Assembly: GCA_029287575.1 (NCBI GenBank)
Contig: JARFQW010000188.1
Location: 19,365-83,364 of the forward strand
DNA: 64,000 nt
Direction: 5' to 3'
DNA from: Gammaproteobacteria bacterium
GTDB taxonomy: Bacteria > Pseudomonadota > Gammaproteobacteria > Steroidobacterales > XN24
Shown: piece by piece, positions 1-64,000 of the stretch
How the letters are laid out: the number at the start of each line of letters is the position of its first letter
Numbering within the stretch: position 1 is the stretch's first letter
Made by a program: the position numbers and the translations under genes
The notes under the pieces: generated by a model
Seen by the model: only the letters and a program-made list of their open reading frames with translations
What the model was told of the DNA's origin: nothing
Database searches by the model: none

Positions 1-1
1 C

Positions 2-463
2 CGGGCGATCGTCGCCCCCTATGAACTGGATGCCAGACGCTGCATCTCCTATCTCACGATCGAGCACCCGGGAAGCATTCCGGAAGCTCTCCGACCGGCC
101 ATCGGCAACCGCATCTACGGCTGCGACGACTGTCAGTTGTTCTGTCCCTGGAACAAGTTCGCCAGGCCCAGCCCCTTGCCTGACTGGTCGCCGCGCAACG
201 GCCTGGATGCGCCGGACCTGGTCACCCTGTTCGCCTGGTCGGAAACGGAGTTTCTGGAGCGTACCGAAGGCTCTCCGATCCGGCGGATCGGCTACGAACG
301 ATGGTCCAGAAATATCGCCGTGGCGCTGGGCAATGCACCGCCGGAAGCCGCGGTGACCGCCGCCCTTGCCAGCCGGCGGGACGACCCGTCCGTCGTCGTC
401 CGGGAGCACGTGCGCTGGGCCATGGCTCGCGAGCACGGGGATTTTCCCGTGCCGGGCGGGTGA
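2..463 (+). CDS. queG: epoxyqueuosine reductase QueG, C-terminal part (5' end lies outside the window)
   Basis: Frame 2 is open from the window edge: ...YELDARRCISYLTIEHPGSIPEALRPAIGNRIYGCDDCQLFCPWNKFA... This is the Fe-S CxxCxxxCP motif plus the typical QueG C-terminal tail. Stop at 461-463. Confidence 0.8.
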   Translation, partial: RAIVAPYELDARRCISYLTIEHPGSIPEALRPAIGNRIYGCDDCQLFCPWNKFARPSPLPDWSPRNGLDAPDLVTLFAWSETEFLERTEGSPIRRIGYERWSRNIAVALGNAPPEAAVTAALASRRDDPSVVVREHVRWAMAREHGDFPVPGG

Positions 464-514
464 TTTGCGAGTCAATTCACGGAATTACTCGACATAACTC
501 CCCACAGTGCACCC

Positions 515-1495
515 ATGGACGGAACGGACTTCGACCACAGGGACACGGTCATTGGCCCCTTTGAGGGAACCGGCGACACCGCCGATGCAGCCTACGCCGG
601 GCTTCGCCTCTTTCGGGATGTGGATCACGTGGCCGTCGGCCACTACCTCAAGCAGACCGGCCGCCGAGATCTCGCGGAAGGCGAGGTGCTGATCTCACCG
701 GATACCAGTAACACCTGCGTCTACGTGGTCCTGTCCGGTTCCCTGAACATTCACCTGGAATCGGTGGAAAACGCGCCCCTGACCACCCTCGGACCGGGCC
801 AGTGCGCGGGCGAAATGTCGCTGATCGAGGAACGGGACCCGTCAGCCTGGGTGGTGGCGGCCCGCGACAGTCACCTGATGGTCATCGATCAACGGGTGCT
901 GTGGCGCCTGATCGACCTGTCACACGCGTTCTCGCGCAACCTCCTGGTCGTGCTGTCCTCGCGGCTGCGCAAGGACAATGACGTCATAGCCGACAGCGTC
1001 GGGATCCTGCGGGAGTTCGAACGCCACGCGGTGACCGACGCGCTGACGGACCTGCACAATCGCCACTGGCTGGACGACATGTTCCGCCGGCGCATGCAGC
1101 GCTGCGCCCAATCCGGTGAGGACGCCGCGCTCATCATGGCCGACGTGGACCGGTTCAAGGCCTATAACGATCACTACGGGCACATCGCCGGCGACCGAGC
1201 CCTGCGGCTCGTCGCCGACCATCTGAAACGCCACTTCCGGCCGACCGACATGCTCGCCCGCTTCGGCGGCGACGAGTTTGCGATTCTCCTGCCCGGCGCC
1301 GCCGTCGGTGACGCGGTCACGATCGCGGAACGGGTGGTGGCGGCCGTGGCGGCCAACGAGGGCGAGGAGCCGGTAACGCTGTCGGCCGGCGTTGCCGGCA
1401 TGAAGGCCGGAGACAGCCTGGAAAGCCTGCTGCGCCGGGCGGACGACGCCCTGTACCGGGCGAAGATTGCCGGCCGCAACCGGGTCTCCTGCTAG
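515..1495 (+). CDS. cyclic-nucleotide-binding domain / GGDEF diguanylate cyclase
   Basis: The N-terminal half has a cNMP-binding fold signature (GPGQCAGEMSLIE...). The C-terminal half has DVDRFKAYND..GH..GD and the RFGGDEFAILL active site. An RxxD I-site (RPTD) lies 5 residues upstream of GGDEF. Confidence 0.85.
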   Translation: MDGTDFDHRDTVIGPFEGTGDTADAAYAGLRLFRDVDHVAVGHYLKQTGRRDLAEGEVLISPDTSNTCVYVVLSGSLNIHLESVENAPLTTLGPGQCAGEMSLIEERDPSAWVVAARDSHLMVIDQRVLWRLIDLSHAFSRNLLVVLSSRLRKDNDVIADSVGILREFERHAVTDALTDLHNRHWLDDMFRRRMQRCAQSGEDAALIMADVDRFKAYNDHYGHIAGDRALRLVADHLKRHFRPTDMLARFGGDEFAILLPGAAVGDAVTIAERVVAAVAANEGEEPVTLSAGVAGMKAGDSLESLLRRADDALYRAKIAGRNRVSC

Positions 1496-1553
1496 GCCGG
1501 TCAGCCCCGCCGCGACTGTTCCGGCCGGAGCAACCCCGGCCACGATCCATCAG

Positions 1554-1582
1554 AAAAAAGCCGGGCTCAAGGCCCGGCTTTT
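1554..1582. terminator. bidirectional rho-independent terminator between convergent GGDEF gene and panD
   Basis: AAAAAA-GCCGGGC-tcaag-GCCCGGC-TTTT: a 7-bp GC stem flanked by an A-run and a T-run, so it can terminate on either strand. Confidence 0.6.
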
Positions 1583-1604
1583 CACGTACCGTTTATCTCC
1601 GGCC

Positions 1605-1994
1605 TCAGGCAGCCTGCACCGGAATCGCGTTGGCCGTGCGGGTGACGTTGTTGTGCTCGTCACAGTAGACCAGTGTCGGCTTGTGCAGACGGGCCGCGTT
1701 CTCCGAGAGCGTTCCATAGGCGCAGATGATCACTCGATCTCCCGGCGCCGCCTTGTGCGCAGCCGCACCGTTGACCGAGATGACTTTCGATCCCGATTCC
1801 GCCCGGATGGCATAGGTCGTAAACCGCTGGCCATTAGTGACGTTGTAAATCTGGATCTGCTCATACTCCATGATGCCGGACGCCTCCAGCAGATCAGCAT
1901 CAATTGCACAGGAGCCCTCGTAATCCACCTCCGCGTGGGTCACGCAAGCCCGATGAAGCTTGGCCTTCAGCAGTGTCAGCTGCATGTGGGTCAC
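1605..1994 (-). CDS. panD: aspartate 1-decarboxylase PanD
   Basis: (MTH)[33 protein letters not shown] contains the PanD self-processing Gly-Ser site (YEGS). The start could be the ATG at 1994 or at 1985. Confidence 0.9.
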
Positions 1995-2086
1995 CTCTTT
2001 CCCGATACCGCCGGCCCGACCGCGGGCTCTCCAAGCTCCGGTCGGCTGCCTGAACGACGATCCTGTTGTCCCAGAGAAACAGGATC

Positions 2087-2953
2087 TTATATTAGGTCGA
2101 CACGCAAATTATCAATGAGTCTCGCCGCACCGAGCCGGCCCGCGGCCAGGATCACCAGCTGTCGGGATTCCTCGCCGGGCACCGCGAGAGTACCTGCGTC
2201 GCGTATCTCGACGTACTCGGGCTCGAACCCGAAGCGGGCCAAATTGTCCATGGCTGCCTGCTGTATTGCAACAATGCGCCCCGCAATTTCTGCCTCGGGG
2301 CTGGCCGATACCGCGGCCGCAGCCGCTTCGAGCGTCCGGTGCAGCTCCGGGGCCAACAACCGCTCATCCGCGGTAAGGTATTGATTTCTAGAGCTCATCG
2401 CGAGCCCGTCAGCCTCCCGCTGGGTCGGGTGACCGATCACGGTCACGGGAAAACAGAGATCGGCGACCATCCTCCGGATGATGGCGAGTTGCTGATAGTC
2501 TTTCTCTCCAAAAATGGCCGAATCCGGCTGCACGATGTTGAAAAGCTTGGCAACGACGGTGGTGACCCCGTCGAAATGCCCCGGCCGCGACCGGCCGCAA
2601 AGAATGTCGCTCAGCCCGGTCATCCTCACCCGCGTGGCCGGGTCCGGCCCCGTGGGATACATCTCGGCCACGGCGGGAGCGAACACCACGTCCACCCCGA
2701 TTCCGGACAGCGCCTCGAGGTCCGCATCCAGCGTACGGGGGTAAGTGTCGAAATCCTCGCCGGGAGCAAACTGCAGCGGATTCACGAAAATGCTGACTAC
2801 CACCCGCGGGGCCTCCGCGGCGGCCGCGGTCACCAGCGACAGGTGGCCGGCGTGCAGGTTGCCCATGGTCGGCACAAACGCAATCTTCTCGCCCGCCTCC
2901 CGCCAGCGATGGCCGGCGGCGCGCAGCGCGTCGCGTGTGCGGGCGACCTCCAC
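2087..2953 (-). CDS. panC: pantoate--beta-alanine ligase PanC
   Basis: [16 protein letters not shown] (HIGH-type motif) and FGEKDYQQL; full-length 288 aa. Confidence 0.95.
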
Positions 2954-2966
2954 GACATCGTCCCCC

Positions 2967-3797
2967 TTAGCTGAAACAGTGCTCGGGCGCCGGGTAGCTG
3001 CCGTCCTTCACGGCTGCCACGTACGCCGAGACCGCATCCAGGGGACTGCCTGTCTCGGCCATGAAGTCCCGGGCAAAACGCGGCTTGCGGCCGGGGGTTA
3101 CGCCGATAATGTCGTACAGCACGAGGATCTGCCCGTCCACGTCCGGCCCCGCGCCGATGCCGATCACCGGCACTGACAACTCGCTTGTGATCTCGGCCCC
3201 CAGCGCCGTCGGCACACATTCCAGGAGCACGATGTCCGCGCCGGCGTTCTGCAGGGTCAGGGCATCGGCCATCATCTCGCGCGCGGCCGACTCCTCCCTG
3301 CCCTGAACATGAAAGCCGCCGAGCTTGTGAATCGACTGGGGCGTGAGACCCAGGTGGGCGCAAACCGGGATATCCCGGCTGGCGAGAAATTCCACGGTTC
3401 GCACCTGCTCCGCGCCTCCTTCCAGCTTGACCATCTGGGCGCGGCCTTCCTGCATGATCCGGGCAGCGTTTTTCAGTGCCTGTTCGGGCAGCGCATAGCT
3501 GACGAAGGGCATATCGGCCACCAGGAACGCCCGGCCCACGCCGGCGGCGACACAACGGGTGTGATAGACCATGTGATCGACAGTGACCGGAACCGTCGTG
3601 TCGTGGCCCTGGACCACCATGCCCAGAGAGTCACCCACGAGAATCAGGTCCATGCCGGCGGCGTCCACGAGGGCGCCGAAGCTGGCGTCGTAGGCGGTCA
3701 GGCATGCGATCCGCTCCCCCGCCGCCTTCATTTCGATCAGCGTGCTGAGCGTAACCGGCGGGGCGTCCCGTTTTTGCAGGTGGCTGTAGATGCTCAT
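2967..3797 (-). CDS. panB: 3-methyl-2-oxobutanoate hydroxymethyltransferase PanB
   Basis: LTAYDASFGALVDAAGMDLILVGDSLGMVVQGHDTT..VKLEGG..HLGLTPQS is the typical PanB core. Gene order panB-panC-panD. Confidence 0.95.
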   Translation of the reverse strand: MSIYSHLQKRDAPPVTLSTLIEMKAAGERIACLTAYDASFGALVDAAGMDLILVGDSLGMVVQGHDTTVPVTVDHMVYHTRCVAAGVGRAFLVADMPFVSYALPEQALKNAARIMQEGRAQMVKLEGGAEQVRTVEFLASRDIPVCAHLGLTPQSIHKLGGFHVQGREESAAREMMADALTLQNAGADIVLLECVPTALGAEITSELSVPVIGIGAGPDVDGQILVLYDIIGVTPGRKPRFARDFMAETGSPLDAVSAYVAAVKDGSYPAPEHCFS

Positions 3798-3951
3798 CGA
3801 TAAGGGCTCATTGAACGTCGTGTCCCTCGCTGCGGTTCAAACCGACTCTTCGCGCGCCCGGCTTCCTCAGGCCAATCCGGCCCGGACTCGCGTTGGCACG
3901 ACGCGGGAATCGCGGGCGGGGTCGGGAGCATGGCTGAGGCGCCGGAAAACA

Positions 3952-4608
3952 TCAATCGCCGGCCGCGAAGGCTATCGGATTGTAGTAGTGGCGTCCGCCG
4001 CGGATCTGACGAATCATGCCAAGCAGCTCCTCATAGTCCCGGTCGTTATTGACCGGATCGATTTCGGCGGCGTTCACGATGAGAAGCGCGGTCGCCTCGT
4101 AGCGATGAAAAAACTGCATGTACGCGTAATTGAGCGAGGCCAGGTAGTTCGGCTCGATACCCTGCTCATAGCCGATGCCCCGGCGGCGGACCCGCTCCAT
4201 GAGAACCTCCACGGGCGCCTGAAGATAAACCACGAGATCCGGGGCCGGCGCGTCCAGCGAGAGCGTCCGATACACCTGGTCATAGAGCGCGTATTCGTCG
4301 TCGCCAAGTGTCAGCCGCGCGAAGATCGGGTCCTTTTCGAGCATGAAATCCGAAACCCGGGCCGGGCTGAACAGGTCGCTTTGACGCATTTCCTGGATCT
4401 GCCGGGCCCGCTGAAACAGGAAAAACAGCTGGGTCGGAAGCGCGGCCCCTTCGGGATTCTCGTAAAAGCGTTCCAGGAAGGGGTTCGTCTCGGGATTCTC
4501 GAGTACGAGCTCCGAATCGAGGCTCTCCGCCAACCGCCGGGCCAGACTGGTCTTGCCGACCCCGATCGGCCCCTCCACCACGATGTACCGCGAACCTTTT
4601 TCGCTCAC
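3952..4608 (-). CDS. deoxynucleoside kinase family protein
   Basis: P-loop VVEGPIGVGKTSLARRLAE, then ENPFLERFY and a dNK-type ERVRRRG(R)xYE lid. Its start overlaps the folK stop by 4 nt. Confidence 0.8.
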   Translation of the reverse strand: MSEKGSRYIVVEGPIGVGKTSLARRLAESLDSELVLENPETNPFLERFYENPEGAALPTQLFFLFQRARQIQEMRQSDLFSPARVSDFMLEKDPIFARLTLGDDEYALYDQVYRTLSLDAPAPDLVVYLQAPVEVLMERVRRRGIGYEQGIEPNYLASLNYAYMQFFHRYEATALLIVNAAEIDPVNNDRDYEELLGMIRQIRGGRHYYNPIAFAAGD

Positions 4609-5108
4609 ACGCGCCCCTTCGCCAATCGCCCCAGGCCGGAATCGCCGATCGCTTCGGCCAGGTCGGCCACCCGGCCGTGACCGGGAAGCCAGCAGGCCGG
4701 CGCGATCTCCGCCAGAGGCACCAGCACGAAGTTTCGCTCATGGGCGCCCGGATGGGGAAGGGTCAGCCGGGGGGTAGCCAGTTCCAGCTGACCCATGGCG
4801 ATGATGTCGAGATCCAGGGTTCTCGGACCCCAATGCGGTCCACCCCGGGTTCGTCCGTGGGCAGCCTCGATAGCCTCGAGCGCGTCCAGCAGCCGGTCCG
4901 GCTCCAGACGGGTCAGCAGACCCGCCACAGCGTTGATGAAATGAGGCTGATCCGCCGGTCCCATGGGCGCCGAAATGTACAGGCGCGAATGGCTGACCAG
5001 CCGGCATCCGGGGAGCTGGCCCAGCTCACCGATGGCCTGCTCGACCTGCCGGGACGGATCGGCCAGGTTACTCCCCAGCCCCACGAAGGCCGGTGTCCAG
5101 ACGTTCAC
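4605..5108 (-). CDS. folK: 2-amino-4-hydroxy-6-hydroxymethyldihydropteridine diphosphokinase FolK
   Basis: AFVGLGSNLADP...LDLDII...LTLPHPGAHERNFVLVPLAEI. I place the start at GTG 5108, which overlaps the pcnB stop as GTGA. The 208-aa track ORF adds an Ala/Gly/Pro-rich N-terminal run over pcnB that I do not believe. Confidence 0.85.
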   Translation of the reverse strand: MNVWTPAFVGLGSNLADPSRQVEQAIGELGQLPGCRLVSHSRLYISAPMGPADQPHFINAVAGLLTRLEPDRLLDALEAIEAAHGRTRGGPHWGPRTLDLDIIAMGQLELATPRLTLPHPGAHERNFVLVPLAEIAPACWLPGHGRVADLAEAIGDSGLGRLAKGRV

Positions 5109-6442
5109 TGGCCGGAGGTTTCGCCGCTGGCCTTTTTCGGCCGGCGCCGCCGGCGTCGGCGCCCCGCCGGCTTGGGCTGGCTCACCGCCTGCTCCCGATC
5201 GCCGGGCCCCTGGGCCTGGATGTCCGTCCACCAGCGGGCCAGTTCCGGGTCCGCATCCCCCACCTCGGCGCGTAGCACGAGCAGATCGTAGGCGGCGCGG
5301 AAGCGCGGGTGGTCCAGCGCCTTGAGCGCCCGCTTGCCACGGGTCCGGGTCAGACGCGGCTGCATCATCTGGATGTCCTTCATCGGACTGGTGATACGCC
5401 GCGGGATCGCCACCGCCGACTGCTGGTCCCGCGCGATCTCGTCACAGGCGGTGCTCAGCGCCTGCATCGGTGTGTCTCCCGCGGCCCGGCGTTCGTCTGC
5501 CCGCGCCACGGCCGGGTGCCACAGGAATACACCGAAGAGGAACATCGGCGTCACCGGCTTGCCCTGGGCCACGCGGTCATCCGTGTTCTGCACGCCCCGG
5601 CGGACCAGCGCCTCGACGGCCTCGCCATTGGGCCCGTCGATTGCGGCGTCGGTCATCGGGAACAGATAGCGGAACAGACCGTAGTGCCTGAGCAGATCGA
5701 AGGAGCGCATGCCGTGGCCGGCCAGAAAGAGCTTAAGACTCTCATCAAAGAGCCGTGCGGGCGGCACGCTTTCCAGCAGGGGAGCCAGCTCGCGGATCGG
5801 CGCCTCGGTTTCCGGGCTGATCGCAAAATCCAGCTTGGCCGCAAGACGCACGCCGCGCAGCAGGCGAACCGGATCTTCCCGGTAGCGGTCCTCCGGCTCA
5901 CCGATGAGGCGCATCAGCTTGAGACCGACATCCTCCACGCCGGTCGTGTAGTCGCATATCGAGAAGTCGGCGATGTTGTAGTAAAGGGCGTTGACCGTGA
6001 AGTCCCGTCGCCAGACGTCCTCGTCGATCGTGCCGTAGCGATTATCCCGAAGGATGCGGCCCTCGCCGTCACGCACGAGCTCGCCGGCCTCGTCGTCCAT
6101 GTCCTCGGCCTCCTGGGCCGCCCGGAAGGTTGCCACCTCGATCACTTCGCGTCCGAAGTAGACATGCGCGAGCCGAAACCGCCGGCCGATCAGCCGGCAG
6201 TTGCGAAACAACTTCCGTACATCCTCCGGCCAGGCATCGGTGACCACGTCGAAATCTTTCGGCTCCCGACCGAGCATAAGATCCCGGACGCCGCCTCCTA
6301 CGAGGAAGGCCTGATAGCCGGCTTCCTTTAGCCGGTACAGGACCTTGAGGCAGTTCCGGGAGATCTGGGACCGGGAGATGCAGTGGTCAGGCCTGGGGAC
6401 GATCGTCGGGGCGTTGGTGTTGCTTTTCGCCTCCGAATTCAA
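5105..6442 (-). CDS. pcnB: poly(A) polymerase I PcnB
   Basis: Nucleotidyltransferase head FLVGGGVRDLMLGREPKDFDVVTD, RRDFTVNALYY, and an Arg-rich C-terminus. Conserved pcnB-folK order. Confidence 0.9.
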   Translation of the reverse strand: MNSEAKSNTNAPTIVPRPDHCISRSQISRNCLKVLYRLKEAGYQAFLVGGGVRDLMLGREPKDFDVVTDAWPEDVRKLFRNCRLIGRRFRLAHVYFGREVIEVATFRAAQEAEDMDDEAGELVRDGEGRILRDNRYGTIDEDVWRRDFTVNALYYNIADFSICDYTTGVEDVGLKLMRLIGEPEDRYREDPVRLLRGVRLAAKLDFAISPETEAPIRELAPLLESVPPARLFDESLKLFLAGHGMRSFDLLRHYGLFRYLFPMTDAAIDGPNGEAVEALVRRGVQNTDDRVAQGKPVTPMFLFGVFLWHPAVARADERRAAGDTPMQALSTACDEIARDQQSAVAIPRRITSPMKDIQMMQPRLTRTRGKRALKALDHPRFRAAYDLLVLRAEVGDADPELARWWTDIQAQGPGDREQAVSQPKPAGRRRRRRRPKKASGETSGQ

Positions 6443-6456
6443 TGCTCCGCATCCAG

Positions 6457-6484
6457 TTGTGCAAACTCAAGCGGCGCGTATAAT
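6457..6484 (+). promoter_or_regulatory. candidate sigma70 promoter for tRNA-Glu
   Basis: TTGTGC (6457-6462), a 16-nt spacer, then a perfect TATAAT (6479-6484), about 44 nt upstream of the tRNA 5' end. Confidence 0.4.
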
Positions 6485-6527
6485 ACCACGCCCTTCGCGT
6501 CTCCATGCCGCGAAATTCAGGCGCAGC

Positions 6528-6602
6528 GCTCCGTTCGTCTAGGGGTTAGGACACCGGCCTCTCACGCCGGTAACAGGGGTTCGAATCCCCTACGGAGCGC
6601 CA
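6528..6602 (+). tRNA. tRNA-Glu (anticodon CUC)
   Basis: GCTCCGT/ACGGAGC acceptor stem, TCGTCTAGGGGTTAGGAC D-arm, CCGGC-CTCTCAC-GCCGG anticodon arm, AGGGGTTCGAATCCCCT T-arm and encoded CCA. It aligns position-for-position with E. coli tRNA-Glu. Confidence 0.9.
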
Positions 6603-6871
6603 CTTTCCGCCGGTCACTGCCAGTTCACTTCCAGAAATGCGCGCCGGGCCGCGCTTGCGGAGGGGCCTGGTCACAACGGACCTCCGCAAGCCGGCGACCT
6701 TCTCCAGTCACCGGGAACCTACTGCACCTCGCTGGGCGCCACGACAGCAGCGTCGGGCCCTCTGTCCGGGAACCGCTATTGCGCTCGCACTCGGGCGGAA
6801 ATCGCCAGGGCTTCCGCAGAGCGGGCTTGGCTAGAGCGACCGGCGTTGCGAAACGATTCAACTGCTCCAAG

Positions 6872-6953
6872 GCCGCCATCTCCCGCCTGGCGCGCAAGCT
6901 GCGTTCCCACAAAGCGGCCACGAAAAAGTTGAATACCTAACACCGGCACCGTT
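6872..6953. repeat. direct repeat copy 1 (pairs with 8215-8310)
   Basis: GCCGCCATCTCCCGCCTGG...AAAAAGTTGAATACCTAACACCGGCACCGTT. It shares identical 12-nt and 16-nt cores and a similar upstream ~45 nt with copy 2. A GGCAC-cgtt-GTGCC hairpin follows. Confidence 0.6.
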
Positions 6954-7113
6954 GTGCCGAAAGTCTGTTGCAGCGAGCGGGCGCCCGGGCAAGACCAGCG
7001 GCCTACGAGGTAACATGAGCACGTACGTGCACTGACGGAATCGGCGGCTGAATTGTCCCGGTCCGACCTGTAGATGACCCGGCGAATCCAACAACAACAG
7101 AGCTAAACCCTTT

Positions 7114-8142
7114 ATGTTTGGCATCCACCCGCTCCGTCTGCTGCTGCGCATGGTGCTCTGCATCGGCGCAGCCCTGTTTGTGTTGTGGGCGGTTCTGGCC
7201 CTCTGGATTGATGGACCCGTCTCGCGCACGGCTGCCGGGCTCATCATCGGCATTCTGCTGGGGGCCCTGGCCGGGGCTGTCATCTGGATCCGCCCGTTCC
7301 GGCGATCTCTGGCAGCCGTTGTCGGCTTGTGTATCGCCGTGGCGGCCTGGTGGCTGACCCTTTCGCCCGCCAACGACCGCAACTGGCAGCCGAATGTGGC
7401 GCACCTGCCCACCGCGACCCTGGATGGTTCCCTACTGACCATCAACAATGTCCGCAGTTTCCGTTACGGGGATGACGAAGCAGACGCTCAAGAGCGCTGG
7501 ATCACCGCCACCTATGACCTCGATGAGCTGGTGGGTTTCGACATCTTCTTCTCTTTCTGGGGACCTCAGGCTTACGGCCACACCATCGCCAGCTGGGAGT
7601 TTGCTGATGGTCGCCACCTGGCGGTCTCGATCGAAACCCGCAAGGAGGTGGGCGAGTCCTATTCAGCATTGCGCGGCTTCTTCCGGCAGTTCGAACTCTA
7701 CTATGTGGTGGCAGAAGAGACAGATGTGGTGGCTCTGCGGACCAATCACCGCGGTGAGCGGGTAGAGCTGCATCGGATTTTCACCCCTGATGAGGGTGAT
7801 CGGGCCATGCTTCTCGACTATGTTCAAGACATCAACGAGCTGGCCGCGAATCCCCGCTGGTACAACGCGCTGACCCAGAACTGCACCACAACCATCTGGA
7901 AACACGCCAAAGCAGTTGGCTCAAGTTTCCCGCTGGACTGGCGGCTGCTGGCCAACGGCTATGTCCTTGAACTGGCCTATCAGCTGGGCACCGTCAACAG
8001 CACGGTGAGCCTCGATGAGCTGAGACGGCGCAGCGACATTACCAAGCTCGCCATACAGAACGGCGACAGTGGTGATTTTTCCAGGAATATTCGCCAGGAA
8101 CTGCTCGAGCGGCCCACAGCCTTTCCGGCCCCACGCCCCTAG
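7114..8142 (+). CDS. DUF4105 (Lnb N-terminal periplasmic domain) family membrane protein
   Basis: N-terminal TM helices are followed by NDRNWQPN..., SIETRKEVGESYSALRGFFRQFELYYVVAEETDVVALRTNHRGE and WYNALTQNCTT. These strings are characteristic of DUF4105 as I remember the family. Confidence 0.7.
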   Translation: MFGIHPLRLLLRMVLCIGAALFVLWAVLALWIDGPVSRTAAGLIIGILLGALAGAVIWIRPFRRSLAAVVGLCIAVAAWWLTLSPANDRNWQPNVAHLPTATLDGSLLTINNVRSFRYGDDEADAQERWITATYDLDELVGFDIFFSFWGPQAYGHTIASWEFADGRHLAVSIETRKEVGESYSALRGFFRQFELYYVVAEETDVVALRTNHRGERVELHRIFTPDEGDRAMLLDYVQDINELAANPRWYNALTQNCTTTIWKHAKAVGSSFPLDWRLLANGYVLELAYQLGTVNSTVSLDELRRRSDITKLAIQNGDSGDFSRNIRQELLERPTAFPAPRP

Positions 8143-8214
8143 CGCCCACATCATGGCGATGACCTCTGTGCGGCTTCCCATCCTTTACTGATTTCGTCGC
8201 TGTCCCTGTGCCCA

Positions 8215-8310
8215 GCTGCCATCTCCCTGCTGGTGTGCGAGTTTCCGCGCCGCCCCGAAGCCGCTTCCAAAAAGTTGAATGCTTAACGAATGCTTAACAC
8301 CGGCACCGTT
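8215..8310. repeat. direct repeat copy 2 (pairs with 6872-6953)
   Basis: GCTGCCATCTCCCTGCTGG...AAAAAGTTGAATGCTTAAC(GAATGCTTAAC)ACCGGCACCGTT. It contains an internal 11-nt tandem duplication relative to copy 1. Confidence 0.6.
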
Positions 8311-8719
8311 ACCTCGGCTTCACGAGAGCCGCCTTGCCGGTGCGGCGGCCATCCGCTCCATAGCGGTGCCAGTTGCCGGTCAGGCTCGAACGTTCCCAGT
8401 AGCCCGTGCGCTCGCCGCGCTCGTTGACCTCGTCGATACGGGTCTTTGATAAGAGGTTCGGTTTCAGCGCTGCGCGCCGACGTCCATCCGCGGTCCGGAC
8501 ATCAAGCTGTTTTCGTGTATCCGGGCGCCTGTACACGGTCGCATGTTGCTCGCCTCGTGTTCCGACGATGTCGTAGCGATTCTGATCAAGCGGGCTTTGT
8601 CGAACGCTCGCGACTGTGCGGCCTTTCGAATCGGCCACGCGGTAGCTGTCTGTCTCCGGCGAGGGATCAGATCGGGCCGCGGTTGCCAACAGGAATACCA
8701 GGAGACTGCAAGCTACCAT
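8309..8719 (-). CDS. hypothetical small secreted protein
   Basis: Start taken at the internal ATG (MVACSLLVFLLATAARS...), which gives a signal-peptide-like N-terminus with GGAGG upstream. I recognise no family. The upstream part of the 203-aa track ORF runs over the non-coding tandem repeat. Confidence 0.45.
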   Translation of the reverse strand: MVACSLLVFLLATAARSDPSPETDSYRVADSKGRTVASVRQSPLDQNRYDIVGTRGEQHATVYRRPDTRKQLDVRTADGRRRAALKPNLLSKTRIDEVNERGERTGYWERSSLTGNWHRYGADGRRTGKAALVKPR

Positions 8720-8756
8720 CTTCCCGCCGGAACCTCCGGGCTCGGAGTCAAGATCT

Positions 8757-8990
8757 TCCTTGCCGGGCTGAACTGCATGGGCGGGCGGACCGGACGGGCA
8801 GAAATCTCGCTTTCGAAGCATGGGCGCGCCACCAGAGATAACACATCCCCAGCCTAGACCGCTGGAGTCGGGAAAAAAACCGCCCTGCCGAGCTGACCTG
8901 CATGGACCGGCAGACTTCACGGGCAGAAACGTCGCTTTCGAGGCCCGGAATCGCTACCAGGGAAGAGACACGCCCAGCTTGATCAAACCA
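8757..8990. repeat. two imperfect tandem copies of a ~123-bp unit in a non-coding gap
   Basis: 8757-8860 and 8880-8985 align with ~75% identity by eye. Shared blocks are TGCCGrGCTGAmCTGCATGG, ACGGGCAGAAAnnTCGCTTTCGArGC and CyACCAGrGA..ACAC..CCCAGCyTrA. Confidence 0.55.
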
Positions 8991-9201
8991 GCCAGCCCGT
9001 ACTTTTCGCGATGTCGATTGATCTGCCCGGCTCAACTCTGAACCTTTACGTTACCGCGCACACTGTCCCGGCGTCGTCTATGTTTGGTTGTTCACGAATC
9101 CGACGGCTCGCGGCGCTTCGCCAGCGGCCGCCGTCCGGAGTCGGGCCGATGGATCCGGCCACCTGCAATCTGTTGTTGAACCCGACTAACGGAGAACCTC
9201 C

Positions 9202-9627
9202 ATGGGCCTTCTTGATTCCCTCATGAAAAATTCCGGCATTCTCGGCAACCTGAGCGAGCTGGCCGGCCAGAGCCCGCAGCTGGCACAGGCCGCACAGAGC
9301 CTGTTCAGCGCCAACGATGCCTCGGTGGGCGGCAGCGGCGGCCTCGCCGGCATCCTGGGTGCTCTGCAATCCTCCGGACTGGACGACGTGGTGTCCTCCT
9401 GGCTCGGTGGCGGTGACAACAAGGCCATTTCCCCGTCCCAGCTGGAATCGGCCCTCGGCAATGACACCTTGTCGCAGTTCGCCAGCAAGGCGGGGATCGG
9501 CGGACAGGAGGCCAGCGCCGTCCTCGCCGGCCTGTTGCCCCAGCTGGTGGATAGCTTGAGCCCGAAAGGCGGCCTGCCGGACGCCGGCAGCCTGGACGGC
9601 CTGCTGAAGAAAGCCCTGGGCGCCTGA
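9202..9627 (+). CDS. YidB family protein (DUF937)
   Basis: MGLLDSLMKN...GGLAGILGALQSSGLDDVVSSWLGGGDNKAISPSQLESALGNDTLSQFASKAGI...LLPQLVDSLSPKG is the typical YidB/DUF937 pattern. GGAG lies 8 nt upstream of the ATG. Confidence 0.75.
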   Translation: MGLLDSLMKNSGILGNLSELAGQSPQLAQAAQSLFSANDASVGGSGGLAGILGALQSSGLDDVVSSWLGGGDNKAISPSQLESALGNDTLSQFASKAGIGGQEASAVLAGLLPQLVDSLSPKGGLPDAGSLDGLLKKALGA

Positions 9628-9638
9628 CGCGCCAGATG

Positions 9639-9688
9639 CCGAACTGTCACCGGGGCGAGCCGAGGGGTTCGCCCCGGGGCACGTTCGG
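9639..9688. terminator. hairpin between convergent yidB-like and proQ-like genes
   Basis: CCGGGGCGA (9650-9658) pairs with TCGCCCCGG (9669-9677). The stem extends through CCGAAC/GTTCGG. There is no clear U-tract. Confidence 0.5.
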
Positions 9689-9697
9689 TCTCGAGAT

Positions 9698-10129
9698 CTA
9701 GCTTCTGGACTTCGCGAGCAGTTCGCGAGCTCGAGCCTTGTGCTCCGGATCGACGGGCCCGCTCGGCTCGCCGGCCAGGTCGTAGCGAACCGGCGATTCG
9801 ATCACCGCCTTGTGATAGCCACGGCGATTGGTCAGCCGGGCCAGGTTGCGCTCGATCTGTTTCCAGGGAATGCCGGTCGCTTCCCGGATGGCCTTGTCGA
9901 TTCTCACCATGAACGGGGGCCTGAGCACGAGCCCACTGGCCTCCAGCGCCGCGCGGAATTCCGCCAGCTCCATCGTGTGGCCCTCGCCTTCCGCCCGTTC
10001 CGGCGGCCGCGGCTCAGATGACGGCTCGACGACAGATTCCGACTCTCCGGCCTCGCCGGACGCTTCATGCCCGCCCTTGCGGGGCGTCATCATCCGCTTG
10101 CTGGGTTTTTTGAGCTTCAGGGTTCCCAT
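9698..10129 (-). CDS. ProQ/FinO-domain RNA chaperone-like protein
   Basis: C-terminal ...IPWKQIERNLARLTNRRGYHKAVIESPVRYDLAGEPSGPVDPEHKARARELL matches the ProQ/FinO domain signature (..YT.S..Y......R.DL.G.P.G.V..E). The N-terminus is a Lys/Glu-rich tail. Start taken at the internal ATG (MGTLKLKK). Confidence 0.65.
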   Translation of the reverse strand: MGTLKLKKPSKRMMTPRKGGHEASGEAGESESVVEPSSEPRPPERAEGEGHTMELAEFRAALEASGLVLRPPFMVRIDKAIREATGIPWKQIERNLARLTNRRGYHKAVIESPVRYDLAGEPSGPVDPEHKARARELLAKSRS

Positions 10130-10454
10130 GCACTGGTCCTCGAAGTCCGGGGACAGGGGCTGTTGACCGACACAAGGGTCATTCTGGACAGCACTGCCGT
10201 ACGGCCACGCGCGGCATTTGGAAAAGGATACGACGATCCAGCGCGTCCCGGAACCGCCAGAGGGGATTTCTCGCTTTTTGCCATCGGCCCTGTCATTACG
10301 GGGATCCACCGCGGTAGCACATCAACGACCACCTGGACCCGCGTTTTGCCGGTCGGGTGTTCATGGAACGCCGGGGCCAGGTTTTCTGAGCTGCGGCCGA
10401 TTCAGTTGTTCAGACGGCGCCGGCAAGTCCGGGCGGATGCGATTGCCGGAGAAC

Positions 10455-11234
10455 TCACTCGGCCGCGGGCGGCAGGCGACGCCCGCGAAAATAGGCGTGC
10501 AGGGGCATGACCACACCCAGAACCACATAGATCCAGCCGGCTACCGGGATCCAGTCGTCCGGGGCGGTGAGGGCGATCAGGATCGACACAAGGCCCACTC
10601 CGGTGATCAGCGACCAGGCCTGGATCTCGGTGCGAGTCTCAAAAATTTCCCGGTCGTTCAGCTCCAGTGGGGCACGCTTGGAAAATGCGTGACGAAACAG
10701 CAGCAGAATCGCCAGGCCGCTAGCAGTCCACCCGGCGCTGTACACGGCAAACAGGGTCCGGACCTCGGCGTAGGTCTCGGCACGGAAACGCGACGGCACC
10801 CAGTCGCCGGTCAGCGCGCTCAGGGCCTCGGTCAGGAGCACCTTGAGCGGATAGACGTACACCATGATGGTGAACACCAGCGTCAGCGTGAGAAACGTGC
10901 TCCAGCTGTCATCCAGGCCATAGCGCTGGCTCCAGGTTCGATGCCCCAGCCAGAACATCACCACGATGCCGAAACAGGCCGCGAATACCGGCACCGTGCG
11001 CAGCGCCGCGCTGAGCTCATCGAAGCTGACGGGGATCTCGTCGATGGAGATAACGAGCAGCGTCAGAGCAAACGCGAACGCGGCGTCCGCGAAGGTCTCC
11101 AGGCGGCTCATTTCCGCGCCACGCAGGCGAAACCCGCTCTTTACGGGCAGCTCCCGCCGCCCTGCCCTCGCCCCGGAGGCGCCACCCGGGTCGCCTCCGG
11201 GCTCAGGTTCCACGCCTGGGGACGGCGTACTCAA
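10455..11234 (-). CDS. TMEM175-family potassium channel (DUF1211)
   Basis: MSRLETFADAAFAFALTLLVISI is the family RxxxFSD-type helix-1 motif, followed by multiple TM helices. The true start may be the internal ATG at 11111. Confidence 0.75.
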   Translation of the reverse strand: MSTPSPGVEPEPGGDPGGASGARAGRRELPVKSGFRLRGAEMSRLETFADAAFAFALTLLVISIDEIPVSFDELSAALRTVPVFAACFGIVVMFWLGHRTWSQRYGLDDSWSTFLTLTLVFTIMVYVYPLKVLLTEALSALTGDWVPSRFRAETYAEVRTLFAVYSAGWTASGLAILLLFRHAFSKRAPLELNDREIFETRTEIQAWSLITGVGLVSILIALTAPDDWIPVAGWIYVVLGVVMPLHAYFRGRRLPPAAE

Positions 11235-11255
11235 TATTCCCGTCCCGGTCGCGAA

Positions 11256-11810
11256 TCAGTTCCCGGGCTTGACAACCACCATGTTGGCAACATCCTCGAC
11301 ACCTTTGACCCCGCGCGCGACCTCTCCCGCCCGGACCTTCTCTTCCTTGCTTTCGGTGAACCCGCTAAGGAGCACGACGTTGCGCCGGACCTCCACGCTG
11401 ACTTCCCGCGCGTCGGCCACCTCGTCACCGATGAGCGCGGCCTTGACCTTGGTTTCGATGGTCTGGTCATCGAGGACCTGGCCGGCGGAACGATCTGGCG
11501 CTGAGACGACGAGTCCGTTGGTCACCTGCTTCACGCCTTCCACCGACTCGGCCACCTGCTCGGCAGCGGCCCTTTCCGCATCGCTCTCCACGAAACCCGC
11601 CAGAATGACGTTGCCCTGGTAGGTCTCCAGGTTGATCGACCGGGCCTTGACCGCATCGCTCTCCGCCAGTGCCGCCTTGACCGACGCCTGCACGGTGGAA
11701 TCGTCCAGCGCCTCTCCGGCGGATCGTTCCGCGAACACATACGGTGCAGCGAACATCAGGCTCACAGCCACTGCGAGACCGGCCACAAGGGAAGCAATTC
11801 GATTCGCCAT
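11256..11810 (-). CDS. BON-domain (OsmY-like) periplasmic protein
   Basis: Signal peptide MANRIASLVAGLAVAVSLMFAAPYVFA, then two BON repeats (INLETYQGNVILAGFVESDAERAAAEQVAESVEGVKQVTN; VSVEVRRNVVLLSGFTESKEEKVRAGEVARGVKGVEDV). GGAGAG precedes the ATG. Confidence 0.8.
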   Translation of the reverse strand: MANRIASLVAGLAVAVSLMFAAPYVFAERSAGEALDDSTVQASVKAALAESDAVKARSINLETYQGNVILAGFVESDAERAAAEQVAESVEGVKQVTNGLVVSAPDRSAGQVLDDQTIETKVKAALIGDEVADAREVSVEVRRNVVLLSGFTESKEEKVRAGEVARGVKGVEDVANMVVVKPGN

Positions 11811-11910
11811 GAAGACTCTCCTGCAAAAAATCCTGCGCCCAGCGCGGGCGCCCCGTGTTCCGCCCAGAAGCTTAGCCGGGTGCACGCGGAATGCCATGCG
11901 GGCCGTTCGA

Positions 11911-12429
11911 TCAGGAACCGGAGTTTCGTTCCAGGCCCTCGATGACCTCCGTCGGGATCGTCTCCTCGCAAGACCAGCTCCGGCGCGCCGGGTTGCGCCA
12001 TGAATCATGGTAAGGCACCGCGAGGCCCGCCTGGAGCAGGGCCTGCGCCAGGTCCTCCCCCTCGACCTCTATGCGGCCCACCCACGAACGGGTATCCCGC
12101 CCCCGACGCACATCCCGGGCCTTCAGACGCCTGCCCTTGATAAAGCCCTCCACGAACGCCTTGGCCTCGTAGCCGAGCGGTTTCTCGCACTCCTGGTCGG
12201 TGTAGATCGCCGGCGTATGCACATTGGACAGGCGAAACCGTGTCGCGCCGCGCCCGGCGGGCCCTTCCAGAAATCGAATATCGTATCGATACCCTTCGAT
12301 CACCCGGGTTATCTCCATGCGAAACGGGCCCTCGCGAACCGGCTCCCGATAGCCTTCGGTCGCGAGCACCCCGGTGAACGCGAGCAAGCCCGCACACCAT
12401 CCGCCAAGACCCTTCACTAGCGTCCGCAC
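11911..12429 (-). CDS. thermonuclease (SNase)-like secreted nuclease
   Basis: Start at GTG 12429 with GGAGGAG upstream and signal peptide VRTLVKGLGGWCAGLLAFTGVLA. The SNase-like core is RFRLSNVHTPAIY...YEAKAFVEGFI...GRIEVEGEDLAQALLQAGLAVPY. Confidence 0.6.
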   Translation of the reverse strand: MRTLVKGLGGWCAGLLAFTGVLATEGYREPVREGPFRMEITRVIEGYRYDIRFLEGPAGRGATRFRLSNVHTPAIYTDQECEKPLGYEAKAFVEGFIKGRRLKARDVRRGRDTRSWVGRIEVEGEDLAQALLQAGLAVPYHDSWRNPARRSWSCEETIPTEVIEGLERNSGS

Positions 12430-12663
12430 CGATCCCTCTCCTCCAGTTCCTCTCCACGACCGGACGCCGCGGGGGGCAGCCCGTATCCTACCGGCCATCC
12501 CGCCGACTGGCCTGACTGGAGTCTCTCCGCCCGGAGCGAAGGAACCGTCGGGCTGTTCCAGGGCGGCGCATTCAGCAGCACGCGTTCACCAGGTCGGAGC
12601 TGCCGGTGCGCTAGGATGGGTCTGCTCCTTTCCCGGCGCACTTGCTTTGTTCGGAGAGTCCCC

Positions 12664-13350
12664 ATGGCCGCCTCGTCCCGCATCGCCCTGGTTGCCGGCG
12701 CCACCGGTCTCGTCGGCGGTCACCTGTTGCAGGCCTTGCTGCAGCGTTCCGAATTCGGCAAAGTCATCGCCGTCACCCGGCGAACGACGGCGGTGACCCA
12801 TCCGCACCTTACCGAGATTCTTGCGGACTTCGAACAACTCGAAGCCAGCCTCACCGAGGGCCTGGCCGGACGGCAGGTCGACTGCGCCTATTGCTGCCTT
12901 GGGACGACCCGGGCCAAGGCCGGCTCGCCAGCGGCGTTCAGGCGCGTCGATCTCGATCATGTTGCCGCCTTCGCCGGGAGCGCGAAGCGGGCGGGAACCG
13001 CGGTCTTCGCCCTGAACTCATCCGTCGGCGCTGACCCGGAGTCGGGCAATCTGTACCTCCGAACAAAGGGCGAAGCGGAAGCCGCCTGCCGGGCCGTGGG
13101 TTTCGAATCGCTGCTGATTTTTCGTCCGGGTCTGCTGCGCGGGCAGCGCGAGGAATTCCGGCTGGCCGAACGCCTCGGCGTACTCGCCGCGCCGCTCACC
13201 GACCGGCTCATGCTCGGGCCCCTGGCCCGCTATCGGAGCACGTCGGCGCGGGATCTTGCCGCGGTGATGTACGCGGCCAGTATCAACGCACAGCCGGGAG
13301 AAACCGTATTCGAGGGTCGCGATCTTGCGCCTGGCGGGGGCAGCGACTAA
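12664..13350 (+). CDS. NAD(P)H-binding (atypical SDR / HTATIP2-like) oxidoreductase
   Basis: Rossmann motif IALVAGATGLVGGHLLQALL with a short ~228 aa body. Start at the internal ATG preceded by GGAGAG. Confidence 0.7.
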   Translation: MAASSRIALVAGATGLVGGHLLQALLQRSEFGKVIAVTRRTTAVTHPHLTEILADFEQLEASLTEGLAGRQVDCAYCCLGTTRAKAGSPAAFRRVDLDHVAAFAGSAKRAGTAVFALNSSVGADPESGNLYLRTKGEAEAACRAVGFESLLIFRPGLLRGQREEFRLAERLGVLAAPLTDRLMLGPLARYRSTSARDLAAVMYAASINAQPGETVFEGRDLAPGGGSD

Positions 13351-13488
13351 GCGCTCCCGAATGGCGCCGGAGACACCCGTGAACTAGTTTTTCTCTATGT
13401 GCACCGGCTCGGGACCGGCGGCAATCGCCGAACGGGGACAGTCGTTGACCCGGTGCCGATCCCTGACGTACCCGGGAGGAGCTGACCC

Positions 13489-15138
13489 ATGTCCAGGCCA
13501 ACTGTTCGGGTAGAGAACGGCGCCGTCTCGCCCGCGCCGCGTGGCGCAACTTCGCACCGCGGCCGCGGTGACACCGGGTACACCCGGCTGTTGTTCCGAG
13601 TCGACGTCCCGGGACCCGTGCGCCGCAAGCCCGGAGCGCCGGTCGAGGCGCTCGAGGATCTGCTGGGCAAGGCATTCAGGGACCTTCGGTGCCGCTGGCC
13701 CGGCGTGGCCTTCGGCTTTGCCTTTGCGGTATCCGCCGAGAAGGTCAACGCGGCCAGTCCCCGTTCGACGTTCGACGACACCCGCAACCGGTATTTCTAT
13801 GCCTGGGTGCCGTTCGACACCTCGCTTGCCGGGTTCGTGCCGGACCTGGCGGTCCTTGCAGGCGTCGATTCGGCGAGCGTATCCGCGGACCCGCCGGTTA
13901 CCGTCTGGGAACCGCTGGCGGACCTGGATCCGGACGACGCCGCCGCGGAGTTCGACGCCTTCAGCCAGGCCTGGGCGGGGCCGGCGGGCATCAACGCCGT
14001 GAAGGCCTGGGCCTACGCGGGCGCCCGGGGCGAGGACATGACGATTGCCGACCTGGAACAGGGCTGGACCCTGGATCACATCGATCTCTACGACACCGGC
14101 AATCCCGACCGGATCCGCCGGGTATTCGGTCTGAACCAGGCCTACATGGGTCACGGTACGGCGGTCCTCGGCATCCTCGCGGCCAGGGAGGACGGCAAGG
14201 GCTGCACGGGTGCGGTGCCCGCGGCCCGGATCCGCTGTTATTCCCTCATCGAGGACTCCGGCTGGGACCTGCCCCTGCAGTGGGCCATCGATGCGGCGGT
14301 CTGGGGAGTCGATCCGCTGATCGCGCTCCGCGGCGAAGCCCCGGGCACGGGTGACGGACCTACCGCGGCCGGCGTCCATCCGCTGGAAAAAGGCGACATC
14401 CTGCTGATCGAAGACCAGGGAAGTCTGCCGGCCCTGGACGTAACCGGCGTTCCCGCCGAAGTGCAGCTGCCGGTCTTCATTGCGATTCAGGACGCGACCA
14501 GCCGCGAGATTACCGTGATCGAGCCGGCGGGTAACGGGAGCGTGGATCTCGATGACCTGGCCGGTCAGCCCGGAGTGGCGGGACTCGGAAGCGGAGCCGA
14601 GGACAGCGGCGCGATAGTCGTTGGCGCAAGCACCGCCGGCGGGTTCCGCGAGCGCCTGGACTCGTCGTGCTTTGGCGGCCGCGTCGACTGCCATGCCTGG
14701 GGTGAGGGCGTGTTTACGACCGGCGACGGCTGGGAGGGCAACGACCGGTTCTGCTACACACTGTTCGGCGGCACATCGGCGGCCGCCGCACAGGTGGCCG
14801 CCGCCGCGGCTGCCGTGCAGGGGGCCCACCGGCTGTTCAATGGCGCGACGCTGAATCCCGCGGACCTGCGTCAGGCCTTGAAGGACGCCGGTCAGCGTTC
14901 CCTCAATCCGGCCAACGACCGCATCGGCGTCATGCCCGACACCTACGGCACGATCCGGGCCTTCGCCGGCGAACCGCCGGGCACTACGCCCGCCTATCCG
15001 GATCCCGCGGACAACGATTTGTCGGACGTTGTCCTGTGCGGCGTCGCATACGACGAATTCGACGCACCGGCACCGGCCCTGGCCCCGGTATTCTTCGTGC
15101 TCGGACTGCTCGCCGGCATCGTCCTCATGCTCATATAG
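13489..15138 (+). CDS. S8 (subtilisin-like) serine peptidase with C-terminal transmembrane helix and no signal peptide
   Basis: Catalytic triad contexts are IADLEQGW (Asp), MGHGTAVLGI (His), PAGNGS (oxyanion Asn) and FGGTSAAAAQVAAAAA (Ser). GGGAGGAG lies 8 nt before the ATG. The last 18 aa, VFFVLGLLAGIVLMLI, are hydrophobic. The 592-aa antisense ORF is a shadow. Confidence 0.8.
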   Translation: MSRPTVRVENGAVSPAPRGATSHRGRGDTGYTRLLFRVDVPGPVRRKPGAPVEALEDLLGKAFRDLRCRWPGVAFGFAFAVSAEKVNAASPRSTFDDTRNRYFYAWVPFDTSLAGFVPDLAVLAGVDSASVSADPPVTVWEPLADLDPDDAAAEFDAFSQAWAGPAGINAVKAWAYAGARGEDMTIADLEQGWTLDHIDLYDTGNPDRIRRVFGLNQAYMGHGTAVLGILAAREDGKGCTGAVPAARIRCYSLIEDSGWDLPLQWAIDAAVWGVDPLIALRGEAPGTGDGPTAAGVHPLEKGDILLIEDQGSLPALDVTGVPAEVQLPVFIAIQDATSREITVIEPAGNGSVDLDDLAGQPGVAGLGSGAEDSGAIVVGASTAGGFRERLDSSCFGGRVDCHAWGEGVFTTGDGWEGNDRFCYTLFGGTSAAAAQVAAAAAAVQGAHRLFNGATLNPADLRQALKDAGQRSLNPANDRIGVMPDTYGTIRAFAGEPPGTTPAYPDPADNDLSDVVLCGVAYDEFDAPAPALAPVFFVLGLLAGIVLMLI

Positions 15139-15149
15139 CAGGGCCTGTT

Positions 15150-15169
15150 TCGACCGGGGCACCGGTCGA
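15150..15169. terminator. hairpin between convergent S8 peptidase gene and the 52-codon ORF
   Basis: TCGACCGG-ggca-CCGGTCGA is a perfect 8-bp stem. A third CCGGTCGA copy at 15181-15188 allows an alternative pairing. Confidence 0.5.
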
Positions 15170-15190
15170 GACCGACACCTCCGGTCGACG

Positions 15191-15349
15191 CTATCCGGTA
15201 CTCCGGATCACGAGCATCAGCACAATGCCCGCAAGCAGGCCCAGCACGAACCAGATGGCCTGCATGCGCGTCTGCACGGACTCCCAGCCCGACGGCGGTG
15301 GTTTTCTGGGCCGGTCTCCCGGCGGCGGTTTTCTTGGTCTGTCTCCCAT
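15191..15349 (-). CDS. 52-aa proline/arginine-rich tail-anchored membrane protein (below the 60-aa cutoff, so absent from the ORF track)
   Basis: My hand translation is MGDRPRKPPPGDRPRKPPPSGWESVQTRMQAIWFVLGLLAGIVLMLVIRSTG*. GGGAGGTGG lies 6-7 nt before the ATG. The ORF sits 36 nt downstream of the TPR regulator gene on the same strand. Its TM helix matches the S8 anchor at 13/13 residues, and all 7 nucleotide differences are synonymous. Confidence 0.6.
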   Translation of the reverse strand: MGDRPRKPPPGDRPRKPPPSGWESVQTRMQAIWFVLGLLAGIVLMLVIRSTG

Positions 15350-15385
15350 CGGCTCCACCTCCCTTGGGTGTTGCGGTTGCCGGCG

Positions 15386-17707
15386 CTAGCTGGCCGGCGC
15401 TCCGGTCAGGGCCCGGAAGCGGTCCGAAGACCACAGGCCCTCCCAGCGCGGATCTGCCACCAGGTACTCCGGGTTATAGCCAAGCGATACGGCCTGTTCC
15501 AGCGCATCGATAGCGGGATCGGTGTCGTTACTGCGGGCCAGAACGAGGGCGCGCGCGGCATGGCCATCCGGAGCGCGCGGCGCCAGTTCGATCGCCCGGT
15601 CGGCGCTCCTCAGGGCCTCGGGCAAGCGGCCTGCCTGGGAAAGGTACCGGGCCAGATCTGCGTGCACCATGGCGTCGGCCGGTGTCTGGACCGCCGCCTG
15701 TCCGGCCAGGTCGATGGCCCGAAGCAGACTGTCCCGGGCCAGGGCTTCCTCCCCGGGGACAAACGCAGCCGCCTCGGCCAGTTCCCCCCATGTCCAGTAG
15801 GCATCCGGGGCCAGCCGGGCCGCCTCTCTGAAGGCATCGACGGCATCGGCCATGCGCTCGCCGAAATAGATCTCGCCGAGATTGGCCCACGCGAAAACCG
15901 TGGGCTCGATCTCCAGGGAGCGCCGAAACGCCGCTTCGGCCTCCGCGTCGTTGCCGGTATCCAGCAGGCCCGCGCCAAGCGAGGTCCAGGCATCGGCGCT
16001 GTCCCCCTTGAGTTCGACCACCTTGCGGTAGTACGGCAGGGCCTCCCGGCCCCGCCCCACGTTCACGAGAAAATGCCCCATGGCCGTGTAGCTGCCCCAG
16101 TAGGACGGGTCGATCGCGATAGCCGCGCTGTAGGCCTCGTAAGCCTCATCGGGCCGGTTGCGGGCGTACAGCACGTCGCCGAGACCGTACCGGGCCTCGA
16201 TCAGATTCGGAAACGACGCCAGCGCCAGCCGGTACTCGTCCTCGGCCGCCGCCAGCCGTCCGGTCAGCCGATACAGCGCGCCCCGTGCCGCATGGGTCTC
16301 CGCAAAATCCGGATCCAGCGCCGTGGCCTCGGCACAGGCATTCTCCGCCCGGGTCAGCAGCGCGCCCGTTCGGTTGCGCCGGTAGCGGTGTACGGCCAGG
16401 TCGCATTCGGCCGCGCGCGCCGGCCCGTAGCCGGGGTCCAGCTCGACGCTCTGGGTCAGGAGACGTTCGGCCGTATCCAGGGCATCAGGAGTCTTCGGTT
16501 CCCGAAGAAGCTGGCGTGCCTGAAGATAGAGGTCATAGGCACCCAGCCCCGTGACCGGGGCCGGGTCCGTGGCGGGCCCTGTCAGGACCACGCCGAGGGC
16601 GGCCAGTACCTCCCGGGCGACGTCCTGGCTCACCTGGGAGACGGCGGGTCCGGTCGCAGTAAAGGTCTCCGCCCAGAGCGACAAACCCTCGCGCCCGTCG
16701 GCCAGGCTGACCGCGAGGGTGATTTCGTCGCCCTCGCGCGTGACGGTGCCTTCCAGCACCGCCCCAACACCGAGTCGGCCGGCGATGGCGGGGACGTCAC
16801 CGCCCTGGGCCGCGTGGTAGCGGGCCGAGCGCCATGAAGCCACGCGAAGCGCGTCGTGGTGCATCAGCCGATTGGTCAGTTCTTCCGCCAGTCCCTCCGC
16901 CAGTCCGGCCCCCCCGTCGGGATTGCGCGGGCCGGCAAAAGGCAATACCGCCACGGTCGGTTCGGACCCAACAACGGCGACCGGCACCCGTGCGGCGGCT
17001 TCGGAGGCTTCGCGGGGTACGGCCGAACGTTCGTGGAACAACCAGCCCGCGGCTCCCGAAATCACGAGGCCGGCCAGACCCAGGGACACGGCGACGCCGC
17101 GATTGCGGCTCTCCGACGGTGCGGGGGAGGATGTCGCCCAGCCCAGAACCAGCGCCAGCGGGAACCCCAGGGCCAGCACGGCCACGACGAACGTCAGCGT
17201 CCAGTCCGGCAGCCCGAGAGCCGGAAACACGGTCTCGGCGACCTGCACGAGCAGCCAGGCCAGAGCGCCATAGACGGCAGCCACCCGAAGGATATGCCCC
17301 CGAGACGCGCGAGCCGGCCCGGGAGCGGCTTGCGCCGGCGGCGAGGCCGGATCGGGCCCGGATTGTGCATCGCCGGCGGCCGCGGGCCGTGGAGTCACCA
17401 GGAGCCGGTAGCCCCGTTTCGGGAGTGTTTGCACGAAGCGCGGCTCGTGGGCATCGTCGGCGAGCGCCTGGCGCAGGTCCGATACACAGCGCGTAAGCGG
17501 CTGCATGCTCGGATAGCCCGGCCGCCAGACGTCGTGCAGCAGCGTTTCCCTGGACACCACCTCGCCGGGCTCCCGGGCGAGACGCAGCAGCACCTCCATG
17601 GCCTTGGGTTGCACATGGCGGGTTCCCCGGGGCCCTTCGATTTCGCCCAGCAGCGGGCGCACCTGGAAGTCTCCCAGGGCAAAACCGTTGAGCAGTTGCT
17701 CCTGCAT
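15386..17707 (-). CDS. ToxR/CadC-like membrane transcriptional regulator (winged helix + TM segments + TolB-N-like domain + TPR repeats)
   Basis: The N-terminus FQVRPLLGEIEGPRGTRHVQPKAMEVLLRLAREPGEVVSRETLLHDVW...VSDLRQAL..FVQTLPKRGYRL is an OmpR/CadC-type wHTH. Hydrophobic segments follow at ~aa 150-230, then many TPR-like repeats. ATG 17707 is preferred over GTG 17770, which has no SD. Confidence 0.75.
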   Translation of the reverse strand: MQEQLLNGFALGDFQVRPLLGEIEGPRGTRHVQPKAMEVLLRLAREPGEVVSRETLLHDVWRPGYPSMQPLTRCVSDLRQALADDAHEPRFVQTLPKRGYRLLVTPRPAAAGDAQSGPDPASPPAQAAPGPARASRGHILRVAAVYGALAWLLVQVAETVFPALGLPDWTLTFVVAVLALGFPLALVLGWATSSPAPSESRNRGVAVSLGLAGLVISGAAGWLFHERSAVPREASEAAARVPVAVVGSEPTVAVLPFAGPRNPDGGAGLAEGLAEELTNRLMHHDALRVASWRSARYHAAQGGDVPAIAGRLGVGAVLEGTVTREGDEITLAVSLADGREGLSLWAETFTATGPAVSQVSQDVAREVLAALGVVLTGPATDPAPVTGLGAYDLYLQARQLLREPKTPDALDTAERLLTQSVELDPGYGPARAAECDLAVHRYRRNRTGALLTRAENACAEATALDPDFAETHAARGALYRLTGRLAAAEDEYRLALASFPNLIEARYGLGDVLYARNRPDEAYEAYSAAIAIDPSYWGSYTAMGHFLVNVGRGREALPYYRKVVELKGDSADAWTSLGAGLLDTGNDAEAEAAFRRSLEIEPTVFAWANLGEIYFGERMADAVDAFREAARLAPDAYWTWGELAEAAAFVPGEEALARDSLLRAIDLAGQAAVQTPADAMVHADLARYLSQAGRLPEALRSADRAIELAPRAPDGHAARALVLARSNDTDPAIDALEQAVSLGYNPEYLVADPRWEGLWSSDRFRALTGAPAS

Positions 17708-17753
17708 ACGGGTCCCCGTTGCAATGGGCAAAGTATAGCGGCCGCTGGCCGCA

Positions 17754-18938
17754 TCAAGCCGAACCCGCACGCCGCGGCGCCGCGGCGACCACCGGGCAAT
17801 GCTCGAGGGGCACCGGGTAGTCCGCCAGCTCCACCGTCGGCTGGAACTGTCCGGCCAGCTCGTCGACGAGACGTCGCCATGCCTCGGGGCTATCGGGAAT
17901 CGGACCCTCCGCTTCCGCTGCCCAGACCTGGTCGCCTGTACGCGTATCGCTCAGACGGACAATGACGCGGACACGACCGCCCACGACGTTGACCAGCCCG
18001 TTGAGGGCCAGGTCCGCCGGCGCTCCGGCGGAGCGCACCCGCATGCCGGGGACCGCTGCGAGCCGCAGTCTGACCTCTTCGGTCAGGCTGTGGGACAAGG
18101 CCCTCGCCGTCACGATCCGGCCGGCGGCGTCGAAGGGCTCGACGACAACGGCCGCCGGCGCCGGTCCCGATCCCGCGGCTTCGGGGCCGAGCCAGGCGGC
18201 GCCACCGGAGGAAACGAGATTGGCGGTCAGCACCACCGTGCAGAGCACGAGCAGCAGCGCGCGCGAAGCCAGCGTTCCGACAAAGCGGAACGGGCTGACG
18301 ATCGGCCTCTCCCGGGGTGCCCTGCGCACGCGGCCGGCATCGATATCGAATGCCCAGGCCAGCGCCACACTGACCGGGAACCCCAGGGCCAGCGTGACGA
18401 CCACAAAGGTGATGGCCCAGTCCGGAACGAGCACGATCGGGAAGACGGTAGCGGATACCTCCGTGGCGACCCACGCGAAAATCACGTAGGCCAGGGCCAC
18501 CCGGACCACCCGGCGGCGGCGAAGCTCCGCCCAGAGACCGGGCGCGGACCCGCGAGAGGCAGGGCCAGGCCCGACCGTATTGCCGTCCGGGCCCGGCGGC
18601 TCGTCAGCGGGCAAGGCGGACACCGGCGCGAGCAGCCGGTAGCCCCGCTTCGGCAGGGTCTGGATGATGGCCGGCGCGTGGGCCTGGTCCCGAAGCGCGT
18701 GACGGATTTCGCTGATGACATGGGTCAGGGCATGGTCACCCACCGGCTCACGGGACCAGATCTCGGCCAGCAGGGTTTCCCGGCTGACGAGCAGCCCGGG
18801 ACGCTCCGCCAGGAACACCAGGACACGCATCGCCCGGGGATGCAGGCGCACCGGGCCATGCGGCCCGAAAATCTCACCGGTCCGAGGCTCGACCCGGAAG
18901 GGGCCGATCCGGAAGACACTGGGCAGTGGCTGGCGCAT
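17754..18938 (-). CDS. ToxR/CadC-like membrane transcriptional regulator (paralog of the downstream gene, no TPR)
   Basis: FRIGPFRVEPRTGEIFGPHGPVRLHPRAMRVLVFLAERPGLLVSRETLLAEIW...ISEIRHAL...IIQTLPKRGYRL, followed by the same VALAYVIFAWVATEV..PDWAITFVVVTLALGFPV membrane block as its neighbour. GAGGAA precedes ATG 18938. Confidence 0.7.
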   Translation of the reverse strand: MRQPLPSVFRIGPFRVEPRTGEIFGPHGPVRLHPRAMRVLVFLAERPGLLVSRETLLAEIWSREPVGDHALTHVISEIRHALRDQAHAPAIIQTLPKRGYRLLAPVSALPADEPPGPDGNTVGPGPASRGSAPGLWAELRRRRVVRVALAYVIFAWVATEVSATVFPIVLVPDWAITFVVVTLALGFPVSVALAWAFDIDAGRVRRAPRERPIVSPFRFVGTLASRALLLVLCTVVLTANLVSSGGAAWLGPEAAGSGPAPAAVVVEPFDAAGRIVTARALSHSLTEEVRLRLAAVPGMRVRSAGAPADLALNGLVNVVGGRVRVIVRLSDTRTGDQVWAAEAEGPIPDSPEAWRRLVDELAGQFQPTVELADYPVPLEHCPVVAAAPRRAGSA

Positions 18939-19044
18939 GGGAATTCCTCGTTTCGGACCTGGTGAGCCGACCCTAGGCGCCCACGGGAGAGGTATCAACG
19001 CAACTCCATGACAAATAACAAAAAAATTAGACAAACGTAGAGAT

Positions 19045-19062
19045 ACGAAGGTTTTGCGAAGG
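19045..19062. promoter_or_regulatory. phased direct repeat (A/G)CGAAGG x2 in an A/T-rich divergent promoter region
   Basis: ACGAAGG (19045-19051) and GCGAAGG (19056-19062) are 11 bp apart, and ACGAAT follows at 19071. They sit in the most A/T-rich stretch of the window, between divergent operons. Any operator role is only an inference. Confidence 0.25.
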
Positions 19063-19147
19063 TCTTTGAGACGAATCCGTATGACATAACGAGCGCGTTG
19101 CTCGGCCCGGATCGGCCCGATGGTATGATGTAGGAAACTCTTCGTAG

Positions 19148-20263
19148 GTGAACGCGTTGGTGCTTGCCCGCCCCCTCCTCCTCGGCATTCTGGCCGTCCT
19201 GGCTACCCCGGCCTTGGCCGAGCGGCAGGAACTCGCTCGCAGTGTGGCGATGAAGCAGGCCGCCGGTCCGGACGTCCAGCGGGCCCTCTCCACGCTGGAC
19301 GGGCTGGAAAGGCTGGCGGACCCGAAAGCTCTCGCGGAGGTTGCCGGGAAGATGGCTGCAGACCCGGCCATGACGCCGGCTGGCCGGGATCGGCTCCTGA
19401 CCGATGCCGCACGCCGGCTGGGATCCATGCCCGACAGCGCCGCTTCGCGGCAATTCCTGGAAGGTCTGGCTATCCGCAAGAGCGAAGTCTGGATACCGGT
19501 CGAGGAAACTGGTGGCCTGGTTCATATCCCCCTCTACGATGCCGGCGCCCAGGCGCGCCATACCCTCAAGACCCTCGACATTCGCGCGGTCGCCCGGGAT
19601 CTCACGCCGCGGGCGGCGCGCGGCGAGGCGGGCCTGGCCGTCGAGGCCCGTGCAGCGGCGCCCGGATCGGTGTTCAGGCAAGGGCTGAAGCAGGCGTTGC
19701 TCGACGCCAGGGCAACGGCGGCGGGGAGCGCCGGACCCGCGTCGATTTCCCATAGTCTGGCGGCGCTGCTCCCGCAGGACCCTTCCCTGGGCACGCTGGC
19801 GCTGACGGCCCGGGACCCGGCTGACCGGGATGTCCTGGCTGGCGTGCTCGATCTGGGGGACACCGCAAGCGGGCTTGCGGCCCTCCCGCTGACGCGATCG
19901 CTGCCGTCCCCGGAGGCCCGCCCGCTTCTGGAGATTGCGGCCCGCCGCGGCGACATCGCATCCGCTGCGGTCCTGGAAGCGGGACGTCGCTGGCCGGAGG
20001 ATCCCGACACGGGCCGGTGGCTGGAAACCCTGCTCGGCGACCCCGGCGTCGGTGCCAGTGCCGCATCCGCGCTGGCCCGCTACGGTGACGAGGCACTCGT
20101 CACCCGCCTGGCCGACCGGCTGCGTGGCGAAGCCGACGAACGGACCGCCCGCCACCTGGTGCTCTATCTTCGGCTCGCCGACTCGGCGCAAGCCCGCGAA
20201 GCCATAAACAGGCTCAGGGAGGACCCGGCGGTGTCCGCCGCGGTCCGTGGAGAACTCCGTTGA
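19148..20263 (+). CDS. secreted Ala/Leu/Arg-rich alpha-helical repeat protein (hypothetical)
   Basis: GTG start with signal peptide MNALVLARPLLLGILAVLATPALA. The body has HEAT-like helical-repeat composition, and I recognise no catalytic motif. Its stop overlaps the next gene's start as TTGA. Confidence 0.55.
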   Translation: MNALVLARPLLLGILAVLATPALAERQELARSVAMKQAAGPDVQRALSTLDGLERLADPKALAEVAGKMAADPAMTPAGRDRLLTDAARRLGSMPDSAASRQFLEGLAIRKSEVWIPVEETGGLVHIPLYDAGAQARHTLKTLDIRAVARDLTPRAARGEAGLAVEARAAAPGSVFRQGLKQALLDARATAAGSAGPASISHSLAALLPQDPSLGTLALTARDPADRDVLAGVLDLGDTASGLAALPLTRSLPSPEARPLLEIAARRGDIASAAVLEAGRRWPEDPDTGRWLETLLGDPGVGASAASALARYGDEALVTRLADRLRGEADERTARHLVLYLRLADSAQAREAINRLREDPAVSAAVRGELR

Positions 20264-22209
20264 TTCGGTCGTTCGCGCGCACGCTGATACTGCTGCTGGT
20301 CGCCGATGCCGTCAGCGCCGCATGCCAGTTCGACAGCCGGGGGACAATCACCAATCCGTCAGATCCCAGCTGCCGGGACGCCATGTTCACCTACACCGAG
20401 AATGACAACACCGGCTCCCGGGTCGCCATCGGGTATCCCGTCCCCGTGCCGGTGGACTCTCTCACTCCGGTGACCGGTTTCCGCACCTTCGAAAGCCTGC
20501 ATGCGCGACACCAGGCGCTGGACGCGGAATTCGACTACGTCACCGGCACCATCGTCGGTCAAACCGTGTCCGGCCGGGATATCTGGGCCTATGTCATCGG
20601 CGACCCCGACCGCACGACCGTCAACGGCCGTCCGGAACCCGCGGTCATGCTCAACGGCGGCATCCACGCGCGCGAGTGGCAGAGCCCCGAAGCCGTGACC
20701 GCCGTATTCGAGCGGCTCGTGGAAATGGCGGGCGACGGCGGGGTGGGCAGCTGGCTCATCGACAATATGACCGTCGTGATTCTGCCGGTGCAGAATGTCG
20801 ATGGCCTCATGTCCACCCAGCGTTATCCCGACCGTGTAAGCGCCTCCGTCGAGCAGCCCCGGGAAGGCCGGATGCGGCGCAAGAACCTGGCCAGCCCCTC
20901 GGCGCCCGGCAGTGCCATTGATCAGGACCTGGACACGACCGAAGACAATTTCTACGGCGTGGACCTGAATCGGAACAATGCCCGCGGGTTCGGCATGAAC
21001 GGCGGCTCGGTTCCGAACCCGGTCAGTCTCGTAAACCGGGGTTCGGCCGCGGCCTCGGAGCCCGAGACACAGGCCCTGCTGGCTGCGGCGGCGCTGGGCC
21101 CGGAGAGCCGACTGCGTTTTTACGTGGACGCCCATTCCTTTACCCAGATTTTCCTTGCGCCGATGACCGGCAACCAGCGCCGCGACGCCATTACCACGAA
21201 CCTCGCCACGCGTATGCGAGCGGCCCTGAACAACAAGTACTTCTGGGGCCCCGCCGAGCCAGGAAGGGGCGGGATCGGTACGACGGCCGACTATTTCGCC
21301 TACACCTTCCAGATTCCGAGCTGGACCCTCGAGCTCGAGCCTCGCAACGGCGGTGTGGCCTACGGCGGCACCGGCGTAAGCCACAGCGGATTCATCCTGC
21401 CTGCCAGCGAAGTCCCCCGCATGCAGGCCGAAATCGTCACCATGACGCTGCCGGGTTACTACCTGATGGGCGGAGCCGCCGCCGTGGCCGCCGCGGAGAT
21501 CCGGAACCTGGACACCGATGAGGTCGTCTACCGCGGCGACCAGGCGCCCGGGCCCGCGGGGGCGGACCTCCGGGTCGGCATCAATCGGGCCCTGGTCCCC
21601 GGCGACAGGTACCGGCTGTGGCTGGCGTTCGACAAGCCCATGCGCTGGCTGGGCAATGCCGGGAGCGTGGTGAGCTACCCGGGACAGCCCGGGGCCCTCG
21701 CGCCGGCGCTGACGCTCGAGGTGCCCGGCCTCGGAGCACTGGATCTCGATGCGGGCCCCGATGCCTGGCTCACCGCCGCCGGAGGCGCGCCCGACGGGTA
21801 CCATCGATACACCGCGGATGCGGTCGGCGTGGATTTCACGGTTCCCGGGAACTGGGCACCCGCGAGCCCGGCGGCGGCGGTGCTTTCGGTGTCGACCGCG
21901 GATATGACCGGACAGAAGCTGGATGCCGATCCCGCGACCTCCGTCGACTGGGCCGGCGGCCACTGGAGCGGTCTCGAATCGGAACCCGGTGTCGCCGGAG
22001 ACGACGGCGGACCGGACTGCAGCTTCAAGCCCTTTGTCGCCACCGATGCCGATGCGGCCGCGCCGGCGGAGGTTGCCTGCGCCGCTTTCTCCACCGAGCC
22101 GCTCCCGCCCGCCGGCGGCGGGGGCAGCGGCGGAGGCGGAGGCGGCGGCCTCGGCGGTCTCGGACTGCTCGGCCTGTCGATCTATGCCTGGCGCCGCCGC
22201 CGCGGCTGA
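20260..22209 (+). CDS. M14 zinc carboxypeptidase with GlyGly-CTERM-like sorting tail
   Basis: Signal peptide IRSFARTLILLLVADAVSA. M14 zinc motif GRDIWAYVIGDP...AVMLNGGIHAREWQSPE. The C-terminus is GGGGSGGGGGGGLGGLGLLGLSIYAWRRRRG. The 760-aa antisense ORF is a shadow. Confidence 0.8.
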   Translation: MIRSFARTLILLLVADAVSAACQFDSRGTITNPSDPSCRDAMFTYTENDNTGSRVAIGYPVPVPVDSLTPVTGFRTFESLHARHQALDAEFDYVTGTIVGQTVSGRDIWAYVIGDPDRTTVNGRPEPAVMLNGGIHAREWQSPEAVTAVFERLVEMAGDGGVGSWLIDNMTVVILPVQNVDGLMSTQRYPDRVSASVEQPREGRMRRKNLASPSAPGSAIDQDLDTTEDNFYGVDLNRNNARGFGMNGGSVPNPVSLVNRGSAAASEPETQALLAAAALGPESRLRFYVDAHSFTQIFLAPMTGNQRRDAITTNLATRMRAALNNKYFWGPAEPGRGGIGTTADYFAYTFQIPSWTLELEPRNGGVAYGGTGVSHSGFILPASEVPRMQAEIVTMTLPGYYLMGGAAAVAAAEIRNLDTDEVVYRGDQAPGPAGADLRVGINRALVPGDRYRLWLAFDKPMRWLGNAGSVVSYPGQPGALAPALTLEVPGLGALDLDAGPDAWLTAAGGAPDGYHRYTADAVGVDFTVPGNWAPASPAAAVLSVSTADMTGQKLDADPATSVDWAGGHWSGLESEPGVAGDDGGPDCSFKPFVATDADAAAPAEVACAAFSTEPLPPAGGGGSGGGGGGGLGGLGLLGLSIYAWRRRRG

Positions 22210-22260
22210 AGTACCGTCCCCGGTTCCCGCGGTTGAGCTCCGCGCCCCGGATCTCCAGCC

Positions 22261-22701
22261 ATGACGGCGGAACTGATGCCCGCTTCGTTGTTCCGGCGCC
22301 TCGGCGCTGCCTTGTACGACGCCCTGACCCTGATCGCGTTGTTCATGTTTTTTTCCGCGGCGGTCATGCCGCTGACCGGCGGAGAAGCCGTCGAACCGGG
22401 CAACCCGTGGTTTCGACTGGGTCTGCTGGGCGTCGCGATGATCTTTTTCTGCGGCTTCTGGCTGCGCGCGGGCCAGACTCTGGGCATGCGGGCCTGGCGT
22501 CTCGTGGTCCGCCGCAAGGACGGCCGGTCGCTGACCCCCAGGGATGCGGTGCTGCGGTTTTTCTGTGCGCTCGTTTCGTGGGGCGCGGCGGGCCTCGGTG
22601 TGCTGTGGATGATCGTCGATCGCCAGGGTCTGACCTGGCACGACCGCTGGTCTTCCACGCGGGTTTGGACAGAACGCGCGCCGGTCAGCGGGTCCGGCTG
22701 A
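22261..22701 (+). CDS. RDD family membrane protein
   Basis: FRRLGAALYDALTLIAL..., GQTLGMRAWRLVV and HDRWSSTRV give the R..D..D family layout with 3 TM segments. Confidence 0.75.
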   Translation: MTAELMPASLFRRLGAALYDALTLIALFMFFSAAVMPLTGGEAVEPGNPWFRLGLLGVAMIFFCGFWLRAGQTLGMRAWRLVVRRKDGRSLTPRDAVLRFFCALVSWGAAGLGVLWMIVDRQGLTWHDRWSSTRVWTERAPVSGSG

Positions 22702-23752
22702 TACCTATGAGCGCCACGAGCGTCAGGGCCGCCATGGGCAGCCAGGCGGTCAGAACCGGCGACAGCTCGTAGATTTCCCCTCCCGACGCCAGCATGCCGT
22801 TGACCAGAAAGTAGCCGATGCCGATGAGAAAACCGACGACGAAGCGGCCGCTGTTTCCGCCGGTACGCAGTGGCCCGAATACGAAGGGCACGGCGAGCAG
22901 GGCCATGGCGACGGCAGCCGCCGAGCTCGCATAACGCGCCCACATCACCTGCTCGTAGCGCACTGCGTCCAGGCCGTTGTCCTTCAGATACCGCACGTAC
23001 TCCATGAGGGACTCGGTGGACAGGCTGTCCGGTTCGACGAGGGACAACTCCAGCACCTCCCGGTCGACATCGGTATCGATCAGGGTCCGGTCCAGTTCCT
23101 CCACCTCCAGCCCGTCCGGCCGGAAGCGGGTCACACTGACGTCGTCCAGCTGCCAGCGGTCGGCCTCCACGACCGTGGCGACCCGGGAGCGGGACACGGA
23201 GGCCAACCGGCCGTCGCCGTCGAGCTCGTAGACGTAGACCCCGCCAAAACGATTGGGACCCTCCACCTGCAGGATGTTGAGCAGCTGGTCGCCGTCCCGC
23301 ATCCAGGACCCGGAAAGACCGCTAACCGCCCCGCCCCGCCCCGTCATGCGGGCGGTGTAGTCCTGGGCCAGGCGGTCGGCGGGAGGTGCGACAAACTCGC
23401 CCAGCGCCAGGGTGATGGTGGCCAGGACCATGCCGGTGATGGCCACGCCCCGGGCGACCCGCCAGATGCTCACACCGGCGGCACGGATGGCCACCAGCTC
23501 GGAGTTGTTCGCCAGTGCTCCCAGGCCCAGCAGAGACCCGAGCAGGGCGGCGATGGGAAGCATGTCGAACGCCTGGCGGGGCCACTGGAGCAACAGCACC
23601 AGCATGGCGCTGAACAGCGTGAAATCGCCCTCGCCCACATACTTCAGCTGGGCGGTGAAATTGACGAACCCGCTCAGTGCCAGAAGGATCAGCATCACGA
23701 GACCCGTCGTCCCCATGACGGTCCGGAAGACATAGCGGTCAAAAATGCTCAT
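22685..23752 (-). CDS. lptG: LPS export ABC transporter permease LptG
   Basis: MSIFDRYVFRTVMGTTGLVMLILL... is a YjgP/YjgQ-family protein. ATG 23752 overlaps the lptF stop as ATGA. The upstream extension in the track ORF is rejected. Confidence 0.85.
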   Translation of the reverse strand: MSIFDRYVFRTVMGTTGLVMLILLALSGFVNFTAQLKYVGEGDFTLFSAMLVLLLQWPRQAFDMLPIAALLGSLLGLGALANNSELVAIRAAGVSIWRVARGVAITGMVLATITLALGEFVAPPADRLAQDYTARMTGRGGAVSGLSGSWMRDGDQLLNILQVEGPNRFGGVYVYELDGDGRLASVSRSRVATVVEADRWQLDDVSVTRFRPDGLEVEELDRTLIDTDVDREVLELSLVEPDSLSTESLMEYVRYLKDNGLDAVRYEQVMWARYASSAAAVAMALLAVPFVFGPLRTGGNSGRFVVGFLIGIGYFLVNGMLASGGEIYELSPVLTAWLPMAALTLVALIGISRTR

Positions 23753-24825
23753 GTGGCCGCGCGGACCCGGAAGGCCCCGTAATGGGCCTTGACCAGGATC
23801 AGGGCCACCGCCGCCATCAGCAGGTGCACCCACCAGAATCCCAGCCAGGCCGGCAGGTACCCGCGCTCGATGGCCAGCCGGGCCACCCAGATCAGGTTGG
23901 TGTACATGAAGTAGGCAAGTATCCCCAGCGCGAGACGCCCGTACCGCCCCTCGCGCGGATTGCTGCGGCTCAGCGGCACCGCCAGCAAAGTCAGGACGAT
24001 GATCGAGACCGGGCCGGAGATCCGCCAGTGCAGCTCCGCCTTGTAGTCGGGATTGCCTGACTCCATGAGTTCGCGGGTCGGCGCACGCTCCTGGGGATCG
24101 TTGCCCATATCCAGTTCCGGGGTCGGAACCGGCACACCGTGCTCCCGGAATCTCGCAATTCTGAATCCCGTGGTCCCCGGCACGCCGGCGTAGCGGACGC
24201 CGTCCTTGAGGATCAGGAGATTGTCGCTACCGTTCTGCCGCAACTCGCCGCGGGCGGCCGTGGCGACTTCCACGACGTCGTCCTCGCGATGCTGGATGAA
24301 TACTCCGGTCACCTCGTCACCTTCGCCCCGGCCCTGGGTATGGACCACCAGCCGGCCCTGGGACGCGGTCCGGAAGCCGCCCGGTTCCAGCGCGGAAAGC
24401 TGCATTTGCCGGCGCCCCTCGGCCTTGACCCGCTCCGCTTCCCCCGCAGCCCAGGGCAGCAGATCGAAGGACAGCCAGGCCAGAAGGACCGCTACCGGCA
24501 GCGCGGTCAACATCAACGGGCGGTAGAGATGGCGCATGCCAAAGCCGGTGGCGGACAGGGCCGCCATCTCGTTGTCCCGATACATTCGCCCCAGCGCCAG
24601 CATGGCGGAGATAAAGAACGCCGCGGGGATCAGTATTCCCAGGTAGCCCAGCGTGGTGAGGCCCATGAACTCCAGCACCGCGTCCTTTGGCAGACGATCG
24701 CTGGCCGCCCGGCCCAGAACCCGGGCAAGCTGGTTGCCGACGAGAATCAAAACCAGAATGCCGGTGACGCCGAAGGCGGTTTTCAGCACTTCGAGGATGA
24801 TGTAGCGGTCAATAATCCTCGTCAT
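23749..24825 (-). CDS. lptF: LPS export ABC transporter permease LptF
   Basis: MTRIIDRYIILEVLKTAFGVTGILVLILVGNQL... belongs to the YjgP/YjgQ family. It lies divergent from pepA, as in E. coli. Confidence 0.85.
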   Translation of the reverse strand: MTRIIDRYIILEVLKTAFGVTGILVLILVGNQLARVLGRAASDRLPKDAVLEFMGLTTLGYLGILIPAAFFISAMLALGRMYRDNEMAALSATGFGMRHLYRPLMLTALPVAVLLAWLSFDLLPWAAGEAERVKAEGRRQMQLSALEPGGFRTASQGRLVVHTQGRGEGDEVTGVFIQHREDDVVEVATAARGELRQNGSDNLLILKDGVRYAGVPGTTGFRIARFREHGVPVPTPELDMGNDPQERAPTRELMESGNPDYKAELHWRISGPVSIIVLTLLAVPLSRSNPREGRYGRLALGILAYFMYTNLIWVARLAIERGYLPAWLGFWWVHLLMAAVALILVKAHYGAFRVRAAT

Positions 24826-25003
24826 ATCCGGTAGATGGCTTCGTCGGGCGCGGGGGTTTGCATTAGACTACGTGGGTCGCGAGGTGACGAGGGATCGATC
24901 CAGCGGCCCGTAACTCCGGTTGCGGAAGGTTTTGCGCGGCCAGCCTCATGGCTGAGGCCGGCATTGGGTTGGGCAGATAATAATGGAGCCCGGAGGGGGA
25001 TCA

Positions 25004-26497
25004 ATGGAATATTTTGCACGGAGCGGACAAAAGACTCCGGGGCGCACAGCTTGTGCCGTCGTCGGTGTATTCGAAGACGATGGTCTTACGGTGTCCGGCA
25101 AGGCAGTGGATCGTGCCGCGGACGGAATGCTCGCCGCGATTCTCAAGGCCGGAGATTTCAGCGGCAAGGCGGGCCAGACAGCCCTGCTGCCGCAGACACC
25201 CATCAAAGGCTGTTCGCGCATTCTCCTGGTGGGCCTGGGCAAGGCAGACGGCTTTGACACGGCCCGGTATCGAGCCGCCGCCGGCGCTGCCGCGAAGGCG
25301 CTGGCCGGCGCGGGCGCCGGAGACTGCCTTTGGCTCCCGGCTGGCGATGAACTCGCCGGGCTATCGGTCTACGCCGCGGCCCGCCACGCAAGCGAAGCGA
25401 TGGAAGAGGCGGCCTATCGCTTCGACGAACAGAAATCCTCCAAGCCCAAGCCGGGAAAGCTGAAGCGGGTCGGATTTCCGGTCAGCGGACGGGGCGCGAA
25501 GGCGGAGGCAGAGCGCGGCATTGCCGACGGCACCGGCATAGCCGAGGGCCAGGCCCTTGCCCGCACACTGGCAAACCGACCGCCCAATGTCTGCACACCG
25601 TCGCACCTGGCCGCCGTCGCGCGCAGCCTGGCCAAGGAGCACAAGAGCCTGACGGCGACAATTCACGACGAGGCCCAGATCCGCAAGATGGGCATGGGGG
25701 CATTCCTGTCGGTGACCGCCGGCAGCCGCCAGCCGGCCAAGCTCATCGTGCTGAAGCACGCCGGCGGCGCCAGTGGCGAAGCCCCGGTAGTCCTCGTGGG
25801 CAAGGGCATTACGTTCGATACGGGCGGCGTGTCCCTGAAGCCGCCCCTGGCCATGGATGAAATGAAGTTCGACATGGGCGGCGCGGCGGGCGTTCTCGGC
25901 GCCATGGCGTCGGTGGCGCGGCTCGGGCTGCCACTCAACGTGACGGCAATCGTGCCCACGTGCGAAAACATGCCCGACGGCAACGCGACCCGTCCCGGCG
26001 ACATTGTCCGGACCATGTCCGGTCAAACCGTGGAGATTCTCAACACCGACGCGGAAGGCCGCCTCATACTGTGCGACGCCCTTACCTATGCAAAGCGCTT
26101 CAAGCCCGCGGCCGTCGTCGACGTGGCAACGCTTACCGGTGCCTGTGTCATTGCCCTGGGCCACTACATGACCGGCCTGATGAGCACGGATGACGACCTC
26201 GCCGACGCCCTGCTGGCCGCCGGCAAGACCGCCGCCGACAAAGCCTGGCGGCTTCCGGTCAGCGAGGAATATGACCGCGATCTGAAGAGCAATTTCGCCG
26301 ATTTTCCGAACGTGACCGGTCGGGAAGGCGGCGCAATAACCGCCGCCTGTTTCCTGTCGCGATTCACCAAGGGCATGTCCTGGGCGCATCTGGATATCGC
26401 CGGCACCGCCTGGCGCTCGGGCGCCCAGAAAGGCGCCACGGGCCGCCCGGTACCGCTGCTCGTGCAGATGCTCATGGACCGCACTGGAGCGTCATGA
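25004..26497 (+). CDS. pepA: leucyl aminopeptidase PepA (M17)
   Basis: VGKGITFDTGGVSLKP and the NTDAEGRLILCDAL signature. Start at the ATG preceded by GGAGGGGG. Confidence 0.9.
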   Translation: MEYFARSGQKTPGRTACAVVGVFEDDGLTVSGKAVDRAADGMLAAILKAGDFSGKAGQTALLPQTPIKGCSRILLVGLGKADGFDTARYRAAAGAAAKALAGAGAGDCLWLPAGDELAGLSVYAAARHASEAMEEAAYRFDEQKSSKPKPGKLKRVGFPVSGRGAKAEAERGIADGTGIAEGQALARTLANRPPNVCTPSHLAAVARSLAKEHKSLTATIHDEAQIRKMGMGAFLSVTAGSRQPAKLIVLKHAGGASGEAPVVLVGKGITFDTGGVSLKPPLAMDEMKFDMGGAAGVLGAMASVARLGLPLNVTAIVPTCENMPDGNATRPGDIVRTMSGQTVEILNTDAEGRLILCDALTYAKRFKPAAVVDVATLTGACVIALGHYMTGLMSTDDDLADALLAAGKTAADKAWRLPVSEEYDRDLKSNFADFPNVTGREGGAITAACFLSRFTKGMSWAHLDIAGTAWRSGAQKGATGRPVPLLVQMLMDRTGAS

Positions 26498-26928
26498 CCC
26501 GGGTGGATTTCTATGTTCTGGACGGCGGCGGAGACGCGCGCGAGCGCTTCGCCTGCCGGCTGACCGAGAAGATCTACCGGCTCGGCCACCGGATCCTGGT
26601 TCACCCCCAGGGCGCGGCTCATGGCCGCGAGCTGGACCGCCTGCTCTGGACCTGGCGCGACGGCAGCTTTGTTCCTCACCTGGCCTGGGAAGCCGGCATC
26701 GACCCCGAAGACGCGGACGCGACGCCGGTGATCGTTGGGGACGGCGGTGAGCCAGCGGTGGACGCGGATGTGCTCGTCAATCTCTCCGACGAAGTTCCGG
26801 CCTTTTTCAGCCGCTTCGAGCGGGTCGCGGAAATTGTCGACGGTGACCCGGCACGGCGATCCCGGAGCCGGGAGCGCTTCGCGTTTTATCGGGACCGTGG
26901 CTATCCAATGGACACGCACCGAATCTGA
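26494..26928 (+). CDS. holC: DNA polymerase III subunit chi HolC
   Basis: MTRVDFYVL......RFACRLTEKIYRLGHRILV has the HolC layout. It overlaps pepA by 4 nt, keeping the conserved pepA-holC-valS order. Confidence 0.8.
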   Translation: MTRVDFYVLDGGGDARERFACRLTEKIYRLGHRILVHPQGAAHGRELDRLLWTWRDGSFVPHLAWEAGIDPEDADATPVIVGDGGEPAVDADVLVNLSDEVPAFFSRFERVAEIVDGDPARRSRSRERFAFYRDRGYPMDTHRI

Positions 26929-26946
26929 CCCATGCGGATCTGACCC

Positions 26947-27240
26947 ATGAACGAATCATCTGACGAGGAAGCTGGCAAGATCCCCGTACTCGGTGAAGCG
27001 GTGGCCGGGACCGGGCGCCCGGTGCTCAAGGATGCCGTGGCCGGACCGGCGGTACCGCCGGAGGTCCTCGAAGACCTTCACAGCGAACTCGTGGCCAAGA
27101 CCCGGGCTATGGCCGAAGAAATGCTCCATACCGCGATCCGGGAAGCGGAAGCCGCGATGTTCGAGCAGCTCAGCCTGCGCCTGGAGTCGGAACTGCCGGA
27201 CATGGTCCGCGAGATCCTGAACCAGCGTCTGGCGCCCTGA
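26947..27240 (+). CDS. hypothetical small acidic protein
   Basis: 97 aa with host-like codon usage and an internal PVLGEAVAG / PVLKDAVAG repeat. I recognise no family. Confidence 0.45.
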
Positions 27241-27316
27241 CCCGCACCGCCCATCCGGTATAATTCCGCGCCTCGCAGGAACAGCTCCCGGCCCGCCGGG
27301 TGATCACCGGACACCT

Positions 27317-30085
27317 ATGGACAAGACCTACACGCCCGAGCAGATCGAGAAGCGGATCTACGCCCGTTGGGAAAAACAGGGGTGGTTCGCGCCGTCGGGC
27401 TCCGGCGAGCCGTATTGCATCATGATCCCGCCGCCGAACGTCACCGGCACGCTGCACATGGGGCACGCCTTCCAGGACACGATCATGGACGCCCTCACCC
27501 GGTATCACCGCATGACGGGCCACGACACCCTCTGGCAGCCCGGCATGGATCACGCGGGCATCGCCACCCAGATGGTCGTGGAACGTCAGCTCAACGCGGA
27601 CGGCGAGACCCGGCAGGACCTCGGCCGGGAGGCCTTCGTGCAGCGGGTCTGGGAGTGGAAAGCGGAGTCGGGAGACACGATCGGCCGGCAGCTTCGCCGG
27701 CTGGGCGCCTCAGTGGACTGGACAAGGGAGCGCTTCACCATGGACGACGGCCTGTCGAAGGCCGTGACCGAAGTCTTTGTCCGCCTCCACGAAGAAGGAC
27801 TGATCTACCGGGGCAAACGCCTCGTGAACTGGGATCCCGTCCTCCACACGGCGCTATCCGACCTGGAGGTCGTCTCGGAAGAGGAGAATGGCAGCCTCTG
27901 GCACTTCCGCTATCCCCTGGCCGGCGACGACGGCTATCTCGTGGTTGCCACGACCCGCCCGGAAACCATGCTCGGTGACACGGCCGTGGCTGTCCATCCC
28001 GACGATGAACGCTACGCCCACCTGGTCGGCCGCCAGGTGGCGCTGCCGCTAACCGGACGCACGATCCCGGTCATTGCCGACGACTATGTGGACCCGGAAT
28101 TCGGTACCGGCTGCGTCAAGATTACGCCGGGGCACGATTTCAACGACTACGAGGTCGGCAAACGGCACGCCCTGCCGCTGATCAACATTTTCGATCGCGA
28201 TGCTGCGCTCAACGACGAGGTCCCGGAAGCCTATCGTGGGATGGATCGCTTCCAGGCGCGCAAACGCATCGTGGCCGACCTCGATGCCGGCGGATTTCTG
28301 GAGGGGGTCGACAAGCACCGGCTGATGGTTCCGCGCGGCGACCGCAGCGCGGCTGTTCTCGAGCCGTATCTGACGGACCAGTGGTATGTGCGGGTCGAAC
28401 CCCTAGCCGGACCGGCCATCGCCGCCGTGGAGGACGGCCGGGTTCGCTTCGTCCCGGAGAACTGGTCCAAGACCTACTTCGAGTGGATGCGCAACATCCA
28501 GGACTGGTGCATCAGCAGGCAGCTCTGGTGGGGGCACCGGATTCCGGCCTGGTACGACGAAGCGGGTGAGGTCTATGTGGCCCGCAGCGAAGCCGAAGCG
28601 CACGCCGAGGCGGTCCGGCGCACCGGCAGGGAAGATGTTTGCCTTACCCGTGACGACGACGTGCTCGACACCTGGTTTTCGTCCGCGCTGTGGCCGTTCT
28701 CCACCCTGGGCTGGCCCGAGGACACGCGGGACGTCGAGCGCTTCTACCCGACCTCCGTGCTGGTGACCGGCTTCGACATCATCTTTTTCTGGGTGGCCCG
28801 GATGATGATGATGGGTCTGAAGTTCGCCGGCGACGTACCGTTTCGGGAGATCTACATCCACGGGCTGGTCCGGGACCACGAAGGCCAGAAGATGTCGAAA
28901 TCCAAGGGCAACGTGCTAGATCCCCTGGATTTGATCGACGGGGTCGACCTCGACACGCTCGTTGCGAAACGAACGACCGGCCTCATGCAGCCGAAACAGA
29001 AAAGCAAGATCGAGAAGTCGACGCGGAAGGAATTCCCCGACGGAATTCCCGCCTTCGGAACCGATGCGCTGCGCTTTACCTTTGCTGCCCTGGCGACCAC
29101 CGGCCGGGACATCCGCTTCGACCTGGGCCGGGTCGAGGGCTACAGGAACTTCTGCAACAAGTTGTGGAACGCCTCGCGCTACGTTCTCATGAATACGGAA
29201 TCCCATCCCGGGGCCCTGTCCGGTGGCCATGAGCCCGGTCTGGCCGACCGATGGGTTCGCGCCCGTTTCAGAGCGGCCCTGGACCGGGTCACGGAGAGCT
29301 TTGCGGCCTATCGCCTCGACCTGGCCGCCCAGGCCATGTACGAATTTGTGTGGCACGAATTCTGCGACTGGTACCTCGAGCTGGCAAAGCCGGCGCTGCA
29401 GGCCGGCGACGACGCCACTCGTTCCGCCACCCGGCATACGCTGGCCAGCGTCCTGGAGGCGACGCTCAGGCTTCTGCACCCGCTGATGCCGTTCATCACC
29501 GAGGAGATCTGGACCCGCGTTGCTCCGCTGGCCGGGGTTACCGGCGAAAGCATCATGCTGGCCGACTATCCCATTTCTGCGGACTGGATCGCGGATTCGG
29601 AAGCCGAGCGGGAGATAGGCTGGCTTCAGCAGTTTGTGCTGGGTGTGCGGCAGATTCGTGGCGAGATGAATATCGCGCCCGGTCGGCCGTTGCCGGTGCT
29701 GCTCCAGGAGGCCACGGCCGAGGATCTCGATCTGCTCCACCGGCACCAGACTTATCTGAAGAGCCTGGCGAATATCGAGTCCCTGCGGGTGCTGGCCGCC
29801 GACGAGGCGCCACCACCGGCGGCCACCGCGCTCCTGGGCACGACCCGCCTGCTGGTGCCCATGGCGGGGCTGATCGATGTCGGCAAGGAACTGGCGAGAC
29901 TGGAGAAGCAAAGGGATCGCCTGCACACGGATCTCGGCAAGACACGGGCAAAACTGGACAACCCCCGGTTCGTGGAGAACGCGCCCGCGGAGGTTGTCGA
30001 AAAGGAACGGGAACGCGCCGGCAGCATGGCGGCGGCGATCGAACGACTCCAGGCGCAGATGGATCAGATCCACGCGCTGGAATAG
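27317..30085 (+). CDS. valS: valine--tRNA ligase ValS
   Basis: [15 protein letters not shown] (HIGH), KMSKSKGN (KMSKS) and a C-terminal coiled coil; 922 aa. Confidence 0.97.
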
Positions 30086-30124
30086 GCGCAGCGACTGCGG
30101 GCGCGACGAGGGCCCCGGCGGCGA

Positions 30125-31135
30125 GTGACACCGGAGCGGGGGTCGGCGCAGCGGACCGGACGAACTAGGCAAACCGGAGAGCGAAAGGACGTGCACGCAG
30201 CAGCAGACCGACCCCTGGCAGACGCCGACCTTGAGCGCATCGGCAAGGCGGCCGCGCAGATCAATTCGATCATTCTCGGCAAGCGCGACCAGGTGCAGCT
30301 GAGCCTGAGCTGCCTGCTCGCCCGCGGCCATCTCCTGATCGAAGACATCCCCGGTGTCGGCAAGACGACACTCGCCCATGCGCTGGCCGGGAGCCTCGGC
30401 CTCAGCTATCAGCGTATCCAGTTTACGAGCGACCTGCTGCCCGCGGACGTTGTCGGTGTCTCCGTCTTCGAGCGGGACACCAACTCCTTCCGGTTTCATC
30501 GTGGCCCCGTGTTCGCCCAGCTGATTCTCGCCGACGAGGTCAACCGGGCCACACCGAAGGCCCAGTCGGCCCTGCTGGAGGCCATGGAAGAACGCCAGGT
30601 AACGGCGGACGGTGAGACCCATGCGCTTCCGGAACCGTTTTTTGTCGTCGCGACACAGAATCCCGATAACCAGATCGGCACATTCCCGCTGCCGGAGTCT
30701 CAGCTCGACCGTTTTCTGATGCGTATTCATCTGGGCTATCCGGACCAGGAACTGGAGCGCCGTCTCCTCCAGGGTGAGGACCGGCGTACCCTGCTGGCCG
30801 CGCTCGAGCCGATGTCCGATGCCGACATGCTCGTCCGGCTGCAGGACCGGGTGCCGCAGGTGCACGCCTCCGGCGCCCTGCTCGACTACCTCCAGGCGCT
30901 GGTGACCTTCACGCGCGAGCATGCCGAGTTCGATACGGGGCTTTCTCCCCGCGCGGGCATCGGCCTGTTGCGCGCCGCCCAGGCCTGGGCCCTCGTGGAC
31001 GGTCGCGAGGCTGTTGAACCCGAAGACGTCCAGGCTGTGCTGCCGGCCGTGGTCGGACACCGCCTGCGGGCGGCAGGGACCGGCCACAGGGACGATGCCG
31101 GAGCGCTGCTGCTCGAGGCCGTACCGGTCCCGTAG
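30125..31135 (+). CDS. MoxR-family AAA+ ATPase
   Basis: GHLLIEDIPGVGKTTLAHALA (Walker A), ILADEVNRATPKAQSALLEAMEE (Walker B / sensor) and ATQNP. An alternative GTG start at 30191 would give a more typical length. Confidence 0.85.
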   Translation: MTPERGSAQRTGRTRQTGERKDVHAAADRPLADADLERIGKAAAQINSIILGKRDQVQLSLSCLLARGHLLIEDIPGVGKTTLAHALAGSLGLSYQRIQFTSDLLPADVVGVSVFERDTNSFRFHRGPVFAQLILADEVNRATPKAQSALLEAMEERQVTADGETHALPEPFFVVATQNPDNQIGTFPLPESQLDRFLMRIHLGYPDQELERRLLQGEDRRTLLAALEPMSDADMLVRLQDRVPQVHASGALLDYLQALVTFTREHAEFDTGLSPRAGIGLLRAAQAWALVDGREAVEPEDVQAVLPAVVGHRLRAAGTGHRDDAGALLLEAVPVP

Positions 31136-31143
31136 GAACGACG

Positions 31144-32130
31144 ATGCTGCTCCAGCCCGTCCGCGAGTGGCTGAGGGAATGGGCCTTGCGTCGCCAGGGG
31201 AGAGACCCCGATCCCGTCACGCTCCGCCGCCGGAGGATCTATATTCTGCCGACGCCCCTGGGCACCGGTTTCGGCCTGATGGTTCTGGCCATGCTGATGG
31301 CGGCGATGAACTACAGCAACAGCATGGCCTTTGCGCTGACCTTCCTGCTTGCCGGTCTGGGTCTGGTGACCATGCACTGGTGCCACCAGAATCTCTGCGG
31401 CCTGGTCATCAGCGGCGTGCGAGTGACCTCCACGTTCGCCGGCGGGCACGCAGAGCTGCAGGTAACCATCGAGAACACGTCGGCCACCGAACGCTATGAA
31501 ATCGGCGCGGTCTGCGGAGAGTCCAAGGCCACGCCCCGCGATCTCGAGCCCGGCGAGCGTGTGCGCCTCGAACTCAGGCTCCCGGCCCACCACCGCGGCC
31601 GTCTCCCCGCGGAACGGGTGCGTCTGTACACGACCTTTCCCTTCGGCCTGTTCCGCAGCTGGGCATGGCTGCACCCGAACGCTCATGGCATTGTCTACCC
31701 GGCGCCCGAGCTCCGTGCCCCGGCACCGCCGCCCGGCGGCAGCGCCGGTCACGATGCCCTGACGGATCCTGACAGCGGCGACGACGATTTTACCGGGCTG
31801 CGGCCGTTTCGTCCGGGGGATACCCCCCGCCGCGTGGCGTGGAAAGCCCTCGCGCGGGGCGGCGATCTGGTCGTCAAGCAGTTTTCCGGACAGCCCGCGG
31901 CGACGGCCTGGCTGGACTTCAATGACCTGACCCAGCCCGACACTGAGCAGCGGCTGCGGATTCTCTCCCGCTGGGTGATCGACAGCCATGCCTCCGGCCG
32001 CGCCTGGGGTCTGCGTCTTCCGGGCGGCGAGATTCCGCCGTCCAGCGGCATGGGCCACCGTCACCGCTGCCTGACCGAGCTGGCATTGTTCCCGGGCGGC
32101 ACCGGACCCGCGGGTCGCGACCATGCCTGA
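31144..32130 (+). CDS. DUF58 domain protein (MoxR partner)
   Basis: Two N-terminal TM helices, then DDFTGLRPFRPGDTPRRVAWKALARGGDLVVKQF, the DUF58 signature block. It immediately follows the MoxR gene. Confidence 0.75.
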   Translation: MLLQPVREWLREWALRRQGRDPDPVTLRRRRIYILPTPLGTGFGLMVLAMLMAAMNYSNSMAFALTFLLAGLGLVTMHWCHQNLCGLVISGVRVTSTFAGGHAELQVTIENTSATERYEIGAVCGESKATPRDLEPGERVRLELRLPAHHRGRLPAERVRLYTTFPFGLFRSWAWLHPNAHGIVYPAPELRAPAPPPGGSAGHDALTDPDSGDDDFTGLRPFRPGDTPRRVAWKALARGGDLVVKQFSGQPAATAWLDFNDLTQPDTEQRLRILSRWVIDSHASGRAWGLRLPGGEIPPSSGMGHRHRCLTELALFPGGTGPAGRDHA

Positions 32131-34111
32131 GCGCATGGTTCAGCGGCTCCTGTGGAGTCTGGCCGGAATCGGCCTCGCTCTGGCACCCCACGTGCCACGC
32201 CTGCCTCTGTGGATCACGGGCCTGGTCGTGCTGGCGGCGGTCTGGCGCCTGACTGCCGCGTCGCGCGGATGGCCGGTCCCGGGCGGAGTTCTTCGGGGGG
32301 TGATGGCCGCGGCCGGATTCGCCGCCGTGCTGGCCAGCTACCGCACGGTCAACGGTCTGGAGGCAGGCACGGCCCTGCTGACCGTCACTCTCAGCCTCAA
32401 GATCCTCGAGACCAGTCAGCGCCGTGACTTTCAGGTTCTCGCTTTCATTGCCTGGTTTCTGGTCATCGCGGAACTGCTTTACGATCAGACCCTGCTGAGC
32501 CTGCCCTACCTGGTGCTGGCGACGATCTTCATCACGATGAGCCTGCTCCAGTCGGCCCGTATCGGCCCGCCTCTGACCCGCCGGCGCGCGGGTGGCCTGG
32601 CCGTGCGCCTGCTCGCCCTCGCGGTTCCGCTGGCCGCAGTGATGTTCATTCTCTTTCCACGCGTGCCCGGGCCCTTCTGGGCCTTGCCCCAGGTCGGCGG
32701 GAGCGGTTCAACCGGCTTGAGCGACAACATGTCGCCGGGCTCGATCAGCAAGCTCGTCCGTTCCGAGGCCGTGGCATTCCGGGTCAGCTTTTTCGGCGAG
32801 CCGCCGCCGCCGGCCGCGCGCTACTGGCGCGGCCCGGTGCTGGACCGCTTCGACGGGCGCACGTGGTCCGAGGGAATACGCTACCCCCTGTCCAGCGGCG
32901 CCGTGCGTTACCCGGGGTCGGCGGTCGTCTACCGCCTGCTCCTCGAACCCAGCGGACAGCCCTGGCTCCCGGCGCTGGAAGTTGCCCGGACATGGACGGC
33001 TGACAACGCATTCATGACGCACGATTTTCGCCTGGTCGCCCGCCAGAACGTGGACCAGGTGACGGCCGTGGACCTGACCTCCTACCCCGATGCGATCGGC
33101 GAACTCGAGCTCAGCGAGTGGCGGCGGGTTCTTTACACGGACCTTCCGGACGAGGGCAACACCCGGACCCGGGCTCTGGCCGCATCTCTGCGGGAAACCT
33201 ATGGGACCGACGAGGGCGTGGTCGACGGCGCCCTCGCGCGATTTACCCGCGAACCTTTCTGGTACACGCTCGAGCCCCCCGTGCTGACCAGCAGCGACAC
33301 CACCGACGAATTCCTGTTCGAGACCCGGCGTGGTTTCTGCGAGCACTACGCCTCGGCGTTCACGGTGCTGATGCGCTCGGCGGGCATACCGGCGCGCGTG
33401 GTGACCGGTTACCACGGCGGCGAAATCAATCCGCTGAGCGACCGGATGATCGTGCGTCAGTCGGACGCTCACGCCTGGGCGGAGGTCTGGATGCCCGGTT
33501 CGGGCTGGCAGCGGATCGACCCCACCGGCGCCATCGCGCCACAGCGAATCCTCGACGGGCTGGACCTGGACTTCGCCGACGACCGCTCAGCCAGCCGCGG
33601 ATTCGGGGGGTCGTTCGTCCTGGCCTACCGGCTCGAAATGGCCTGGGACGCGATGGATTCGGTCTGGAACGAATGGGTGCTGAGCTACGGACCGGAGCGG
33701 CAGCGGGAGTTTCTCTCCCGCCTGGGCCTGGATCACCCGGACTGGCGCAATCTGGTCCTGATCCTGACGCTTATCGTGACGATATCCATGAGTGCCTTCA
33801 CGCTCTGGCTGGCCTGGCACTACCGCCCCGCCGCGCTGGACGAAGCCAGCCGTGTATACCGGCGGGTCTGCCGGCGGCTAGCGGCGACCGGGGTGGTACG
33901 CCAGCCGTGGGAAGGACCGACGACCTACGCCGAGCGGGTCGCTGCCAGCCACCCCGAACTGGCCCCGCTCGTCAGCGACTTCACCCGGACCTACGTGTCC
34001 CTGCGCTACCGGGACAGCTCCGATGCCGGGGCGCTCACTCGCCTCCGGCGCCAGGCCCGCGCGATTCGGCTTCCATGGCGTTGGCCGCGGCCATCCCTGC
34101 GTCCACGTTGA
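32123..34111 (+). CDS. transglutaminase-domain membrane protein (TgpA-like, DUF3488 + transglutaminase core)
   Basis: A multi-TM N-terminus, then the transglutaminase catalytic Cys context RRGFCEHYASAFTVLMRSAGIPARVVTGY and ..DAHAWAEVW (His), plus a C-terminal TM. It overlaps the DUF58 gene by 8 nt. Confidence 0.8.
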   Translation: MPERMVQRLLWSLAGIGLALAPHVPRLPLWITGLVVLAAVWRLTAASRGWPVPGGVLRGVMAAAGFAAVLASYRTVNGLEAGTALLTVTLSLKILETSQRRDFQVLAFIAWFLVIAELLYDQTLLSLPYLVLATIFITMSLLQSARIGPPLTRRRAGGLAVRLLALAVPLAAVMFILFPRVPGPFWALPQVGGSGSTGLSDNMSPGSISKLVRSEAVAFRVSFFGEPPPPAARYWRGPVLDRFDGRTWSEGIRYPLSSGAVRYPGSAVVYRLLLEPSGQPWLPALEVARTWTADNAFMTHDFRLVARQNVDQVTAVDLTSYPDAIGELELSEWRRVLYTDLPDEGNTRTRALAASLRETYGTDEGVVDGALARFTREPFWYTLEPPVLTSSDTTDEFLFETRRGFCEHYASAFTVLMRSAGIPARVVTGYHGGEINPLSDRMIVRQSDAHAWAEVWMPGSGWQRIDPTGAIAPQRILDGLDLDFADDRSASRGFGGSFVLAYRLEMAWDAMDSVWNEWVLSYGPERQREFLSRLGLDHPDWRNLVLILTLIVTISMSAFTLWLAWHYRPAALDEASRVYRRVCRRLAATGVVRQPWEGPTTYAERVAASHPELAPLVSDFTRTYVSLRYRDSSDAGALTRLRRQARAIRLPWRWPRPSLRPR

Positions 34112-35354
34112 CCCGCCACAGCAGCCACCCGCCCAGAACAAACAGAATCGAAACGGACATGATGCTGTCGCGCTCGGTCGCACCGGGTATCACCAGCGGG
34201 GTCAGAGCCATCAGCATGGGTCCGAGGATTGCCGCGAACTTGCCGACCATATTGAAGAAACCAAAAAACTCGGCGGTCTTCGATGTCGGGATAAGCCGGG
34301 CGTAAAGGCTTCGGGAGAGGCTCTGGACGCCGCCCTGGACGAGCCCGATCGCCACCGCGAGCTTGTAGAAATCCGCTCCGGAATCCAGGAACAGCCATGC
34401 GTAGACCAAGGCGAGGATATAGACGCCGAGTCCGATCAGGATAGCCGGCCTCGGACCGATGCGCTTGCCGAGCCAGCCGAAGCCGAGGGCGGCGGGGAAT
34501 GCCACGAACTGGGTCAGCAACAGCGCGGTAATCAGGCTTTCCTGGGGGAGGTTCAGAACCCGGTCGCCGAAAAAAACGGCCGTCTTGATCACCGTGTTGA
34601 CCCCGTCGATGTAGAGCCAGTAACCCACCAGGAACAGCAGCAGCACCTTGAGCTTGCGGACCTCCCCGAAGGTCTGCCTGAGCTGCGCGAGCCCATCGCG
34701 AATGGCCCGGCCGGCGGGAGCCGGGTCCGGCGTTGCGGCCTCCTTGACGAACAGGAGCAACGGTATGGTGAACACCAACCACCACACCGCAACGCTCAGG
34801 AAGGCCGCCTTCACCGCTACACCGGCGTCGGCAAAACCGAACAGTTCCGGGCGCGTCACCATGAGCACGTTGACCACGAACAGCAGCCCCCCGCCGATAT
34901 AGCCGGCGGAGTATCCGTAGGCCGAAACGATGTCGAATTCTTCCTCTTCGGCAACGTCCACGAGCATGGAGTCATAGAAAATGTTCGCGCCGGAAAAACC
35001 CACCGTCCCGAAGGCGTAGAACGCCAGCCCGAGCCACCACTGGCCGACGTGCACCCAGGCCAGCGCGGCCGTCATGAGCGCGCCGAGGAACGCGAAAAAC
35101 ACGAGGAACTTCTTGCGATTGCCGCCCTGGTCGGCGATCGCGCCCAGAATCGGCGCAAACAAGGCCACCAACAGGCTGGAGCCAGCCAGCGTGACGTTGA
35201 ACCAGAACTGAGAGTCCTGGGTGGATACATCCTTGCTGATGGCGCTGTAGAAAACGGGAAAAAACCCGGCCATGACCGTCGTGGCGAATGCCGAGTTGGC
35301 CCAGTCATACAAGGCCCAGCCCAGTACCGGACGGCGGAAGAAGAGCTTGCTCAT
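34035..35354 (-). CDS. MFS transporter, UMF1/Atg22-like family
   Basis: MSKLFFRRPVLGWALYDWANSAFATTVMAGFFPVFY is the family N-terminal signature, followed by ~12 TM segments. Start at ATG 35354 after GGAAGGA. Confidence 0.75.
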   Translation of the reverse strand: MSKLFFRRPVLGWALYDWANSAFATTVMAGFFPVFYSAISKDVSTQDSQFWFNVTLAGSSLLVALFAPILGAIADQGGNRKKFLVFFAFLGALMTAALAWVHVGQWWLGLAFYAFGTVGFSGANIFYDSMLVDVAEEEEFDIVSAYGYSAGYIGGGLLFVVNVLMVTRPELFGFADAGVAVKAAFLSVAVWWLVFTIPLLLFVKEAATPDPAPAGRAIRDGLAQLRQTFGEVRKLKVLLLFLVGYWLYIDGVNTVIKTAVFFGDRVLNLPQESLITALLLTQFVAFPAALGFGWLGKRIGPRPAILIGLGVYILALVYAWLFLDSGADFYKLAVAIGLVQGGVQSLSRSLYARLIPTSKTAEFFGFFNMVGKFAAILGPMLMALTPLVIPGATERDSIMSVSILFVLGGWLLWRVNVDAGMAAANAMEAESRGPGAGGE

Positions 35355-35421
35355 CGCGTTGTCCTTCCGGGGCTTCCCGGGCAATCGTCCGCCTCGGACG
35401 GAAGAAATCCTTGATCGCCGA

Positions 35422-37014
35422 TCAGGCCGCGTCTGCCAGATGCTCTCGCGTGGGCTTGAAATCGAGCGCCGGCCAGCGCTCTTCGGTAAGCGACAGGTTG
35501 ACACGGGTTGGCGCAAGATAAACCAGGCACCCGCCGTGGTCGATGGCCAGGTTTTCGGTCACCTTGCGGCGAAAACGTTCCAGTTCCGCAGGGTCCGCTG
35601 CGTAAACCCAGCGGGCCGTGGCCACCTTCACGTTCTCGAAGCTGCAGCTGACACCGTACTCGCTCTGTAGCCGGTGCGCGACGACATCGAACTGCAGGGG
35701 ACCCACGGCGCCCAGGATCAGGTCATTGGCATTTACCGGCCGGAACAGCTGTGTTGCGCCTTCTTCGCACAATTGTCCGAGCCCCTTCTGCAGGGCCTTC
35801 ATGCGCAGGGGATCGCGGAGAATCGCCCGCCGGAATAGCTCCGGGGCGAAATTCGGTATGCCGGTGAACGTCAGGCGTTCACCCTCGGTGAAGGTGTCGC
35901 CGATGTTGATCGTGCCGTGATTGTGCAAGCCGATGATGTCTCCCGCCCAGGCCTCTTCCGCATGCTGACGGTCCGCTGCGAGGAAGGTCACCGCATCGGC
36001 AATGCGCACGTCCTTGCCCAGCCGGACGTGGCGCATCTTCATCCCGCGGGCATAGCGGCCTGAGCAAATCCGCATGAACGCGATCCGGTCCCGATGGGCG
36101 GGATCCATGTTCGCCTGGATCTTGAAAATGAAGCCACTGAGCTTCGGTTCGTCCGGCTGCACCACCCGGTCCACGGACTCCCTGGGCATGGGCGCCGGTG
36201 CCCAGCTGACGAATCCGTCGAGCAGTTCCCGGACGCCAAAATTGTTGATGGCCGAGCCAAAAAACACCGGCGTCAGGTCGCCGGCCAGGTACGCATCATG
36301 ATCCCATTCATGCGACGCGCCCTGGACCAGCTCGATCTCTTCACGAAACTCGTCCGCCAGGTCGCCCAGCACCTCCCTGGCCGCTTCGCTTTCCAGACCT
36401 TCGACGACATCGGTCTCGCCGAGCACGCCGCGCGACTGCTCCCGGTAGACATAGATCCGGTCTTCAAGCAGATGGTAGATGCCGCGCAGCCGGCTGCCCA
36501 TGCCGATCGGCCAGGTAATGGGAGCACAACGAATCTTGAGAATCCGCTCCACCTCGTCGAGGAGTTCCATGGGGTCGCGGCCCTCGCGGTCCAGCTTGTT
36601 GATAAAGCTGACGATCGGGGTGGTTCTCAGACGGCATACGTCCATGAGTTTGATGGTGCGCTCTTCCACGCCCTTCGCGCAGTCGATCACCATCAGCGCC
36701 GAATCGACGGCGGTCAGCGTCCGGTAGGTGTCTTCGGAGAAATCGGCGTGGCCAGGCGTATCGAGCAGATTCACGACCCGATCACGGTAGGGAAACTGCA
36801 TGACCGAAGAAGTCACGGAAATTCCGCGCTGCTGCTCGAGCGCCATCCAGTCCGAGGTGGCATGCCGCGAGGCCTTGCGGCCTTTCACTGTACCGGCCAT
36901 CTGGATAGCACCGCCGAAGAGCAGCAGTTTCTCGGTCAGTGTGGTCTTGCCGGCGTCGGGATGCGAAATGATCGCGAACGTCCGCCGTTGCCCTGTTGGC
37001 TTCTCCTCGGTCAT
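35422..37014 (-). CDS. prfC: peptide chain release factor 3 PrfC
   Basis: [37 protein letters not shown] and NKLDR are translational GTPase motifs in PrfC-type sequence. Start at ATG 37014 after GAGGAA. Confidence 0.95.
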
Positions 37015-37147
37015 GTTCCTCGTCGAATTCCTTCGCGGTATCCCGGGCCAGCGTGTGGCGGGCCGCGGATTGTACTTCAAGCCGGTCCACGGGCCCCGGC
37101 CCGCCCGGCAATATTGTCAGCGCCGGGCACCGCCGCGGTCGCCTGCC

Positions 37148-37618
37148 CTAGAGATCTTTCGCCAGCACAAGCGCATCTTCGCGCCCGTTTCTCCCACGGT
37201 AGTAGTGCTTGCGGCGCCCGATCTGGCGAAAATCCGCCCCCTGGTACAGGCGGATGGCCGCCGCATTCGACGGCCGCACTTCCAGAAAAATCTCGCGGGC
37301 ACCATGGGCCGCTGCCTGGCGCAGCACGGTGTCCAGCAGCAGGCGGCCGTGGCCGGCCCCCTGCCGCTCCGGCCGCACACAGAGGTTCAGCAGATGCGCC
37401 TCCCCGGCGCCGACCGATAGAACGGTATAGCCATGAACTCCGTCGGCGGCCAGATCCAGCACGAAGGCGTGGTAGCCCGCGCTCAGACAGTCCCGGACGA
37501 TGCCCGGGCTCCATGGGACCTGATAAGCCTGCGCCTCGATCGCCGCGACGGTCCAGACGTCCCCGGAGGCCATCGGCCGCACGCGGGCAGTACGGAATTC
37601 CGATTCAACCGCGCTCAT
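37148..37618 (-). CDS. rimI: ribosomal-protein-alanine N-acetyltransferase RimI (GNAT)
   Basis: RPMASGDVWTVAAIE...LNLCVRPERQGAGHGRLLL...EVRPSNAAAIRLYQGADF is a GNAT core with the RimI-like layout. Confidence 0.75.
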   Translation of the reverse strand: MSAVESEFRTARVRPMASGDVWTVAAIEAQAYQVPWSPGIVRDCLSAGYHAFVLDLAADGVHGYTVLSVGAGEAHLLNLCVRPERQGAGHGRLLLDTVLRQAAAHGAREIFLEVRPSNAAAIRLYQGADFRQIGRRKHYYRGRNGREDALVLAKDL

Positions 37619-38396
37619 CGGATCCGGTATCCGGGGCGGGCAGGCGCCTCGCCAGGAGCAGGTCTTCCCAGGCCCGGGCTTTCTGTGACGGCTGGCGGAG
37701 CAGGTACGCGGGGTGGTAGGTCACGACGAGGGGGCGGTTGTCCGGCCCCAGTTGGTGCACCCGGCCGCGCAGGGACCCCAGCGGCTTGTCCGACCCCAGG
37801 AGTTGCTGGGCTGAAATCCGTCCCAGCGCAACGATCACGCCGGGATCGATCAGCTCGATCTGGCGGTCGAGGTAGGGCGCACAGGCCCGGGATTCCTCGG
37901 GACGCGGGTCCCGGTTTCCCGGCGGCCGGCATTTCAGGACATTGGCGATGAAAACCTGCTGACGATTCAGCCCCAGGGCCGCCAGCATGGCGTCCAGGAG
38001 CTGTCCGGCACGCCCGACAAACGGTTCTCCTCGACGATCCTCCTCCACGCCGGGAGCCTCGCCGATAAACAGCCAGCGAGCCGTGTGGCTTCCGACCCCG
38101 AAGACGGTCTGGGTGCGGTGCCGGTGCAGCTCACAGGCCTCGCAGCCGCTCACCGCCGCCTCGAGGGCCGGCCAGGGCAGCTCGCTGATCTCCGCGGCGG
38201 GCGCCGGCGACCCGGGGTTCGGCGCCGGCCCGGTGACCGGCGGGGCCGATTCCCCGCCCCGCCTCGCGGACGGCGAAATGGTCTGGAGGCCGGTTTCCGG
38301 GACATCCTCCGGAACCGGGGGATGCCGAAGCACCCACGAAGTCAGCCCCATGGCTCTGAGGCAAGCCTGACGTCGGTCCTCCATGATCCGCTTCAC
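37605..38396 (-). CDS. uracil-DNA glycosylase, family 4, with ~85-aa N-terminal extension
   Basis: [49 protein letters not shown] and ...HPAYLLR are family-4 UDG motifs. Confidence 0.8.
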
Positions 38397-39151
38397 GTCT
38401 CGCCGGGCTTGCGGGCCTGTTCACGCCGGCGCTCGCGGGCGCCCCGGCGCAGCACGGCGAGCGTCGGCCCGGACAAGGCGTAGGTGAAGAACAGACCGAA
38501 CAACACAACCGGCGGATTCAGGGAGATGACCATGAAGATCAGCGGGATGATGAGTACGTAGGCGAACTTGACCCGTCCGGTGAGGTTCAGATCCTTGCCG
38601 CTGTAGTAGCGAAAACTGCTGACCATAAGCCCACCGGCGGCCGCCGTGATCAGAAACCCGCCGATCAGCGCAAACGATCCGGACGCGTCCAGCTCGGTGC
38701 CCAGCCAGACCATGGCGGCGGTCAGGGCGGCGGCAGACGGGCTCGGCAACCCCTCGAAAAAGCGCGGGTCACCCTTGCCTATGCTGCTGTTGTAGCGAGC
38801 CAGACGGAGTGCAGCGCACACCGCGTAGAAAAACGTGGTAATCCAGCCCAGCTTGCCCCACAGCCAGCCCAGCTCCGTGAGCCGCACGATTCCCCACTGA
38901 TAGACCACCAGCGCCGGCGCCAGGCCGAAGGAAATCATGTCGGCGAGGCTGTCGTACTCTTTGCCGAAATCGCTTTCGGTACTGGTCAGGCGCGCAACCC
39001 GGCCGTCGAGGCCGTCCATGAACATCGCCACGAAAACCGCGATGGCCGCCCGGTCGAAATTGCCGTCCATTGCGGCGATCACAGCGTAGAAGCCCGCGAA
39101 GAGGGCTGCCGTGGTCAGCAGGTTCGGAAGCAGGTAGATTCCCCTGGCGAT
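38393..39151 (-). CDS. pssA: CDP-diacylglycerol--serine O-phosphatidyltransferase PssA (5' boundary uncertain)
   Basis: CDP-alcohol transferase motif DGLDGRVARL...G.EYDSLAD. The conserved N-terminal RGIYLLPNLLTTAALFAGFYAV lies upstream of the first canonical start (GTG 39082) and downstream of an in-frame TAG (39179-39181). I provisionally place the start at ATC 39151, 8 nt after AGGAGG. Confidence 0.75.
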   Translation of the reverse strand: MARGIYLLPNLLTTAALFAGFYAVIAAMDGNFDRAAIAVFVAMFMDGLDGRVARLTSTESDFGKEYDSLADMISFGLAPALVVYQWGIVRLTELGWLWGKLGWITTFFYAVCAALRLARYNSSIGKGDPRFFEGLPSPSAAALTAAMVWLGTELDASGSFALIGGFLITAAAGGLMVSSFRYYSGKDLNLTGRVKFAYVLIIPLIFMVISLNPPVVLFGLFFTYALSGPTLAVLRRGARERRREQARKPGET

Positions 39152-39206
39152 GAGCAGGCCCTCCTCGGTAGCCGGTTGCTATTGTCCCGCGACAGCCGGC
39201 GAATGA

Positions 39207-40205
39207 CTAGCGCCCGGTGTCGGCCAGCCACGGCATCATGGCCCGCAAACGGGTTCCGACGGCCTCGATCGGGTGCGCGTCGGCGGCGCTCCGACCGGCG
39301 GCCAGAACCGGCTGGCCGGCCTGCATCTCGCGGCTCAACTCGTCGGCGAACCGGCCGGTTCGAATGTCCTCGAGCATAGCCTTCAAGGCGGCCCTCGAGT
39401 CCTCGCCAATCACCCGCGGTCCCCGAGTGTAGTCTCCGAATTCCGCGGTGCTCGATATGGAGCGGCGCATGCCGGCAATGCCCCGGGAATGGATCAGGTC
39501 GGTGATGAGCTTCAGTTCGTGCAGGCAGCCGAAATACGCCAGTTCCTCGGGATAGCCGGCGTCGACGAGGGTCTCGAACGCGGCGGTGATCAGATGGGTG
39601 ACCCCGCCGCACAACACCGCCTGCTCCGCGAACAGGTCGGTCTCTGTTTCGTCCGCGAAGGTCGTCTGCAGGACGCCGGCCCGACCGTGGCCGTTGAGGG
39701 CAGCGTAGGCCAGTCCCCTGGCACGGGCCGTCCCCGTTGCATCCTGGTGGATCGCCAGCAGCGCCGGCACGCCGTTGCCCTCCACGAAGGTCTGCCGGAC
39801 CTGATCACCGATTCCCAGCGGGGCAACCATCAGGACATCGAGATCCGGCCGCGGCGAGATCTGCCGGAAATGCACGCTGTACCCGTGGGCGAACAACAGC
39901 GCGCTGCCCTGACGCATGCGCATCGCCAGGATGTCCGAGTAGACCGCGGGCTGGACCTCGTCGGGGACGAGCATCATCACCAGATCCGCCTCCCCGGCGA
40001 CCCGTTCGGGCGTCCCGGTCGGCAGCTTGAGTTCCGCGCACAGCGGGATCGACGGCGAGCCGTCGCGCAGTCCGACCACGACGTCGGCGCCCGAATCACG
40101 CAGGTTGAGGGCATGGGCGCGGCCCTGAGCGCCGAATCCCAGCACGCCGATCCGGCTGTTGGCGAGAATGCCTGTATCGATGTCAGCTTCATAAACGGCT
40201 TTCAT
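39207..40205 (-). CDS. ilvC: ketol-acid reductoisomerase IlvC (class I)
   Basis: IGVLGFGAQGRAHALNLRDSGADVVVGLR and ...LFAEQAVLCGG...; 332 aa. The ilvC-pssA order matches Pseudomonas. Confidence 0.95.
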   Translation of the reverse strand: MKAVYEADIDTGILANSRIGVLGFGAQGRAHALNLRDSGADVVVGLRDGSPSIPLCAELKLPTGTPERVAGEADLVMMLVPDEVQPAVYSDILAMRMRQGSALLFAHGYSVHFRQISPRPDLDVLMVAPLGIGDQVRQTFVEGNGVPALLAIHQDATGTARARGLAYAALNGHGRAGVLQTTFADETETDLFAEQAVLCGGVTHLITAAFETLVDAGYPEELAYFGCLHELKLITDLIHSRGIAGMRRSISSTAEFGDYTRGPRVIGEDSRAALKAMLEDIRTGRFADELSREMQAGQPVLAAGRSAADAHPIEAVGTRLRAMMPWLADTGR

Positions 40206-41053
40206 GAACCCTCCTCCCCGAGATGCCGGGCGATGAACGCATCGGTGCGGGCGCGGGCGGCGGCTGCCGCCTCGCCGTCGTAGTCGCGGGCGGTCGGATT
40301 GGCAAACGCATGCCCGGCGTCGAAGCTGAGGAACTCCAGCTCCCGGCCGGCCGCCGCCATGGCGTCCCTGAACGCGTCCGCGCGGGCAGGCGTAATCCAG
40401 CGGTCCCGATCGGCATAGATGGCGAGCACGGGTGCCCGCAGGCGTGCCAGCCGCTCCGGGTTGGTCTCCAGATCACCGTAGTAGGCCACCGCCGCACGGA
40501 CCAGCCCCGGGGACTCGATGGCAGCGTCGAGAGCCTGACGGCCGCCGAAGCACCAGCCGAGGACCGCAACCCGCCGGCCGTCCCCGGCGAGCAGATCGAT
40601 CGCCGCCCGCGCCCGTCGCCGGGCCAGCCGGTCGTCGAGCTCGCGCATGTTCCGGCGGGCGACCCGGGGATTTTCGGTCGCGGGCTTGCCGTAAACGTTC
40701 AGCGCGGCGACATAATAGCCGAGCGCGGCGTAGCGGTCCGCCTCCGCGCGAACCGCATCGGTCAGCCCCCACCATTCGTGAAACAACAAAATCGCCCGGG
40801 AACTGGCATTATCTCCGGCTACGTACAGGTCGACCCGGTCCCCCCGGGAACTTCGAATTCGCTGATCCCGGCCGGCGAGACCTTGTTCGGGCGCCCGATC
40901 GAGGCTGTGGGTTACACCGGTCGGCGTGTCAACGGCCCAGACCTGCGCGTGCCAGAGAACGAGAACCAGGCCCATAGCCGCGCCGGCAAGGCGGCGTCTA
41001 AAATAACCGCCCTGTAGCGGCCCGCCGTATTTACCAAGGATTGCCCCCCGCAT
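40202..41053 (-). CDS. dienelactone hydrolase family protein (secreted)
   Basis: [12 protein letters not shown], the nucleophile elbow region [10 protein letters not shown] and a terminal ...DAGHAFAN. The N-terminus [22 protein letters not shown] resembles a signal peptide. Start is ATG 41053 or 40975. The 399-aa track ORF over-extends across proS. Confidence 0.7.
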
Positions 41054-42776
41054 GCGTCTCTCCCAGTACCCGTTGACCACCCTCAAGGAAACACCCGCCG
41101 GCGCCGAGATCGTCAGCCACCAGCTGATGCTCAGGGCCGGACTGATCCATCGACTGGCGTCCGGCCTGTACTCCTGGATGCCCATGGGTCTGCGGGTCGC
41201 CCGCAAGGTCGAGCAGGTCGTCCGGGAAGAAATGGACCGTGCCGGCGGACTGGAGCTGCTGATGCCCATGGTGCAGCCGGGCGAACTGTGGCGCGAATCG
41301 GGCCGCTGGAGCAAGTACGGGCCCGAGTTGCTGCGCCTCAATGACCGGCATGAACGGGAGTTCTGCCTCGGACCGACCCACGAAGAGGTCATCACCGACA
41401 TAGCCCGCCGGGACCTGAAGAGCTATCGGCAGCTCCCGGTCACCTGGTACCAGATCCAGACAAAATTCCGGGATGAGATCCGGCCGCGCTTCGGCGTGAT
41501 GCGCGCCCGGGAATTCATCATGAAGGACGCCTACTCGTTCCATCTGGACGCGGAATCGATGCAGGCCACCTACGATCGCATGCATGAAGCCTACTCCCGG
41601 ATATTCGAGCGGCTGGGCCTGGATTTCCGGCCCGTGCAGGCGGATCCGGGCGCCATTGGCGGCAGCTTTTCACACGAATTTCACGTCCTCGCCGAGTCGG
41701 GCGAGGACGCCATCGCCTATTCGCCGGGCGGATATGCCGCCAATGTGGAGCTCGCCGAGGCGCTGGCGCCGGACGGCGACCGTCCGCCGGCCACGGCCAG
41801 CCTCGAACGGGTTCCGACGCCCGGGGCAAAGACCATCGCCGACCTGGTCGGCGCGCTGTCGGTGCCCGCGGAGAAATGCATCAAGACGCTCGTTGTCGAG
41901 GGCACGGACGGCCCGGTGGTCCTCGTCCTGCGCGGCGACCACGAACTCACCGCCGTGAAGGCCGGCAACCTCGACACGGTCGCCAGCCCGCTGAATTTTG
42001 CTGCCGACGAGACGATCCGGTCACTGGCCGGGGCCGGCGCCGGCTCCCTCGGCCCGCTGGGTCTCGAATGCCCTGTCTACGTCGACCGCGCCGCCGCCGC
42101 GGTAGCCGATTTCGTTTGTGGCGCGAACGAAGACGGTTTTCACTTTACGGGCGTGAACTGGGGCCGCGATCTTCCCGAACCGACGATCGCCGATCTCCGC
42201 AACGTGGTGGCCGGAGACCCGGCTCCCGACGGCTCCGGTGCACTGGCCATCGCCCGAGGTATCGAGGTCGGTCACATTTTCCAGCTCGGCTGTGACTACA
42301 GTGAGGCCATGGGCGCCACGGTGCTGGACGACGAAGGACGCGAGCAGACCATGTTGATGGGCTGTTACGGCATCGGGGTCACCCGGGTGGTCGCGGCGGC
42401 CATCGAGCAGAATTTCGACGATCGCGGCATCATCTGGCCGGAGCCCATTGCCCCCTATGACCTGGTGATCGTCCCGATCAACATGGAGCGCTCCGAATCG
42501 GTGCGCGAGCTGAGCGTTGCGCTCTACTCGGAGCTCACCGGGTCGGGGGTGGAAGTCCTGCTCGACGATCGGGACCTGCGGCCAGGGGTCAAGTTTGCCG
42601 ACGCCGAGCTGCTGGGCGTTCCCCATCGTCTGGTGATCGGAGACCGGGGTATCCAGGCGGGTCAGCTCGAGTATCGGCATCGCCGCGCGGCGGAGGCCGA
42701 GAACCTGCCCCTGGAGGACGCGCGCGCCCTGATCGCGGACAAGGTGGCCGCCGGAAAGGCGCGCTACGCGTTGTGA
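41052..42776 (+). CDS. proS: proline--tRNA ligase ProS
   Basis: [32 protein letters not shown]..., class II motifs and the bacterial-type editing insertion; 574 aa. Confidence 0.95.
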
Positions 42777-43339
42777 TTCGGTTCGCGGCCACTCTGCTGC
42801 TCGTCGCTCTCCTCGGCGCGCCGGCCCACGGCCAGGAGCAGCGTGTCGATCCGGCTCTGAGAGAGGTCCTGCTGTCCGCGTCCCGGGAAGCGCCCAGTTT
42901 CACCGATCGATTCGATGCAGAAGTGTGGCTGACCGATATGTCCAACCGGCTGGCGCCCAAGGTGCCCGACCCCGAGGAACGGATCCAGATTCTGAAAACC
43001 GCCCATGCCTGGGCCCGGCGCAAGAACCTGGAGCCGGAACTGGTCCTCGCGGTGATGGACATAGAGAGCAATTTTGACCGCTTTGCCCTGTCCCACGCCG
43101 GTGCCCGCGGGCTGATGCAGATCATGCCTTTTTGGCGCGACGAAATCGGCGAACCGCGCGCGGATCTCTTCGATATCGAGACCAATGTGCGCTACGGCTG
43201 CACCATACTCCGGTACTACCTGGACAGGGAAAACGACAACGTTCGCAAGGCGCTGGCCCGCTACAACGGGAGCACCGGCAAACGCTGGTACCCGGACCTG
43301 GTGCTGGGACGCCTGTCCAAGCGCTGGTACCGGCAGTAG
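42773..43339 (+). CDS. lytic transglycosylase (SLT domain) with signal peptide
   Basis: The GTG start overlaps the proS stop as GTGA. Signal peptide [22 protein letters not shown] catalytic block [26 protein letters not shown]. Confidence 0.8.
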
Positions 43340-43612
43340 TCAGCCGGTGCGAAAGCCCGGCGGAACCCGGGCATCCCCGCCGAGCGGGATCATTTCGACC
43401 CGATCAACCCGGGCCAGATCCGGGCCTTCCGACAGCCAGCGCGAAAGTGCGTCGAGGGCCGCATCGCTTCCCCAGGCCACCACTTCCACCCGTCCGTCCG
43501 GCAGGTTGACCGCGTGCCCGGCAAGACCCAGACGCTGTGCCTGGTCGGCAGTGCTCGCACGGAAAAAGACGCCCTGAACGCGGCCTTCGACGAGAAAACG
43601 GCGCCCCGGCAT
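43340..43612 (-). CDS. acyP: acylphosphatase
   Basis: VEGRVQGVFFRAST and ...GHAVNLPDGRVEVVAWG are the acylphosphatase signatures; 90 aa. Confidence 0.85.
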   Translation of the reverse strand: MPGRRFLVEGRVQGVFFRASTADQAQRLGLAGHAVNLPDGRVEVVAWGSDAALDALSRWLSEGPDLARVDRVEMIPLGGDARVPPGFRTG

Positions 43613-43617
43613 TGCGC

Positions 43618-43914
43618 TTAAGGGCTGCCGCTTTGTCCCGCGACCCGGAGAGCTTCGGTGGCCCGTCGGCGCGCTTCCCGCGCATCCCGCCGAGCGCCGT
43701 TATAGGCACGTTTTTCGAGCTTCTTCTCGGCCGCGTTGAGCGAAATACGGGCCTGCTGCAACAGGCCGGGGGCGTGTTCGCCGGCACCCGCTTCTTCCGC
43801 CGCATTGATCGCCTGGCGAGCGTCGCTCATCTCCTGCACCGGAGGTCCGGCACAGGCGGCGAGCGCGGTCACCGCCGCGAGCAGCAAAACGAGCTGGCGT
43901 AGCCTTGCGAACAT
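43618..43914 (-). CDS. DUF4398-like lipoprotein
   Basis: Lipobox LAAVTALAAC, then a helical A/E/R-rich body (ARQAINAAEEAGA...AEKKLEKRAYNGARRDAREA), as in DUF4398. Confidence 0.55.
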   Translation of the reverse strand: MFARLRQLVLLLAAVTALAACAGPPVQEMSDARQAINAAEEAGAGEHAPGLLQQARISLNAAEKKLEKRAYNGARRDAREARRRATEALRVAGQSGSP

Positions 43915-44039
43915 AACTGCAGAGACCCCTGCCGAGCCTGGGTTATCTGGCGCGAAGCTATCAGGGGCTTGTCTGTTGCGTCAAGCATTCAGCCCCTACA
44001 ATCCCACCGGTGTTCGATTCAGGAAACTGGCAGAAAATC

Positions 44040-45306
<1,267 letters not shown>

Positions 45307-45315
<9 letters not shown>

Positions 45316-46014
45316 ATCGTCCCCGCTGCCGGACAGGAGCACGTCGCGCACGAACGGAAGCGTCAGTCGGCGCTTTGCCGCCAGGGATTCCACGTCCAGG
45401 CGGTCGAGCCATGCCAGCAGCGCGTTCATGTGCCGGGGCAACCGGGTCAGCATGTAGCGGGCCGTTTCCTCAGGCAGATCGAGGCCTCGACGGCCGGCTC
45501 GCAGCATCAGTGCGTCGAGGCGCTGCTCGTCGGAAAGGGTCTTGAGCTGGAAGGTCACGCCCCAGGTCAGCCGTGAGCGCAGATCCGGCAGTCTGAAGGC
45601 CGACGCCGACGGTGCCGCCGATGCAGCGAACAGCAGGGTGCCGCCGGCGTCGTTGACAGTGATGAAAAGCCTGAACAGGGCCTGCTCCCAGGCCTCGCGG
45701 CCGGCCGCCTCGTCCACATCGTCCACGCACACCAGCGCTGCATGGTCCCAGCCTTCCAGGGTGCCGGGACCAGCGGCTTTGAGTTCACCCAGCGGAAGAT
45801 AGGCGGCATCTGCGCCCCGTCCCCGGTATTCCGCGCAGGTGGCCTGCAGCAGGTGGGAACGGCCGCTGCCGGACCCTCCCCATAGCCAGACCGCGGGAAG
45901 GCGCGGCCGCGGCAGGTGCCTGAGAAAGTCGACAACCTCCTCGTTGTCACCCGGCACATAGGTCTCGAACACCGCGCTGTCCTTGAGCTGAACGCTCAGC
46001 GGAATCTGGCGCAT
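45307..46014 (-). CDS. hda: DnaA regulatory inactivator Hda
   Basis: MRQIPLSVQLKDSAVFETYVPGDNEE..., WLWGGSGSGRSHLLQA (P-loop) and VDDVD. ATG 46014 overlaps the upstream stop as ATGA. The 429-aa track ORF extension is rejected. Confidence 0.8.
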
Positions 46015-46562
46015 CAGGCGCGGGCCTGCCGCGACAGCCGGATGCCGATCACCACATAGACAATGGCACTGACCACCGCGGCCACGGCAACGAGAATGGC
46101 CAGCGGCTCCAGCCAGGCCAGCTCGGGAATGCCCAGCGCCATCGATGACAGGGCCAGCAGCAGGTAAGTGAGTTGCAGGAGGGTTGTCAGCTTGCTGATG
46201 CCGGTCGGCGCCGCTTCGAATGGCGCCACCAGAGCCTGGTAGGCCAGCGATCCCGAGATGATCACCACATCCCGGACGATCACCACCACGAGCAGCCAGA
46301 CCGGAATGGCACCGGCCAGGGTGAGGGTCACGAAGACCGTGGCCACCAGCAGCTTGTCGGCTATGGGATCGAGAATGCCCCCCAGCCGGGTTTTCCAGCC
46401 GAAGGTGCGTGCGAGAAAGCCGTCCAGCAGATCGGTGAAACCGGCAATGAAAAAAAGCACCATGGCCGGCAGGTAGTCGCCCTCCACAATCAGCCAGCCG
46501 ATGGGCACGACCATTGCCATGCGCAGGATGCACAGCACGTTCGGCAGCTGGCGAAGATTCAC
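46014..46562 (-). CDS. CDP-alcohol phosphatidyltransferase family protein (PgsA-like)
   Basis: GFTDLLDGFLARTFGWKTRLGGILDPIADK matches D(x)2DG(x)2AR...G(x)3D(x)3D; 182 aa with multiple TM helices. Confidence 0.75.
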   Translation of the reverse strand: MNLRQLPNVLCILRMAMVVPIGWLIVEGDYLPAMVLFFIAGFTDLLDGFLARTFGWKTRLGGILDPIADKLLVATVFVTLTLAGAIPVWLLVVVIVRDVVIISGSLAYQALVAPFEAAPTGISKLTTLLQLTYLLLALSSMALGIPELAWLEPLAILVAVAAVVSAIVYVVIGIRLSRQARA

Positions 46563-47632
46563 GGCAGGAGCCGGTATTCCCTGTCGGGCTCCGCACTGCC
46601 AGCGCCTCCTGGCAGGATCGGACCGGTCGTCGGCGCGGGCCCTGCGGCGTCTGAATCCAGCGGCCGAAGGACGTTGCCCAGGGCGAGCGCCTGGTCCAGG
46701 GATGCGGGAGACCCTGCCATGGCCAGGGCCAGCGTCACGCGATCCTCCTCCAGCCGGTCCACCGCCACGTCCTGTACCACGGTGAGGGATTCCAGATGCG
46801 CGAGGACCCGTGCGTACCCGGCCACGTCCTCGACGCCATGCACCCGCACCAGGATACTGCGGCTGGGCGCACCTGCCGTGCTGACCGCAAAGATTCCGGC
46901 GTAGTGATCGGCTGTTCGCTGAATACTGTCTTCGGCGTCGGCCACCCAGCGCATGGGAGCGCTGCCGGAGTAAAGGGTCCAGCGCCCGCGGTCGGCCTCG
47001 GCGAGGCTGATCCGGCCTGCCAGAACCGCATCCGTACCGTAGCGCCGGGAAGCCGATTCGATGTCTTCGTCAAAGCCGCCCCAGAGATCGGCGAAGCTCA
47101 GTGCGCCGCGATCCTGGGCGTCCAGTAACGGCAGCACGAGCGGAAGGCCCCGGGCGGTCGCGGTTTCTTCGACACGCTGGCGCAGCGCCGCCATGACGGC
47201 ATCATCCTGGTCCGGATCGGCGCCGAGGACACCCCGACGGCCGCTGCCCTGATCAATGGCAAGCCACAACAGGGTTGAAGGTCGCTCCTCGCCCCATACC
47301 GGCTGGCCGGCTGCCCGCAGCGCATTGGTGACCGCTTGGCCATCAAAGGAAACCCAGAGCGTGTCACCCGTGGCGCCGGGCCGGAACTGCTGAACATAGC
47401 CGTCGGGCCGGGCCAGGAGTTCGACCACGCCGGGCTCCCTGACCGACGCGCGATCGCCGGTCACTCTGACCACCACCTGGGCCAGGGCCTCGCTGAAAGC
47501 AGCGCGCCGGTCCTGCCCGTCATAGGGCGCCTCGGCGTCGTAGAGTTCTTCGACCACGCCGGCCGTCGCGGGCAGCGCAAGAGCTAACAGGGCGATCATG
47601 ACAAGAAATCGATGCATGGGGCGCAAATCCAT
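46559..47632 (-). CDS. DUF2066-like periplasmic protein (hypothetical)
   Basis: Signal peptide [19 protein letters not shown]. Its position divergent from purM and upstream of hda matches the DUF2066 locus in pseudomonads as I recall it. The start may be 47617. Confidence 0.5.
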
Positions 47633-47803
47633 GGGTGCAATGAAGTCGGATCCCGGGCCCCGGACTTCGGCGCCAGGGCCATGTCGTGGCGGCCCGGCAG
47701 CGCCAGCTCCGGGGAATGTCGCTGGGAGCGGTGCAGTAAAATATCACAGTTGCTATTCTTCCGGCCCGGTCCACTGCCCCTCGGCAGGTCGTCGAGCACA
47801 TTC

Positions 47804-48844
47804 ATGAGCGAACGAGAATCCCTCACATACCGAGACGCCGGGGTGGACATCGATGCCGGCAACGCGCTGGTCGAACGCATCAAGCCGGCGGTCCGCACGA
47901 CCCTGCGGCCCGAGGTCCTGTCCGGGCTCGGAGGCTTCGGCGGCTTGTTCGAGATGCCGACGGGCTACCGGCAACCGGTGCTGGTGGCCGGAACCGACGG
48001 CGTGGGAACCAAGCTCAAGCTTGCGCTGCAGGCCGGCTGGCATGACGGGGTCGGCGTGGACCTCGTGGCCATGTGCGCCAACGACGTCATCGTGCCGGGC
48101 GCCGAGCCGCTGTTTTTCCTGGACTACTACGCCACCGGCCACCTCGACGTGGATATCGCGGCTGCCGTGATCGAAGGCATAGCCGAGGGCTGCCGTCAGG
48201 CCGGGGCGGCGCTGATCGGCGGGGAAACCGCCGAGCTCCCGGGGATGTATCACGACGGGGACTACGACCTGGCCGGGTTCTGCGTCGGCGTGGTAGAGCG
48301 CGATCAGATCATCGACCCCGCCCGGGTCACCCCCGGGGACGCGATCGTGGGGCTGGCTTCTTCGGGCCCCCATTCCAACGGCTTCTCCCTGATCCGCCGC
48401 ATCCTGGAACACAGTGGAGCGGACATCACACAGTCCGGGGACGTCTGGGGCAGCCGTACGCTGGCGGAGACCCTCCTGGCACCCACGCGGATCTACGTGA
48501 AGCCGGTTCTGGAGCTGCTCGGGCAGGTTCCCGTCTCTGCCCTGGCCCACATCACGGGCGGCGGTCTGCCGGAGAACCTGCCCCGCGTGCTGCCGGACGG
48601 GATGCGCGCCGTGGTCGACACCGCGTCGTGGGAGTGGCCCGCGGTCTTCGGCTGGCTGGCTGAAGCCGGCAACGTCGCCCGCGAGGAGATGTATCGCACC
48701 TTCAACTGCGGCATGGGCATGGCGGTCGTGGTTCCGGCCGAACGCGCCTCGGAATCCCTGGACATTCTCACTCAGGCCGGCGAGAAGGCCTGGATCGCGG
48801 GCAGGATCGAGGCCGGACCCCAGGACGTGGTGCTGGCTGGATGA
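47804..48844 (+). CDS. purM: phosphoribosylformylglycinamidine cyclo-ligase PurM
   Basis: [27 protein letters not shown]...GTDGVGTKL...DYYATG. The internal ATG is chosen; the upstream 64 codons of the track ORF look non-coding. Confidence 0.95.
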
Positions 48845-49524
48845 GCCCGGCCCCGCTGGGCCTTGTCGTCCTCATTTCCGGCTACGGCAGCAACCTCCAG
48901 GCCATCATGGATGCGACGGCCTCCGGCGAAATCGCGACGCGGATTCGGGCGGTAATAAGCAACCGACCGGCGGCACCCGGCCTGGACAGGGCCCGGCAGG
49001 CGGGCATCCCGGCGGTCGTCGTGGAAGGCCGGCGGGGCCAGCCCCGGTCCGAATACGACAGCGCACTTCAGCGCGCGATCGAACCCTTTGAACCGGATCT
49101 CATTGCGCTGGCGGGTTTCATGCGCATCCTCACTCCCGGCTTCGTGCAGCACTACGCCGGCCGGATGCTCAATATCCACCCCTCCCTGCTCCCTCGCTAC
49201 CGGGGTCTGCACACCCATCAGCGCGCGCTCGAAGCAGGTGACGCATTCCACGGCGCCAGCATCCACTATGTCACGGAAGAGCTCGACGGAGGACCTGTCG
49301 TTCGCCAGGCCAGGGTCCCGGTGCTGGACGGGGACGACGAAGCGTCGCTGGCGAACCGGGTGCAGCTCGCCGAACACCGCATTTACCCCGAGGTGATCGG
49401 CTGGGTTGCGAGCGGCCGGCTCGCCTGGCGCGATGGCGCGCCTTGGCTGGACGGGCAGCCGATGAACGGCCCGGTCGTGACCGAAACGGACGGACTCGGC
49501 GGCGTCAGGCCTTCGGGAGAGTAA
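48841..49524 (+). CDS. purN: phosphoribosylglycinamide formyltransferase PurN
   Basis: [14 protein letters not shown]..., LAGFMRIL...NIHPSLLP and G.SIHYV; overlaps purM by 4 nt. Confidence 0.9.
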
Positions 49525-50071
49525 CGCCCTGCTGTCCCATGTACTTGCCGGCCCGGTCCCGGTAAGAGACCTCACACACGTCGTCGGCTCCGAAAAAGAG
49601 CATCTGGGCCACGCCCTCGTTGGCGTAGATTTTGGCCGGCAACGGCGTGGTGTTCGAGAACTCGAGGGTCACATGGCCCTCCCATTCGGGTTCCAGCGGC
49701 GTCACGTTCACGATGATGCCGCAGCGCGCATACGTGGACTTCCCCAGACAGACCGTCAGTACCTCGCGCGGAATACGGAAATACTCCACGGTTCTGGCCA
49801 GAGCAAAACTGTTCGGCGGAATGATGCACACATCCGCCTCCACGTCCACGAAACTGCTCTCGTCGAAGGCCTTCGGGTCGACCACGGCGGAGTTGATGTT
49901 CGTAAAGATCTTGAACTCCGAGGAGCAGCGGACGTCATAGCCGTAGCTCGACGTGCCGTAGCTGACCATCCGGCTGTCCCCCGAAGCGCGCACCTGGCCC
50001 GCTTCGAACGGCTCGATCATGCCGTGGTCCTGCGCCATGCGCCGAATCCAGCGATCAGACTTGATGCTCAT
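49505..50071 (-). CDS. dcd: dCTP deaminase Dcd
   Basis: [13 protein letters not shown]...SSYGYDVR...[29 protein letters not shown]; 188 aa. Confidence 0.95.
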
Positions 50072-51153
50072 CAGTCATCCTCGATCGTGATTGTCGGGAT
50101 CCGGCCTCCGGCCCCCGAGGTCTGGGCCGCCAGCGCGGCGGCCATGCGTCGGGCGATATTGACGTAGGCGCGCGCCGGAGCCCCGTCCGGATCCGCCACG
50201 ACGCTGGGATTGCCTTCGTCCGCCTCGGCGCGGATGCGAATATCCAGCGGCAGGCCGCCGAGCAGCGGAACTTCGTACTGGGAGGCCATCGACGCGCCGC
50301 CGCCGGAACCGAAAACCGGCTCCTCGTGGCCGCAGTTCGTGCAGACGTGCGTGCTCATGTTCTCGACGATACCCAGCACCGGGACCTGAACCTTGCGAAA
50401 CATGGCCAGACCCTTTTTGGCGTCCAGCAGCGCGATGTCCTGGGGCGTGGTGACGATAACCGCGCCGCTCACGGGAACCTGCTGGGACAGGGTCAGCTGG
50501 ATGTCACCGGTCCCCGGCGGCATGTCGACGAGCAGATAGTCCAGGTCGCCCCATTCCGTGTCGTTCATCATCTGCACGAGGGCCGAGGTCACCATGGGGC
50601 CGCGCCAGACCATCGGTTCGTCTTCGGAGATCAGAAAGCCGATGGACATGCAGCGAATCCCGTAGCCGACGAGCGGGTCGATACGTTTGCCGTCGCGGGT
50701 GGTCGGCCGCTGCCCGGACAGACCCAGCATGCGTGGCTGGCTCGGGCCGTAAATGTCAGCATCGAGAACGCCGACCCGTGCACCCTCCGACGCGAGGGCC
50801 AGCGCCAGATTGACCGTGGTCGTGCTCTTGCCGACCCCGCCCTTGCCCGAGGCAACCGCAATGATATTGCCGACCCGGTCCATGGGTTTCAGGTTCGGCT
50901 GCACCGGCTGCGCCGCCACGGCCCACTCCAGATCCAGTTTCAGCGACTCCACGCCCTCGGTTTCCCGGAGGTGGGCGCCCAACGCGGGCACCAGATCGCC
51001 GCCAAACCGGTCCGCCGGGATACCCAGCTTGAGAGCAATACGAGCCTGGTTGCCGTCCCGTTCGGCGGCACGGACCTCGCCTACGGAAACCAGCGGCCGG
51101 TCCAGAATGGGGTCGTGATAGGCCGCGACGGCGGCAAGAAGCTGTTCGTCCAT
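50071..51153 (-). CDS. apbC: iron-sulfur cluster carrier ATPase ApbC/Mrp
   Basis: [21 protein letters not shown] and the CxxC pair (HVCTNCGH); 360 aa. Confidence 0.9.
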
Positions 51154-51286
51154 CGGGTAATGCGAGCCTCGGGTGAGCGTTTTGAGGTGGGGTCGACTGG
51201 CGCGGGATTGTATCTCAGCCGGTTCGGCCTCGCAGGGCGGCGGAAGCCGGGCCGGATCCGGGCAGATGCCCGGAATGTGACGTGCA

Positions 51287-51316
51287 TGACATAAAACGGT
51301 GTCATTGCCTTAGAAT
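51287..51316 (+). promoter_or_regulatory. candidate sigma70 promoter with overlapping palindrome upstream of the kinase/PilT operon
   Basis: TGACAT (51287-51292), an 18-nt spacer, then TAGAAT (51311-51316). The inverted repeat ATGACA-N8-TGTCAT (51286-51305) overlaps the -35 and spacer. Confidence 0.3.
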
Positions 51317-51524
51317 ATGGAAAAATGCGACGCTGTTTCCCTGCACAAGCGCGCGCGCAGGCCGGGCGAAGGGATGGCCCGCAAAACAGGAACATGGCAG
51401 TCGAACGACGCGTGAGGAGTTCAGGCACAGGCGGTTTTCCGCCCGCCCCCCCATCCGGGAGGAGCTTTCCGGCCAGCAGCCGGCAAGGCGGCATGTTTGC
51501 GCCCGCCGTTCGCGAGGCCCGGCG

Positions 51525-53918
51525 GTGAGTCTGCTCGGCGGCCTGCGTTCGGATCGTCTGATCGCGAAACTGATGGCCTGTAGCGACATGGGCTCACCGG
51601 ACGCCACCAGGACGATCGAAAAGCTGCAGCGCATCGCGCCGGCCGCGGTGCCGAAAATGATCGAGGAGCTGGCTTCGGCGGGCAAGCACCAGACCGAGAT
51701 GCTGGTCGAGGGCCTGGCCACCCTTGCGGACACCAAGACGCTTCCGGCTTACCTGGAAGGTCTGGCGTCCGACAATCAGCGCGTTGCATCCGGGGTGGCC
51801 TGGGCGCTGGCCTCGAGCAAGGAATTCAATCCCAACCGGCTGCTGGACGTTCTCACGGACGAGGATGTGCCGACCTCGGCGGTCATCGAGATCCTGGCTA
51901 CCCACAAGGAACGTCTCGACATCCGCCAGGTACTGACCCAGGCGTATGCGCTGGACACGGCCGAGAAAGCTGCCCTGTTCAAGATCGCCGCGGATATCGT
52001 CGACGACGAGGTCATTCCCGATCTGGTGGCGCGACTCGGCGGCAAGGATGTCGCCGCGAGAATTCATATCATGGACATCCTCTCGAAACACGACCGGCGG
52101 GATGTTCATCAGGGCCTGGAGGACCAGCTCAAAAGCAGCAACAAGCTGATCCGGCAGGCGGCGCTAACGGCGATTGCGCGGACCAAGGCCCGGCCCAACG
52201 TGGAGCTGCTTGCCAATCTGCTCAGGGACCCGGACCTGGACGTGCAGAACAAGGCGGTGGATGCCCTCATCCGGGTCAATCACCCGGACACCATGCGCCA
52301 CCTGGTCGAGGTCCTGAAAGACGAGTCCGAGTACACCCGGCGGGCGGCGGTGGAAGTACTCAACGAAATCGGCACGCCGGAGTCGATCAAGGACCTGCTG
52401 GGCGCCCTGCGGGACGACGACTGGTGGGTCCGGGCCAGGGCCACCGATGCGCTCGCGAAGATCGGCGGTCCCAAAGTGGTCGATGCAGTGCTCCAGCTGG
52501 TCAACGACGAGGACGAGGAGATCCGCCGTTCCGCCATCGAGATTCTCAACACGACCGGTGACGAACGGGCAGTCAGCACCCTCATCAAGGCCACCCGCGA
52601 CGAGGACTGGTGGGTCAGGGAACGGGCCGCCGACGCGCTGGCCGAGCTCGGTGACGAGCGGGCCTTGCCGGCGCTGGCTCAGATGCTCAAGGGAGACGCC
52701 CGTTCCATTCCGTCGGCGGTACGCGCCCTGGGCAAATTCGGCGATCAACGGCTGGTGAAGCCGATCCTGGCGCTCATGCAGCGGCGGGAGAAGGATATTC
52801 GGCTCGAGACCCTGCATGCGGCGGTCCGGCTCGCGAATGAAGACAACTTCGAGCAGATACGCGAAGCCGTCCAGGCGGCCGGGCAGGTGGACGACGATGC
52901 GGTTCGGCAGGCCTCGGCCGCGGCCATCCGCGAACTCGAGGAGCGCTTTTCCCCGACGAGCATGGCGGCCGCCGCGGATGCGGCTCGCTTCGAGGAACCG
53001 GAACGCACACTGCTGGTGGAGAGCAGCACGCCCGCGGTGGTTTCAGAACCTCCGTCGGTTCAGGAAACCCTCGACATCACGGCGCTCGAACCCGGGGACG
53101 TGGTGGACAAGCGCTACAAGTTCCTGCGCAAGATCGGCAAGGGCGCCTTCGGCACCGTGCTGCTCATGGAGGACATGGTGGTCGAGGAGCCGGTGGTGCT
53201 GAAGTTCCTCAACCCCAACGTGGCGTCGGACGAGGAGATGATGAAGCGGTTCGTGCACGAGCTGCGGTACTCCCGGAAGATCACCCATCGAAACGTGATC
53301 CGCATTTACGATTTTCTGTACATGCAGGGTCTCTACGCCATTTCGATGGAGTACTTCAACTCCCATCCCCTCGGCGAGGAGATCAAGGACGAGCAGCCGA
53401 TGCCGCTGAAGCTTGCGGTGAAATATGCCTGCGATATCGCCACCGGCATGTCGGTCGCCCACCAGGCGGGAATCGTGCACCGCGATCTCAAGCCGGCGAA
53501 CATCCTCATCGACAAGGAAGGCCTGCTCAAGATCGTGGATTTCGGCGTGGCCGCGGCGCGCAGCAGCGGCGACACCCAGCTGACCAAGACCGGCTATGTG
53601 ATCGGCTCGCCGAAATACATGGCGCCGGAACAGATTCTCGGCAAGAAGGTGGACGAGAAGGCGGATATCTACAGCCTCGGCGTCATTCTCTACGAGATGC
53701 TTACCGGTATTCCGCCATACAGCCGCGGCGATCACATGGCGGTCATGTATCAGCACGTTCAGGGCAAGGCCGCACGCGCCCGGGACGTCAACAAGGACCT
53801 CCCGGAATCCGTTTCCGACGCGGTCGCCAAGTGCATGGCGGTGGACAAGAACAAGCGCTACGACAGCATGGACGAGCTGCGTTCCGTGTTCGGTCGTTTT
53901 CTCGCGGCGGGGGGCTAG
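51525..53918 (+). CDS. HEAT-repeat (PBS-lyase type) protein fused to a C-terminal Hanks-type Ser/Thr protein kinase
   Basis: There are more than 10 HEAT-like units (e.g. LRDPDLDVQNKAVDALI, LRDDDWWVRARATDALAKIGG, TRDEDWWVRERAADALAELGD). The kinase domain lies at ~53115-53900, with GKGAFGTV, VVLKF, HRDLKPANILI, DFG, SPKYMAPE and DIYSLGVILYEMLTG. Start provisionally at GTG 51525. The 81 codons upstream of it in the track ORF are Arg-rich and unconvincing. Confidence 0.8.
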   Translation: MSLLGGLRSDRLIAKLMACSDMGSPDATRTIEKLQRIAPAAVPKMIEELASAGKHQTEMLVEGLATLADTKTLPAYLEGLASDNQRVASGVAWALASSKEFNPNRLLDVLTDEDVPTSAVIEILATHKERLDIRQVLTQAYALDTAEKAALFKIAADIVDDEVIPDLVARLGGKDVAARIHIMDILSKHDRRDVHQGLEDQLKSSNKLIRQAALTAIARTKARPNVELLANLLRDPDLDVQNKAVDALIRVNHPDTMRHLVEVLKDESEYTRRAAVEVLNEIGTPESIKDLLGALRDDDWWVRARATDALAKIGGPKVVDAVLQLVNDEDEEIRRSAIEILNTTGDERAVSTLIKATRDEDWWVRERAADALAELGDERALPALAQMLKGDARSIPSAVRALGKFGDQRLVKPILALMQRREKDIRLETLHAAVRLANEDNFEQIREAVQAAGQVDDDAVRQASAAAIRELEERFSPTSMAAAADAARFEEPERTLLVESSTPAVVSEPPSVQETLDITALEPGDVVDKRYKFLRKIGKGAFGTVLLMEDMVVEEPVVLKFLNPNVASDEEMMKRFVHELRYSRKITHRNVIRIYDFLYMQGLYAISMEYFNSHPLGEEIKDEQPMPLKLAVKYACDIATGMSVAHQAGIVHRDLKPANILIDKEGLLKIVDFGVAAARSSGDTQLTKTGYVIGSPKYMAPEQILGKKVDEKADIYSLGVILYEMLTGIPPYSRGDHMAVMYQHVQGKAARARDVNKDLPESVSDAVAKCMAVDKNKRYDSMDELRSVFGRFLAAGG

Positions 53919-53924
53919 AGAGCC

Positions 53925-55016
53925 ATGGCACGCATCGACGCCTTTCTGAAGCTTGGCCTCGCCCAGGGCTGCTCGGATATCCATCTCGCCGTCGGCGTGC
54001 CACCCATGCTTCGCCTGCGTGGCGACCTGATGCCGATCAAGTTTCGCGAGCTGAGCAATTCCGAGCTCGAGAGCTACGTGCTCGAGGTCCTCACGGAAAA
54101 ACAGCGGGAGCACTTCAAGGGCGGCAACGACCTGGATTTCTCCTACGTCACCGGCGAGGGCGGCCGGTTCCGGGTCAACCTGTTCCGCAAGGACACGGGC
54201 ATCGGCGCGGTGTTCCGCTACATCCCCAGCGACATACCCAGTCTCGACGCGCTGAGTCTGCCGCCGATCCTGAAGAGCCTGTGCGACCACCATCAGGGCA
54301 TGATCCTTGTCACCGGCGCCACCGGAACCGGCAAGTCCACGACTCTGGCGGCAATGATCGACCACATCAACAGCAGCCGCCAGCTGAATATCATCAGCCT
54401 CGAGGACCCGATCGAATTCGTTCATCGCAGCAAGAACTCTCAGATCATCCAGCGCGAACTGGGCACTCACATCAGCGCCTTCGCCGATGGCGTGCGCGCC
54501 GCGATGCGTGAAGATCCGGACGTCATCCTCGTCGGTGAGATGCGCGACGCCGAAACCATCAGTATGGCCATGACGGCCGCCGAGACCGGCCATCTGGTGC
54601 TGGGAACACTGCACACGACCGGCGCGGTAAAAACACTGGACCGGATCATCGACGCGCTGCCCGCGGAACAGCGCGAGCAGACCAAGACCTTCCTGTCCCA
54701 GAGTCTCAACGCCGTCATCACCCAGGTCCTCGCCAAGAGCACCGACGGCCGCAGCCGCAAGGCCATTCTCGAGATCATGGTGAACAACAAGGCCATTTCG
54801 AAGCTGATCATGGCCGACCAGAATCATCTCATTCCGTCTCAGCTGCAGACCGGCAAGGCGGACGGTATGCAGATGCTGGACCAGGCCCTGATGGAAGCCG
54901 TGCAGGCAAAGGAAATCGATCCGGATGATGCCTACCGTTTCTCGAATGACAAGAAACAGTTCGCGAAGCTGGTGACGGACACCAGCATCCTGCCGAAGCT
55001 GGAGCTGGAAGCATGA
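53925..55016 (+). CDS. PilT-family hexameric secretion/twitching ATPase (divergent paralog)
   Basis: GCSDIHLAVGVPPMLRLRGDL, Walker A GATGTGKST, Asp box SLEDPIEF, Walker B DVILVGEMRD and His box TGHLVLGTLHT. It starts 6 nt after the kinase stop. Confidence 0.85.
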   Translation: MARIDAFLKLGLAQGCSDIHLAVGVPPMLRLRGDLMPIKFRELSNSELESYVLEVLTEKQREHFKGGNDLDFSYVTGEGGRFRVNLFRKDTGIGAVFRYIPSDIPSLDALSLPPILKSLCDHHQGMILVTGATGTGKSTTLAAMIDHINSSRQLNIISLEDPIEFVHRSKNSQIIQRELGTHISAFADGVRAAMREDPDVILVGEMRDAETISMAMTAAETGHLVLGTLHTTGAVKTLDRIIDALPAEQREQTKTFLSQSLNAVITQVLAKSTDGRSRKAILEIMVNNKAISKLIMADQNHLIPSQLQTGKADGMQMLDQALMEAVQAKEIDPDDAYRFSNDKKQFAKLVTDTSILPKLELEA

Positions 55017-55038
55017 TCCACCCGGGAGAGCCGATGCC

Positions 55039-56106
55039 ATGGAACTGATCGAGGGCCTGCTTCGCCAGATGCTGGAACGCGACGGATCCGATCTGCACCT
55101 GGTCGCCGGTGACCCGCCCCGTATCCGGATCTACGGCGACCTGATCACCCTGGATCACCCGGTGCTCGACAGCGAGGCGCTGAAAATCGCCGTGGACGGC
55201 ATTCTGCCGCGCGCCCAGGCGGAGATTTTCAAGCGCCATGACCAGGTCGATTTCGCCCACATGGTAGAGGGCCTGGCGCGTTTCCGGGTGAACGTGTTTC
55301 GCCATCTCGGCGGGATCGGCGCCATCATGCGGGCGATTCCATCGACCGCGTTGACCCTGGAAGAGCTGCGGATGCCGGACTCCGTGCGCAATCTGTGCAA
55401 GCACTCCCAGGGACTCATACTGGTCACGGGCAAGACCGGATCGGGCAAGTCCACCAGCCTCGCCGCGATGCTCGACAACATCAATCGGCGGCTGAAGGGG
55501 CATATCCTGACGATCGAGGACCCCATCGAGTTCGTGCACCAGCGCAAGGGCTGCCTGATCAGTCAGCGTGAGATCGGGATCCACGCCAAGTCCTTTGCGG
55601 GCGCGCTCCACTCCGCGCTGCGCGAGGATCCCGATGTCATCCTGGTCGGCGAACTCCGGGACCTCGAGACCATGAGCACCGCCATTACGGCCGCGGAGAC
55701 GGGTATCCTCGTGATGGGGACGCTGCACACCAACGGCGCGGCGCAGACGGTGGATCGCCTTGTCAACGCGTTCCCGCCGGACAAGCAGCCCCACGTGAGA
55801 ACCATGCTGTCCACGTCCCTGCGCGGCGTCATCTCCCAGCAGCTATGCAAGAAAAAGGGCAGCAGCGGCCGCGTCGCCTCCCTGGAAATCCTCATCAACA
55901 CCCCGGCGGTCTCCAATCTGCTCCGCCAGGGCAAGCTGGACCAGCTGGAGAACGTCATGCAGTCCGGCATGAGCATCGGCATGCGAACGATGGACGGCGC
56001 CCTGCAGGAACTCGTGGACCAGCGGATGATCAGCGGGCGGGAGGCCTATGAAAAGGCGCTCAACAAGGACCGGTTCAAGCGCTACGCAAACGAACCGGCA
56101 GCCTGA
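55039..56106 (+). CDS. pilT: PilT-family twitching-motility-type ATPase
   Basis: GSDLHLVAGDPPRIRIYGDL, GKTGSGKST, TIEDPIEF, DVILVGELRD, TGILVMGTLHT and the AIRNLIREGK-like VSNLLRQGK. It starts 22 nt after the preceding gene. Confidence 0.85.
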   Translation: MELIEGLLRQMLERDGSDLHLVAGDPPRIRIYGDLITLDHPVLDSEALKIAVDGILPRAQAEIFKRHDQVDFAHMVEGLARFRVNVFRHLGGIGAIMRAIPSTALTLEELRMPDSVRNLCKHSQGLILVTGKTGSGKSTSLAAMLDNINRRLKGHILTIEDPIEFVHQRKGCLISQREIGIHAKSFAGALHSALREDPDVILVGELRDLETMSTAITAAETGILVMGTLHTNGAAQTVDRLVNAFPPDKQPHVRTMLSTSLRGVISQQLCKKKGSSGRVASLEILINTPAVSNLLRQGKLDQLENVMQSGMSIGMRTMDGALQELVDQRMISGREAYEKALNKDRFKRYANEPAA

Positions 56107-56159
56107 TCCGATCCTGACGCCTGTGGCATAATTCCGCCGCCCCTGGCTGCGGACCCGAC

Positions 56160-58205
56160 ATGAATCCCACCCGCCATATCCTGGTAACCAGCGCTCTTCC
56201 CTACGCCAATGGCGCGCTCCACCTGGGCCACCTCCTCGAGGCCATCCAGACCGACATCTGGGTCCGGTTTCAGAAGATGCGCGGCCACCGCTGTACCTAC
56301 GTCTGCGCCAGCGATGCTCACGGCACGCCCATCATGCTGCGTGCTCGCAAGGACGGCATCTCGCCGGAGGCCCTGATCGAGGCCATGAGCCGTGAGTTCG
56401 AGCGGGACTACGCGGATTTCCTGGTCCGCTTCGACAACTTCCACACCACGCACTCGACCGAGAACAAGACCCTCGTGGAAGGCATTTTCTCTGCCCTGGA
56501 TACGGCGGGTCACATCCAGGCCCGAACGATCCGCCAGGCCTACGACACCCAGGAGCAGATGTTCCTGCCGGACCGTTTCGTGCGCGGCGAATGCCCGGTC
56601 TGCGGAACGGCCGACCAGTACGGCGACAGCTGCGAAGCCTGTGGGTCCACCTACTCGCCCGCGGATCTCATCAATGCGAGATCCGCCCTGTCCGGCACGC
56701 CACCGGTGGAGCGGGACTCCGAGCATCTGTTTTTCCGCCTCGGCCAGTTCGACGCCATGCTGCGGGAGTGGGCGGATTCGGGCACGCTGGACGACGGCGT
56801 CCGGCGGAAGCTCAACGAATGGTTCGAGGCCGGGCTGCAGGACTGGGACATCACCCGCGACGCACCGTATTTTGGCTTCGAGGTGCCCGGTCATCCCGGC
56901 AAGTTTTTCTATGTCTGGCTGGACGCGCCAGTCGGCTACATGGCCAGTTTTCTTCAGCTCTGCGAACGCCATCCGGAGCTGGACTTCGACGCCTACTGGC
57001 GGCGCGGCTCGGAGACCGAGCTGTACCACTTCATCGGCAAGGACATCATGTATTTTCATGCGCTGTTCTGGCCGGCGGTTCTCCATGGTGCGGGCTATCG
57101 GGTTCCCGATGCGGTGTTCGCCCACGGCATGCTCAACGTGAACGGCGAGAAGATGTCGAAATCCCGCGGCACGTTCATCAAGGCGCGAACCTATCTGGAG
57201 CACCTGGACCCGGAGTATCTGCGCTACTACTTCGCCAGCAAGCTGGGCCCGGGGGTCGACGACATCGACCTGAGCCTCGACGACTTCATCCAGAAAGTGA
57301 ACTCGGACCTGGTGGGCAAGCTGGTCAACATCGCCAGCCGCTGTGCGGGCTTTGTCCATCGCCTCGCCGACGGGCGGCTCGCGGCGGATCTGGCGGAACC
57401 CGCCCTGCACGCAGCGATTGCCGATGCGGTCGGTCCGCTGGCGGAGGCCTACGAGGGCCGGCGGTACGGGCACGCCATGCGGGAAATCATGGCGCTCGCC
57501 GATCAGGCCAACCAGTACATCGATCTGCACAAACCCTGGAAGCTGGCGAAGGAGCCCGGCAACGAGGCGACCGTCCAGGCGGTGTGCACCCAGGGCCTGA
57601 ACGCTTTCCGCAGCCTGACCGCATATCTCAAACCGGTATTGCCGGGGCTCGCGGCGCGGGCCGAAGCGTTCCTGCAGATTCCGGAACTGACCTGGGAAGA
57701 CGCCGGGCGGCCGCTTCTGGACCACCGGATCGGCGCCTTCAAACCGCTCCTGCAGCGGGTCGATCCAAAAACCGTCGCGGCCATGCTGGACGACTCCCGT
57801 GAGAACGTGTCCAAGGCGGCGGCGCCAGAGCCCGCCGCCGCGCCCGGGACCGGTGACACGGAGACGGAAACCGCCCAGATCACGATTGATGACTTTCTCA
57901 GGGTCGATCTGCGGGTGGCGAGAATCGTCAGCGCCGAGCGGGTCGATGGCGCCGACAAGCTGCTGCGTCTGGAACTGGACGTCGGTTCGGGGGACGCGGA
58001 GCGCACCGTATTCTCGGGCATCCGGTCGGCCTATGAGCCCGACGCCCTGACCGGGCGGCTCACCGTGGTGGTCGCGAACCTCAGGCCCCGGAAGATGCGT
58101 TTCGGCGTATCCGAGGGCATGGTTCTGGCCGCGGGCCCGGGCGGGCGGGACATCTTTCTCCTGGCCCCCGATTCCGGGGCCACACCGGGAATGCGAGTGA
58201 CCTGA
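56160..58205 (+). CDS. metG: methionine--tRNA ligase MetG
   Basis: [16 protein letters not shown] (HIGH), a zinc knuckle CPVCG...[13 protein letters not shown], and a C-terminal tRNA-binding (EMAP-like) domain. Confidence 0.97.
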
Positions 58206-58317
58206 GGGCCGCGCTCCGGGCCGCCCGGGCACTCGCCTTCTGGTATTCTTGGACCCTTCCGCGGCCTCTCCCCGGCGGGAGAGGTTTCCACCCGATTAAA
58301 GGCGTAAAACGGCCACC

Positions 58318-58899
58318 ATGACCGAACTCGCCCTGATTCTTGTCAGCACCGTCCTCGTCAATAACTTCGTGCTCGTGAAGTTTCTCGGGCTGTGCCCGTT
58401 CATGGGCGTCTCCAGGAAGCTGGAGACGGCTACCGGCATGGCCCTGGCAACGACCTTCGTGCTCACGCTGTCCTCCGCGCTCAGCTATCTGGTCAATACC
58501 GCCCTGCTGGCGCCCCTCGGGCTCGAGTATCTGCGCACCATTGCCTTCATCCTCGTGATTGCCGGCGTGGTGCAGTTCACGGAGATGGTCGTCCGTCAGG
58601 CGAGCCCCCTGCTCTACCAGGTTCTCGGCATTTACCTGCCGCTGATCACGACCAACTGCGCGGTGCTGGGCGTGGCCTTGCTCAACGTGCAGGAGAGCCA
58701 CGGCTTTCTCGAGTCCCTCGTCTACGGGTTCGGCGCCGCGGTCGGGTTCTCCGTCGTCATGATTCTCTTCGCCGGCATTCGCGAGCGGGTCGCCGCGGCC
58801 GACGTGCCCGTGCCCTTCCAGGGGGCCGCCATCGCCCTCATCACCGCCGGCCTGATGTCCCTCGCCTTCATGGGCTTCGCCGGCCTGGTCAAGGGCTGA
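58318..58899 (+). CDS. rnfA: electron transport complex subunit RnfA/RsxA
   Basis: [21 protein letters not shown]...; 193 aa, 6 TM helices, first gene of an rnfABCDGE array. Confidence 0.9.
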
Positions 58900-58901
58900 T
58901 C

Positions 58902-59456
58902 ATGCTAATCGCAGTACTGGCGGTCGCGGGTCTCGCGACGGTTCTGGGCTTGGCGCTGGGCTACGCCGCCGTGCGTTTCCGGGTCGATTCCGACCCGGTA
59001 GTGGACCAGATCGACGCGCTGCTGCCGCAGACCCAGTGCGGCCAATGCACCTATGCGGGCTGCCGCCCCTATGCCGAAGCCATTGCCGGCGGTGATGCGG
59101 AAATCAATCAATGCCCGCCGGGCGGCGAAACCACCATCCGGGCGCTGGCCGACCTGCTCGACCGGGACTTCAAGCCGCTCAATCCGGAGCACGGCACCGA
59201 GAAGCCGCCCGCCCTGGCGGTGATCGACGAAGACACCTGTATCGGCTGCACCCTGTGCATTCAGGCCTGCCCGGTGGATGCCATTCTGGGTGCCGGCAAG
59301 CAGATGCATACCGTGATCGCCGCCGAGTGCACCGGCTGCGAGCTGTGTCTGCCGCCCTGCCCGGTGGACTGCATCATCATGGAACCGGTGCCCACAACGC
59401 TGGAAACCTGGAAATGGCCGAAGCCGCTCGCAAGGGCCGTGGGGGACGAACGTTGA
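58902..59456 (+). CDS. rnfB: electron transport complex subunit RnfB
   Basis: An N-terminal TM helix, [21 protein letters not shown], and two 4Fe-4S ferredoxin motifs ([24 protein letters not shown]). Start at ATG 58902. Confidence 0.85.
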
Positions 59457-61003
59457 GCGCTGCCCGCTTGTTCAAGTTTCACGGCGGGGTTCACCTGGAG
59501 GGCCACAAGGATATCGCCACCGCCAGGCCTATCCAGGTCGCCGGCGTACCCTCCCGCCTTGTGCTGCCGCTGAACCAGCATGTCGGCGGCCCGGCCGAAG
59601 CCCTCGTCGCCGAGGGTGACAAAGTGCTTCGGGGTCAGCCGATCGGCCGGCCGACCGGCTACGTGGGGGCGGGAGTCCACGCCTCCAGTTCCGGAACCGT
59701 CATCGCGATCAGGGATCATCCGGTGCCGCATCCCAGTGGTCTGACAGCGCCCTGCGTCGTCATACAGACCGATGGAGAGGACCGGTCCTGGGACGGCTAC
59801 GACCCGCTCAGCAACTACCGCACCCTGAACGGGCCCGCGCTGCGCGCCCGGGTCCGGGAGGCCGGTCTGGTCGGCCTCGGCGGAGCCGCATTCCCTACCG
59901 CGGTCAAGCTATCGGCGGGCTCCGGGCTGAAGGCACTGATCCTCAACGGCGCGGAGTGCGAGCCCTACATCTGCTGCGACGACATGCTGCTGCGCGAACG
60001 CGCATCGGAGGTCATCGCGGGTGCCCAGGCCCTGCTCCACGCGCTGGAGATCGAGCGCTGCGTGATCGCCATCGAGGACGACAAGCCCGAGGCGCTCACC
60101 GCCCTGAACGCCGCGCTGGAGCAAGAGGCAGACCCGCGGCTGCGGGTCGTCGTCGTGCCCTGTCTGTATCCGGAAGGCGGAGAGAAGCAGCTCATCCAGG
60201 TGCTCACCGGAGAGGAAGTGCCCGCCAGCGGGGTCCCTCCAGATATCGGCTATCTGGTGCACAACGTCGGCACGGCGGCCGCGGTGGCCAGGGCTGTGCT
60301 TCAGGGCGAACCGCTGATCTCCAGGATCGTTACGGTCACCGGCAGCGGCGTGGCGCGGCCCGGTAACGTGGAGGTCCGTCTCGGCACACCGGTGGCCGAC
60401 GTCATCGATGCCTGCGGCGGGTATACCGAAGATGCGCGCCACCTCATCATGGGCGGCGGGATGATGGGCTTTCCGCTTGCCTCGGCGGAGGTACCGGTCA
60501 TCAAGGCGACCAATTGCCTGCTGATCGCCACGGAGGCGGACATTCGTCCCCGCCAGCCGGCGCTGCCGTGTATCCGCTGCGGGGAATGCGCGGTTGCCTG
60601 CCCGGCTCACCTCCTGCCCCAGCAGCTGTACTGGCACGCCCGATCGGAAAATTTGGACGCCGCCACGGAAACCGGCCTGTTTGACTGCATCGAATGCGGA
60701 AGCTGTGACGTGGTCTGTCCCAGCAACATTCCCCTGACCAGCTATTTCCGGTTCGCCAAGGCCGAGGTGTTCGCCCGGGAGCGCGAGCGCGTCAGCTCCG
60801 ACCTGGCCCGGGAGCGATTTGAGGCTCGCGAGCAGCGCCTGGCCGCGGAGGCCGAGGCGAAACGCGCGAAAACCGAAGCGCGCAAGAAGGCCCTGAAGAA
60901 GGCCGGCGAGGACAGCAGCACCCGCAAGGCCATGATCGACGACGTGGTCGCGCGGTCAAAGGCAAGAAAAGCCGACGCTTCCGGGGATAAGGGATCCAGC
61001 TGA
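59453..61003 (+). CDS. rnfC: electron transport complex subunit RnfC
   Basis: [14 protein letters not shown]..., [21 protein letters not shown] and [12 protein letters not shown], with a Lys/Ala-rich tail. I propose a TTG start at 59453 overlapping the rnfB stop as TTGA. Confidence 0.85.
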
Positions 61004-62040
61004 TGGCGTTGCCGGCGACCCACCCGCCCCACGTAAGGCCGAAAACCAGCGTCACACGCGTCATGGGCGAGGTGGTCGCGGCGCTCATCCCGGCGACGGC
61101 GGTCTATGTCTGGTTCTTCGGACCGGGGCTGCTGCTGAACATGGCGGTCGCCGTGGCGGTGGCGGTGGCGTCGGAAATTGCCGTCCTGCGCCTGCGGGGC
61201 CGTGATGCCGGCGCCAGCCTGAAGGACCTGTCAGCGGTCGTGACAGCGGTGCTCCTGGCCTTCGCCCTGCCACCGCTGACCCCCTGGTACGTGACGGCCA
61301 TCGGCAGCCTGTTCGCCATCGTCTTCGCCAAACAGCTCTACGGCGGTCTGGGCTACAACCCGTTCAACCCGGCCATGGCGGGCTACGTGGTTCTGCTGAT
61401 TTCGTTCCCGGCGGAACTGACCCGCTGGCTTCCGGCGGTGCACGCGGGCCTGGAGAGCGGCTACGTGGACTTCGGGACGACGCTGGCCTACTTCGTCTCC
61501 GGCGCCCTGCCGGCGGGTGTCAGCTGGGACGCCATCGGCGGGGCCACACCGCTGGACGACCTCAAGACCCGACTGTCCGTGGCCGAAACAATCAGCGAGA
61601 TACGAGCCGCGCCCCTCTACGGAGACTTTGGCGGCAAGGGCTGGGAATGGGTCAGCAACGCCGTCGCGCTCGGCGGCGTCTGGCTGCTTTTCCGGAAGGT
61701 CATTCGCTGGCACATCCCGGTCGGCGTGCTGGCCGGACTCACCTTCCCGGCCACCGTCGCGTATCTCCTGGATCCCGGTTCCCATCCGTCACCGGGCTTT
61801 CACCTCTTCAGCGGCGCCACCATGCTCGCGGCCTTCTTTATCGCCACCGATCCGGTGTCCGCGGCGACCAGCCCCCTCGGACGCTTGATCTATGGCTTCG
61901 GCATCGGCCTTTTGACCTTTGTGATCCGCTCCTGGGGCGGCTATCCCGATGGTGTCGCGTTCGCGGTGCTGCTGATGAACATGGCGGTGCCGACTATCGA
62001 CCGCTACACCCGACCCCGGATCTTCGGTCATGTCAGCTGA
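61003..62040 (+). CDS. rnfD: electron transport complex subunit RnfD
   Basis: Polytopic membrane protein with ...GGATPLD... and the FMN-attachment region ...FIATDPVSAATS. Its ATG overlaps the rnfC stop. Confidence 0.9.
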   Translation: MALPATHPPHVRPKTSVTRVMGEVVAALIPATAVYVWFFGPGLLLNMAVAVAVAVASEIAVLRLRGRDAGASLKDLSAVVTAVLLAFALPPLTPWYVTAIGSLFAIVFAKQLYGGLGYNPFNPAMAGYVVLLISFPAELTRWLPAVHAGLESGYVDFGTTLAYFVSGALPAGVSWDAIGGATPLDDLKTRLSVAETISEIRAAPLYGDFGGKGWEWVSNAVALGGVWLLFRKVIRWHIPVGVLAGLTFPATVAYLLDPGSHPSPGFHLFSGATMLAAFFIATDPVSAATSPLGRLIYGFGIGLLTFVIRSWGGYPDGVAFAVLLMNMAVPTIDRYTRPRIFGHVS

Positions 62041-62683
62041 CTCTCCGGGCCTTGCCCGGAACATGGGGCTGGCCACGGCCCTGCTGGCCGGTTTCTCTAT
62101 CTTTGGCGTTGCCCTGGTGGCAGTCACCGAACAGGTCACCCGAGAACGCATCGCGGCCAATGAGCGTGCTTACACCCTGAGGTCCCTGGACGAAATTCTG
62201 CCGCCGGAGTCGCGCAACAACGAGATGTTCACGGACACGATCACCGTCACTGATCCGGAACTGCTCGGGAGCGACCAGCCCGTTACGGTATACCGGGCCC
62301 GTCTCGACGGCCGGCCGGTGGCTGCCATTCTGCGGATCACCACACCGAACGGGTACTCCGGACCCATTCGCCTCCTGGTCGGTATTTTCGACGACGGCCG
62401 CGTGGCCGGCGTTCGCGTGGTCGGCCATCGCGAAACGCCGGGGCTGGGAGACGCCATCGAATCGGATCGCTCCGACTGGATCCTCGACTTCGCCGGCCGG
62501 TCCCTGGGCGATCCGCCGGAAGCGGGCTGGTCAGTCAAGCGCGACGGCGGCGTGTTCGACCAGTTCACCGGCGCCACGATCACGCCCCGGGCGGTCACGC
62601 GGGCGGTGCGGGATGCCTTGATATACTTCCGGACGCATCGCGACGACCTGTTTGCAGCCCCGCCCGAGGAACATGAGCCGTGA
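62030..62683 (+). CDS. rnfG: electron transport complex subunit RnfG
   Basis: An N-terminal TM helix, then the FMN-binding domain ...HRETPGLGD... and ..[13 protein letters not shown] (flavinylated Thr context). Confidence 0.8.
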
Positions 62684-63357
62684 GTGTCAGCAATCGGGAC
62701 GTCATGCTCGACGGCCTCTGGAAAAACAATCCGGGACTGGTCCAGCTACTCGGCCTGTGCCCGTTGCTGGCGGTCACCGGCACGTTCATCAACGGCCTCG
62801 GGCTGGGCATCGCCACGACCCTCGTGCTGATCGGCTCCAACCTGGTCGTCTCTGTCATCCGCAACGTCGTCCGTCCGGAAATCCGGATACCGATTTTCGT
62901 ACTCGTGATTGCTTCCCTGGTAACCGCCGTCGAACTTGGCATGCAGGCCTGGTTTCACGATCTCTACCGGATGCTGGGCATTTTCATCCCGCTGATCGTT
63001 ACCAACTGCGCCATCATCGGCCGTGCCGAGGCCTTCGCGTCCCGCGAACCACCCGGGCGGGCCGCGCTGGACGGTCTGATGATGGGACTGGGCTTTACGG
63101 GTGTCCTCGTGGTTCTCGGTGCGGCCCGGGAAATTATCGGTCACGGCACGCTCTTTGCCGGCGCGGAAATGATGTTCGGCCCGGCCGCCGCGCAGCTGGA
63201 ACTCAGTCTGCCGGGCGGCCTGCTGCTTGCCGTGCTGCCGCCCGGCGCGTTCATCGGCCTCGGCCTGCTGATTGCGGCAAAGAACGTCATCGATGCCCGG
63301 TCGACGCGCCGCGCCCGCCGTGCCGACATTCTGGCAACAGCGGAGCCTTCTGTGTGA
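62680..63357 (+). CDS. rnfE: electron transport complex subunit RnfE
   Basis: [21 protein letters not shown]... and [18 protein letters not shown]. The GTG start overlaps the rnfG stop as GTGA. Confidence 0.9.
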
Positions 63358-64000
63358 ACCGCGAGAAGCGGCGTGAGATTTTCAGCCGCCTGAAGGCCGC
63401 CAACCCGCGGCCCACCACGGAGCTGGAATACCGCTCGCCCTTCGAGCTTCTGATTGCGGTAATCCTGTCGGCGCAGGCGACTGACAAGGGCGTCAACAAG
63501 GCCACGGCGCGTCTGTTTCCGGTCGCGAATACGCCTGAAGCGATTTTTTCGCTGGGCGTGGACGGGCTCAAGTCCTACATCCGGACCATCGGCCTGTTCA
63601 ACGCAAAAGCCGAGAACATCATCAAGACCTGCGCGATACTGAACGACAAGCATGCGGGCGAGGTGCCGCGGACGCGGGCCGAACTGGAGGCCCTCCCGGG
63701 AGTGGGCCGCAAGACCGCCAACGTCATTCTGAACACCGCTTTCGGGGAACCCACGATTGCCGTCGACACGCATATCTTTCGGGTCGCGAACCGGATCGGT
63801 CTGACCCGGGGCAAGACGCCGCTGGCCGTGGAAAAAGGGCTACTGAAATCCACGCCGGCGGAGTTTCTTACCGACGCCCACCACTGGCTGATCCTCCACG
63901 GCCGCTATGTGTGCAAGGCGCGCCGGCCCGAGTGCGAGCGCTGTATCGTCGCGGACCTGTGCGAGTTTCGCGGCAAGACATCGGCGATCCCGGCCGACCT
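63354..64000 (+). CDS. nth: endonuclease III Nth (3' end runs off the window, so absent from the ORF track)
   Basis: My translation from GTG 63354 is [51 protein letters not shown]...[14 protein letters not shown]...[14 protein letters not shown]...[18 protein letters not shown]. It shows the HhH-GPD motif and a 4Fe-4S Cys cluster. It follows rnfE, as in E. coli and Pseudomonas. Confidence 0.9.

Follow-up and report, generated by a model that had tools for sequence, protein, structure and literature searches.

A predicted tail-anchored subtilase and a micro-protein with matching membrane helices, encoded beside two transmembrane transcription regulators

In a window of 64,000 nucleotides (the whole stretch of DNA that was analysed), the C-terminal anchor of an S8 peptidase and the membrane helix of a 52-residue micro-protein, encoded convergently to it, share a 14-residue GxxxG core that is identical at 13 of 14 positions (FVLGLLAGIVLMLI in the peptidase, FVLGLLAGIVLMLV in the micro-protein). 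The next-best match to this core among the ~128,000 six-frame positions of the 64-kb window reaches 7/14, and the resemblance is far beyond chance. The explanation that we favour overall, to which we would give a probability of about 40 %, is that this twin-helix unit is linked to the two membrane-bound transcription regulators encoded next to the micro-protein, with a divergent operon for an exported helical-repeat protein and an M14 carboxypeptidase as the regulated target.

Gene content of the locus

All six genes of the block at 13489-22209 lie where the sequence-only reading had placed them, with small corrections to start sites, and the gene content, orientations and TTGA translational coupling that it described were borne out by gene calls and domain matches. 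The features, in window coordinates, are as follows.

13489..15138, plus strand: S8 (subtilisin-family) peptidase, leaderless, 549 aa (Pfam PF00082, AF2, Foldseek, hydropathy)
15079..15135, plus strand: coding stretch of the S8 tail anchor LAPVFFVLGLLAGIVLMLI, with the GxxxG motif GLLAG
15150..15169, no strand: GC-rich hairpin TCGACCGG-GGCA-CCGGTCGA in the gap where the S8 and micro-protein genes converge, read from the sequence
15191..15349, minus strand: micro-protein, 52 aa, MGDRPRKPPPGDRPRKPPPSGWESVQTRMQAIWFVLGLLAGIVLMLVIRSTG (gene caller), its helix core coded at 15209-15250
15386..17707, minus strand: large transmembrane transcription regulator, 773 aa (Trans_reg_C and TPR matches in Pfam, hydropathy, alignment)
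17754..18938, minus strand: small transmembrane transcription regulator, 394 aa (Trans_reg_C, hydropathy, alignment)
18939..19147, no strand: divergent A/T-rich control region (four-lineage alignment, as for the next five features)
18991-19004, no strand: conserved block GGTATCAACGCAAC
19009-19030, no strand: conserved block TGACAAATAACAAAAAAATTAG
19046-19062, no strand: conserved block CGAAGGTTTTGCGAAGG, a CGAAGG direct repeat with an 11-bp period
19121-19129, no strand: extended -10-like element TGGTATGAT
to 19148, no strand: conserved block GTAGGAA..TTCGTAGG
19148..20263, plus strand: exported helical-repeat (ARM/HEAT-like) protein, 371 aa (Sec signal peptide, AF2)
20260..22209, plus strand: M14 zinc carboxypeptidase with signal peptide, 649 aa (Pfam PF00246, E 7e-36)
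~22114-22206, plus strand: M14 C-terminal tail resembling GlyGly-CTERM, with a Gly/Ser run, then a hydrophobic stretch, then RRRR (sequence)

The Peptidase_S8 domain (PF00082, E 4e-12) spans residues 183-468 of the S8 protein, and D188, H222, N349 and S430 are invariant among 42 family members, so that the Asp/His/Ser triad is intact. A propeptide-like alpha/beta domain (~30-133) precedes the subtilisin core (~165-495), which is followed by a disordered, acidic juxtamembrane linker, in which the motif PADNDLS-V-LCG is invariant, and by the C-terminal membrane helix; the AF2 model (pLDDT 79.5, pTM 0.85) has a subtilisin fold, its best Foldseek matches being subtilisins and intracellular subtilisins. 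By hydropathy the sole hydrophobic segment is formed by the last 19 residues (531-549) and there is none at the N-terminus that could be a signal peptide, while an upstream extension of the ORF is closed by a stop codon. With its single hydrophobic segment at the C-terminal end and no signal peptide, the protein retains the tail-anchored appearance first noted for it and is probably a tail-anchored subtilase facing the cytoplasm; basic residues follow the tail helix in many members of the S8 family, and the topology of the family is therefore uncertain. Since a signal peptide is lacking, any action on the regulators would come from the cytoplasmic side. Two identifications of the S8 protein were rejected, one as a mycosin of type VII secretion (TIGR03921, 51.4 bits, where the cut-off is 278.75; no signal peptide) and the other as a known anti-phage component, for which the one PADLOC match was weak and to a generic subtilase model (E 6e-6, 24 bits); the PADLOC models matched nothing else among the block proteins.

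In the large regulator an OmpR/PhoB-type winged helix at the N-terminus is joined by a variable linker to three hydrophobic segments, which are followed by a periplasmic alpha/beta domain and by TPR repeats. The small regulator is its paralogue, 45 % identical over the first 200 residues (winged helix, linker and membrane module), and likewise has three hydrophobic segments, without the TPR repeats; the DNA repeats D1 and D2 are present because the regulators are paralogous. Both match Trans_reg_C (PF00486) above the cut-off (large regulator, E 3.5e-15; small regulator, E 2e-16), the membrane module common to them is highly conserved, and the odd number of hydrophobic segments would place the C-terminal domains in the periplasm. 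The combination of winged helix and membrane segments assigns both, as predicted proteins, to the ToxR-like/CadC-like one-component transmembrane type. The regulators were rejected as CadC itself (NCBIfam, 59 and 73 bits, with the cut-off at 400), as was a regulator as HilA/EilA (58 bits against 589), the matches being to the DNA-binding domain only. Comparison and alignment of the regulator linkers revealed no conserved cleavage-site-like motif except the RRRR of the small regulator. There is no overlap between the two genes, which lie 46 nt apart.

The micro-protein proposed earlier is encoded by a real gene, although its length is 52 rather than 55 aa, with the real start at the ATG that follows the Shine-Dalgarno sequence GGGAGG; this Shine-Dalgarno sequence and the start codon are conserved in relatives. 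A basic, Pro-rich tandem repeat (GDRPRKPPP, twice) is followed by the membrane helix. Values of pN/pS between lineages of 0.04-0.43 indicate purifying selection over the full length, also outside the inverted repeat formed with the S8 coding stretch, and the Pro-rich arm hardly varies within the clade. Homologues amount to five clusters in a search of 5.8 billion proteins and three representatives in one of 1.84 billion, all from this clade and none from outside it in either search, and there were zero Pfam or NCBIfam matches. The gene lies on the strand of the large regulator, 36 nt downstream of the stop of the latter, and this gap contains no hairpin or terminator and leaves no room for a promoter of its own. 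The S8 gene is transcribed separately and convergently, and the hairpin between the two is possibly a bidirectional terminator; it appears as a stem in the RNA fold, and a terminator scan made no call there because it has no T-run.

The helical-repeat protein, whose true start may be TTG 19157 or GTG 19160, gives an AF2 model (pLDDT 91) of an all-alpha ARM/HEAT-like solenoid with one beta-hairpin. Its HEAT_2 match in Pfam is weak and under the cut-off, the PDB neighbours of the model are generic ARM/HEAT structures, every one with an E-value above 1e-3, and its homologues form 10 clusters. The start of the M14 gene overlaps the stop of the helical-repeat gene as TTGA. The M14 tail is conserved in relatives L005 and L013 and similar in L011, the L011 orthologue being 53 % identical, and it scores weakly against the SVAGG GlyGly-CTERM family (17.8 bits; cut-off 150) and MYXO-CTERM (16.6 bits; cut-off 20). 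VesB is a GlyGly-CTERM/rhombosortase-sorted exoprotein (PMC3237569, PMC6219818), and the M14 tail is like the VesB type in being Gly/Ser-rich, then hydrophobic, then basic at the C-terminus of an exported hydrolase, although under the curated cut-offs.

Conservation of the block and its control region

The host is a rare uncultured bacterium, and its relatives all fall within one narrow uncultured clade. The proposal of a six-gene unit holds in so far as the order is kept in all clade members with enough sequence, but the housekeeping flanks (YidB, ProQ, TMEM175, BON, SNase and an epimerase; RDD and LptG/F) are kept too. The gene-neighbourhood test of co-occurrence is thus non-discriminating; with the flanks equally conserved, co-occurrence of the six genes says little, and the gene order could be plain synteny in a narrow clade with shared housekeeping flanks. 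The S8 and micro-protein genes are found together in 7/7 lineages in which the S8 3′ end and the downstream flank were read, and a regulator gene is directly upstream of the micro-protein in every lineage whose contig extends that far. Membership of the helical-repeat/M14 pair in a six-gene unit was not upheld, since in Steroidobacteraceae-like contigs the pair adjoins glmU and occurs with no S8, micro-protein or adjacent regulator pair; it is an independent, older operon. The block is best explained as two units put side by side by the clade, one with S8, micro-protein and regulators and the other with the helical-repeat/M14 pair.

The A/T-rich control region described between the divergent operons is present and contains conserved non-coding blocks, which are identical between lineages whose proteins are only 53-68 % identical. 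Every clade locus that extends across the region has these blocks, L011 and L012 lack them, a conserved block motif has one exact copy in the whole 64-kb window, and the promoter scan called no canonical sigma-70 promoter in the region. Upstream of S8, where conservation across lineages is poor, the motif of conserved block D is absent. The clade-specific intergenic blocks would fit sites for the regulators.

Alternatively, S8 and the micro-protein may be a self-contained pair, the micro-protein serving as anchor partner, inhibitor or substrate, and the adjacency of the regulators may be inherited synteny; the regulators would then respond to something in the periplasm, which their TPR and alpha/beta domains would sense, and act on the divergent operon or on other genes, with the protease uninvolved. 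The conservation of the housekeeping flanks together with the block agrees with this, as does the independence of the helical-repeat/M14 genes from the rest, and S8 relatives elsewhere are mostly stand-alone genes with no such regulators nearby, some of them in integrase-bearing islands, which hints at roles unrelated to regulators. The micro-protein gene is, however, on the regulator strand, so close behind the large regulator that a promoter of its own has no room, and no terminator intervenes; it is convergent to S8 and not co-transcribed with it, and the arrangement of regulator, micro-protein and S8 recurs in every lineage with enough sequence. We regard a self-contained pair as possible but doubtful, and prefer a twin-helix unit linked to the regulators.

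The shared membrane helix

In the window the two core coding stretches differ at 9/42 bases, and 7/8 differing codons are synonymous. Differing codons are mainly synonymous in most relatives as well, the exceptions being L003 and L004 (synonymous versus non-synonymous, 1 vs 3 and 4 vs 4 respectively), and the helix match itself holds in every relative examined. Core position 7 is Ala in both copies in the window lineage and Thr in both in most relatives, with L005 and L016 mixed (Thr in S8, Ala in the micro-protein), and in one lineage LGVL in the S8 tail is paired with LGVL in the micro-protein, the codons differing (GTG, GTT). Helix copies within one genome differ at 6-12/42 bases and orthologous micro-proteins at 1-8, and since orthologues resemble one another more than the copies within a genome do, gene conversion is not the cause. 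The pattern argues that the twin helix is maintained by selection at the level of the proteins rather than of DNA or RNA, and the helix mimicry that the sequence-only reading had seen in the micro-protein stands on this basis. Beyond the helix and its aromatic border there is no such identity, and the charges are complementary, the S8 linker being acidic and the micro-protein arm basic. No twin micro-protein was found beside distant tail-bearing S8 homologues.

It is also conceivable, though we think it unlikely, that the shared helix is an address for a third party, for instance the regulators' three-helix module, an insertase, or an enzyme that sorts or processes proteins, for which the micro-protein would be a competitor or decoy. 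The restriction of identity to helix and border is as expected of an address, both regulators have the highly conserved common membrane module, and C-terminal helix signals are common sorting tags, of which the neighbouring M14 protein bears a putative one. The helix is nevertheless the very end of the S8 tail, a basic cluster is missing and the protein lacks a signal peptide, unlike known sorting domains; NCBIfam has no match for the S8 or micro-protein tail, and searches with Pfam and NCBIfam found no candidate sorting enzyme encoded in the block.

There is a slim chance that the micro-protein is a tethered pro-peptide, from which S8 would free the Pro/Arg-rich arm into the cytoplasm as a stress or conflict effector, for example in the manner of Pro-rich peptides acting on the ribosome or DnaK. 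The arm, which we take to resemble Pro-rich antimicrobial peptides, is nearly invariant, and the island-borne distant S8 relatives and the weak PADLOC subtilase match are in keeping with such a role, but the gene is within a regulator operon in a housekeeping neighbourhood, no defence family was matched above noise, and subtilases disfavour cleavage before Pro. An origin of the resemblance in DNA or RNA (inverted duplication via gene conversion, or a selected hairpin or antisense, with the small ORF incidental) is suggested by inverted repeats ~70 nt apart, whose read-through RNA forms a long interrupted stem (z-score -5.7), yet it is hardly credible and already largely refuted, because the mismatches lie at third codon positions, which are the wobble positions of the would-be stem, amino-acid identity of the copies within a genome (71-93 %) at least equals DNA identity (71-86 %), these copies have diverged more than orthologues, and the Shine-Dalgarno sequence, the start and, under purifying selection, the whole ORF are conserved.

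Known systems and a possible mechanism

ToxR/ToxS, TcpP/TcpH and VtrA/VtrC are co-component transmembrane transcription regulators (PMC9214523, Kinch et al. 2022; survey PMC10269533), the partner having one membrane helix and a periplasmic lipocalin-like beta-barrel and forming an obligate heterodimer with the periplasmic domain of the regulator (PMC9214523). In common with ToxR, TcpP and VtrA the regulators described here have an N-terminal OmpR/PhoB-type winged helix, a predicted inner-membrane tether and a predicted periplasmic sensor, and as in all three systems a small membrane-protein gene is directly downstream in the operon; two regulators can act jointly in ToxR-type systems, and there are two paralogues here too. 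Unlike ToxS, TcpH and VtrC, the micro-protein (52 aa) has no periplasmic lipocalin-like domain, only five residues lying beyond its helix, and the regulators have three hydrophobic segments where ToxR, TcpP and VtrA have one. In Vibrio the TcpH partner decides whether TcpP is proteolysed (PMC11323476). The proteases there are periplasmic (Tsp or DegS) together with intramembrane RseP, all encoded elsewhere, whereas the candidate here is an adjacent, dedicated S8 enzyme that probably faces the cytoplasm. For ToxR and TcpP the proteolysis known is periplasmic or intramembrane, and action of S8 from the cytoplasmic side would differ from it.

Small membrane modulators are known from the pairs MgrB-PhoQ, SafA-PhoQ, MgtR-MgtC/FtsH and AcrZ-AcrB. 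With MgrB, SafA, MgtR and AcrZ the micro-protein has in common a length of ~30-50 residues, a single helix, a position near regulatory genes and a presumed helix-helix contact in the inner membrane. To our knowledge none of the four copies its partner's helix, whereas the helix of the micro-protein is a near-duplicate of the anchor of its putative target and is kept so by selection. In Myxococcus, PopC is a leaderless subtilase held in check by its partner PopD. S8 shares with PopC and the intracellular subtilisins of Bacillus (PDB 2wv7, 2xrm, 7y6m) the lack of a signal peptide, a propeptide-like N-terminal region and, probably, a need for intracellular restraint. Those enzymes are soluble, whereas S8 appears to be held by a tail anchor, with a micro-protein of the membrane as its putative partner. 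Eukaryotic site-1 protease carries a signal peptide, and its cut on the luminal side is followed by the action of a site-2 protease. This S8 enzyme with a C-terminal anchor acts on membrane-bound SREBP, ATF6 and CREB3 (cited in PMC10269533). The pairing of a C-terminally anchored subtilisin-family protease with membrane-bound transcription factors is common to both cases; unlike site-1 protease, the S8 protein has no signal peptide, its cleavage of a regulator is putative and the S8 fold is all that the two enzymes share. Domain searches found no site-2 metalloprotease encoded in the block.

On the reading that we prefer, the clade-specific first unit would be an operon running from the small regulator through the large regulator to the micro-protein, together with the convergent gene for the tail-anchored S8 protease. 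The S8 catalytic domain and the basic arm of the micro-protein would lie at the cytoplasmic face of the inner membrane, held by near-identical GxxxG helices which, because they are the same, most likely pair together or vie for one common partner helix. Being produced along with the regulators, the micro-protein would in this way determine whether S8 acts, or in what place. The most economical target for S8 would be the membrane-bound regulator pair, since their winged-helix domains and variable linkers are predicted at the same membrane face. The second unit, read divergently from the regulator operon, would be the likeliest regulated target, with direct-repeat-like conserved blocks upstream of a putative promoter that has no -35 element. 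We infer the helix pairing, the topology, the co-transcription and the binding of regulators to the blocks, and that S8 would cleave the regulators is something that we purely infer.

A bacterial, cytoplasm-side counterpart of site-1 protease, in which S8 would cut the regulators at the juxtamembrane linker and the micro-protein, by occupying the GxxxG anchor, would gate access, seems to us quite unlikely. If true, the helix twin in the micro-protein would be a built-in decoy or adaptor for the anchor of a protease. The locus suggests, from its sequence, an undescribed coupling of a protease to membrane signalling.

Gene content and distribution of the block

All six genes picked out in the sequence-only reading were found at 13489-22209, which confirms that observation; the interpretation built on it, in which the regulators control the divergent peptidase operon and are themselves controlled by the S8 protease, is partly supported.

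Genes of the block (window positions, strand, product and basis of assignment)
13489-15138, + strand, S8 subtilase (Pfam and NCBIfam)
15191-15349, - strand, micro-protein of 52 aa (gene callers, Shine-Dalgarno sequence)
15386-17707, - strand, large regulator, N-terminal OmpR/PhoB-type winged helix (Trans_reg_C) with TPR repeats (Pfam and NCBIfam)
17754-18938, - strand, small regulator, N-terminal OmpR/PhoB-type winged helix (Trans_reg_C) (Pfam and NCBIfam)
19148-20263, + strand, helical-repeat protein of 371 aa with Sec-type signal peptide (sub-threshold HEAT match, AF2 model)
20260-22209, + strand, M14 zinc carboxypeptidase (Pfam and NCBIfam)

The helical-repeat and M14 genes had been thought to be translationally coupled, and the stop codon of the former does overlap the start codon of the latter (TTGA). 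The flanking genes are ordinary, with YidB, ProQ, TMEM175, BON, SNase and NAD-binding epimerase on one side and RDD, LptG, LptF and PepA on the other, in a window of 64 kb and roughly 66 % G+C that is matched by ENA metagenome contigs. A tRNA-Glu (anticodon CTC) at 6528-6602 is the sole Rfam or ARAGORN match within the window, and defence-system models gave just one weak generic match to the block proteins. Two ORFs of 592 and 602 aa (13384-15162, - strand, and 15029-16837, + strand) run antisense to S8 and the large regulator; they lie opposite Pfam-matched genes, are uncalled as genes on the matching contigs and are the usual high-G+C artefact.

The S8 gene is present in one of 185,579 species genomes, an uncultured gammaproteobacterial MAG close to the window; one of two metagenome scans returned nothing and the other a single close locus, and no lineage with different flanks was found in these three scans. 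S8 and the micro-protein are convergent neighbours wherever the 3′ end of S8 and its flank can be read, a regulator gene lies directly upstream of the micro-protein wherever the contig is long enough, and the helical-repeat/M14 operon is divergent from the regulators where covered. The expectation that the six genes travel together thus holds for their order within the clade, but the housekeeping flanks are kept as well, so that this is narrow-clade synteny and not an independent test of co-occurrence. The helical-repeat/M14 pair, moreover, is found alone elsewhere, and on these sequence comparisons the block is best described as two units, an older peptidase operon and a clade-specific set of regulators, micro-protein and S8.

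The evidence for the older unit comes from Steroidobacteraceae-like contigs, in which orthologues of the helical-repeat and M14 proteins (35 % and 53 % identity) have the same 4-nt overlap and adjoin glmU, without S8, the micro-protein or an adjacent regulator pair. A small ORF of 51-65 aa (...VNDELYTLTISPEGLKLVPKGKRKGHELTWRDLLNG...) is kept just upstream of the pair on two such contigs (L011 3522-3719 and L012 2102-2257), its place being taken by the regulator operon in the window clade. L011 also has a MASE1-GGDEF gene (6816-8267), overlapping M14 at the latter's 3′ end, and encodes an unrelated 795-aa winged-helix/TPR membrane regulator at 11361-13748, 6.5 kb downstream. With about 30 % identity this regulator was rejected as an orthologue and is a generic family member only, indicating that such regulators are common in Steroidobacteraceae-like genomes. 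For the helical-repeat protein AF2 gives an all-alpha solenoid of ARM/HEAT-like type (pLDDT 91), for which the PDB has no specific structural neighbour. The M14 tail has a tripartite shape like that of GlyGly-CTERM (PMC6219818), although its scores are below the cut-offs.

The S8 anchor and its twin in the micro-protein

The S8 ORF is closed by an upstream stop codon, its orthologues share the same N-terminal beginning, and the protein has no N-terminal hydrophobic segment, its sole hydrophobic stretch being the last 19 residues. The AF2 model (pLDDT 79.5, pTM 0.85) starts with a propeptide-like alpha/beta domain, which a disordered connector joins to the subtilisin core; a disordered linker, about 35 residues long, then leads to the terminal helix. 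The closest solved structures are secreted and intracellular subtilisins, and no variation is seen at the catalytic Asp, His, Asn and Ser. We infer that S8 is a cytoplasm-facing, tail-anchored protease.

Close S8 orthologues form only six clusters, and the next identity is directly 37 %. One S8 orthologue, P0006, is an NCBI record truncated at 328 aa with an out-of-frame-looking end (GAPPWSPPFLPSFLPHPSFFLSFFHI), probably through a frameshift or assembly error. A signal peptide is present in none of the 120 members of the wider family (P0007-P0120, 35-42 % identity), whose function and topology appear undescribed, and a C-terminal membrane helix in 26 of the 120; basic residues mostly follow this helix, which makes the topology of the family less certain. 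Outside the close orthologues the tail helix is usually preceded by C-I-K-C-G-P-x-D-P-G-Y-I-G-D, and some members are fused to Amidase_3 or PG_binding_1. Distant members (those of loci L021, L025 and L026 among them) are stand-alone genes, some beside integrase or TraG genes, and no helix twin was found in the neighbourhoods of the distant tail-bearing homologues.

The micro-protein ORF is borne out, with the start placed at the ATG behind GGGAGG and not at the GTG three codons upstream. A chance ORF is ruled out by its identification by gene callers, by a strong Shine-Dalgarno sequence conserved in divergent lineages and by pN/pS values of 0.04-0.43 between lineages over the whole ORF. No relative beyond the clade was found, whether by word-indexed search (5.8 billion clusters) or by exhaustive HMMER search (1.84 billion representatives).

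The S8 C-terminus reads ...APVFFVLGLLAGIVLMLI and the micro-protein MGDRPRKPPPGDRPRKPPPSGWESVQTRMQAIWFVLGLLAGIVLMLVIRSTG, each to its stop codon. That the micro-protein mimics the anchor helix, as first read from the sequence, is upheld: 13 of 14 core residues are identical, as against 7/14 for the next-best match among some 128,000 six-frame positions of the window. Their coding stretches form an inverted repeat, with 9 of 42 bases different in the window; of the eight codons that differ, seven are synonymous. In seven lineages (the window and the clade relatives L005, L016, L003, L014, L019 and L004, L016 being identical to L005 here) the two copies within a genome differ at 6-12 bases, while orthologous micro-proteins are 1-8 bases apart and orthologous S8 tails 5-12. 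The copies are thus old paralogues that have not been homogenised, their likeness being kept at the protein level, and gene conversion or an RNA hairpin was rejected as the origin of the twin, as the differences fall mostly at wobble positions and the within-genome copies are more diverged than orthologues. Read-through RNA over both stretches would fold as a long stem, again with its mismatches at wobble positions, the signature of coding rather than RNA constraint. Any read-through transcript of 15085-15260 would contain a long stem with interruptions (-83 kcal/mol, z = -5.7), built from the two helix stretches and the three small hairpins that separate them, and antisense or termination effects between the convergent genes could thereby come on top of the protein-level twin.

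Residues F-x-L-G-x-L-x-G-x-V-L-x-L of the helix, including a GxxxG motif, are invariant. In the most divergent lineage the S8 tail and the micro-protein both contain LGVL, with codons GTG and GTT; Ala is found in both partners in the window lineage and Thr in both in most relatives, L005 and L016 being mixed (S8 Thr, micro-protein Ala). These two matching changes are suggestive, though too few events for statistics. The micro-protein arm (15191-15349) is a basic tandem GDRPRKPPP repeat, nearly invariant across the clade, and the membrane-adjacent linker of S8 (14985-15078) is acidic and contains the invariant PADNDLS-V-LCG; parallel pairing of the helices would bring these opposite charges side by side. 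No account of a micro-protein with a copy of the anchor helix of its neighbour protease turned up in the limited literature search.

The regulators and the divergent control region

The two regulators are paralogues with 45 % identity over the winged helix, linker and membrane module, and can be counted among the transmembrane transcription regulators, a broad class (PMC10269533). With three hydrophobic segments in each, the C-terminal alpha/beta domain (with the TPR repeats in the large regulator) would lie in the periplasm. CadC and HilA models match the DNA-binding domain only, far under the cut-offs. Their linkers differ in both length and sequence, and conservation is high in the membrane module; in the small regulator an invariant GLW-ELRRRRVVRVALAY (also written GLW-ELRRRRVV; 18480-18530, residues ~134-151) lies where the membrane borders on the cytoplasm, a polybasic run that could conceivably be a protease site or a lipid-contact site. 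The block is not a ToxRS/VtrAC co-component cassette, since the partner here is without the defining periplasmic lipocalin-like domain (PMC9214523). It is like TcpP/TcpH in logic, in that a partner there decides on proteolysis (PMC11323476), and its parts, an S8 protease with an anchor and membrane-bound transcription factors, recall the eukaryotic site-1 protease, but it differs from both in side of action and composition.

The 209-bp divergent region contains several blocks that are identical across lineages whose proteins are 53-68 % identical.

Conserved elements of the divergent region (lineage alignment)
TGACAAATAAyAAAAAAATTAG, A-rich block
CGAAGGTTTTsCGAA, with a CGAAGG direct repeat of 11-bp period in two lineages
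TGnTAnnAT, extended -10-like element without conserved -35
GTAGGAA..TTCGTAGG, adjoining the start codon

The first two, the only ones pattern-searched, are present in those clade loci that extend over the region (the A-rich block of the window being a one-base variant) and are absent from the Steroidobacteraceae-like loci. There is one good block copy only in the window, with no convincing second site for the block D motif upstream of S8 or elsewhere in it, and the S8 upstream region is poorly conserved. No canonical sigma-70 promoter was called, and the blocks would fit an activator-dependent promoter bound by OmpR-family domains.

A candidate switch and its meaning

Membrane-bound one-component regulators are widespread, although to our knowledge their switching is understood in few cases only, and those known to us involve periplasmic or intramembrane proteases whose genes lie at other places in the genome. 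Here a leaderless, dedicated subtilase, apparently anchored at the membrane face that also bears the DNA-binding domains of the regulators, is accompanied by a micro-protein, apparently from the regulator operon, with a selected copy of its anchor. In the best-supported reading the micro-protein would be produced together with the regulators and, having the S8 anchor helix in common, may pair with the anchor or compete for its partner, and the shared helix would in this way tie a cytoplasm-side membrane protease to the regulator operon. The divergent peptidase operon would then be the target of the regulators. Least supported is a cleavage of the regulators by S8, which would be geometrically plausible as all the parts would be on the same membrane face.

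That S8 and the micro-protein form a pair without relation to the regulators is somewhat unlikely; the constant position of a regulator gene beside the micro-protein speaks for a link, with the reservation that the synteny extends into the flanks. It is rather doubtful that some third partner recognises the helix in both proteins as a common address, and NCBIfam sorting-domain models match neither the S8 tail nor the micro-protein. Release of a Pro/Arg-rich peptide would suit the near-invariant arm and is quite improbable, and a DNA- or RNA-level artefact is largely excluded by the wobble-position differences.

Only a rare uncultured clade carries the system, whose function is proposed from its parts. 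The helix twin at its centre is unusual and easily tested, and even if the link to the regulators fails it offers a concrete, cheap test case of helix-helix recognition. Searching for small ORFs with a helix that matches the anchor of an adjacent protein is also a rule that could be applied genome-wide. If the helices pair, the block would be a clean natural case of small-protein regulation, recognisable from sequence alone, and would exemplify a simple, portable principle, the control of a membrane enzyme by expression of a copy of its own anchor.

Follow-up and report, generated by a model that had tools for sequence, protein, structure and literature searches.

A micro-protein gene with a predicted membrane helix related to the tail anchor of a convergent S8 peptidase in uncultured Gammaproteobacteria

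Introduction

Small membrane proteins are under-annotated, and their targets are usually found by genetics alone. In bacteria, they regulate larger membrane proteins by membrane contacts; MgtR and MgtS, for instance, modulate FtsH-dependent proteolysis (PMC12648545). The microProteins, in turn, are small proteins with a single domain that is related to the interaction domain of their target, and they act as heteromers (PMC9638782).

The locus described here raises the question of whether a sequence can by itself point to the partner of a small membrane protein. It lies in a 64-kb stretch of gammaproteobacterial DNA, to which we refer as the window in the following. An original prediction, made from the letters of this stretch, had drawn attention to an unlisted open reading frame (ORF) whose membrane helix matches the last helix of a neighbouring S8 peptidase, and had read it as a selected micro-protein that could pair with this protease in the membrane. 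Here, we ask whether this ORF is a gene, how the two helices came to resemble each other, and whether pairing or one of several other explanations best accounts for their resemblance.

The micro-protein gene and its neighbours

The features to which we refer throughout are the following, with coordinates counted from the first letter of the window.

13489–15138, plus strand: S8 (subtilisin-family) peptidase, 549 aa, Pfam PF00082
15094–15132, plus strand: peptidase helix arm, the last 13 residues but one, forming the predicted C-terminal tail anchor
15150–15169, between the convergent stops: hairpin with 8 perfectly matched bp in the stem and 4 nt in the loop (TCGACCGG GGCA CCGGTCGA)
15191–15349, minus strand: micro-protein gene, 52 codons and a stop, encoding a predicted single-pass N-in membrane protein
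15212–15250, minus strand: micro-protein helix arm, encoding FVLGLLAGIVLML, with the GxxxG motif G-LLA-G
15293–15346, minus strand: tandem repeat of two 27-nt units (15293–15319 and 15320–15346), encoding GDRPRKPPP twice
15355–15363, minus strand: Shine-Dalgarno sequence GGGAGGTGG, 5 nt 5' of the ATG, read directly from the sequence
15386–17770, minus strand: CadC/ToxR-like membrane regulator (wHTH, hydrophobic segments, TPR), Pfam Trans_reg_C and TPR families

The anatomy of the small ORF is as it had been predicted. It has 52 codons on the minus strand, is preceded by a strong Shine-Dalgarno sequence and translates to MGDRPRKPPPGDRPRKPPPSGWESVQTRMQAIWFVLGLLAGIVLMLVIRSTG, followed by a stop codon. 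It begins 36 nt from the stop of the TPR-containing regulator gene, which lies upstream on the same strand, and the peptidase gene converges on it from the other side, the two stops being 52 nt apart. The ATG is the start, because the conservation among orthologs begins there (MGD...) and because the in-frame GTG at 15358 coincides in part with the ribosome-binding site.

About 60% of the gene visibly derives from local duplications (54 nt tandem and 39–48 nt inverted). The tandem duplication, likewise predicted, consists of two units whose 4 nucleotide differences are spread over 3 codons (AGA/CGG, CCA/CCC, CCG/CCA) and are all synonymous; it provides the protein with a basic tail that contains two PPP motifs. 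Given that PPP stalls ribosomes unless EF-P rescues them (PMC4176338), synthesis of the micro-protein is probably EF-P-sensitive. The hydrophobic stretch of the protein is WFVLGLLAGIVLMLVI. In an AF2 model, residues 1–20 are non-helical and residues 21–51 form a helix (pLDDT 89–98), and the charge amounts to +4 before this helix and +1 after it. Hydrophobic stretch, model and charges together point to one hydrophobic membrane-spanning helix; combined with a length below about 60 codons, a start signal and a conserved coding sequence, this would place the protein among the small membrane proteins. As the N-terminal flank with its tail is positively charged in all lineages examined (net charge +3 to +4), an N-in orientation is to be expected from the positive-inside rule. 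The predicted peptides of the micro-protein include MQAIWFVLGLLAGIVLMLVIR and SGWESVQTR.

The upstream regulator also has an NCBIfam CadC N-terminal match and is called as a protein of 773 aa in other assemblies; the gene that precedes it encodes a further CadC/ToxR-like membrane wHTH regulator. In every lineage, the small ORF trails the regulator by 13–45 nt, which suggests that the two genes are probably co-transcribed. The stem between the convergent stops is a possible bidirectional terminator. It is not conserved in relatives, where the spacer is completely different, and a promoter and terminator scan of 14900–15600 returned a single terminator-like match, located inside the peptidase gene.

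Conservation and selection

The micro-protein ORF is predicted by gene callers in at least seven independent near-identical assemblies, and more divergent relatives, with 67–96% protein identity, were retrieved by a search with the small protein itself. Co-occurrence with the protease, which had been proposed as a check, was assessed without bias in a search based on the peptidase. Beside every peptidase ortholog with a readable 3' flank, an intact ORF of 52–56 codons was found in the same place and orientation, in each case flanked by the TPR regulator on one side and the converging peptidase on the other. The comparison comprises seven lineages of one narrow uncultured gammaproteobacterial group (P0007–P0010; loci L008, L009, L011, L013, L014, L019 and L020; and the MAG locus L022). 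At the species level, the sole GTDB representative with an ortholog is the uncultured Gammaproteobacteria MAG MFD03804.bin.1.13. All lineages are close relatives in which about 10 kb of synteny is conserved, so that adjacency alone says little about function.

In three phylogenetically independent pairs of orthologs, the first, second and third codon positions account for 21, 17 and 46 differences, respectively (chi-square p=1.5e-4), and dN/dS of the small ORF ranges from 0.03 to 0.41, in line with the bias towards synonymous sites that had been anticipated for a selected gene. The pN/pS ratio is 0.04–0.30 for the small ORF versus 0.25–0.42 for the peptidase, and is lower for the small ORF in all six genome pairs. 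Of the residues, 22 of the 25 invariant ones other than Met and Trp are encoded by at least two different codons across the lineages. Upstream of the ORF, an AGGAGG-like motif is found at the right spacing in all lineages, and the remainder of the spacer is unalignable.

Five pairwise comparisons gave the following ranges for the individual parts of the protein.

Repeat tail: pN 0–0.13, pS 0.40–0.86
Micro-protein helix: pN 0.04–0.15, pS 0.25–0.49
14-residue linker: pN 0.33–0.58, pS 0.29–0.62

These values indicate a modular constraint, which acts on the repeat tail and on the helix, with the linker evolving almost neutrally. Both tandem units are kept in all lineages and differ mostly at third positions. 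Both PPP motifs are kept unchanged by six of the seven lineages compared; a further partial contig (L013/P0004) has KPQPS in its second unit.

The intact syntenic ORF in seven lineages, the excess of third-position differences, the low pN/pS and the conserved ribosome-binding site all support the selected micro-protein of the original prediction, and we hold with high confidence that the micro-protein gene is real and under selection and that its helix is a paralog. Judged by its substitution pattern, 15191–15349 is a lineage-restricted protein-coding gene under purifying selection, whose translation we infer from the same evidence. By sequence, the family is an orphan. Word-indexed searches with a single sequence and with a profile yielded just 5 clusters, and an exhaustive profile search of 1.84 billion representative proteins found 3 family clusters (at 50% identity). 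The same search returned three weak matches outside the family, two of them to proteins longer than 1,200 aa and the third to a protein of 79 aa. No Pfam, NCBIfam or PADLOC family matches the micro-protein.

History of the two helices

The two helix arms constitute the longest inverted repeat of the region, with 32 of 39 nt matching. They encode the same 13 residues (13/13), and all 7 mismatches fall on codon position 3, just as the original prediction had it. In a BLASTP comparison of the micro-protein with the peptidase, the similarity extends over 16 residues, of which 13 are identical and 16 positive (E=1e-6). A second resemblance between the two proteins (RKPPPGDRPRKP and RVDVPGPVRRKP) was dismissed at E=8.9, and no third copy of the helix was found within the window. 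Across related genomes, helix identity within a genome is 10–13/13, so the complete match in the window marks the top of a range. The GxxxG motif that had been noted in the common helix is present without exception in the two helices of every lineage.

The original prediction had further argued that, were the small ORF untranslated, seven differences would all fall on third positions with a chance of about (1/3)^7. This argument is overstated: a change that arose in the peptidase arm would have had to be synonymous in any case, and just the changes in the small-ORF arm are informative. The history of the arms can be followed in the codons with which they encode their common residues. In the window, the two arms agree at 5 of 12 same-residue codons, compared with 5.0 expected from codon usage, and silent-site identity is near this expectation in six of the seven lineages (5–6 observed versus 4.0–5.0 expected). 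The longest exact run common to both arms measures 7–12 nt in any genome. Moreover, the arms mostly cluster by gene, with the ortholog as the nearest neighbour, and not by genome. Among orthologs, the micro-protein helix retains 10–13 of 13 residues and the less conserved peptidase helix 8–13 of 13.

On the basis of these comparisons, the micro-protein helix arose long ago by inverted duplication of the tail anchor with which the S8 peptidase ends. Because silent sites are at random expectation and the arms group by gene, the duplication predates the split of the lineages, and for the same reasons the near-identity of the helices has been kept at the protein level.

The S8 peptidase and its predicted topology

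The peptidase is composed of a pro-domain-like N-terminus, a catalytic domain, an acidic linker and the tail anchor. Its assignment to the S8 family follows from a PF00082 score above the gathering cut-off (46.3 versus 21.8 bits) and from the residues D188, H222, N349 and S430 (the Asp-His-Ser triad and the oxyanion Asn), which are invariant in 93 homologs. The AF2 model (pLDDT 83) yields subtilisin-fold matches in Foldseek with E about 1e-13; it shows a structured beta-strand N-terminus from residue 6, a low-confidence acidic linker and a helix at residues 532–548. The sole NCBIfam model that matches is that of mycosin (TIGR03921). Its score of 51.4 bits lies far below the cut-off of 278.75, and we therefore rejected this identity. 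With respect to a possible defence-system context, PADLOC gave just a weak generic subtilase match.

The peptidase has no signal peptide, and its ORF cannot be extended upstream. All orthologs that share 65% identity or more terminate in F[VLA]LG[LV]L[ATV]G[IV]VL[ML]L, followed by 1–4 residues, and the 40 residues before the helix carry a net charge of -3 to -9 in all lineages. Since a signal peptide is absent and just 1–4 residues follow the helix, the most economical topology, as predicted, is that of a tail-anchored protein with a cytoplasmic catalytic domain. The tail anchor is absent from the next relatives of the peptidase (about 40% identity or less), and 4 of 10 distant relatives inspected have a different C-terminal membrane module. 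As these distant relatives lack the tail, the anchor and the micro-protein are innovations of one narrow lineage.

A possible pairing of the two helices

How might the micro-protein act on the protease from which its helix derives? In the mechanism that we propose, the micro-protein would be produced together with the CadC/ToxR-like regulator from one transcript and would insert N-in/C-out, as expected from the positive-inside rule, and the peptidase would be tail-anchored with its catalytic domain in the cytoplasm. With these orientations, the two helices would be parallel and thus able to pack. Packing via their common GxxxG face could yield a homodimer-like heterodimer, which would bring the basic proline-rich tail of the micro-protein beside the acidic linker and the catalytic domain of the protease. 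According to the microProtein principle, the micro-protein would then be a membrane-helix mimic that competes with self-association of the protease or with the binding of its partners. Alternatively, its tail could be presented as a pseudo-substrate or adaptor, and proteolysis at the membrane would be tuned in this way; the direction of the effect could be that of an inhibitor, an adaptor or a substrate. We see roughly even chances for this chain as a whole, that is, for a helix mimic that pairs with the tail-anchored protease, or competes for its partners, and thereby tunes membrane-proximal proteolysis, possibly of the neighbouring regulators. More speculative, and in our estimate rather unlikely in all its parts, is a natural membrane-helix decoy, born as a micro-gene by inverted and tandem duplication, which forms a heterodimer via GxxxG, whose basic polyproline tail gates the cleavage of the adjacent ToxR/CadC-like regulators and whose synthesis depends on EF-P.

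The core of the proposed mechanism, the pairing of the micro-protein with the protease in the membrane, is plausible but unproven. In its favour are the conserved GxxxG motif in both helices, the compatible predicted topologies and the complementary juxtamembrane charges; parallel helices with a GxxxG face and opposite charges next to the membrane are what a heterodimer would need. On the other side, exact identity of the helices is evidently not required (10–13/13), and the co-variation that had been proposed as a check did not reach significance: the helix match within genomes is not significantly better than in shuffled combinations, when the within-genome pairing is compared with all 5040 pairings (p=0.086). 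There are parallel replacements, such as L5V, which is present in both helices of the L008 lineage, and T7A, which is found in the small protein of the window and of the L022 and L014 lineages and then in the peptidase of the window. Taken together with the p-value, these replacements suggest co-evolution of the helices but do not show it.

Alternative explanations

The first alternative accepts the gene as real but assumes that the helices do not bind each other. They could be conserved independently, they could have a common third partner, for which the membrane segments of the adjacent CadC/ToxR-like regulators are candidates, or the micro-protein could serve its regulator in the manner of ToxS or TcpH. 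Such service would agree well with the constant position of the small ORF, on the same strand and at the short distance downstream of the regulator noted above in all lineages. Likewise, arms that evolve mostly as orthologs, a co-variation short of significance, and a small-protein helix that is more conserved among orthologs than its counterpart in the peptidase are what one would expect if the two helices went separate ways. Indeed, a shared third partner or independent retention after the old duplication fits the data as well as pairing does. Yet simple membrane anchors rarely keep 10–13 of 13 residues identical to a paralog after their silent sites have been randomised, GxxxG is a self-complementary packing motif, and the tail and the protease linker have retained their complementary charges. 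Even with a common partner, the micro-protein would compete with the protease. Taken together, we consider it unlikely, albeit well worth keeping in view, that the helices do not bind each other.

The second alternative locates the cause of the resemblance in the DNA. Gene conversion between the inverted repeats, or mutation templated by the quasipalindrome that they form, could homogenise the arms of two genes whose proteins are functionally unlinked. Traces of such events may indeed be present. In the L019 lineage, 9 of 10 same-residue codons are identical between the arms, compared with about 4 expected; in the peptidase of the window, ACC GGC GTG has become GCC GGC ATC, so that three positions within 9 nt have each changed to match the small-ORF arm more closely; and in the L008 lineage, a D-to-N replacement occurs in both tandem units, besides the L-to-V replacement in both helices. 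As a general explanation, however, homogenisation is at odds with the near-random silent sites of the other six lineages, with arms that group by gene and not by genome, and with the lack of any exact run above 12 nt, which is short for homologous recombination. It also leaves unexplained why pN/pS is low where the ORF is not duplicated and why the ribosome-binding site is conserved. Given the excess of identical silent sites in L019 and the clustered changes in the peptidase of the window, short conversion events seem to have made at most an occasional contribution, and we think it improbable that homogenisation accounts for the resemblance of two otherwise unlinked proteins.

The micro-protein could also be a type-I-toxin-like or otherwise autonomous small hydrophobic peptide, for which the resemblance to the protease anchor is merely historical. 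Its small size and single hydrophobic helix would suit such a role, and the convergent neighbouring transcript could supply an antisense RNA. A toxin of this kind is nevertheless difficult to reconcile with a strong, conserved and accessible ribosome-binding site, with an operon position behind a regulator and with a conserved, non-hydrophobic tail rich in proline and arginine, and neither an Rfam family in the region nor a match in the defence- and toxin-oriented PADLOC library was found. We consider this explanation very unlikely.

A homologous helix near the C-terminus of two different proteins is also reminiscent of sorting signals of the PEP-CTERM, GlyGly-CTERM or LPXTG type, which are served by a dedicated sorting enzyme. 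Such signals form tripartite tails on many signal-peptide proteins of one genome, but here the window contains just two copies, neither protein has a signal peptide, no signature motif precedes the helix, and the 1–4 residues that follow it in the peptidase do not form a basic cluster. In addition, a degenerate-codon scan of metagenome contigs returned 11 stretches, one of which is this locus and ten of which belong to unrelated membrane proteins with the motif mostly in an internal position. We thus attach hardly any probability to a sorting signal.

Finally, selection could act on the inverted repeat as a hairpin in RNA or DNA, for instance a terminator or an attenuator, with the ORF being incidental. 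This explanation can practically be dismissed, even though the region folds more stably than shuffled sequences (z = -5.7 on the plus and -7.1 on the minus strand): this fold simply reflects the inverted repeat, whose mismatches follow the reading frame at every third base in all lineages without compensatory re-pairing, while the gap between the stops varies from 8 to 66 nt across lineages without sequence conservation, the ORF is under purifying selection outside the repeat, and the region has no Rfam match.

Relation to known systems

In functional terms, the closest class is, by analogy, that of the small membrane proteins with which bacteria regulate larger ones, MgtR and MgtS among them. 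Like MgtR, MgtS, MgrB, AcrZ and SafA, the micro-protein is shorter than about 60 aa and has a single membrane helix, which is predicted in the present case. There is no sequence similarity to these regulators, as judged from the lack of Pfam and NCBIfam matches, and the presumed target differs as well: these regulators act on polytopic transporters or kinases, whereas a tail-anchored subtilase would be the target here. To our knowledge, no regulator of the MgtR, MgtS, MgrB, AcrZ or SafA type duplicates the sequence of a helix in its target.

Conceptually, the closest analog is the eukaryotic microProtein. Like LITTLE ZIPPER and the Id proteins, the micro-protein essentially consists of one domain that is related to a domain of a larger protein, in this case a helix of 13–16 residues, of which 10–13 of 13 are retained in all lineages. 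Known microProteins, however, are eukaryotic and have soluble dimerisation domains, while the present one is bacterial and would use a membrane helix for a pairing that is putative.

The order of the genes at the micro-protein locus matches a third arrangement. The genes for ToxS and TcpH lie directly downstream of that for a membrane wHTH regulator and encode single-pass membrane proteins that control the proteolysis of this regulator. ToxS and TcpH, at about 140–170 aa, possess periplasmic domains and have no protease among their relatives; the micro-protein has 52 aa, a proline-rich tail that is predicted to be cytoplasmic, and a sequence that is not similar to either.

The peptidase and the helix have their own counterparts. 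The mycosins (MycP) of type VII secretion combine an S8 domain with a single C-terminal membrane helix that docks into a membrane complex, but they are made with a signal peptide and their protease domain lies outside the cytoplasm, whereas the peptidase described here is without a signal peptide. The PEP-CTERM/exosortase and GlyGly-CTERM/rhombosortase systems likewise feature a homologous helix near the C-terminus of different proteins; they differ from this locus, with its two carriers, in the signature motif, the basic cluster that the peptidase lacks, and the signal peptides. We know of no described function for a tail-anchored intracellular subtilase next to ToxR-like regulators.

Conclusions

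In our view, the comparisons make a clean and unusual case for a micro-gene that is under selection and whose helix derives from its presumed target. This case pertains to one narrow, uncultured lineage that is known from sequence and predicted models, and its novelty lies in the combination of a membrane helix as the common domain, a bacterial host and a tail-anchored subtilase as the presumed target. Here, the sequence itself nominates this target, as the micro-protein helix is a selected copy of the protease anchor.

If the pairing is true, bacteria would use a target-mimic logic that is known from eukaryotic micro-proteins, and would use it inside the membrane. The locus would also illustrate a simple route for the birth of a micro-gene, by inverted duplication of a gene end and a tandem duplication. 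Furthermore, it would provide a rule for the search for pairs of small ORFs and their targets, namely a helix that is common with a neighbouring gene and differs from it at silent sites. It would also add a regulated, tail-anchored intracellular subtilase beside ToxR-like regulators.

Possible exchange between the helix arms

The helix shared by the S8 peptidase and the convergent small ORF is encoded twice, in arms that form an inverted repeat. Two sites bear on possible exchange between these arms:

ena:ERZ1688200 k141_4434369, inside genes 7726-7887 (-) and 6001-7659 (+): helix arms of the ortholog locus L019
15112-15120: peptidase helix codons 7-9

Because 9 of the 10 codons that specify the same residue in both L019 copies are identical, where codon usage predicts about 4, the sequences hint at a recent short gene conversion between the inverted arms in this lineage. 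Among the lineages compared, this excess is confined to L019. In the window itself, peptidase codons 7-9 read GCC GGC ATC in place of the ACC GGC GTG of the closest ortholog (L022), and thus carry three changes within 9 nt, each of them toward the small-ORF arm (GCG GGC ATT). These changes could reflect conversion over a short tract, a mutation templated by the quasipalindrome, or co-adaptation.

Codon usage and charge

In six of the seven lineages, two rare codons, AGA for Arg and AAA for Lys, persist in both 27-nt units of the tandem repeat in the small ORF (15293-15346, -), which contrasts with a GC3 of 0.80 in the genes adjoining this ORF. Their retention could serve translation pacing before the PPP motifs or reflect a constraint at the nucleotide level.

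The encoded basic tail has its counterpart in the peptidase:

15019-15093: peptidase linker preceding the tail anchor (residues about 511-535)

This linker is weakly conserved, yet consistently acidic in the window peptidase and its orthologs, with a net charge of -3 to -9 over 40 residues and only 0-2 basic residues. The micro-protein tail, at +3 to +4, is its charge mirror.

Genomic surroundings

15150-15189: hairpin TCGACCGG GGCA CCGGTCGA with a following CCGGTCGAC copy, between the convergent stops
15386-17770 (-): CadC/ToxR-like regulator with a wHTH, hydrophobic segments and a long TPR domain
17754-19034 (-): CadC/ToxR-like regulator with a wHTH and hydrophobic segments, without the long TPR domain
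6528-6599 (+): tRNA gene

The hairpin has a perfect 8-bp stem and a 4-nt loop, is followed by an extra copy of CCGGTCGAC, and lacks a T-tract; in orthologs, the spacer that holds it has a completely different sequence. The maximal ORFs of the tandem regulators overlap by 17 nt, and the pair is kept in every relative whose contig is long enough to reach it. Across the 64-kb window, this single tRNA gene alone exceeds the Rfam gathering score.

C-terminal modules of related S8 peptidases

One peptidase ortholog fragment, P0011 (NCBI, 328 aa), has an aberrant low-complexity end (PPWSPPFLPSFLPHPSFFLSFFHI), probably an artefact of assembly or of a frameshift, and was left out of the analysis. The more distant S8 relatives P0019, P0026, P0027 and P0055 (33-35% identical) belong to the same clade without signal peptide and carry a different C-terminal module, a C-I-K-C-G motif between two hydrophobic segments; further relatives are fused to Amidase_3 or PG_binding_1. 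This signal-peptide-less S8 clade seems to have repeatedly gained C-terminal membrane or cell-wall modules.

Follow-up and report, generated by a model that had tools for sequence, protein, structure and literature searches.

Here, we describe a three-gene unit in which a soluble Hanks-type Ser/Thr kinase, with a long HEAT-repeat solenoid as its non-catalytic part, is encoded directly upstream of two distinct PilT-family ATPases, here called PilTA and PilTB. The trio is kept together, in this order, in several unrelated genomic contexts and in several phyla, and full-text literature searches found no description of it. We consider it more likely than not that the unit is the conserved core of an undescribed phosphorylation switch dedicated to a pair of PilT-like motors, probably acting on type IV pili, although the target machine and the kinase substrate are inferred and no experiment or interaction model links the kinase to the ATPases.

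The unit lies in a stretch of 64,000 nucleotides from a Gammaproteobacteria bacterium (GCA_029287575.1 JARFQW010000188.1:19365-83364), referred to below as the window. The features of the locus are as follows.

50071..51153 (-), apbC/mrp (Fe-S cluster carrier), the upstream flank, divergent from the module
51154..51524, the 370-nt intergenic region between apbC and the kinase gene, presumed to be a divergent promoter region from its position only
51525..52988 (+), kinase gene, N-terminal HEAT-repeat solenoid (aa 1-488, about 31 helices)
52989..53096 (+), kinase gene, poorly conserved linker (aa 489-524)
53097..53918 (+), kinase gene, Hanks-type Ser/Thr kinase domain (aa 525-797) plus stop codon
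53925..55016 (+), PilTA, PilT-family hexameric ATPase paralog (363 aa), first of the pair
55039..56106 (+), PilTB, PilT-family hexameric ATPase paralog (355 aa), second of the pair
56160..58205 (+), metG (methionyl-tRNA synthetase), the downstream flank on the same strand, 53 nt after PilTB and possibly co-transcribed

The gene and domain assignments of the sequence-only reading, which had described a HEAT-repeat kinase and two PilT-like ATPases separated by gaps of 6 and 22 nt between apbC and metG, were confirmed. The kinase is a protein of 797 aa, and its start at 51525 is supported because ortholog alignments begin at residue 1. Pfam identified Pkinase (PF00069, E=3.8e-55, 187.6 bits against a cut-off of 31.7, aa 531-783) and HEAT_2 (E=1.1e-49, in 5 stretches), together with HEAT and HEAT_PBS hits. 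In the AF2 model the pLDDT is above 90 over an all-helical 1-488 and below 50 for aa 488-512, and aa 250-400 is the most conserved part. The absence of a TM segment was also confirmed, the maximum Kyte-Doolittle 19-residue mean being 1.27. The catalytic residues K560, H652, D654, N659, D672, F673, G674, P701, and E702 are invariant across 66 homologs, and the kinase motifs (GxGxxG, Lys, HRD, DFG, and APE) are conserved in about 70-80 orthologs. A Foldseek search with the full kinase model, in which the HEAT part was not searched separately, returned only kinase domains, with TM-scores normalised to the target of 0.81-0.92 to those of Stk1, PknB, and PknA. Only the repeat type is shared with the PBS-lyase and NblB-type HEAT proteins, since the scores were below the cut-offs for NblB (93 bits against 300), CpcE (74 against 330), and CpcF (40 against 220).

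Both ATPases pass the curated cut-off of TIGR01420, the PilT/PilU family (319.1 bits), with 424.5 bits for PilTA and 444.9 bits for PilTB, and cover profile positions 2-342 of 343. The Walker A, Asp box, Walker B, and His box (GxTGxGKST, EDPIEF, ILVGExRD, and GTLHT) are at least 98% conserved in 70-75 orthologs of each protein. PilTA is 45% and PilTB 52% identical to Pseudomonas aeruginosa PilT, and the two are 44% identical to each other. The flanking genes were identified as ApbC (NF008669, 424 bits against a cut-off of 348) and MetG (NF001100, 928 bits).

The sequence-only reading regarded the first ATPase as divergent in the region of the AIRNLIRE motif and the second as more canonical; however, both depart from canonical PilT at this motif and in the tree, and the first is the more conserved of the two among orthologs (70-79% against 63-71% identity). 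The first Arg of the motif is A, S, or G, rather than a conserved Ser, in all 51 PilTA-type and PilTB-type sequences examined, whereas all four reference PilTs have AIRNLIRE. In the window the motif reads AISKLIMA in PilTA and AVSNLLRQ in PilTB, and gammaproteobacterial PilTA has also lost the RE. In neighbour-joining trees, which included only four references and no PilU, gene 1 of all three architectures described below forms one clade (500/500) and gammaproteobacterial gene 2 forms another (500/500), while P. aeruginosa PilT groups with Geobacter and Aquifex PilT (495/500) to the exclusion of both. Neither protein is closer to PilU, since the scores against the PilU structure 9n32 were 246 bits (PilTA) and 274 bits (PilTB), as compared with 310 and 335 bits against P. 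aeruginosa PilT 3jvu.

The module had been read as an insertion into a conserved junction. The junction is indeed conserved, and in Escherichia coli K-12 mrp (-) and metG (+) are direct divergent neighbours, 131 nt apart, but the insertion is not recent. All 80 species-level genome loci with enough flank (Steroidobacterales/Woeseiaceae) have dcd-apbC followed by kinase-PilTA-PilTB-metG, with kinase identity of 54-63%; we refer to these as type 1. The arrangement is order-wide and vertically inherited, with GC3 (0.82-0.86) like that of the neighbours. Among metagenome loci with room downstream, 70 of 71 have a PilT gene next to the kinase, and all 46 with room for two have two.

The same trio, in the same order, occurs in two other settings. 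In other Gammaproteobacteria, including Ectothiorhodospira (type 2), a DUF6812-like gene precedes the kinase, PilTA, and PilTB, which are followed by FHA proteins, with a PP2C phosphatase nearby. In a clade whose named members are Candidatus Eisenbacteria, Latescibacterota, and Krumholzibacteria (type 3), the order is FHA, kinase, PilT, PilT, and HD-PP2C, with overlapping genes. Individual examples are a locus (L086) with an ABC transporter/OmpA context and an upstream DUF6812-like gene, the Ectothiorhodospira shaposhnikovii locus, with overlapping genes followed by glnE, and a locus (L091) reading FHA-kinase-PilT-PilT-HD/PP2C with overlapping start and stop codons; the relatives of the L091 kinase that carry a source name are from the three groups named above. 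The FHA, PP2C, and FHA-GAF-HD neighbours were confirmed by Pfam. For the DUF6812-like protein, a profile search against the PDB found nothing and Pfam gave only a sub-threshold DUF6812 match.

The module is not a bare kinase plus PilT pair, as the sequence-only reading had it; in relatives it comes with a full phospho-Thr writer (kinase), reader (FHA-domain proteins, some membrane-anchored), and eraser (PP2C) set, often with HD/HD-GYP-type and GAF domains. In the lineage of the window only the writer and the two motors remain at the locus, and no FHA, PP2C, or DUF6812-like homolog was found in the window or within +/-10 kb of the 80 type-1 loci.

The three genes are probably co-expressed. No terminator-like site was found on the + strand between 51000 and 58400, and the PilTA-PilTB gap has a median of 9 nt. 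The 6-nt gap between the kinase gene and PilTA is, however, particular to this sublineage; the median in the order is about 105 nt, so a separate promoter is possible. Promoter and terminator scans gave no signal above shuffles, no consensus sigma-70 site was found in the 370-nt leader, and a search of the leader and the intergenic regions for RNA elements returned nothing in Rfam at E<=1 except a spurious IRES hit.

Weak support for a functional link comes from distance-matrix correlation after removal of the species signal. The values for HEAT-PilTB (0.81) and HEAT-PilTA (0.67) are similar to that for HEAT-kinase domain (0.79), whereas HEAT-MetG is 0.19 and HEAT-Dcd 0.16; it should be kept in mind that the control HEAT-ApbC also reaches 0.58 and that pairwise distances are not independent. 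The kinase family is also not obligatorily tied to PilT, since more distant full-length homologs (28-39% identity) occur without PilT genes, next to PP2C only, thiG-trmB, or clpB/bolA.

In the reading we favor, the kinase would use its HEAT solenoid to dock onto the ATPases or an adaptor and phosphorylate either the ATPases or FHA-recognised partners, which would switch assembly, localisation, or activity of a PilTA/PilTB motor pair. PilTB would act as a PilT-like primary motor and PilTA as an accessory, PilU-like partner, most probably in retraction of type IV pili. The link to type IV pili rests only on family membership; no pilus gene lies near the module in any neighbourhood inspected. In the window, this negative result is based on Pfam scans of about 34 of the 54 gene calls; the others (valS, prfC, proS, purM/N, dcd, and rnf) were named by eye, some look spurious, and a few short gaps between calls were not examined.

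More tentatively, the trio and its FHA, PP2C, HD-type, and DUF6812-like companions in other lineages may constitute a distinct, ancient signalling-motor system found in several phyla, in which a phospho-threonine switch gates a heteromeric PilT-like ATPase. That ATPase would work either as a conditional second retraction motor for type IV pili or on a machine that is not a pilus at all, and this would be the first dedicated Ser/Thr-kinase control of a PilT-type motor in bacteria. How bacteria decide when to retract type IV pili, and what the many extra PilT paralogs do, are open questions, as with the four PilT paralogs of Myxococcus xanthus (PMC13584747), and the genetic tie seen here suggests phosphorylation-dependent engagement of a second motor pair. 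The module is abundant: at least 582 species-level genomes encode a tblastn-confirmed relative of the kinase (E<=1e-3), though some may be generic HEAT or kinase proteins, and the 80 best-matching loci all belong to this kinase family. They include the cosmopolitan sediment family Woeseiaceae and soil Steroidobacteraceae, and cultured carriers include E. shaposhnikovii, Povalibacter uvarum, and Lentisalinibacter orientalis.

It is possible, although less likely, that the PilT-like pair has been repurposed to drive or reset a machine other than the type IVa pilus, for example another envelope or membrane complex organised by the membrane-anchored FHA proteins, with the kinase/FHA/PP2C set as its assembly switch. 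No pilin, PilB, PilC, or PilMNOPQ gene was seen among the window genes scanned or in any of the three kinds of neighbourhood, both ATPase clades are separate from the canonical PilT references, and both have lost the first Arg of the PilT-specific motif. The accessory genes encode signalling proteins, some with TM segments; the L091 FHA protein ends in a hydrophobic stretch and the L091 HD-PP2C protein starts with one. Nevertheless, both ATPases are full-length PilT-family members above the curated cut-off, and their best matches among solved structures are PilT retraction ATPases. The absence of pilus neighbours is expected, since pilT/pilU genes are normally unlinked to the other pilus genes, as is established for Pseudomonas. 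Woeseiaceae MAGs are also reported to encode the twitching genes PilT, PilI, PilJ, and PilU (PMC12175321); the Woeseiaceae paper supplements hold no pil gene table. If the pair does not serve pili, it would define a new use for PilT-type motors.

We regard it as doubtful that the two ATPases are simply the ordinary pilT and pilU of this lineage, with the kinase an unrelated housekeeping neighbour kept nearby by general synteny conservation, though this judgement was reached without a test for a canonical pilT/pilU/pilB set elsewhere in the genome. Within the order the flanking housekeeping genes (dcd, apbC, and metG) are just as syntenic as the trio, the kinase-PilTA spacer is usually about 100 nt, distant kinase homologs sit in housekeeping contexts without PilT, and tandem pilT-pilU pairs are common (PMC6762196). 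On the other hand, the trio stays together when all flanking genes change, and across phyla, often with overlapping reading frames; both ATPases score higher against PilT than against PilU and form clades that exclude P. aeruginosa PilT; and the kinase and ATPase distances co-vary at a level similar to that of the two domains of the kinase itself.

A mobile or anti-phage defence cassette inserted at the apbC-metG junction is very unlikely, for although the kinase domain matches PADLOC kinase models (PD-T4-6 and mad6) at E values down to 2.8e-78 and GC dips slightly over the ATPase genes (to 0.61 against 0.64-0.69 in the flanks), the PADLOC hits cover only the generic kinase domain, the ATPases have no defence match beyond a weak P-loop hit, the position is fixed and inheritance vertical in at least 80 species, GC3 is like that of the neighbours, and no integrase, repeats, or tRNA were seen among the Pfam hits at the site.

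Among known systems, the tandem PilT/PilU retraction ATPases of type IVa pili (P. aeruginosa, Vibrio cholerae, Neisseria, and M. xanthus) likewise comprise two adjacent PilT-family hexameric ATPase paralogs of about 350-365 aa with the four ATPase boxes, one closer to PilT and the other more divergent in the C-terminal motif (PMC6762196 and PMC13584747 for the PilT-PilU division of labour). Here, however, neither protein groups with canonical PilT, both score lower against a PilU structure, the first Arg of AIRNLIRE is absent in both, and the order is divergent-then-PilT-like, the reverse of pilT-pilU. We found no report of a dedicated Hanks kinase, with FHA and PP2C in relatives, being encoded with pilT/pilU.

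In the threonine phosphorylation pathway of type VI secretion, as established for the P. aeruginosa H1-T6SS, a Hanks kinase (PpkA), a PP2C phosphatase (PppA), and an FHA-domain protein (Fha1) are encoded together with the ATPase-driven machine they control, and the full set is present in type-2 and type-3 relatives of our module. The associated ATPases are PilT-family, not ClpV, no T6SS core genes lie at the locus, the kinase is soluble with a HEAT solenoid instead of a TM segment plus periplasmic domain, and in the window itself FHA and PP2C are not adjacent. In the archaellum regulatory network of Sulfolobus, which also includes a vWA protein (ArnB), Hanks-type kinases (ArnC/ArnD), an FHA protein (ArnA), and a phosphatase (PP2A) control a type IV filament machine (PMC5300886, PMC6509490, PMC12852372). 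That network is archaeal and acts mainly on expression of archaellum components, its genes are not fused into an operon with the motor ATPase, and it has no HEAT-repeat kinase and no PilT-type retraction ATPase. Finally, the kinase domain fold and all catalytic motifs match those of the PknB/Stk1-type bacterial Hanks kinases, but there is no TM helix and there are no PASTA domains (NF033483 scores 274 bits against a cut-off of 450), the non-catalytic part being instead an N-terminal HEAT solenoid of about 490 aa.

The module and its immediate surroundings comprise the following features, with gaps of 6 nt between the kinase gene and the first ATPase gene, 22 nt between the two ATPase genes and 53 nt between the second ATPase gene and metG.

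50071-51153, minus strand: apbC, upstream of the module, with dcd also on this strand
51282-51524: stretch of 81 codons over which the kinase reading frame stays open upstream of its start
51525-53918, plus strand: 797-aa protein with HEAT repeats and a protein kinase domain
53925-55016, plus strand: 363-aa PilT-family ATPase, here called PilTA
55039-56106, plus strand: 355-aa PilT-family ATPase, here called PilTB
downstream of PilTB, plus strand: metG

Pfam identified five HEAT_2 stretches (E=1.1e-49) in the kinase protein, followed by a complete protein kinase domain (PF00069, E=3.8e-55, aa 531-783), and both ATPases exceed the curated cut-off of TIGR01420, the PilT/PilU family type 4a pilus ATPase model (424.5 and 444.9 bits against 319.1). 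None of the three proteins has a TM-like segment, the maximum 19-residue hydropathy being 1.27. Although the kinase frame is open upstream of the supported GTG start at 51525, ortholog alignments begin at this position, and the extension is therefore probably not translated. An AlphaFold2 model built on 66 homologs, with a mean pLDDT of 89.9, predicts an all-helical solenoid (aa 1-488, about 31 helices), a disordered linker (488-512) and a kinase domain, the last of which superposes on Stk1, PknB and PknA with a TM-score normalised to the target of 0.81-0.92.

Pfam scans of about 34 of the window's 54 gene calls, a few of them probably spurious, found only housekeeping and regulatory genes and no pilus genes; the other calls (valS, prfC, proS, purM/N, dcd and rnf) were named by eye, and some look spurious. 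The window also contains two tandem genes (15386-17770 and 17754-19034, both on the minus strand) that encode winged-helix (Trans_reg_C) proteins with apparent membrane segments, the first of which also has a long TPR array, and a gene (515-1495, plus strand) in which a cyclic-nucleotide-binding domain is fused to a GGDEF diguanylate cyclase. In E. coli K-12, mrp and metG are indeed direct divergent neighbours. The sequence-only reading, which had described a HEAT-repeat kinase and two PilT-like ATPases lying between apbC and metG, is therefore confirmed as an observation.

Its suggestion of an insertion into this junction needs qualification, since the insertion is not a recent one. A scan of one genome per GTDB species found at least 582 species with a tblastn-confirmed relative of the kinase (E<=1e-3), though one of the seed patterns is a generic HEAT motif and some of these may not be orthologs. 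The best 80 loci, a set biased towards close relatives of the query, are Steroidobacteraceae, Woeseiaceae and related Gammaproteobacteria, and include the cultured Povalibacter uvarum and Lentisalinibacter orientalis, as well as Steroidobacter and Woeseia MAGs. The best match to the kinase among the GTDB species representatives is only 63% identical, and the identical protein is known only from one 17-kb JGI contig; the window therefore comes from a lineage without a close species-representative genome in the collection scanned.

In every one of these loci with enough flank, the order is dcd and apbC on the minus strand, then kinase, PilTA, PilTB and metG, with identities to the window of 54-63% (kinase), 70-79% (PilTA) and 63-71% (PilTB). 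The GC3 of the three genes (0.82-0.86) matches that of the neighbours. The arrangement is thus an old, vertically inherited feature of the whole order, and the ATPase that the sequence-only reading called divergent is actually the better conserved of the two. PilTA and PilTB are almost always tightly spaced (median 9 nt), whereas the kinase-PilTA spacer is about 105 nt in most species and only 6 nt here. No terminator-like site lies on the plus strand between the kinase gene and metG.

MetG next to the module (loci L001-L080 and L092-L171) comes in two forms, 46-50% or 56-70% identical to the window's MetG, although gene order is unchanged, which suggests replacement of metG in some lineages. 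A few genomes have 0.5-2.1 kb of extra sequence between PilTB and metG (locus L141, 11634-13767; also L040, L065 and L077). In two MAGs, PilTA or PilTB appears split into two pieces (L034, 12507-14450; L056, 13603-14662), which could be a frameshift or an assembly indel error, and possibly pseudogenisation.

The trio is also a unit beyond this order. An exhaustive profile-free search of 1.84 billion representative proteins found collinear homologs of about 800 aa down to 28% identity, and their contexts fall into classes. In type 1, where the kinase is at least 46% identical to that of the window, one finds the apbC/metG setting, which is also seen in a GC-39% genome (locus L081).

In type 2 (39-46% identical; loci L086, L093-L103, L113, L164 and L171), a DUF6812-like gene of about 160 aa is followed by the kinase, PilTA, PilTB and then one or two FHA-domain proteins, often with a PP2C phosphatase and an FHA-GAF-HD protein divergently upstream, and the flanks are unrelated to those of type 1. 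In the Ectothiorhodospira shaposhnikovii locus (L172) the four genes overlap; a VgrG-like gene (Phage_GPD, DUF2345) about 5 kb upstream of the module in this organism (3187-5223) is probably coincidental. The small DUF6812-like protein (about 150-165 aa) lies directly upstream of the kinase in every type-2 locus (e.g., L086, 7654-8136; L094, 6499-6960; L098, 6208-6741; L172, 9520-10017). Of its members, 11 of 12 hit DUF6812 below its cut-off, and there is no match to any solved structure and no homolog in the window or in type-1 loci.

In type 3 (35% identical; L091, also L092, L095 and L096), an apparently membrane-anchored FHA protein, which in L091 ends in a hydrophobic stretch, precedes the kinase, two PilT-family genes and a 704-aa HD+PP2C protein, with start and stop codons overlapping throughout in L091. 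Homologs of this kinase that carry a source name are from Candidatus Eisenbacteria, Latescibacterota and Krumholzibacteria. In other lineages, of types 2 and 3, FHA-domain proteins flank the kinase-PilT-PilT core, as does a PP2C phosphatase fused to or next to HD/HD_5 and GAF domains (L091, 6431-6991 and 11642-13756; L098, 3158-6035 and 11690-13297), which hints at a nucleotide second-messenger input.

Among 71 metagenome loci with room downstream of the kinase, 70 have a PilT gene next to it, and all 46 with room for two have two. More distant kinase homologs (28-39%) lack PilT neighbours and sit next to a PP2C, after thiG-trmB, or between clpB and bolA; the kinase family is therefore broader than the module.

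PilTA and PilTB are 44% identical to each other. PilTB is 52% identical to P. aeruginosa PilT, which is no closer than P. aeruginosa PilT is to the Aquifex or Geobacter proteins, while PilTA is 42-45% identical to all of them, and both score lower against a PilU structure than against PilT. In a neighbour-joining tree of 51 module ATPases of all three types plus four structurally characterised PilTs, gene 1 of all types forms one clade (500/500 bootstraps), gammaproteobacterial gene 2 forms another (500/500), and the four reference PilTs form a split of their own (495/500). The duplication therefore predates the spread of the module, and neither paralog is the ortholog of canonical PilT, as far as a distance method and this small reference set can tell. 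All module ATPases have A, S or G in place of the first Arg of the PilT signature AIRNLIRE; PilTB-type proteins keep N-L-I-R-E/Q-G-K, whereas gammaproteobacterial PilTA-type proteins lose that as well. The Walker A, Asp, Walker B and His boxes are at least 98% conserved, so both are expected to hydrolyse ATP.

The main argument for functional coupling is the retention of gene order through complete turnover of the flanking genes and across phyla, often with overlapping reading frames, to which the recurrent presence of the other parts of a phospho-threonine signalling set (FHA readers and a PP2C eraser) adds. A mirror-tree test on 34 taxa gives weak additional support. After species divergence was regressed out, HEAT-domain distances correlate with PilTB (0.81) and PilTA (0.67) about as well as with the kinase domain of the same protein (0.79), and better than with MetG (0.19), Dcd (0.16) or ApbC (0.58), but one should keep in mind that these numbers are not independent observations and that one control is fairly high.

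An active-looking soluble Hanks kinase with a large HEAT solenoid is co-inherited as a unit with two active-looking PilT-family ATPases of distinct ancient clades, and in relatives the three are embedded in a kinase/FHA/PP2C cassette. From this we infer, without an interaction model or experiment linking the proteins, that the HEAT solenoid is the docking surface for the ATPases or an adaptor, and that phosphorylation of the ATPases or of FHA-recognised partners switches assembly, localisation or activity of a PilTA/PilTB motor pair. We further infer that the pair acts on type IV pili, with PilTB as a PilT-like motor and PilTA as an accessory partner, as in the PilT-PilU division of labour (PMC6762196, PMC13584747). 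That the trio is a conserved functional module is very likely; that it acts on type IV pili is about as likely as not; and that the ATPases are the direct substrates is less likely than not. Our somewhat better than even confidence in the composite statement is a compromise and not the product of these three judgements.

The main rival explanation is that the pair serves a different, non-pilus machine. No pilus gene is near the module in any neighbourhood inspected, and both paralogs have lost part of the PilT-specific motif; however, pilT/pilU are normally unlinked to other pilus genes, and Woeseiaceae are reported to carry twitching genes (PMC12175321). The readings as an ordinary pilT/pilU pair with an unrelated neighbour, or as a defence island, are poorly supported.

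This is a real gene module and, as far as the searchable literature shows, an undescribed one, since targeted full-text searches that did not cover subscription-only papers found no description of it. It is older and wider than the sequence-only reading supposed and has a clear, testable regulatory logic, although its target is unproven. PilT-type motor pairs and Ser/Thr phospho-switches are each already known, and it is their inferred combination here that appears to be new.

The module works like a hybrid of two known things, namely the tandem PilT/PilU retraction ATPases and the kinase/phosphatase/FHA pathways that gate other envelope machines, e.g., PpkA-PppA-Fha1 for type VI secretion and ArnC/ArnD-ArnA-PP2A for the archaellum (PMC5300886, PMC6509490, PMC12852372). 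By profile and motifs it is a member of the PilT/PilU family, but it departs from canonical PilT in the AIRNLIRE motif and in tree position, and it is not PilU-like. The kinase is a bona fide Hanks kinase but not a PASTA or PknB-type receptor kinase, and although its HEAT repeats are of the PBS-lyase type, it is far below the cut-offs of the lyase families.
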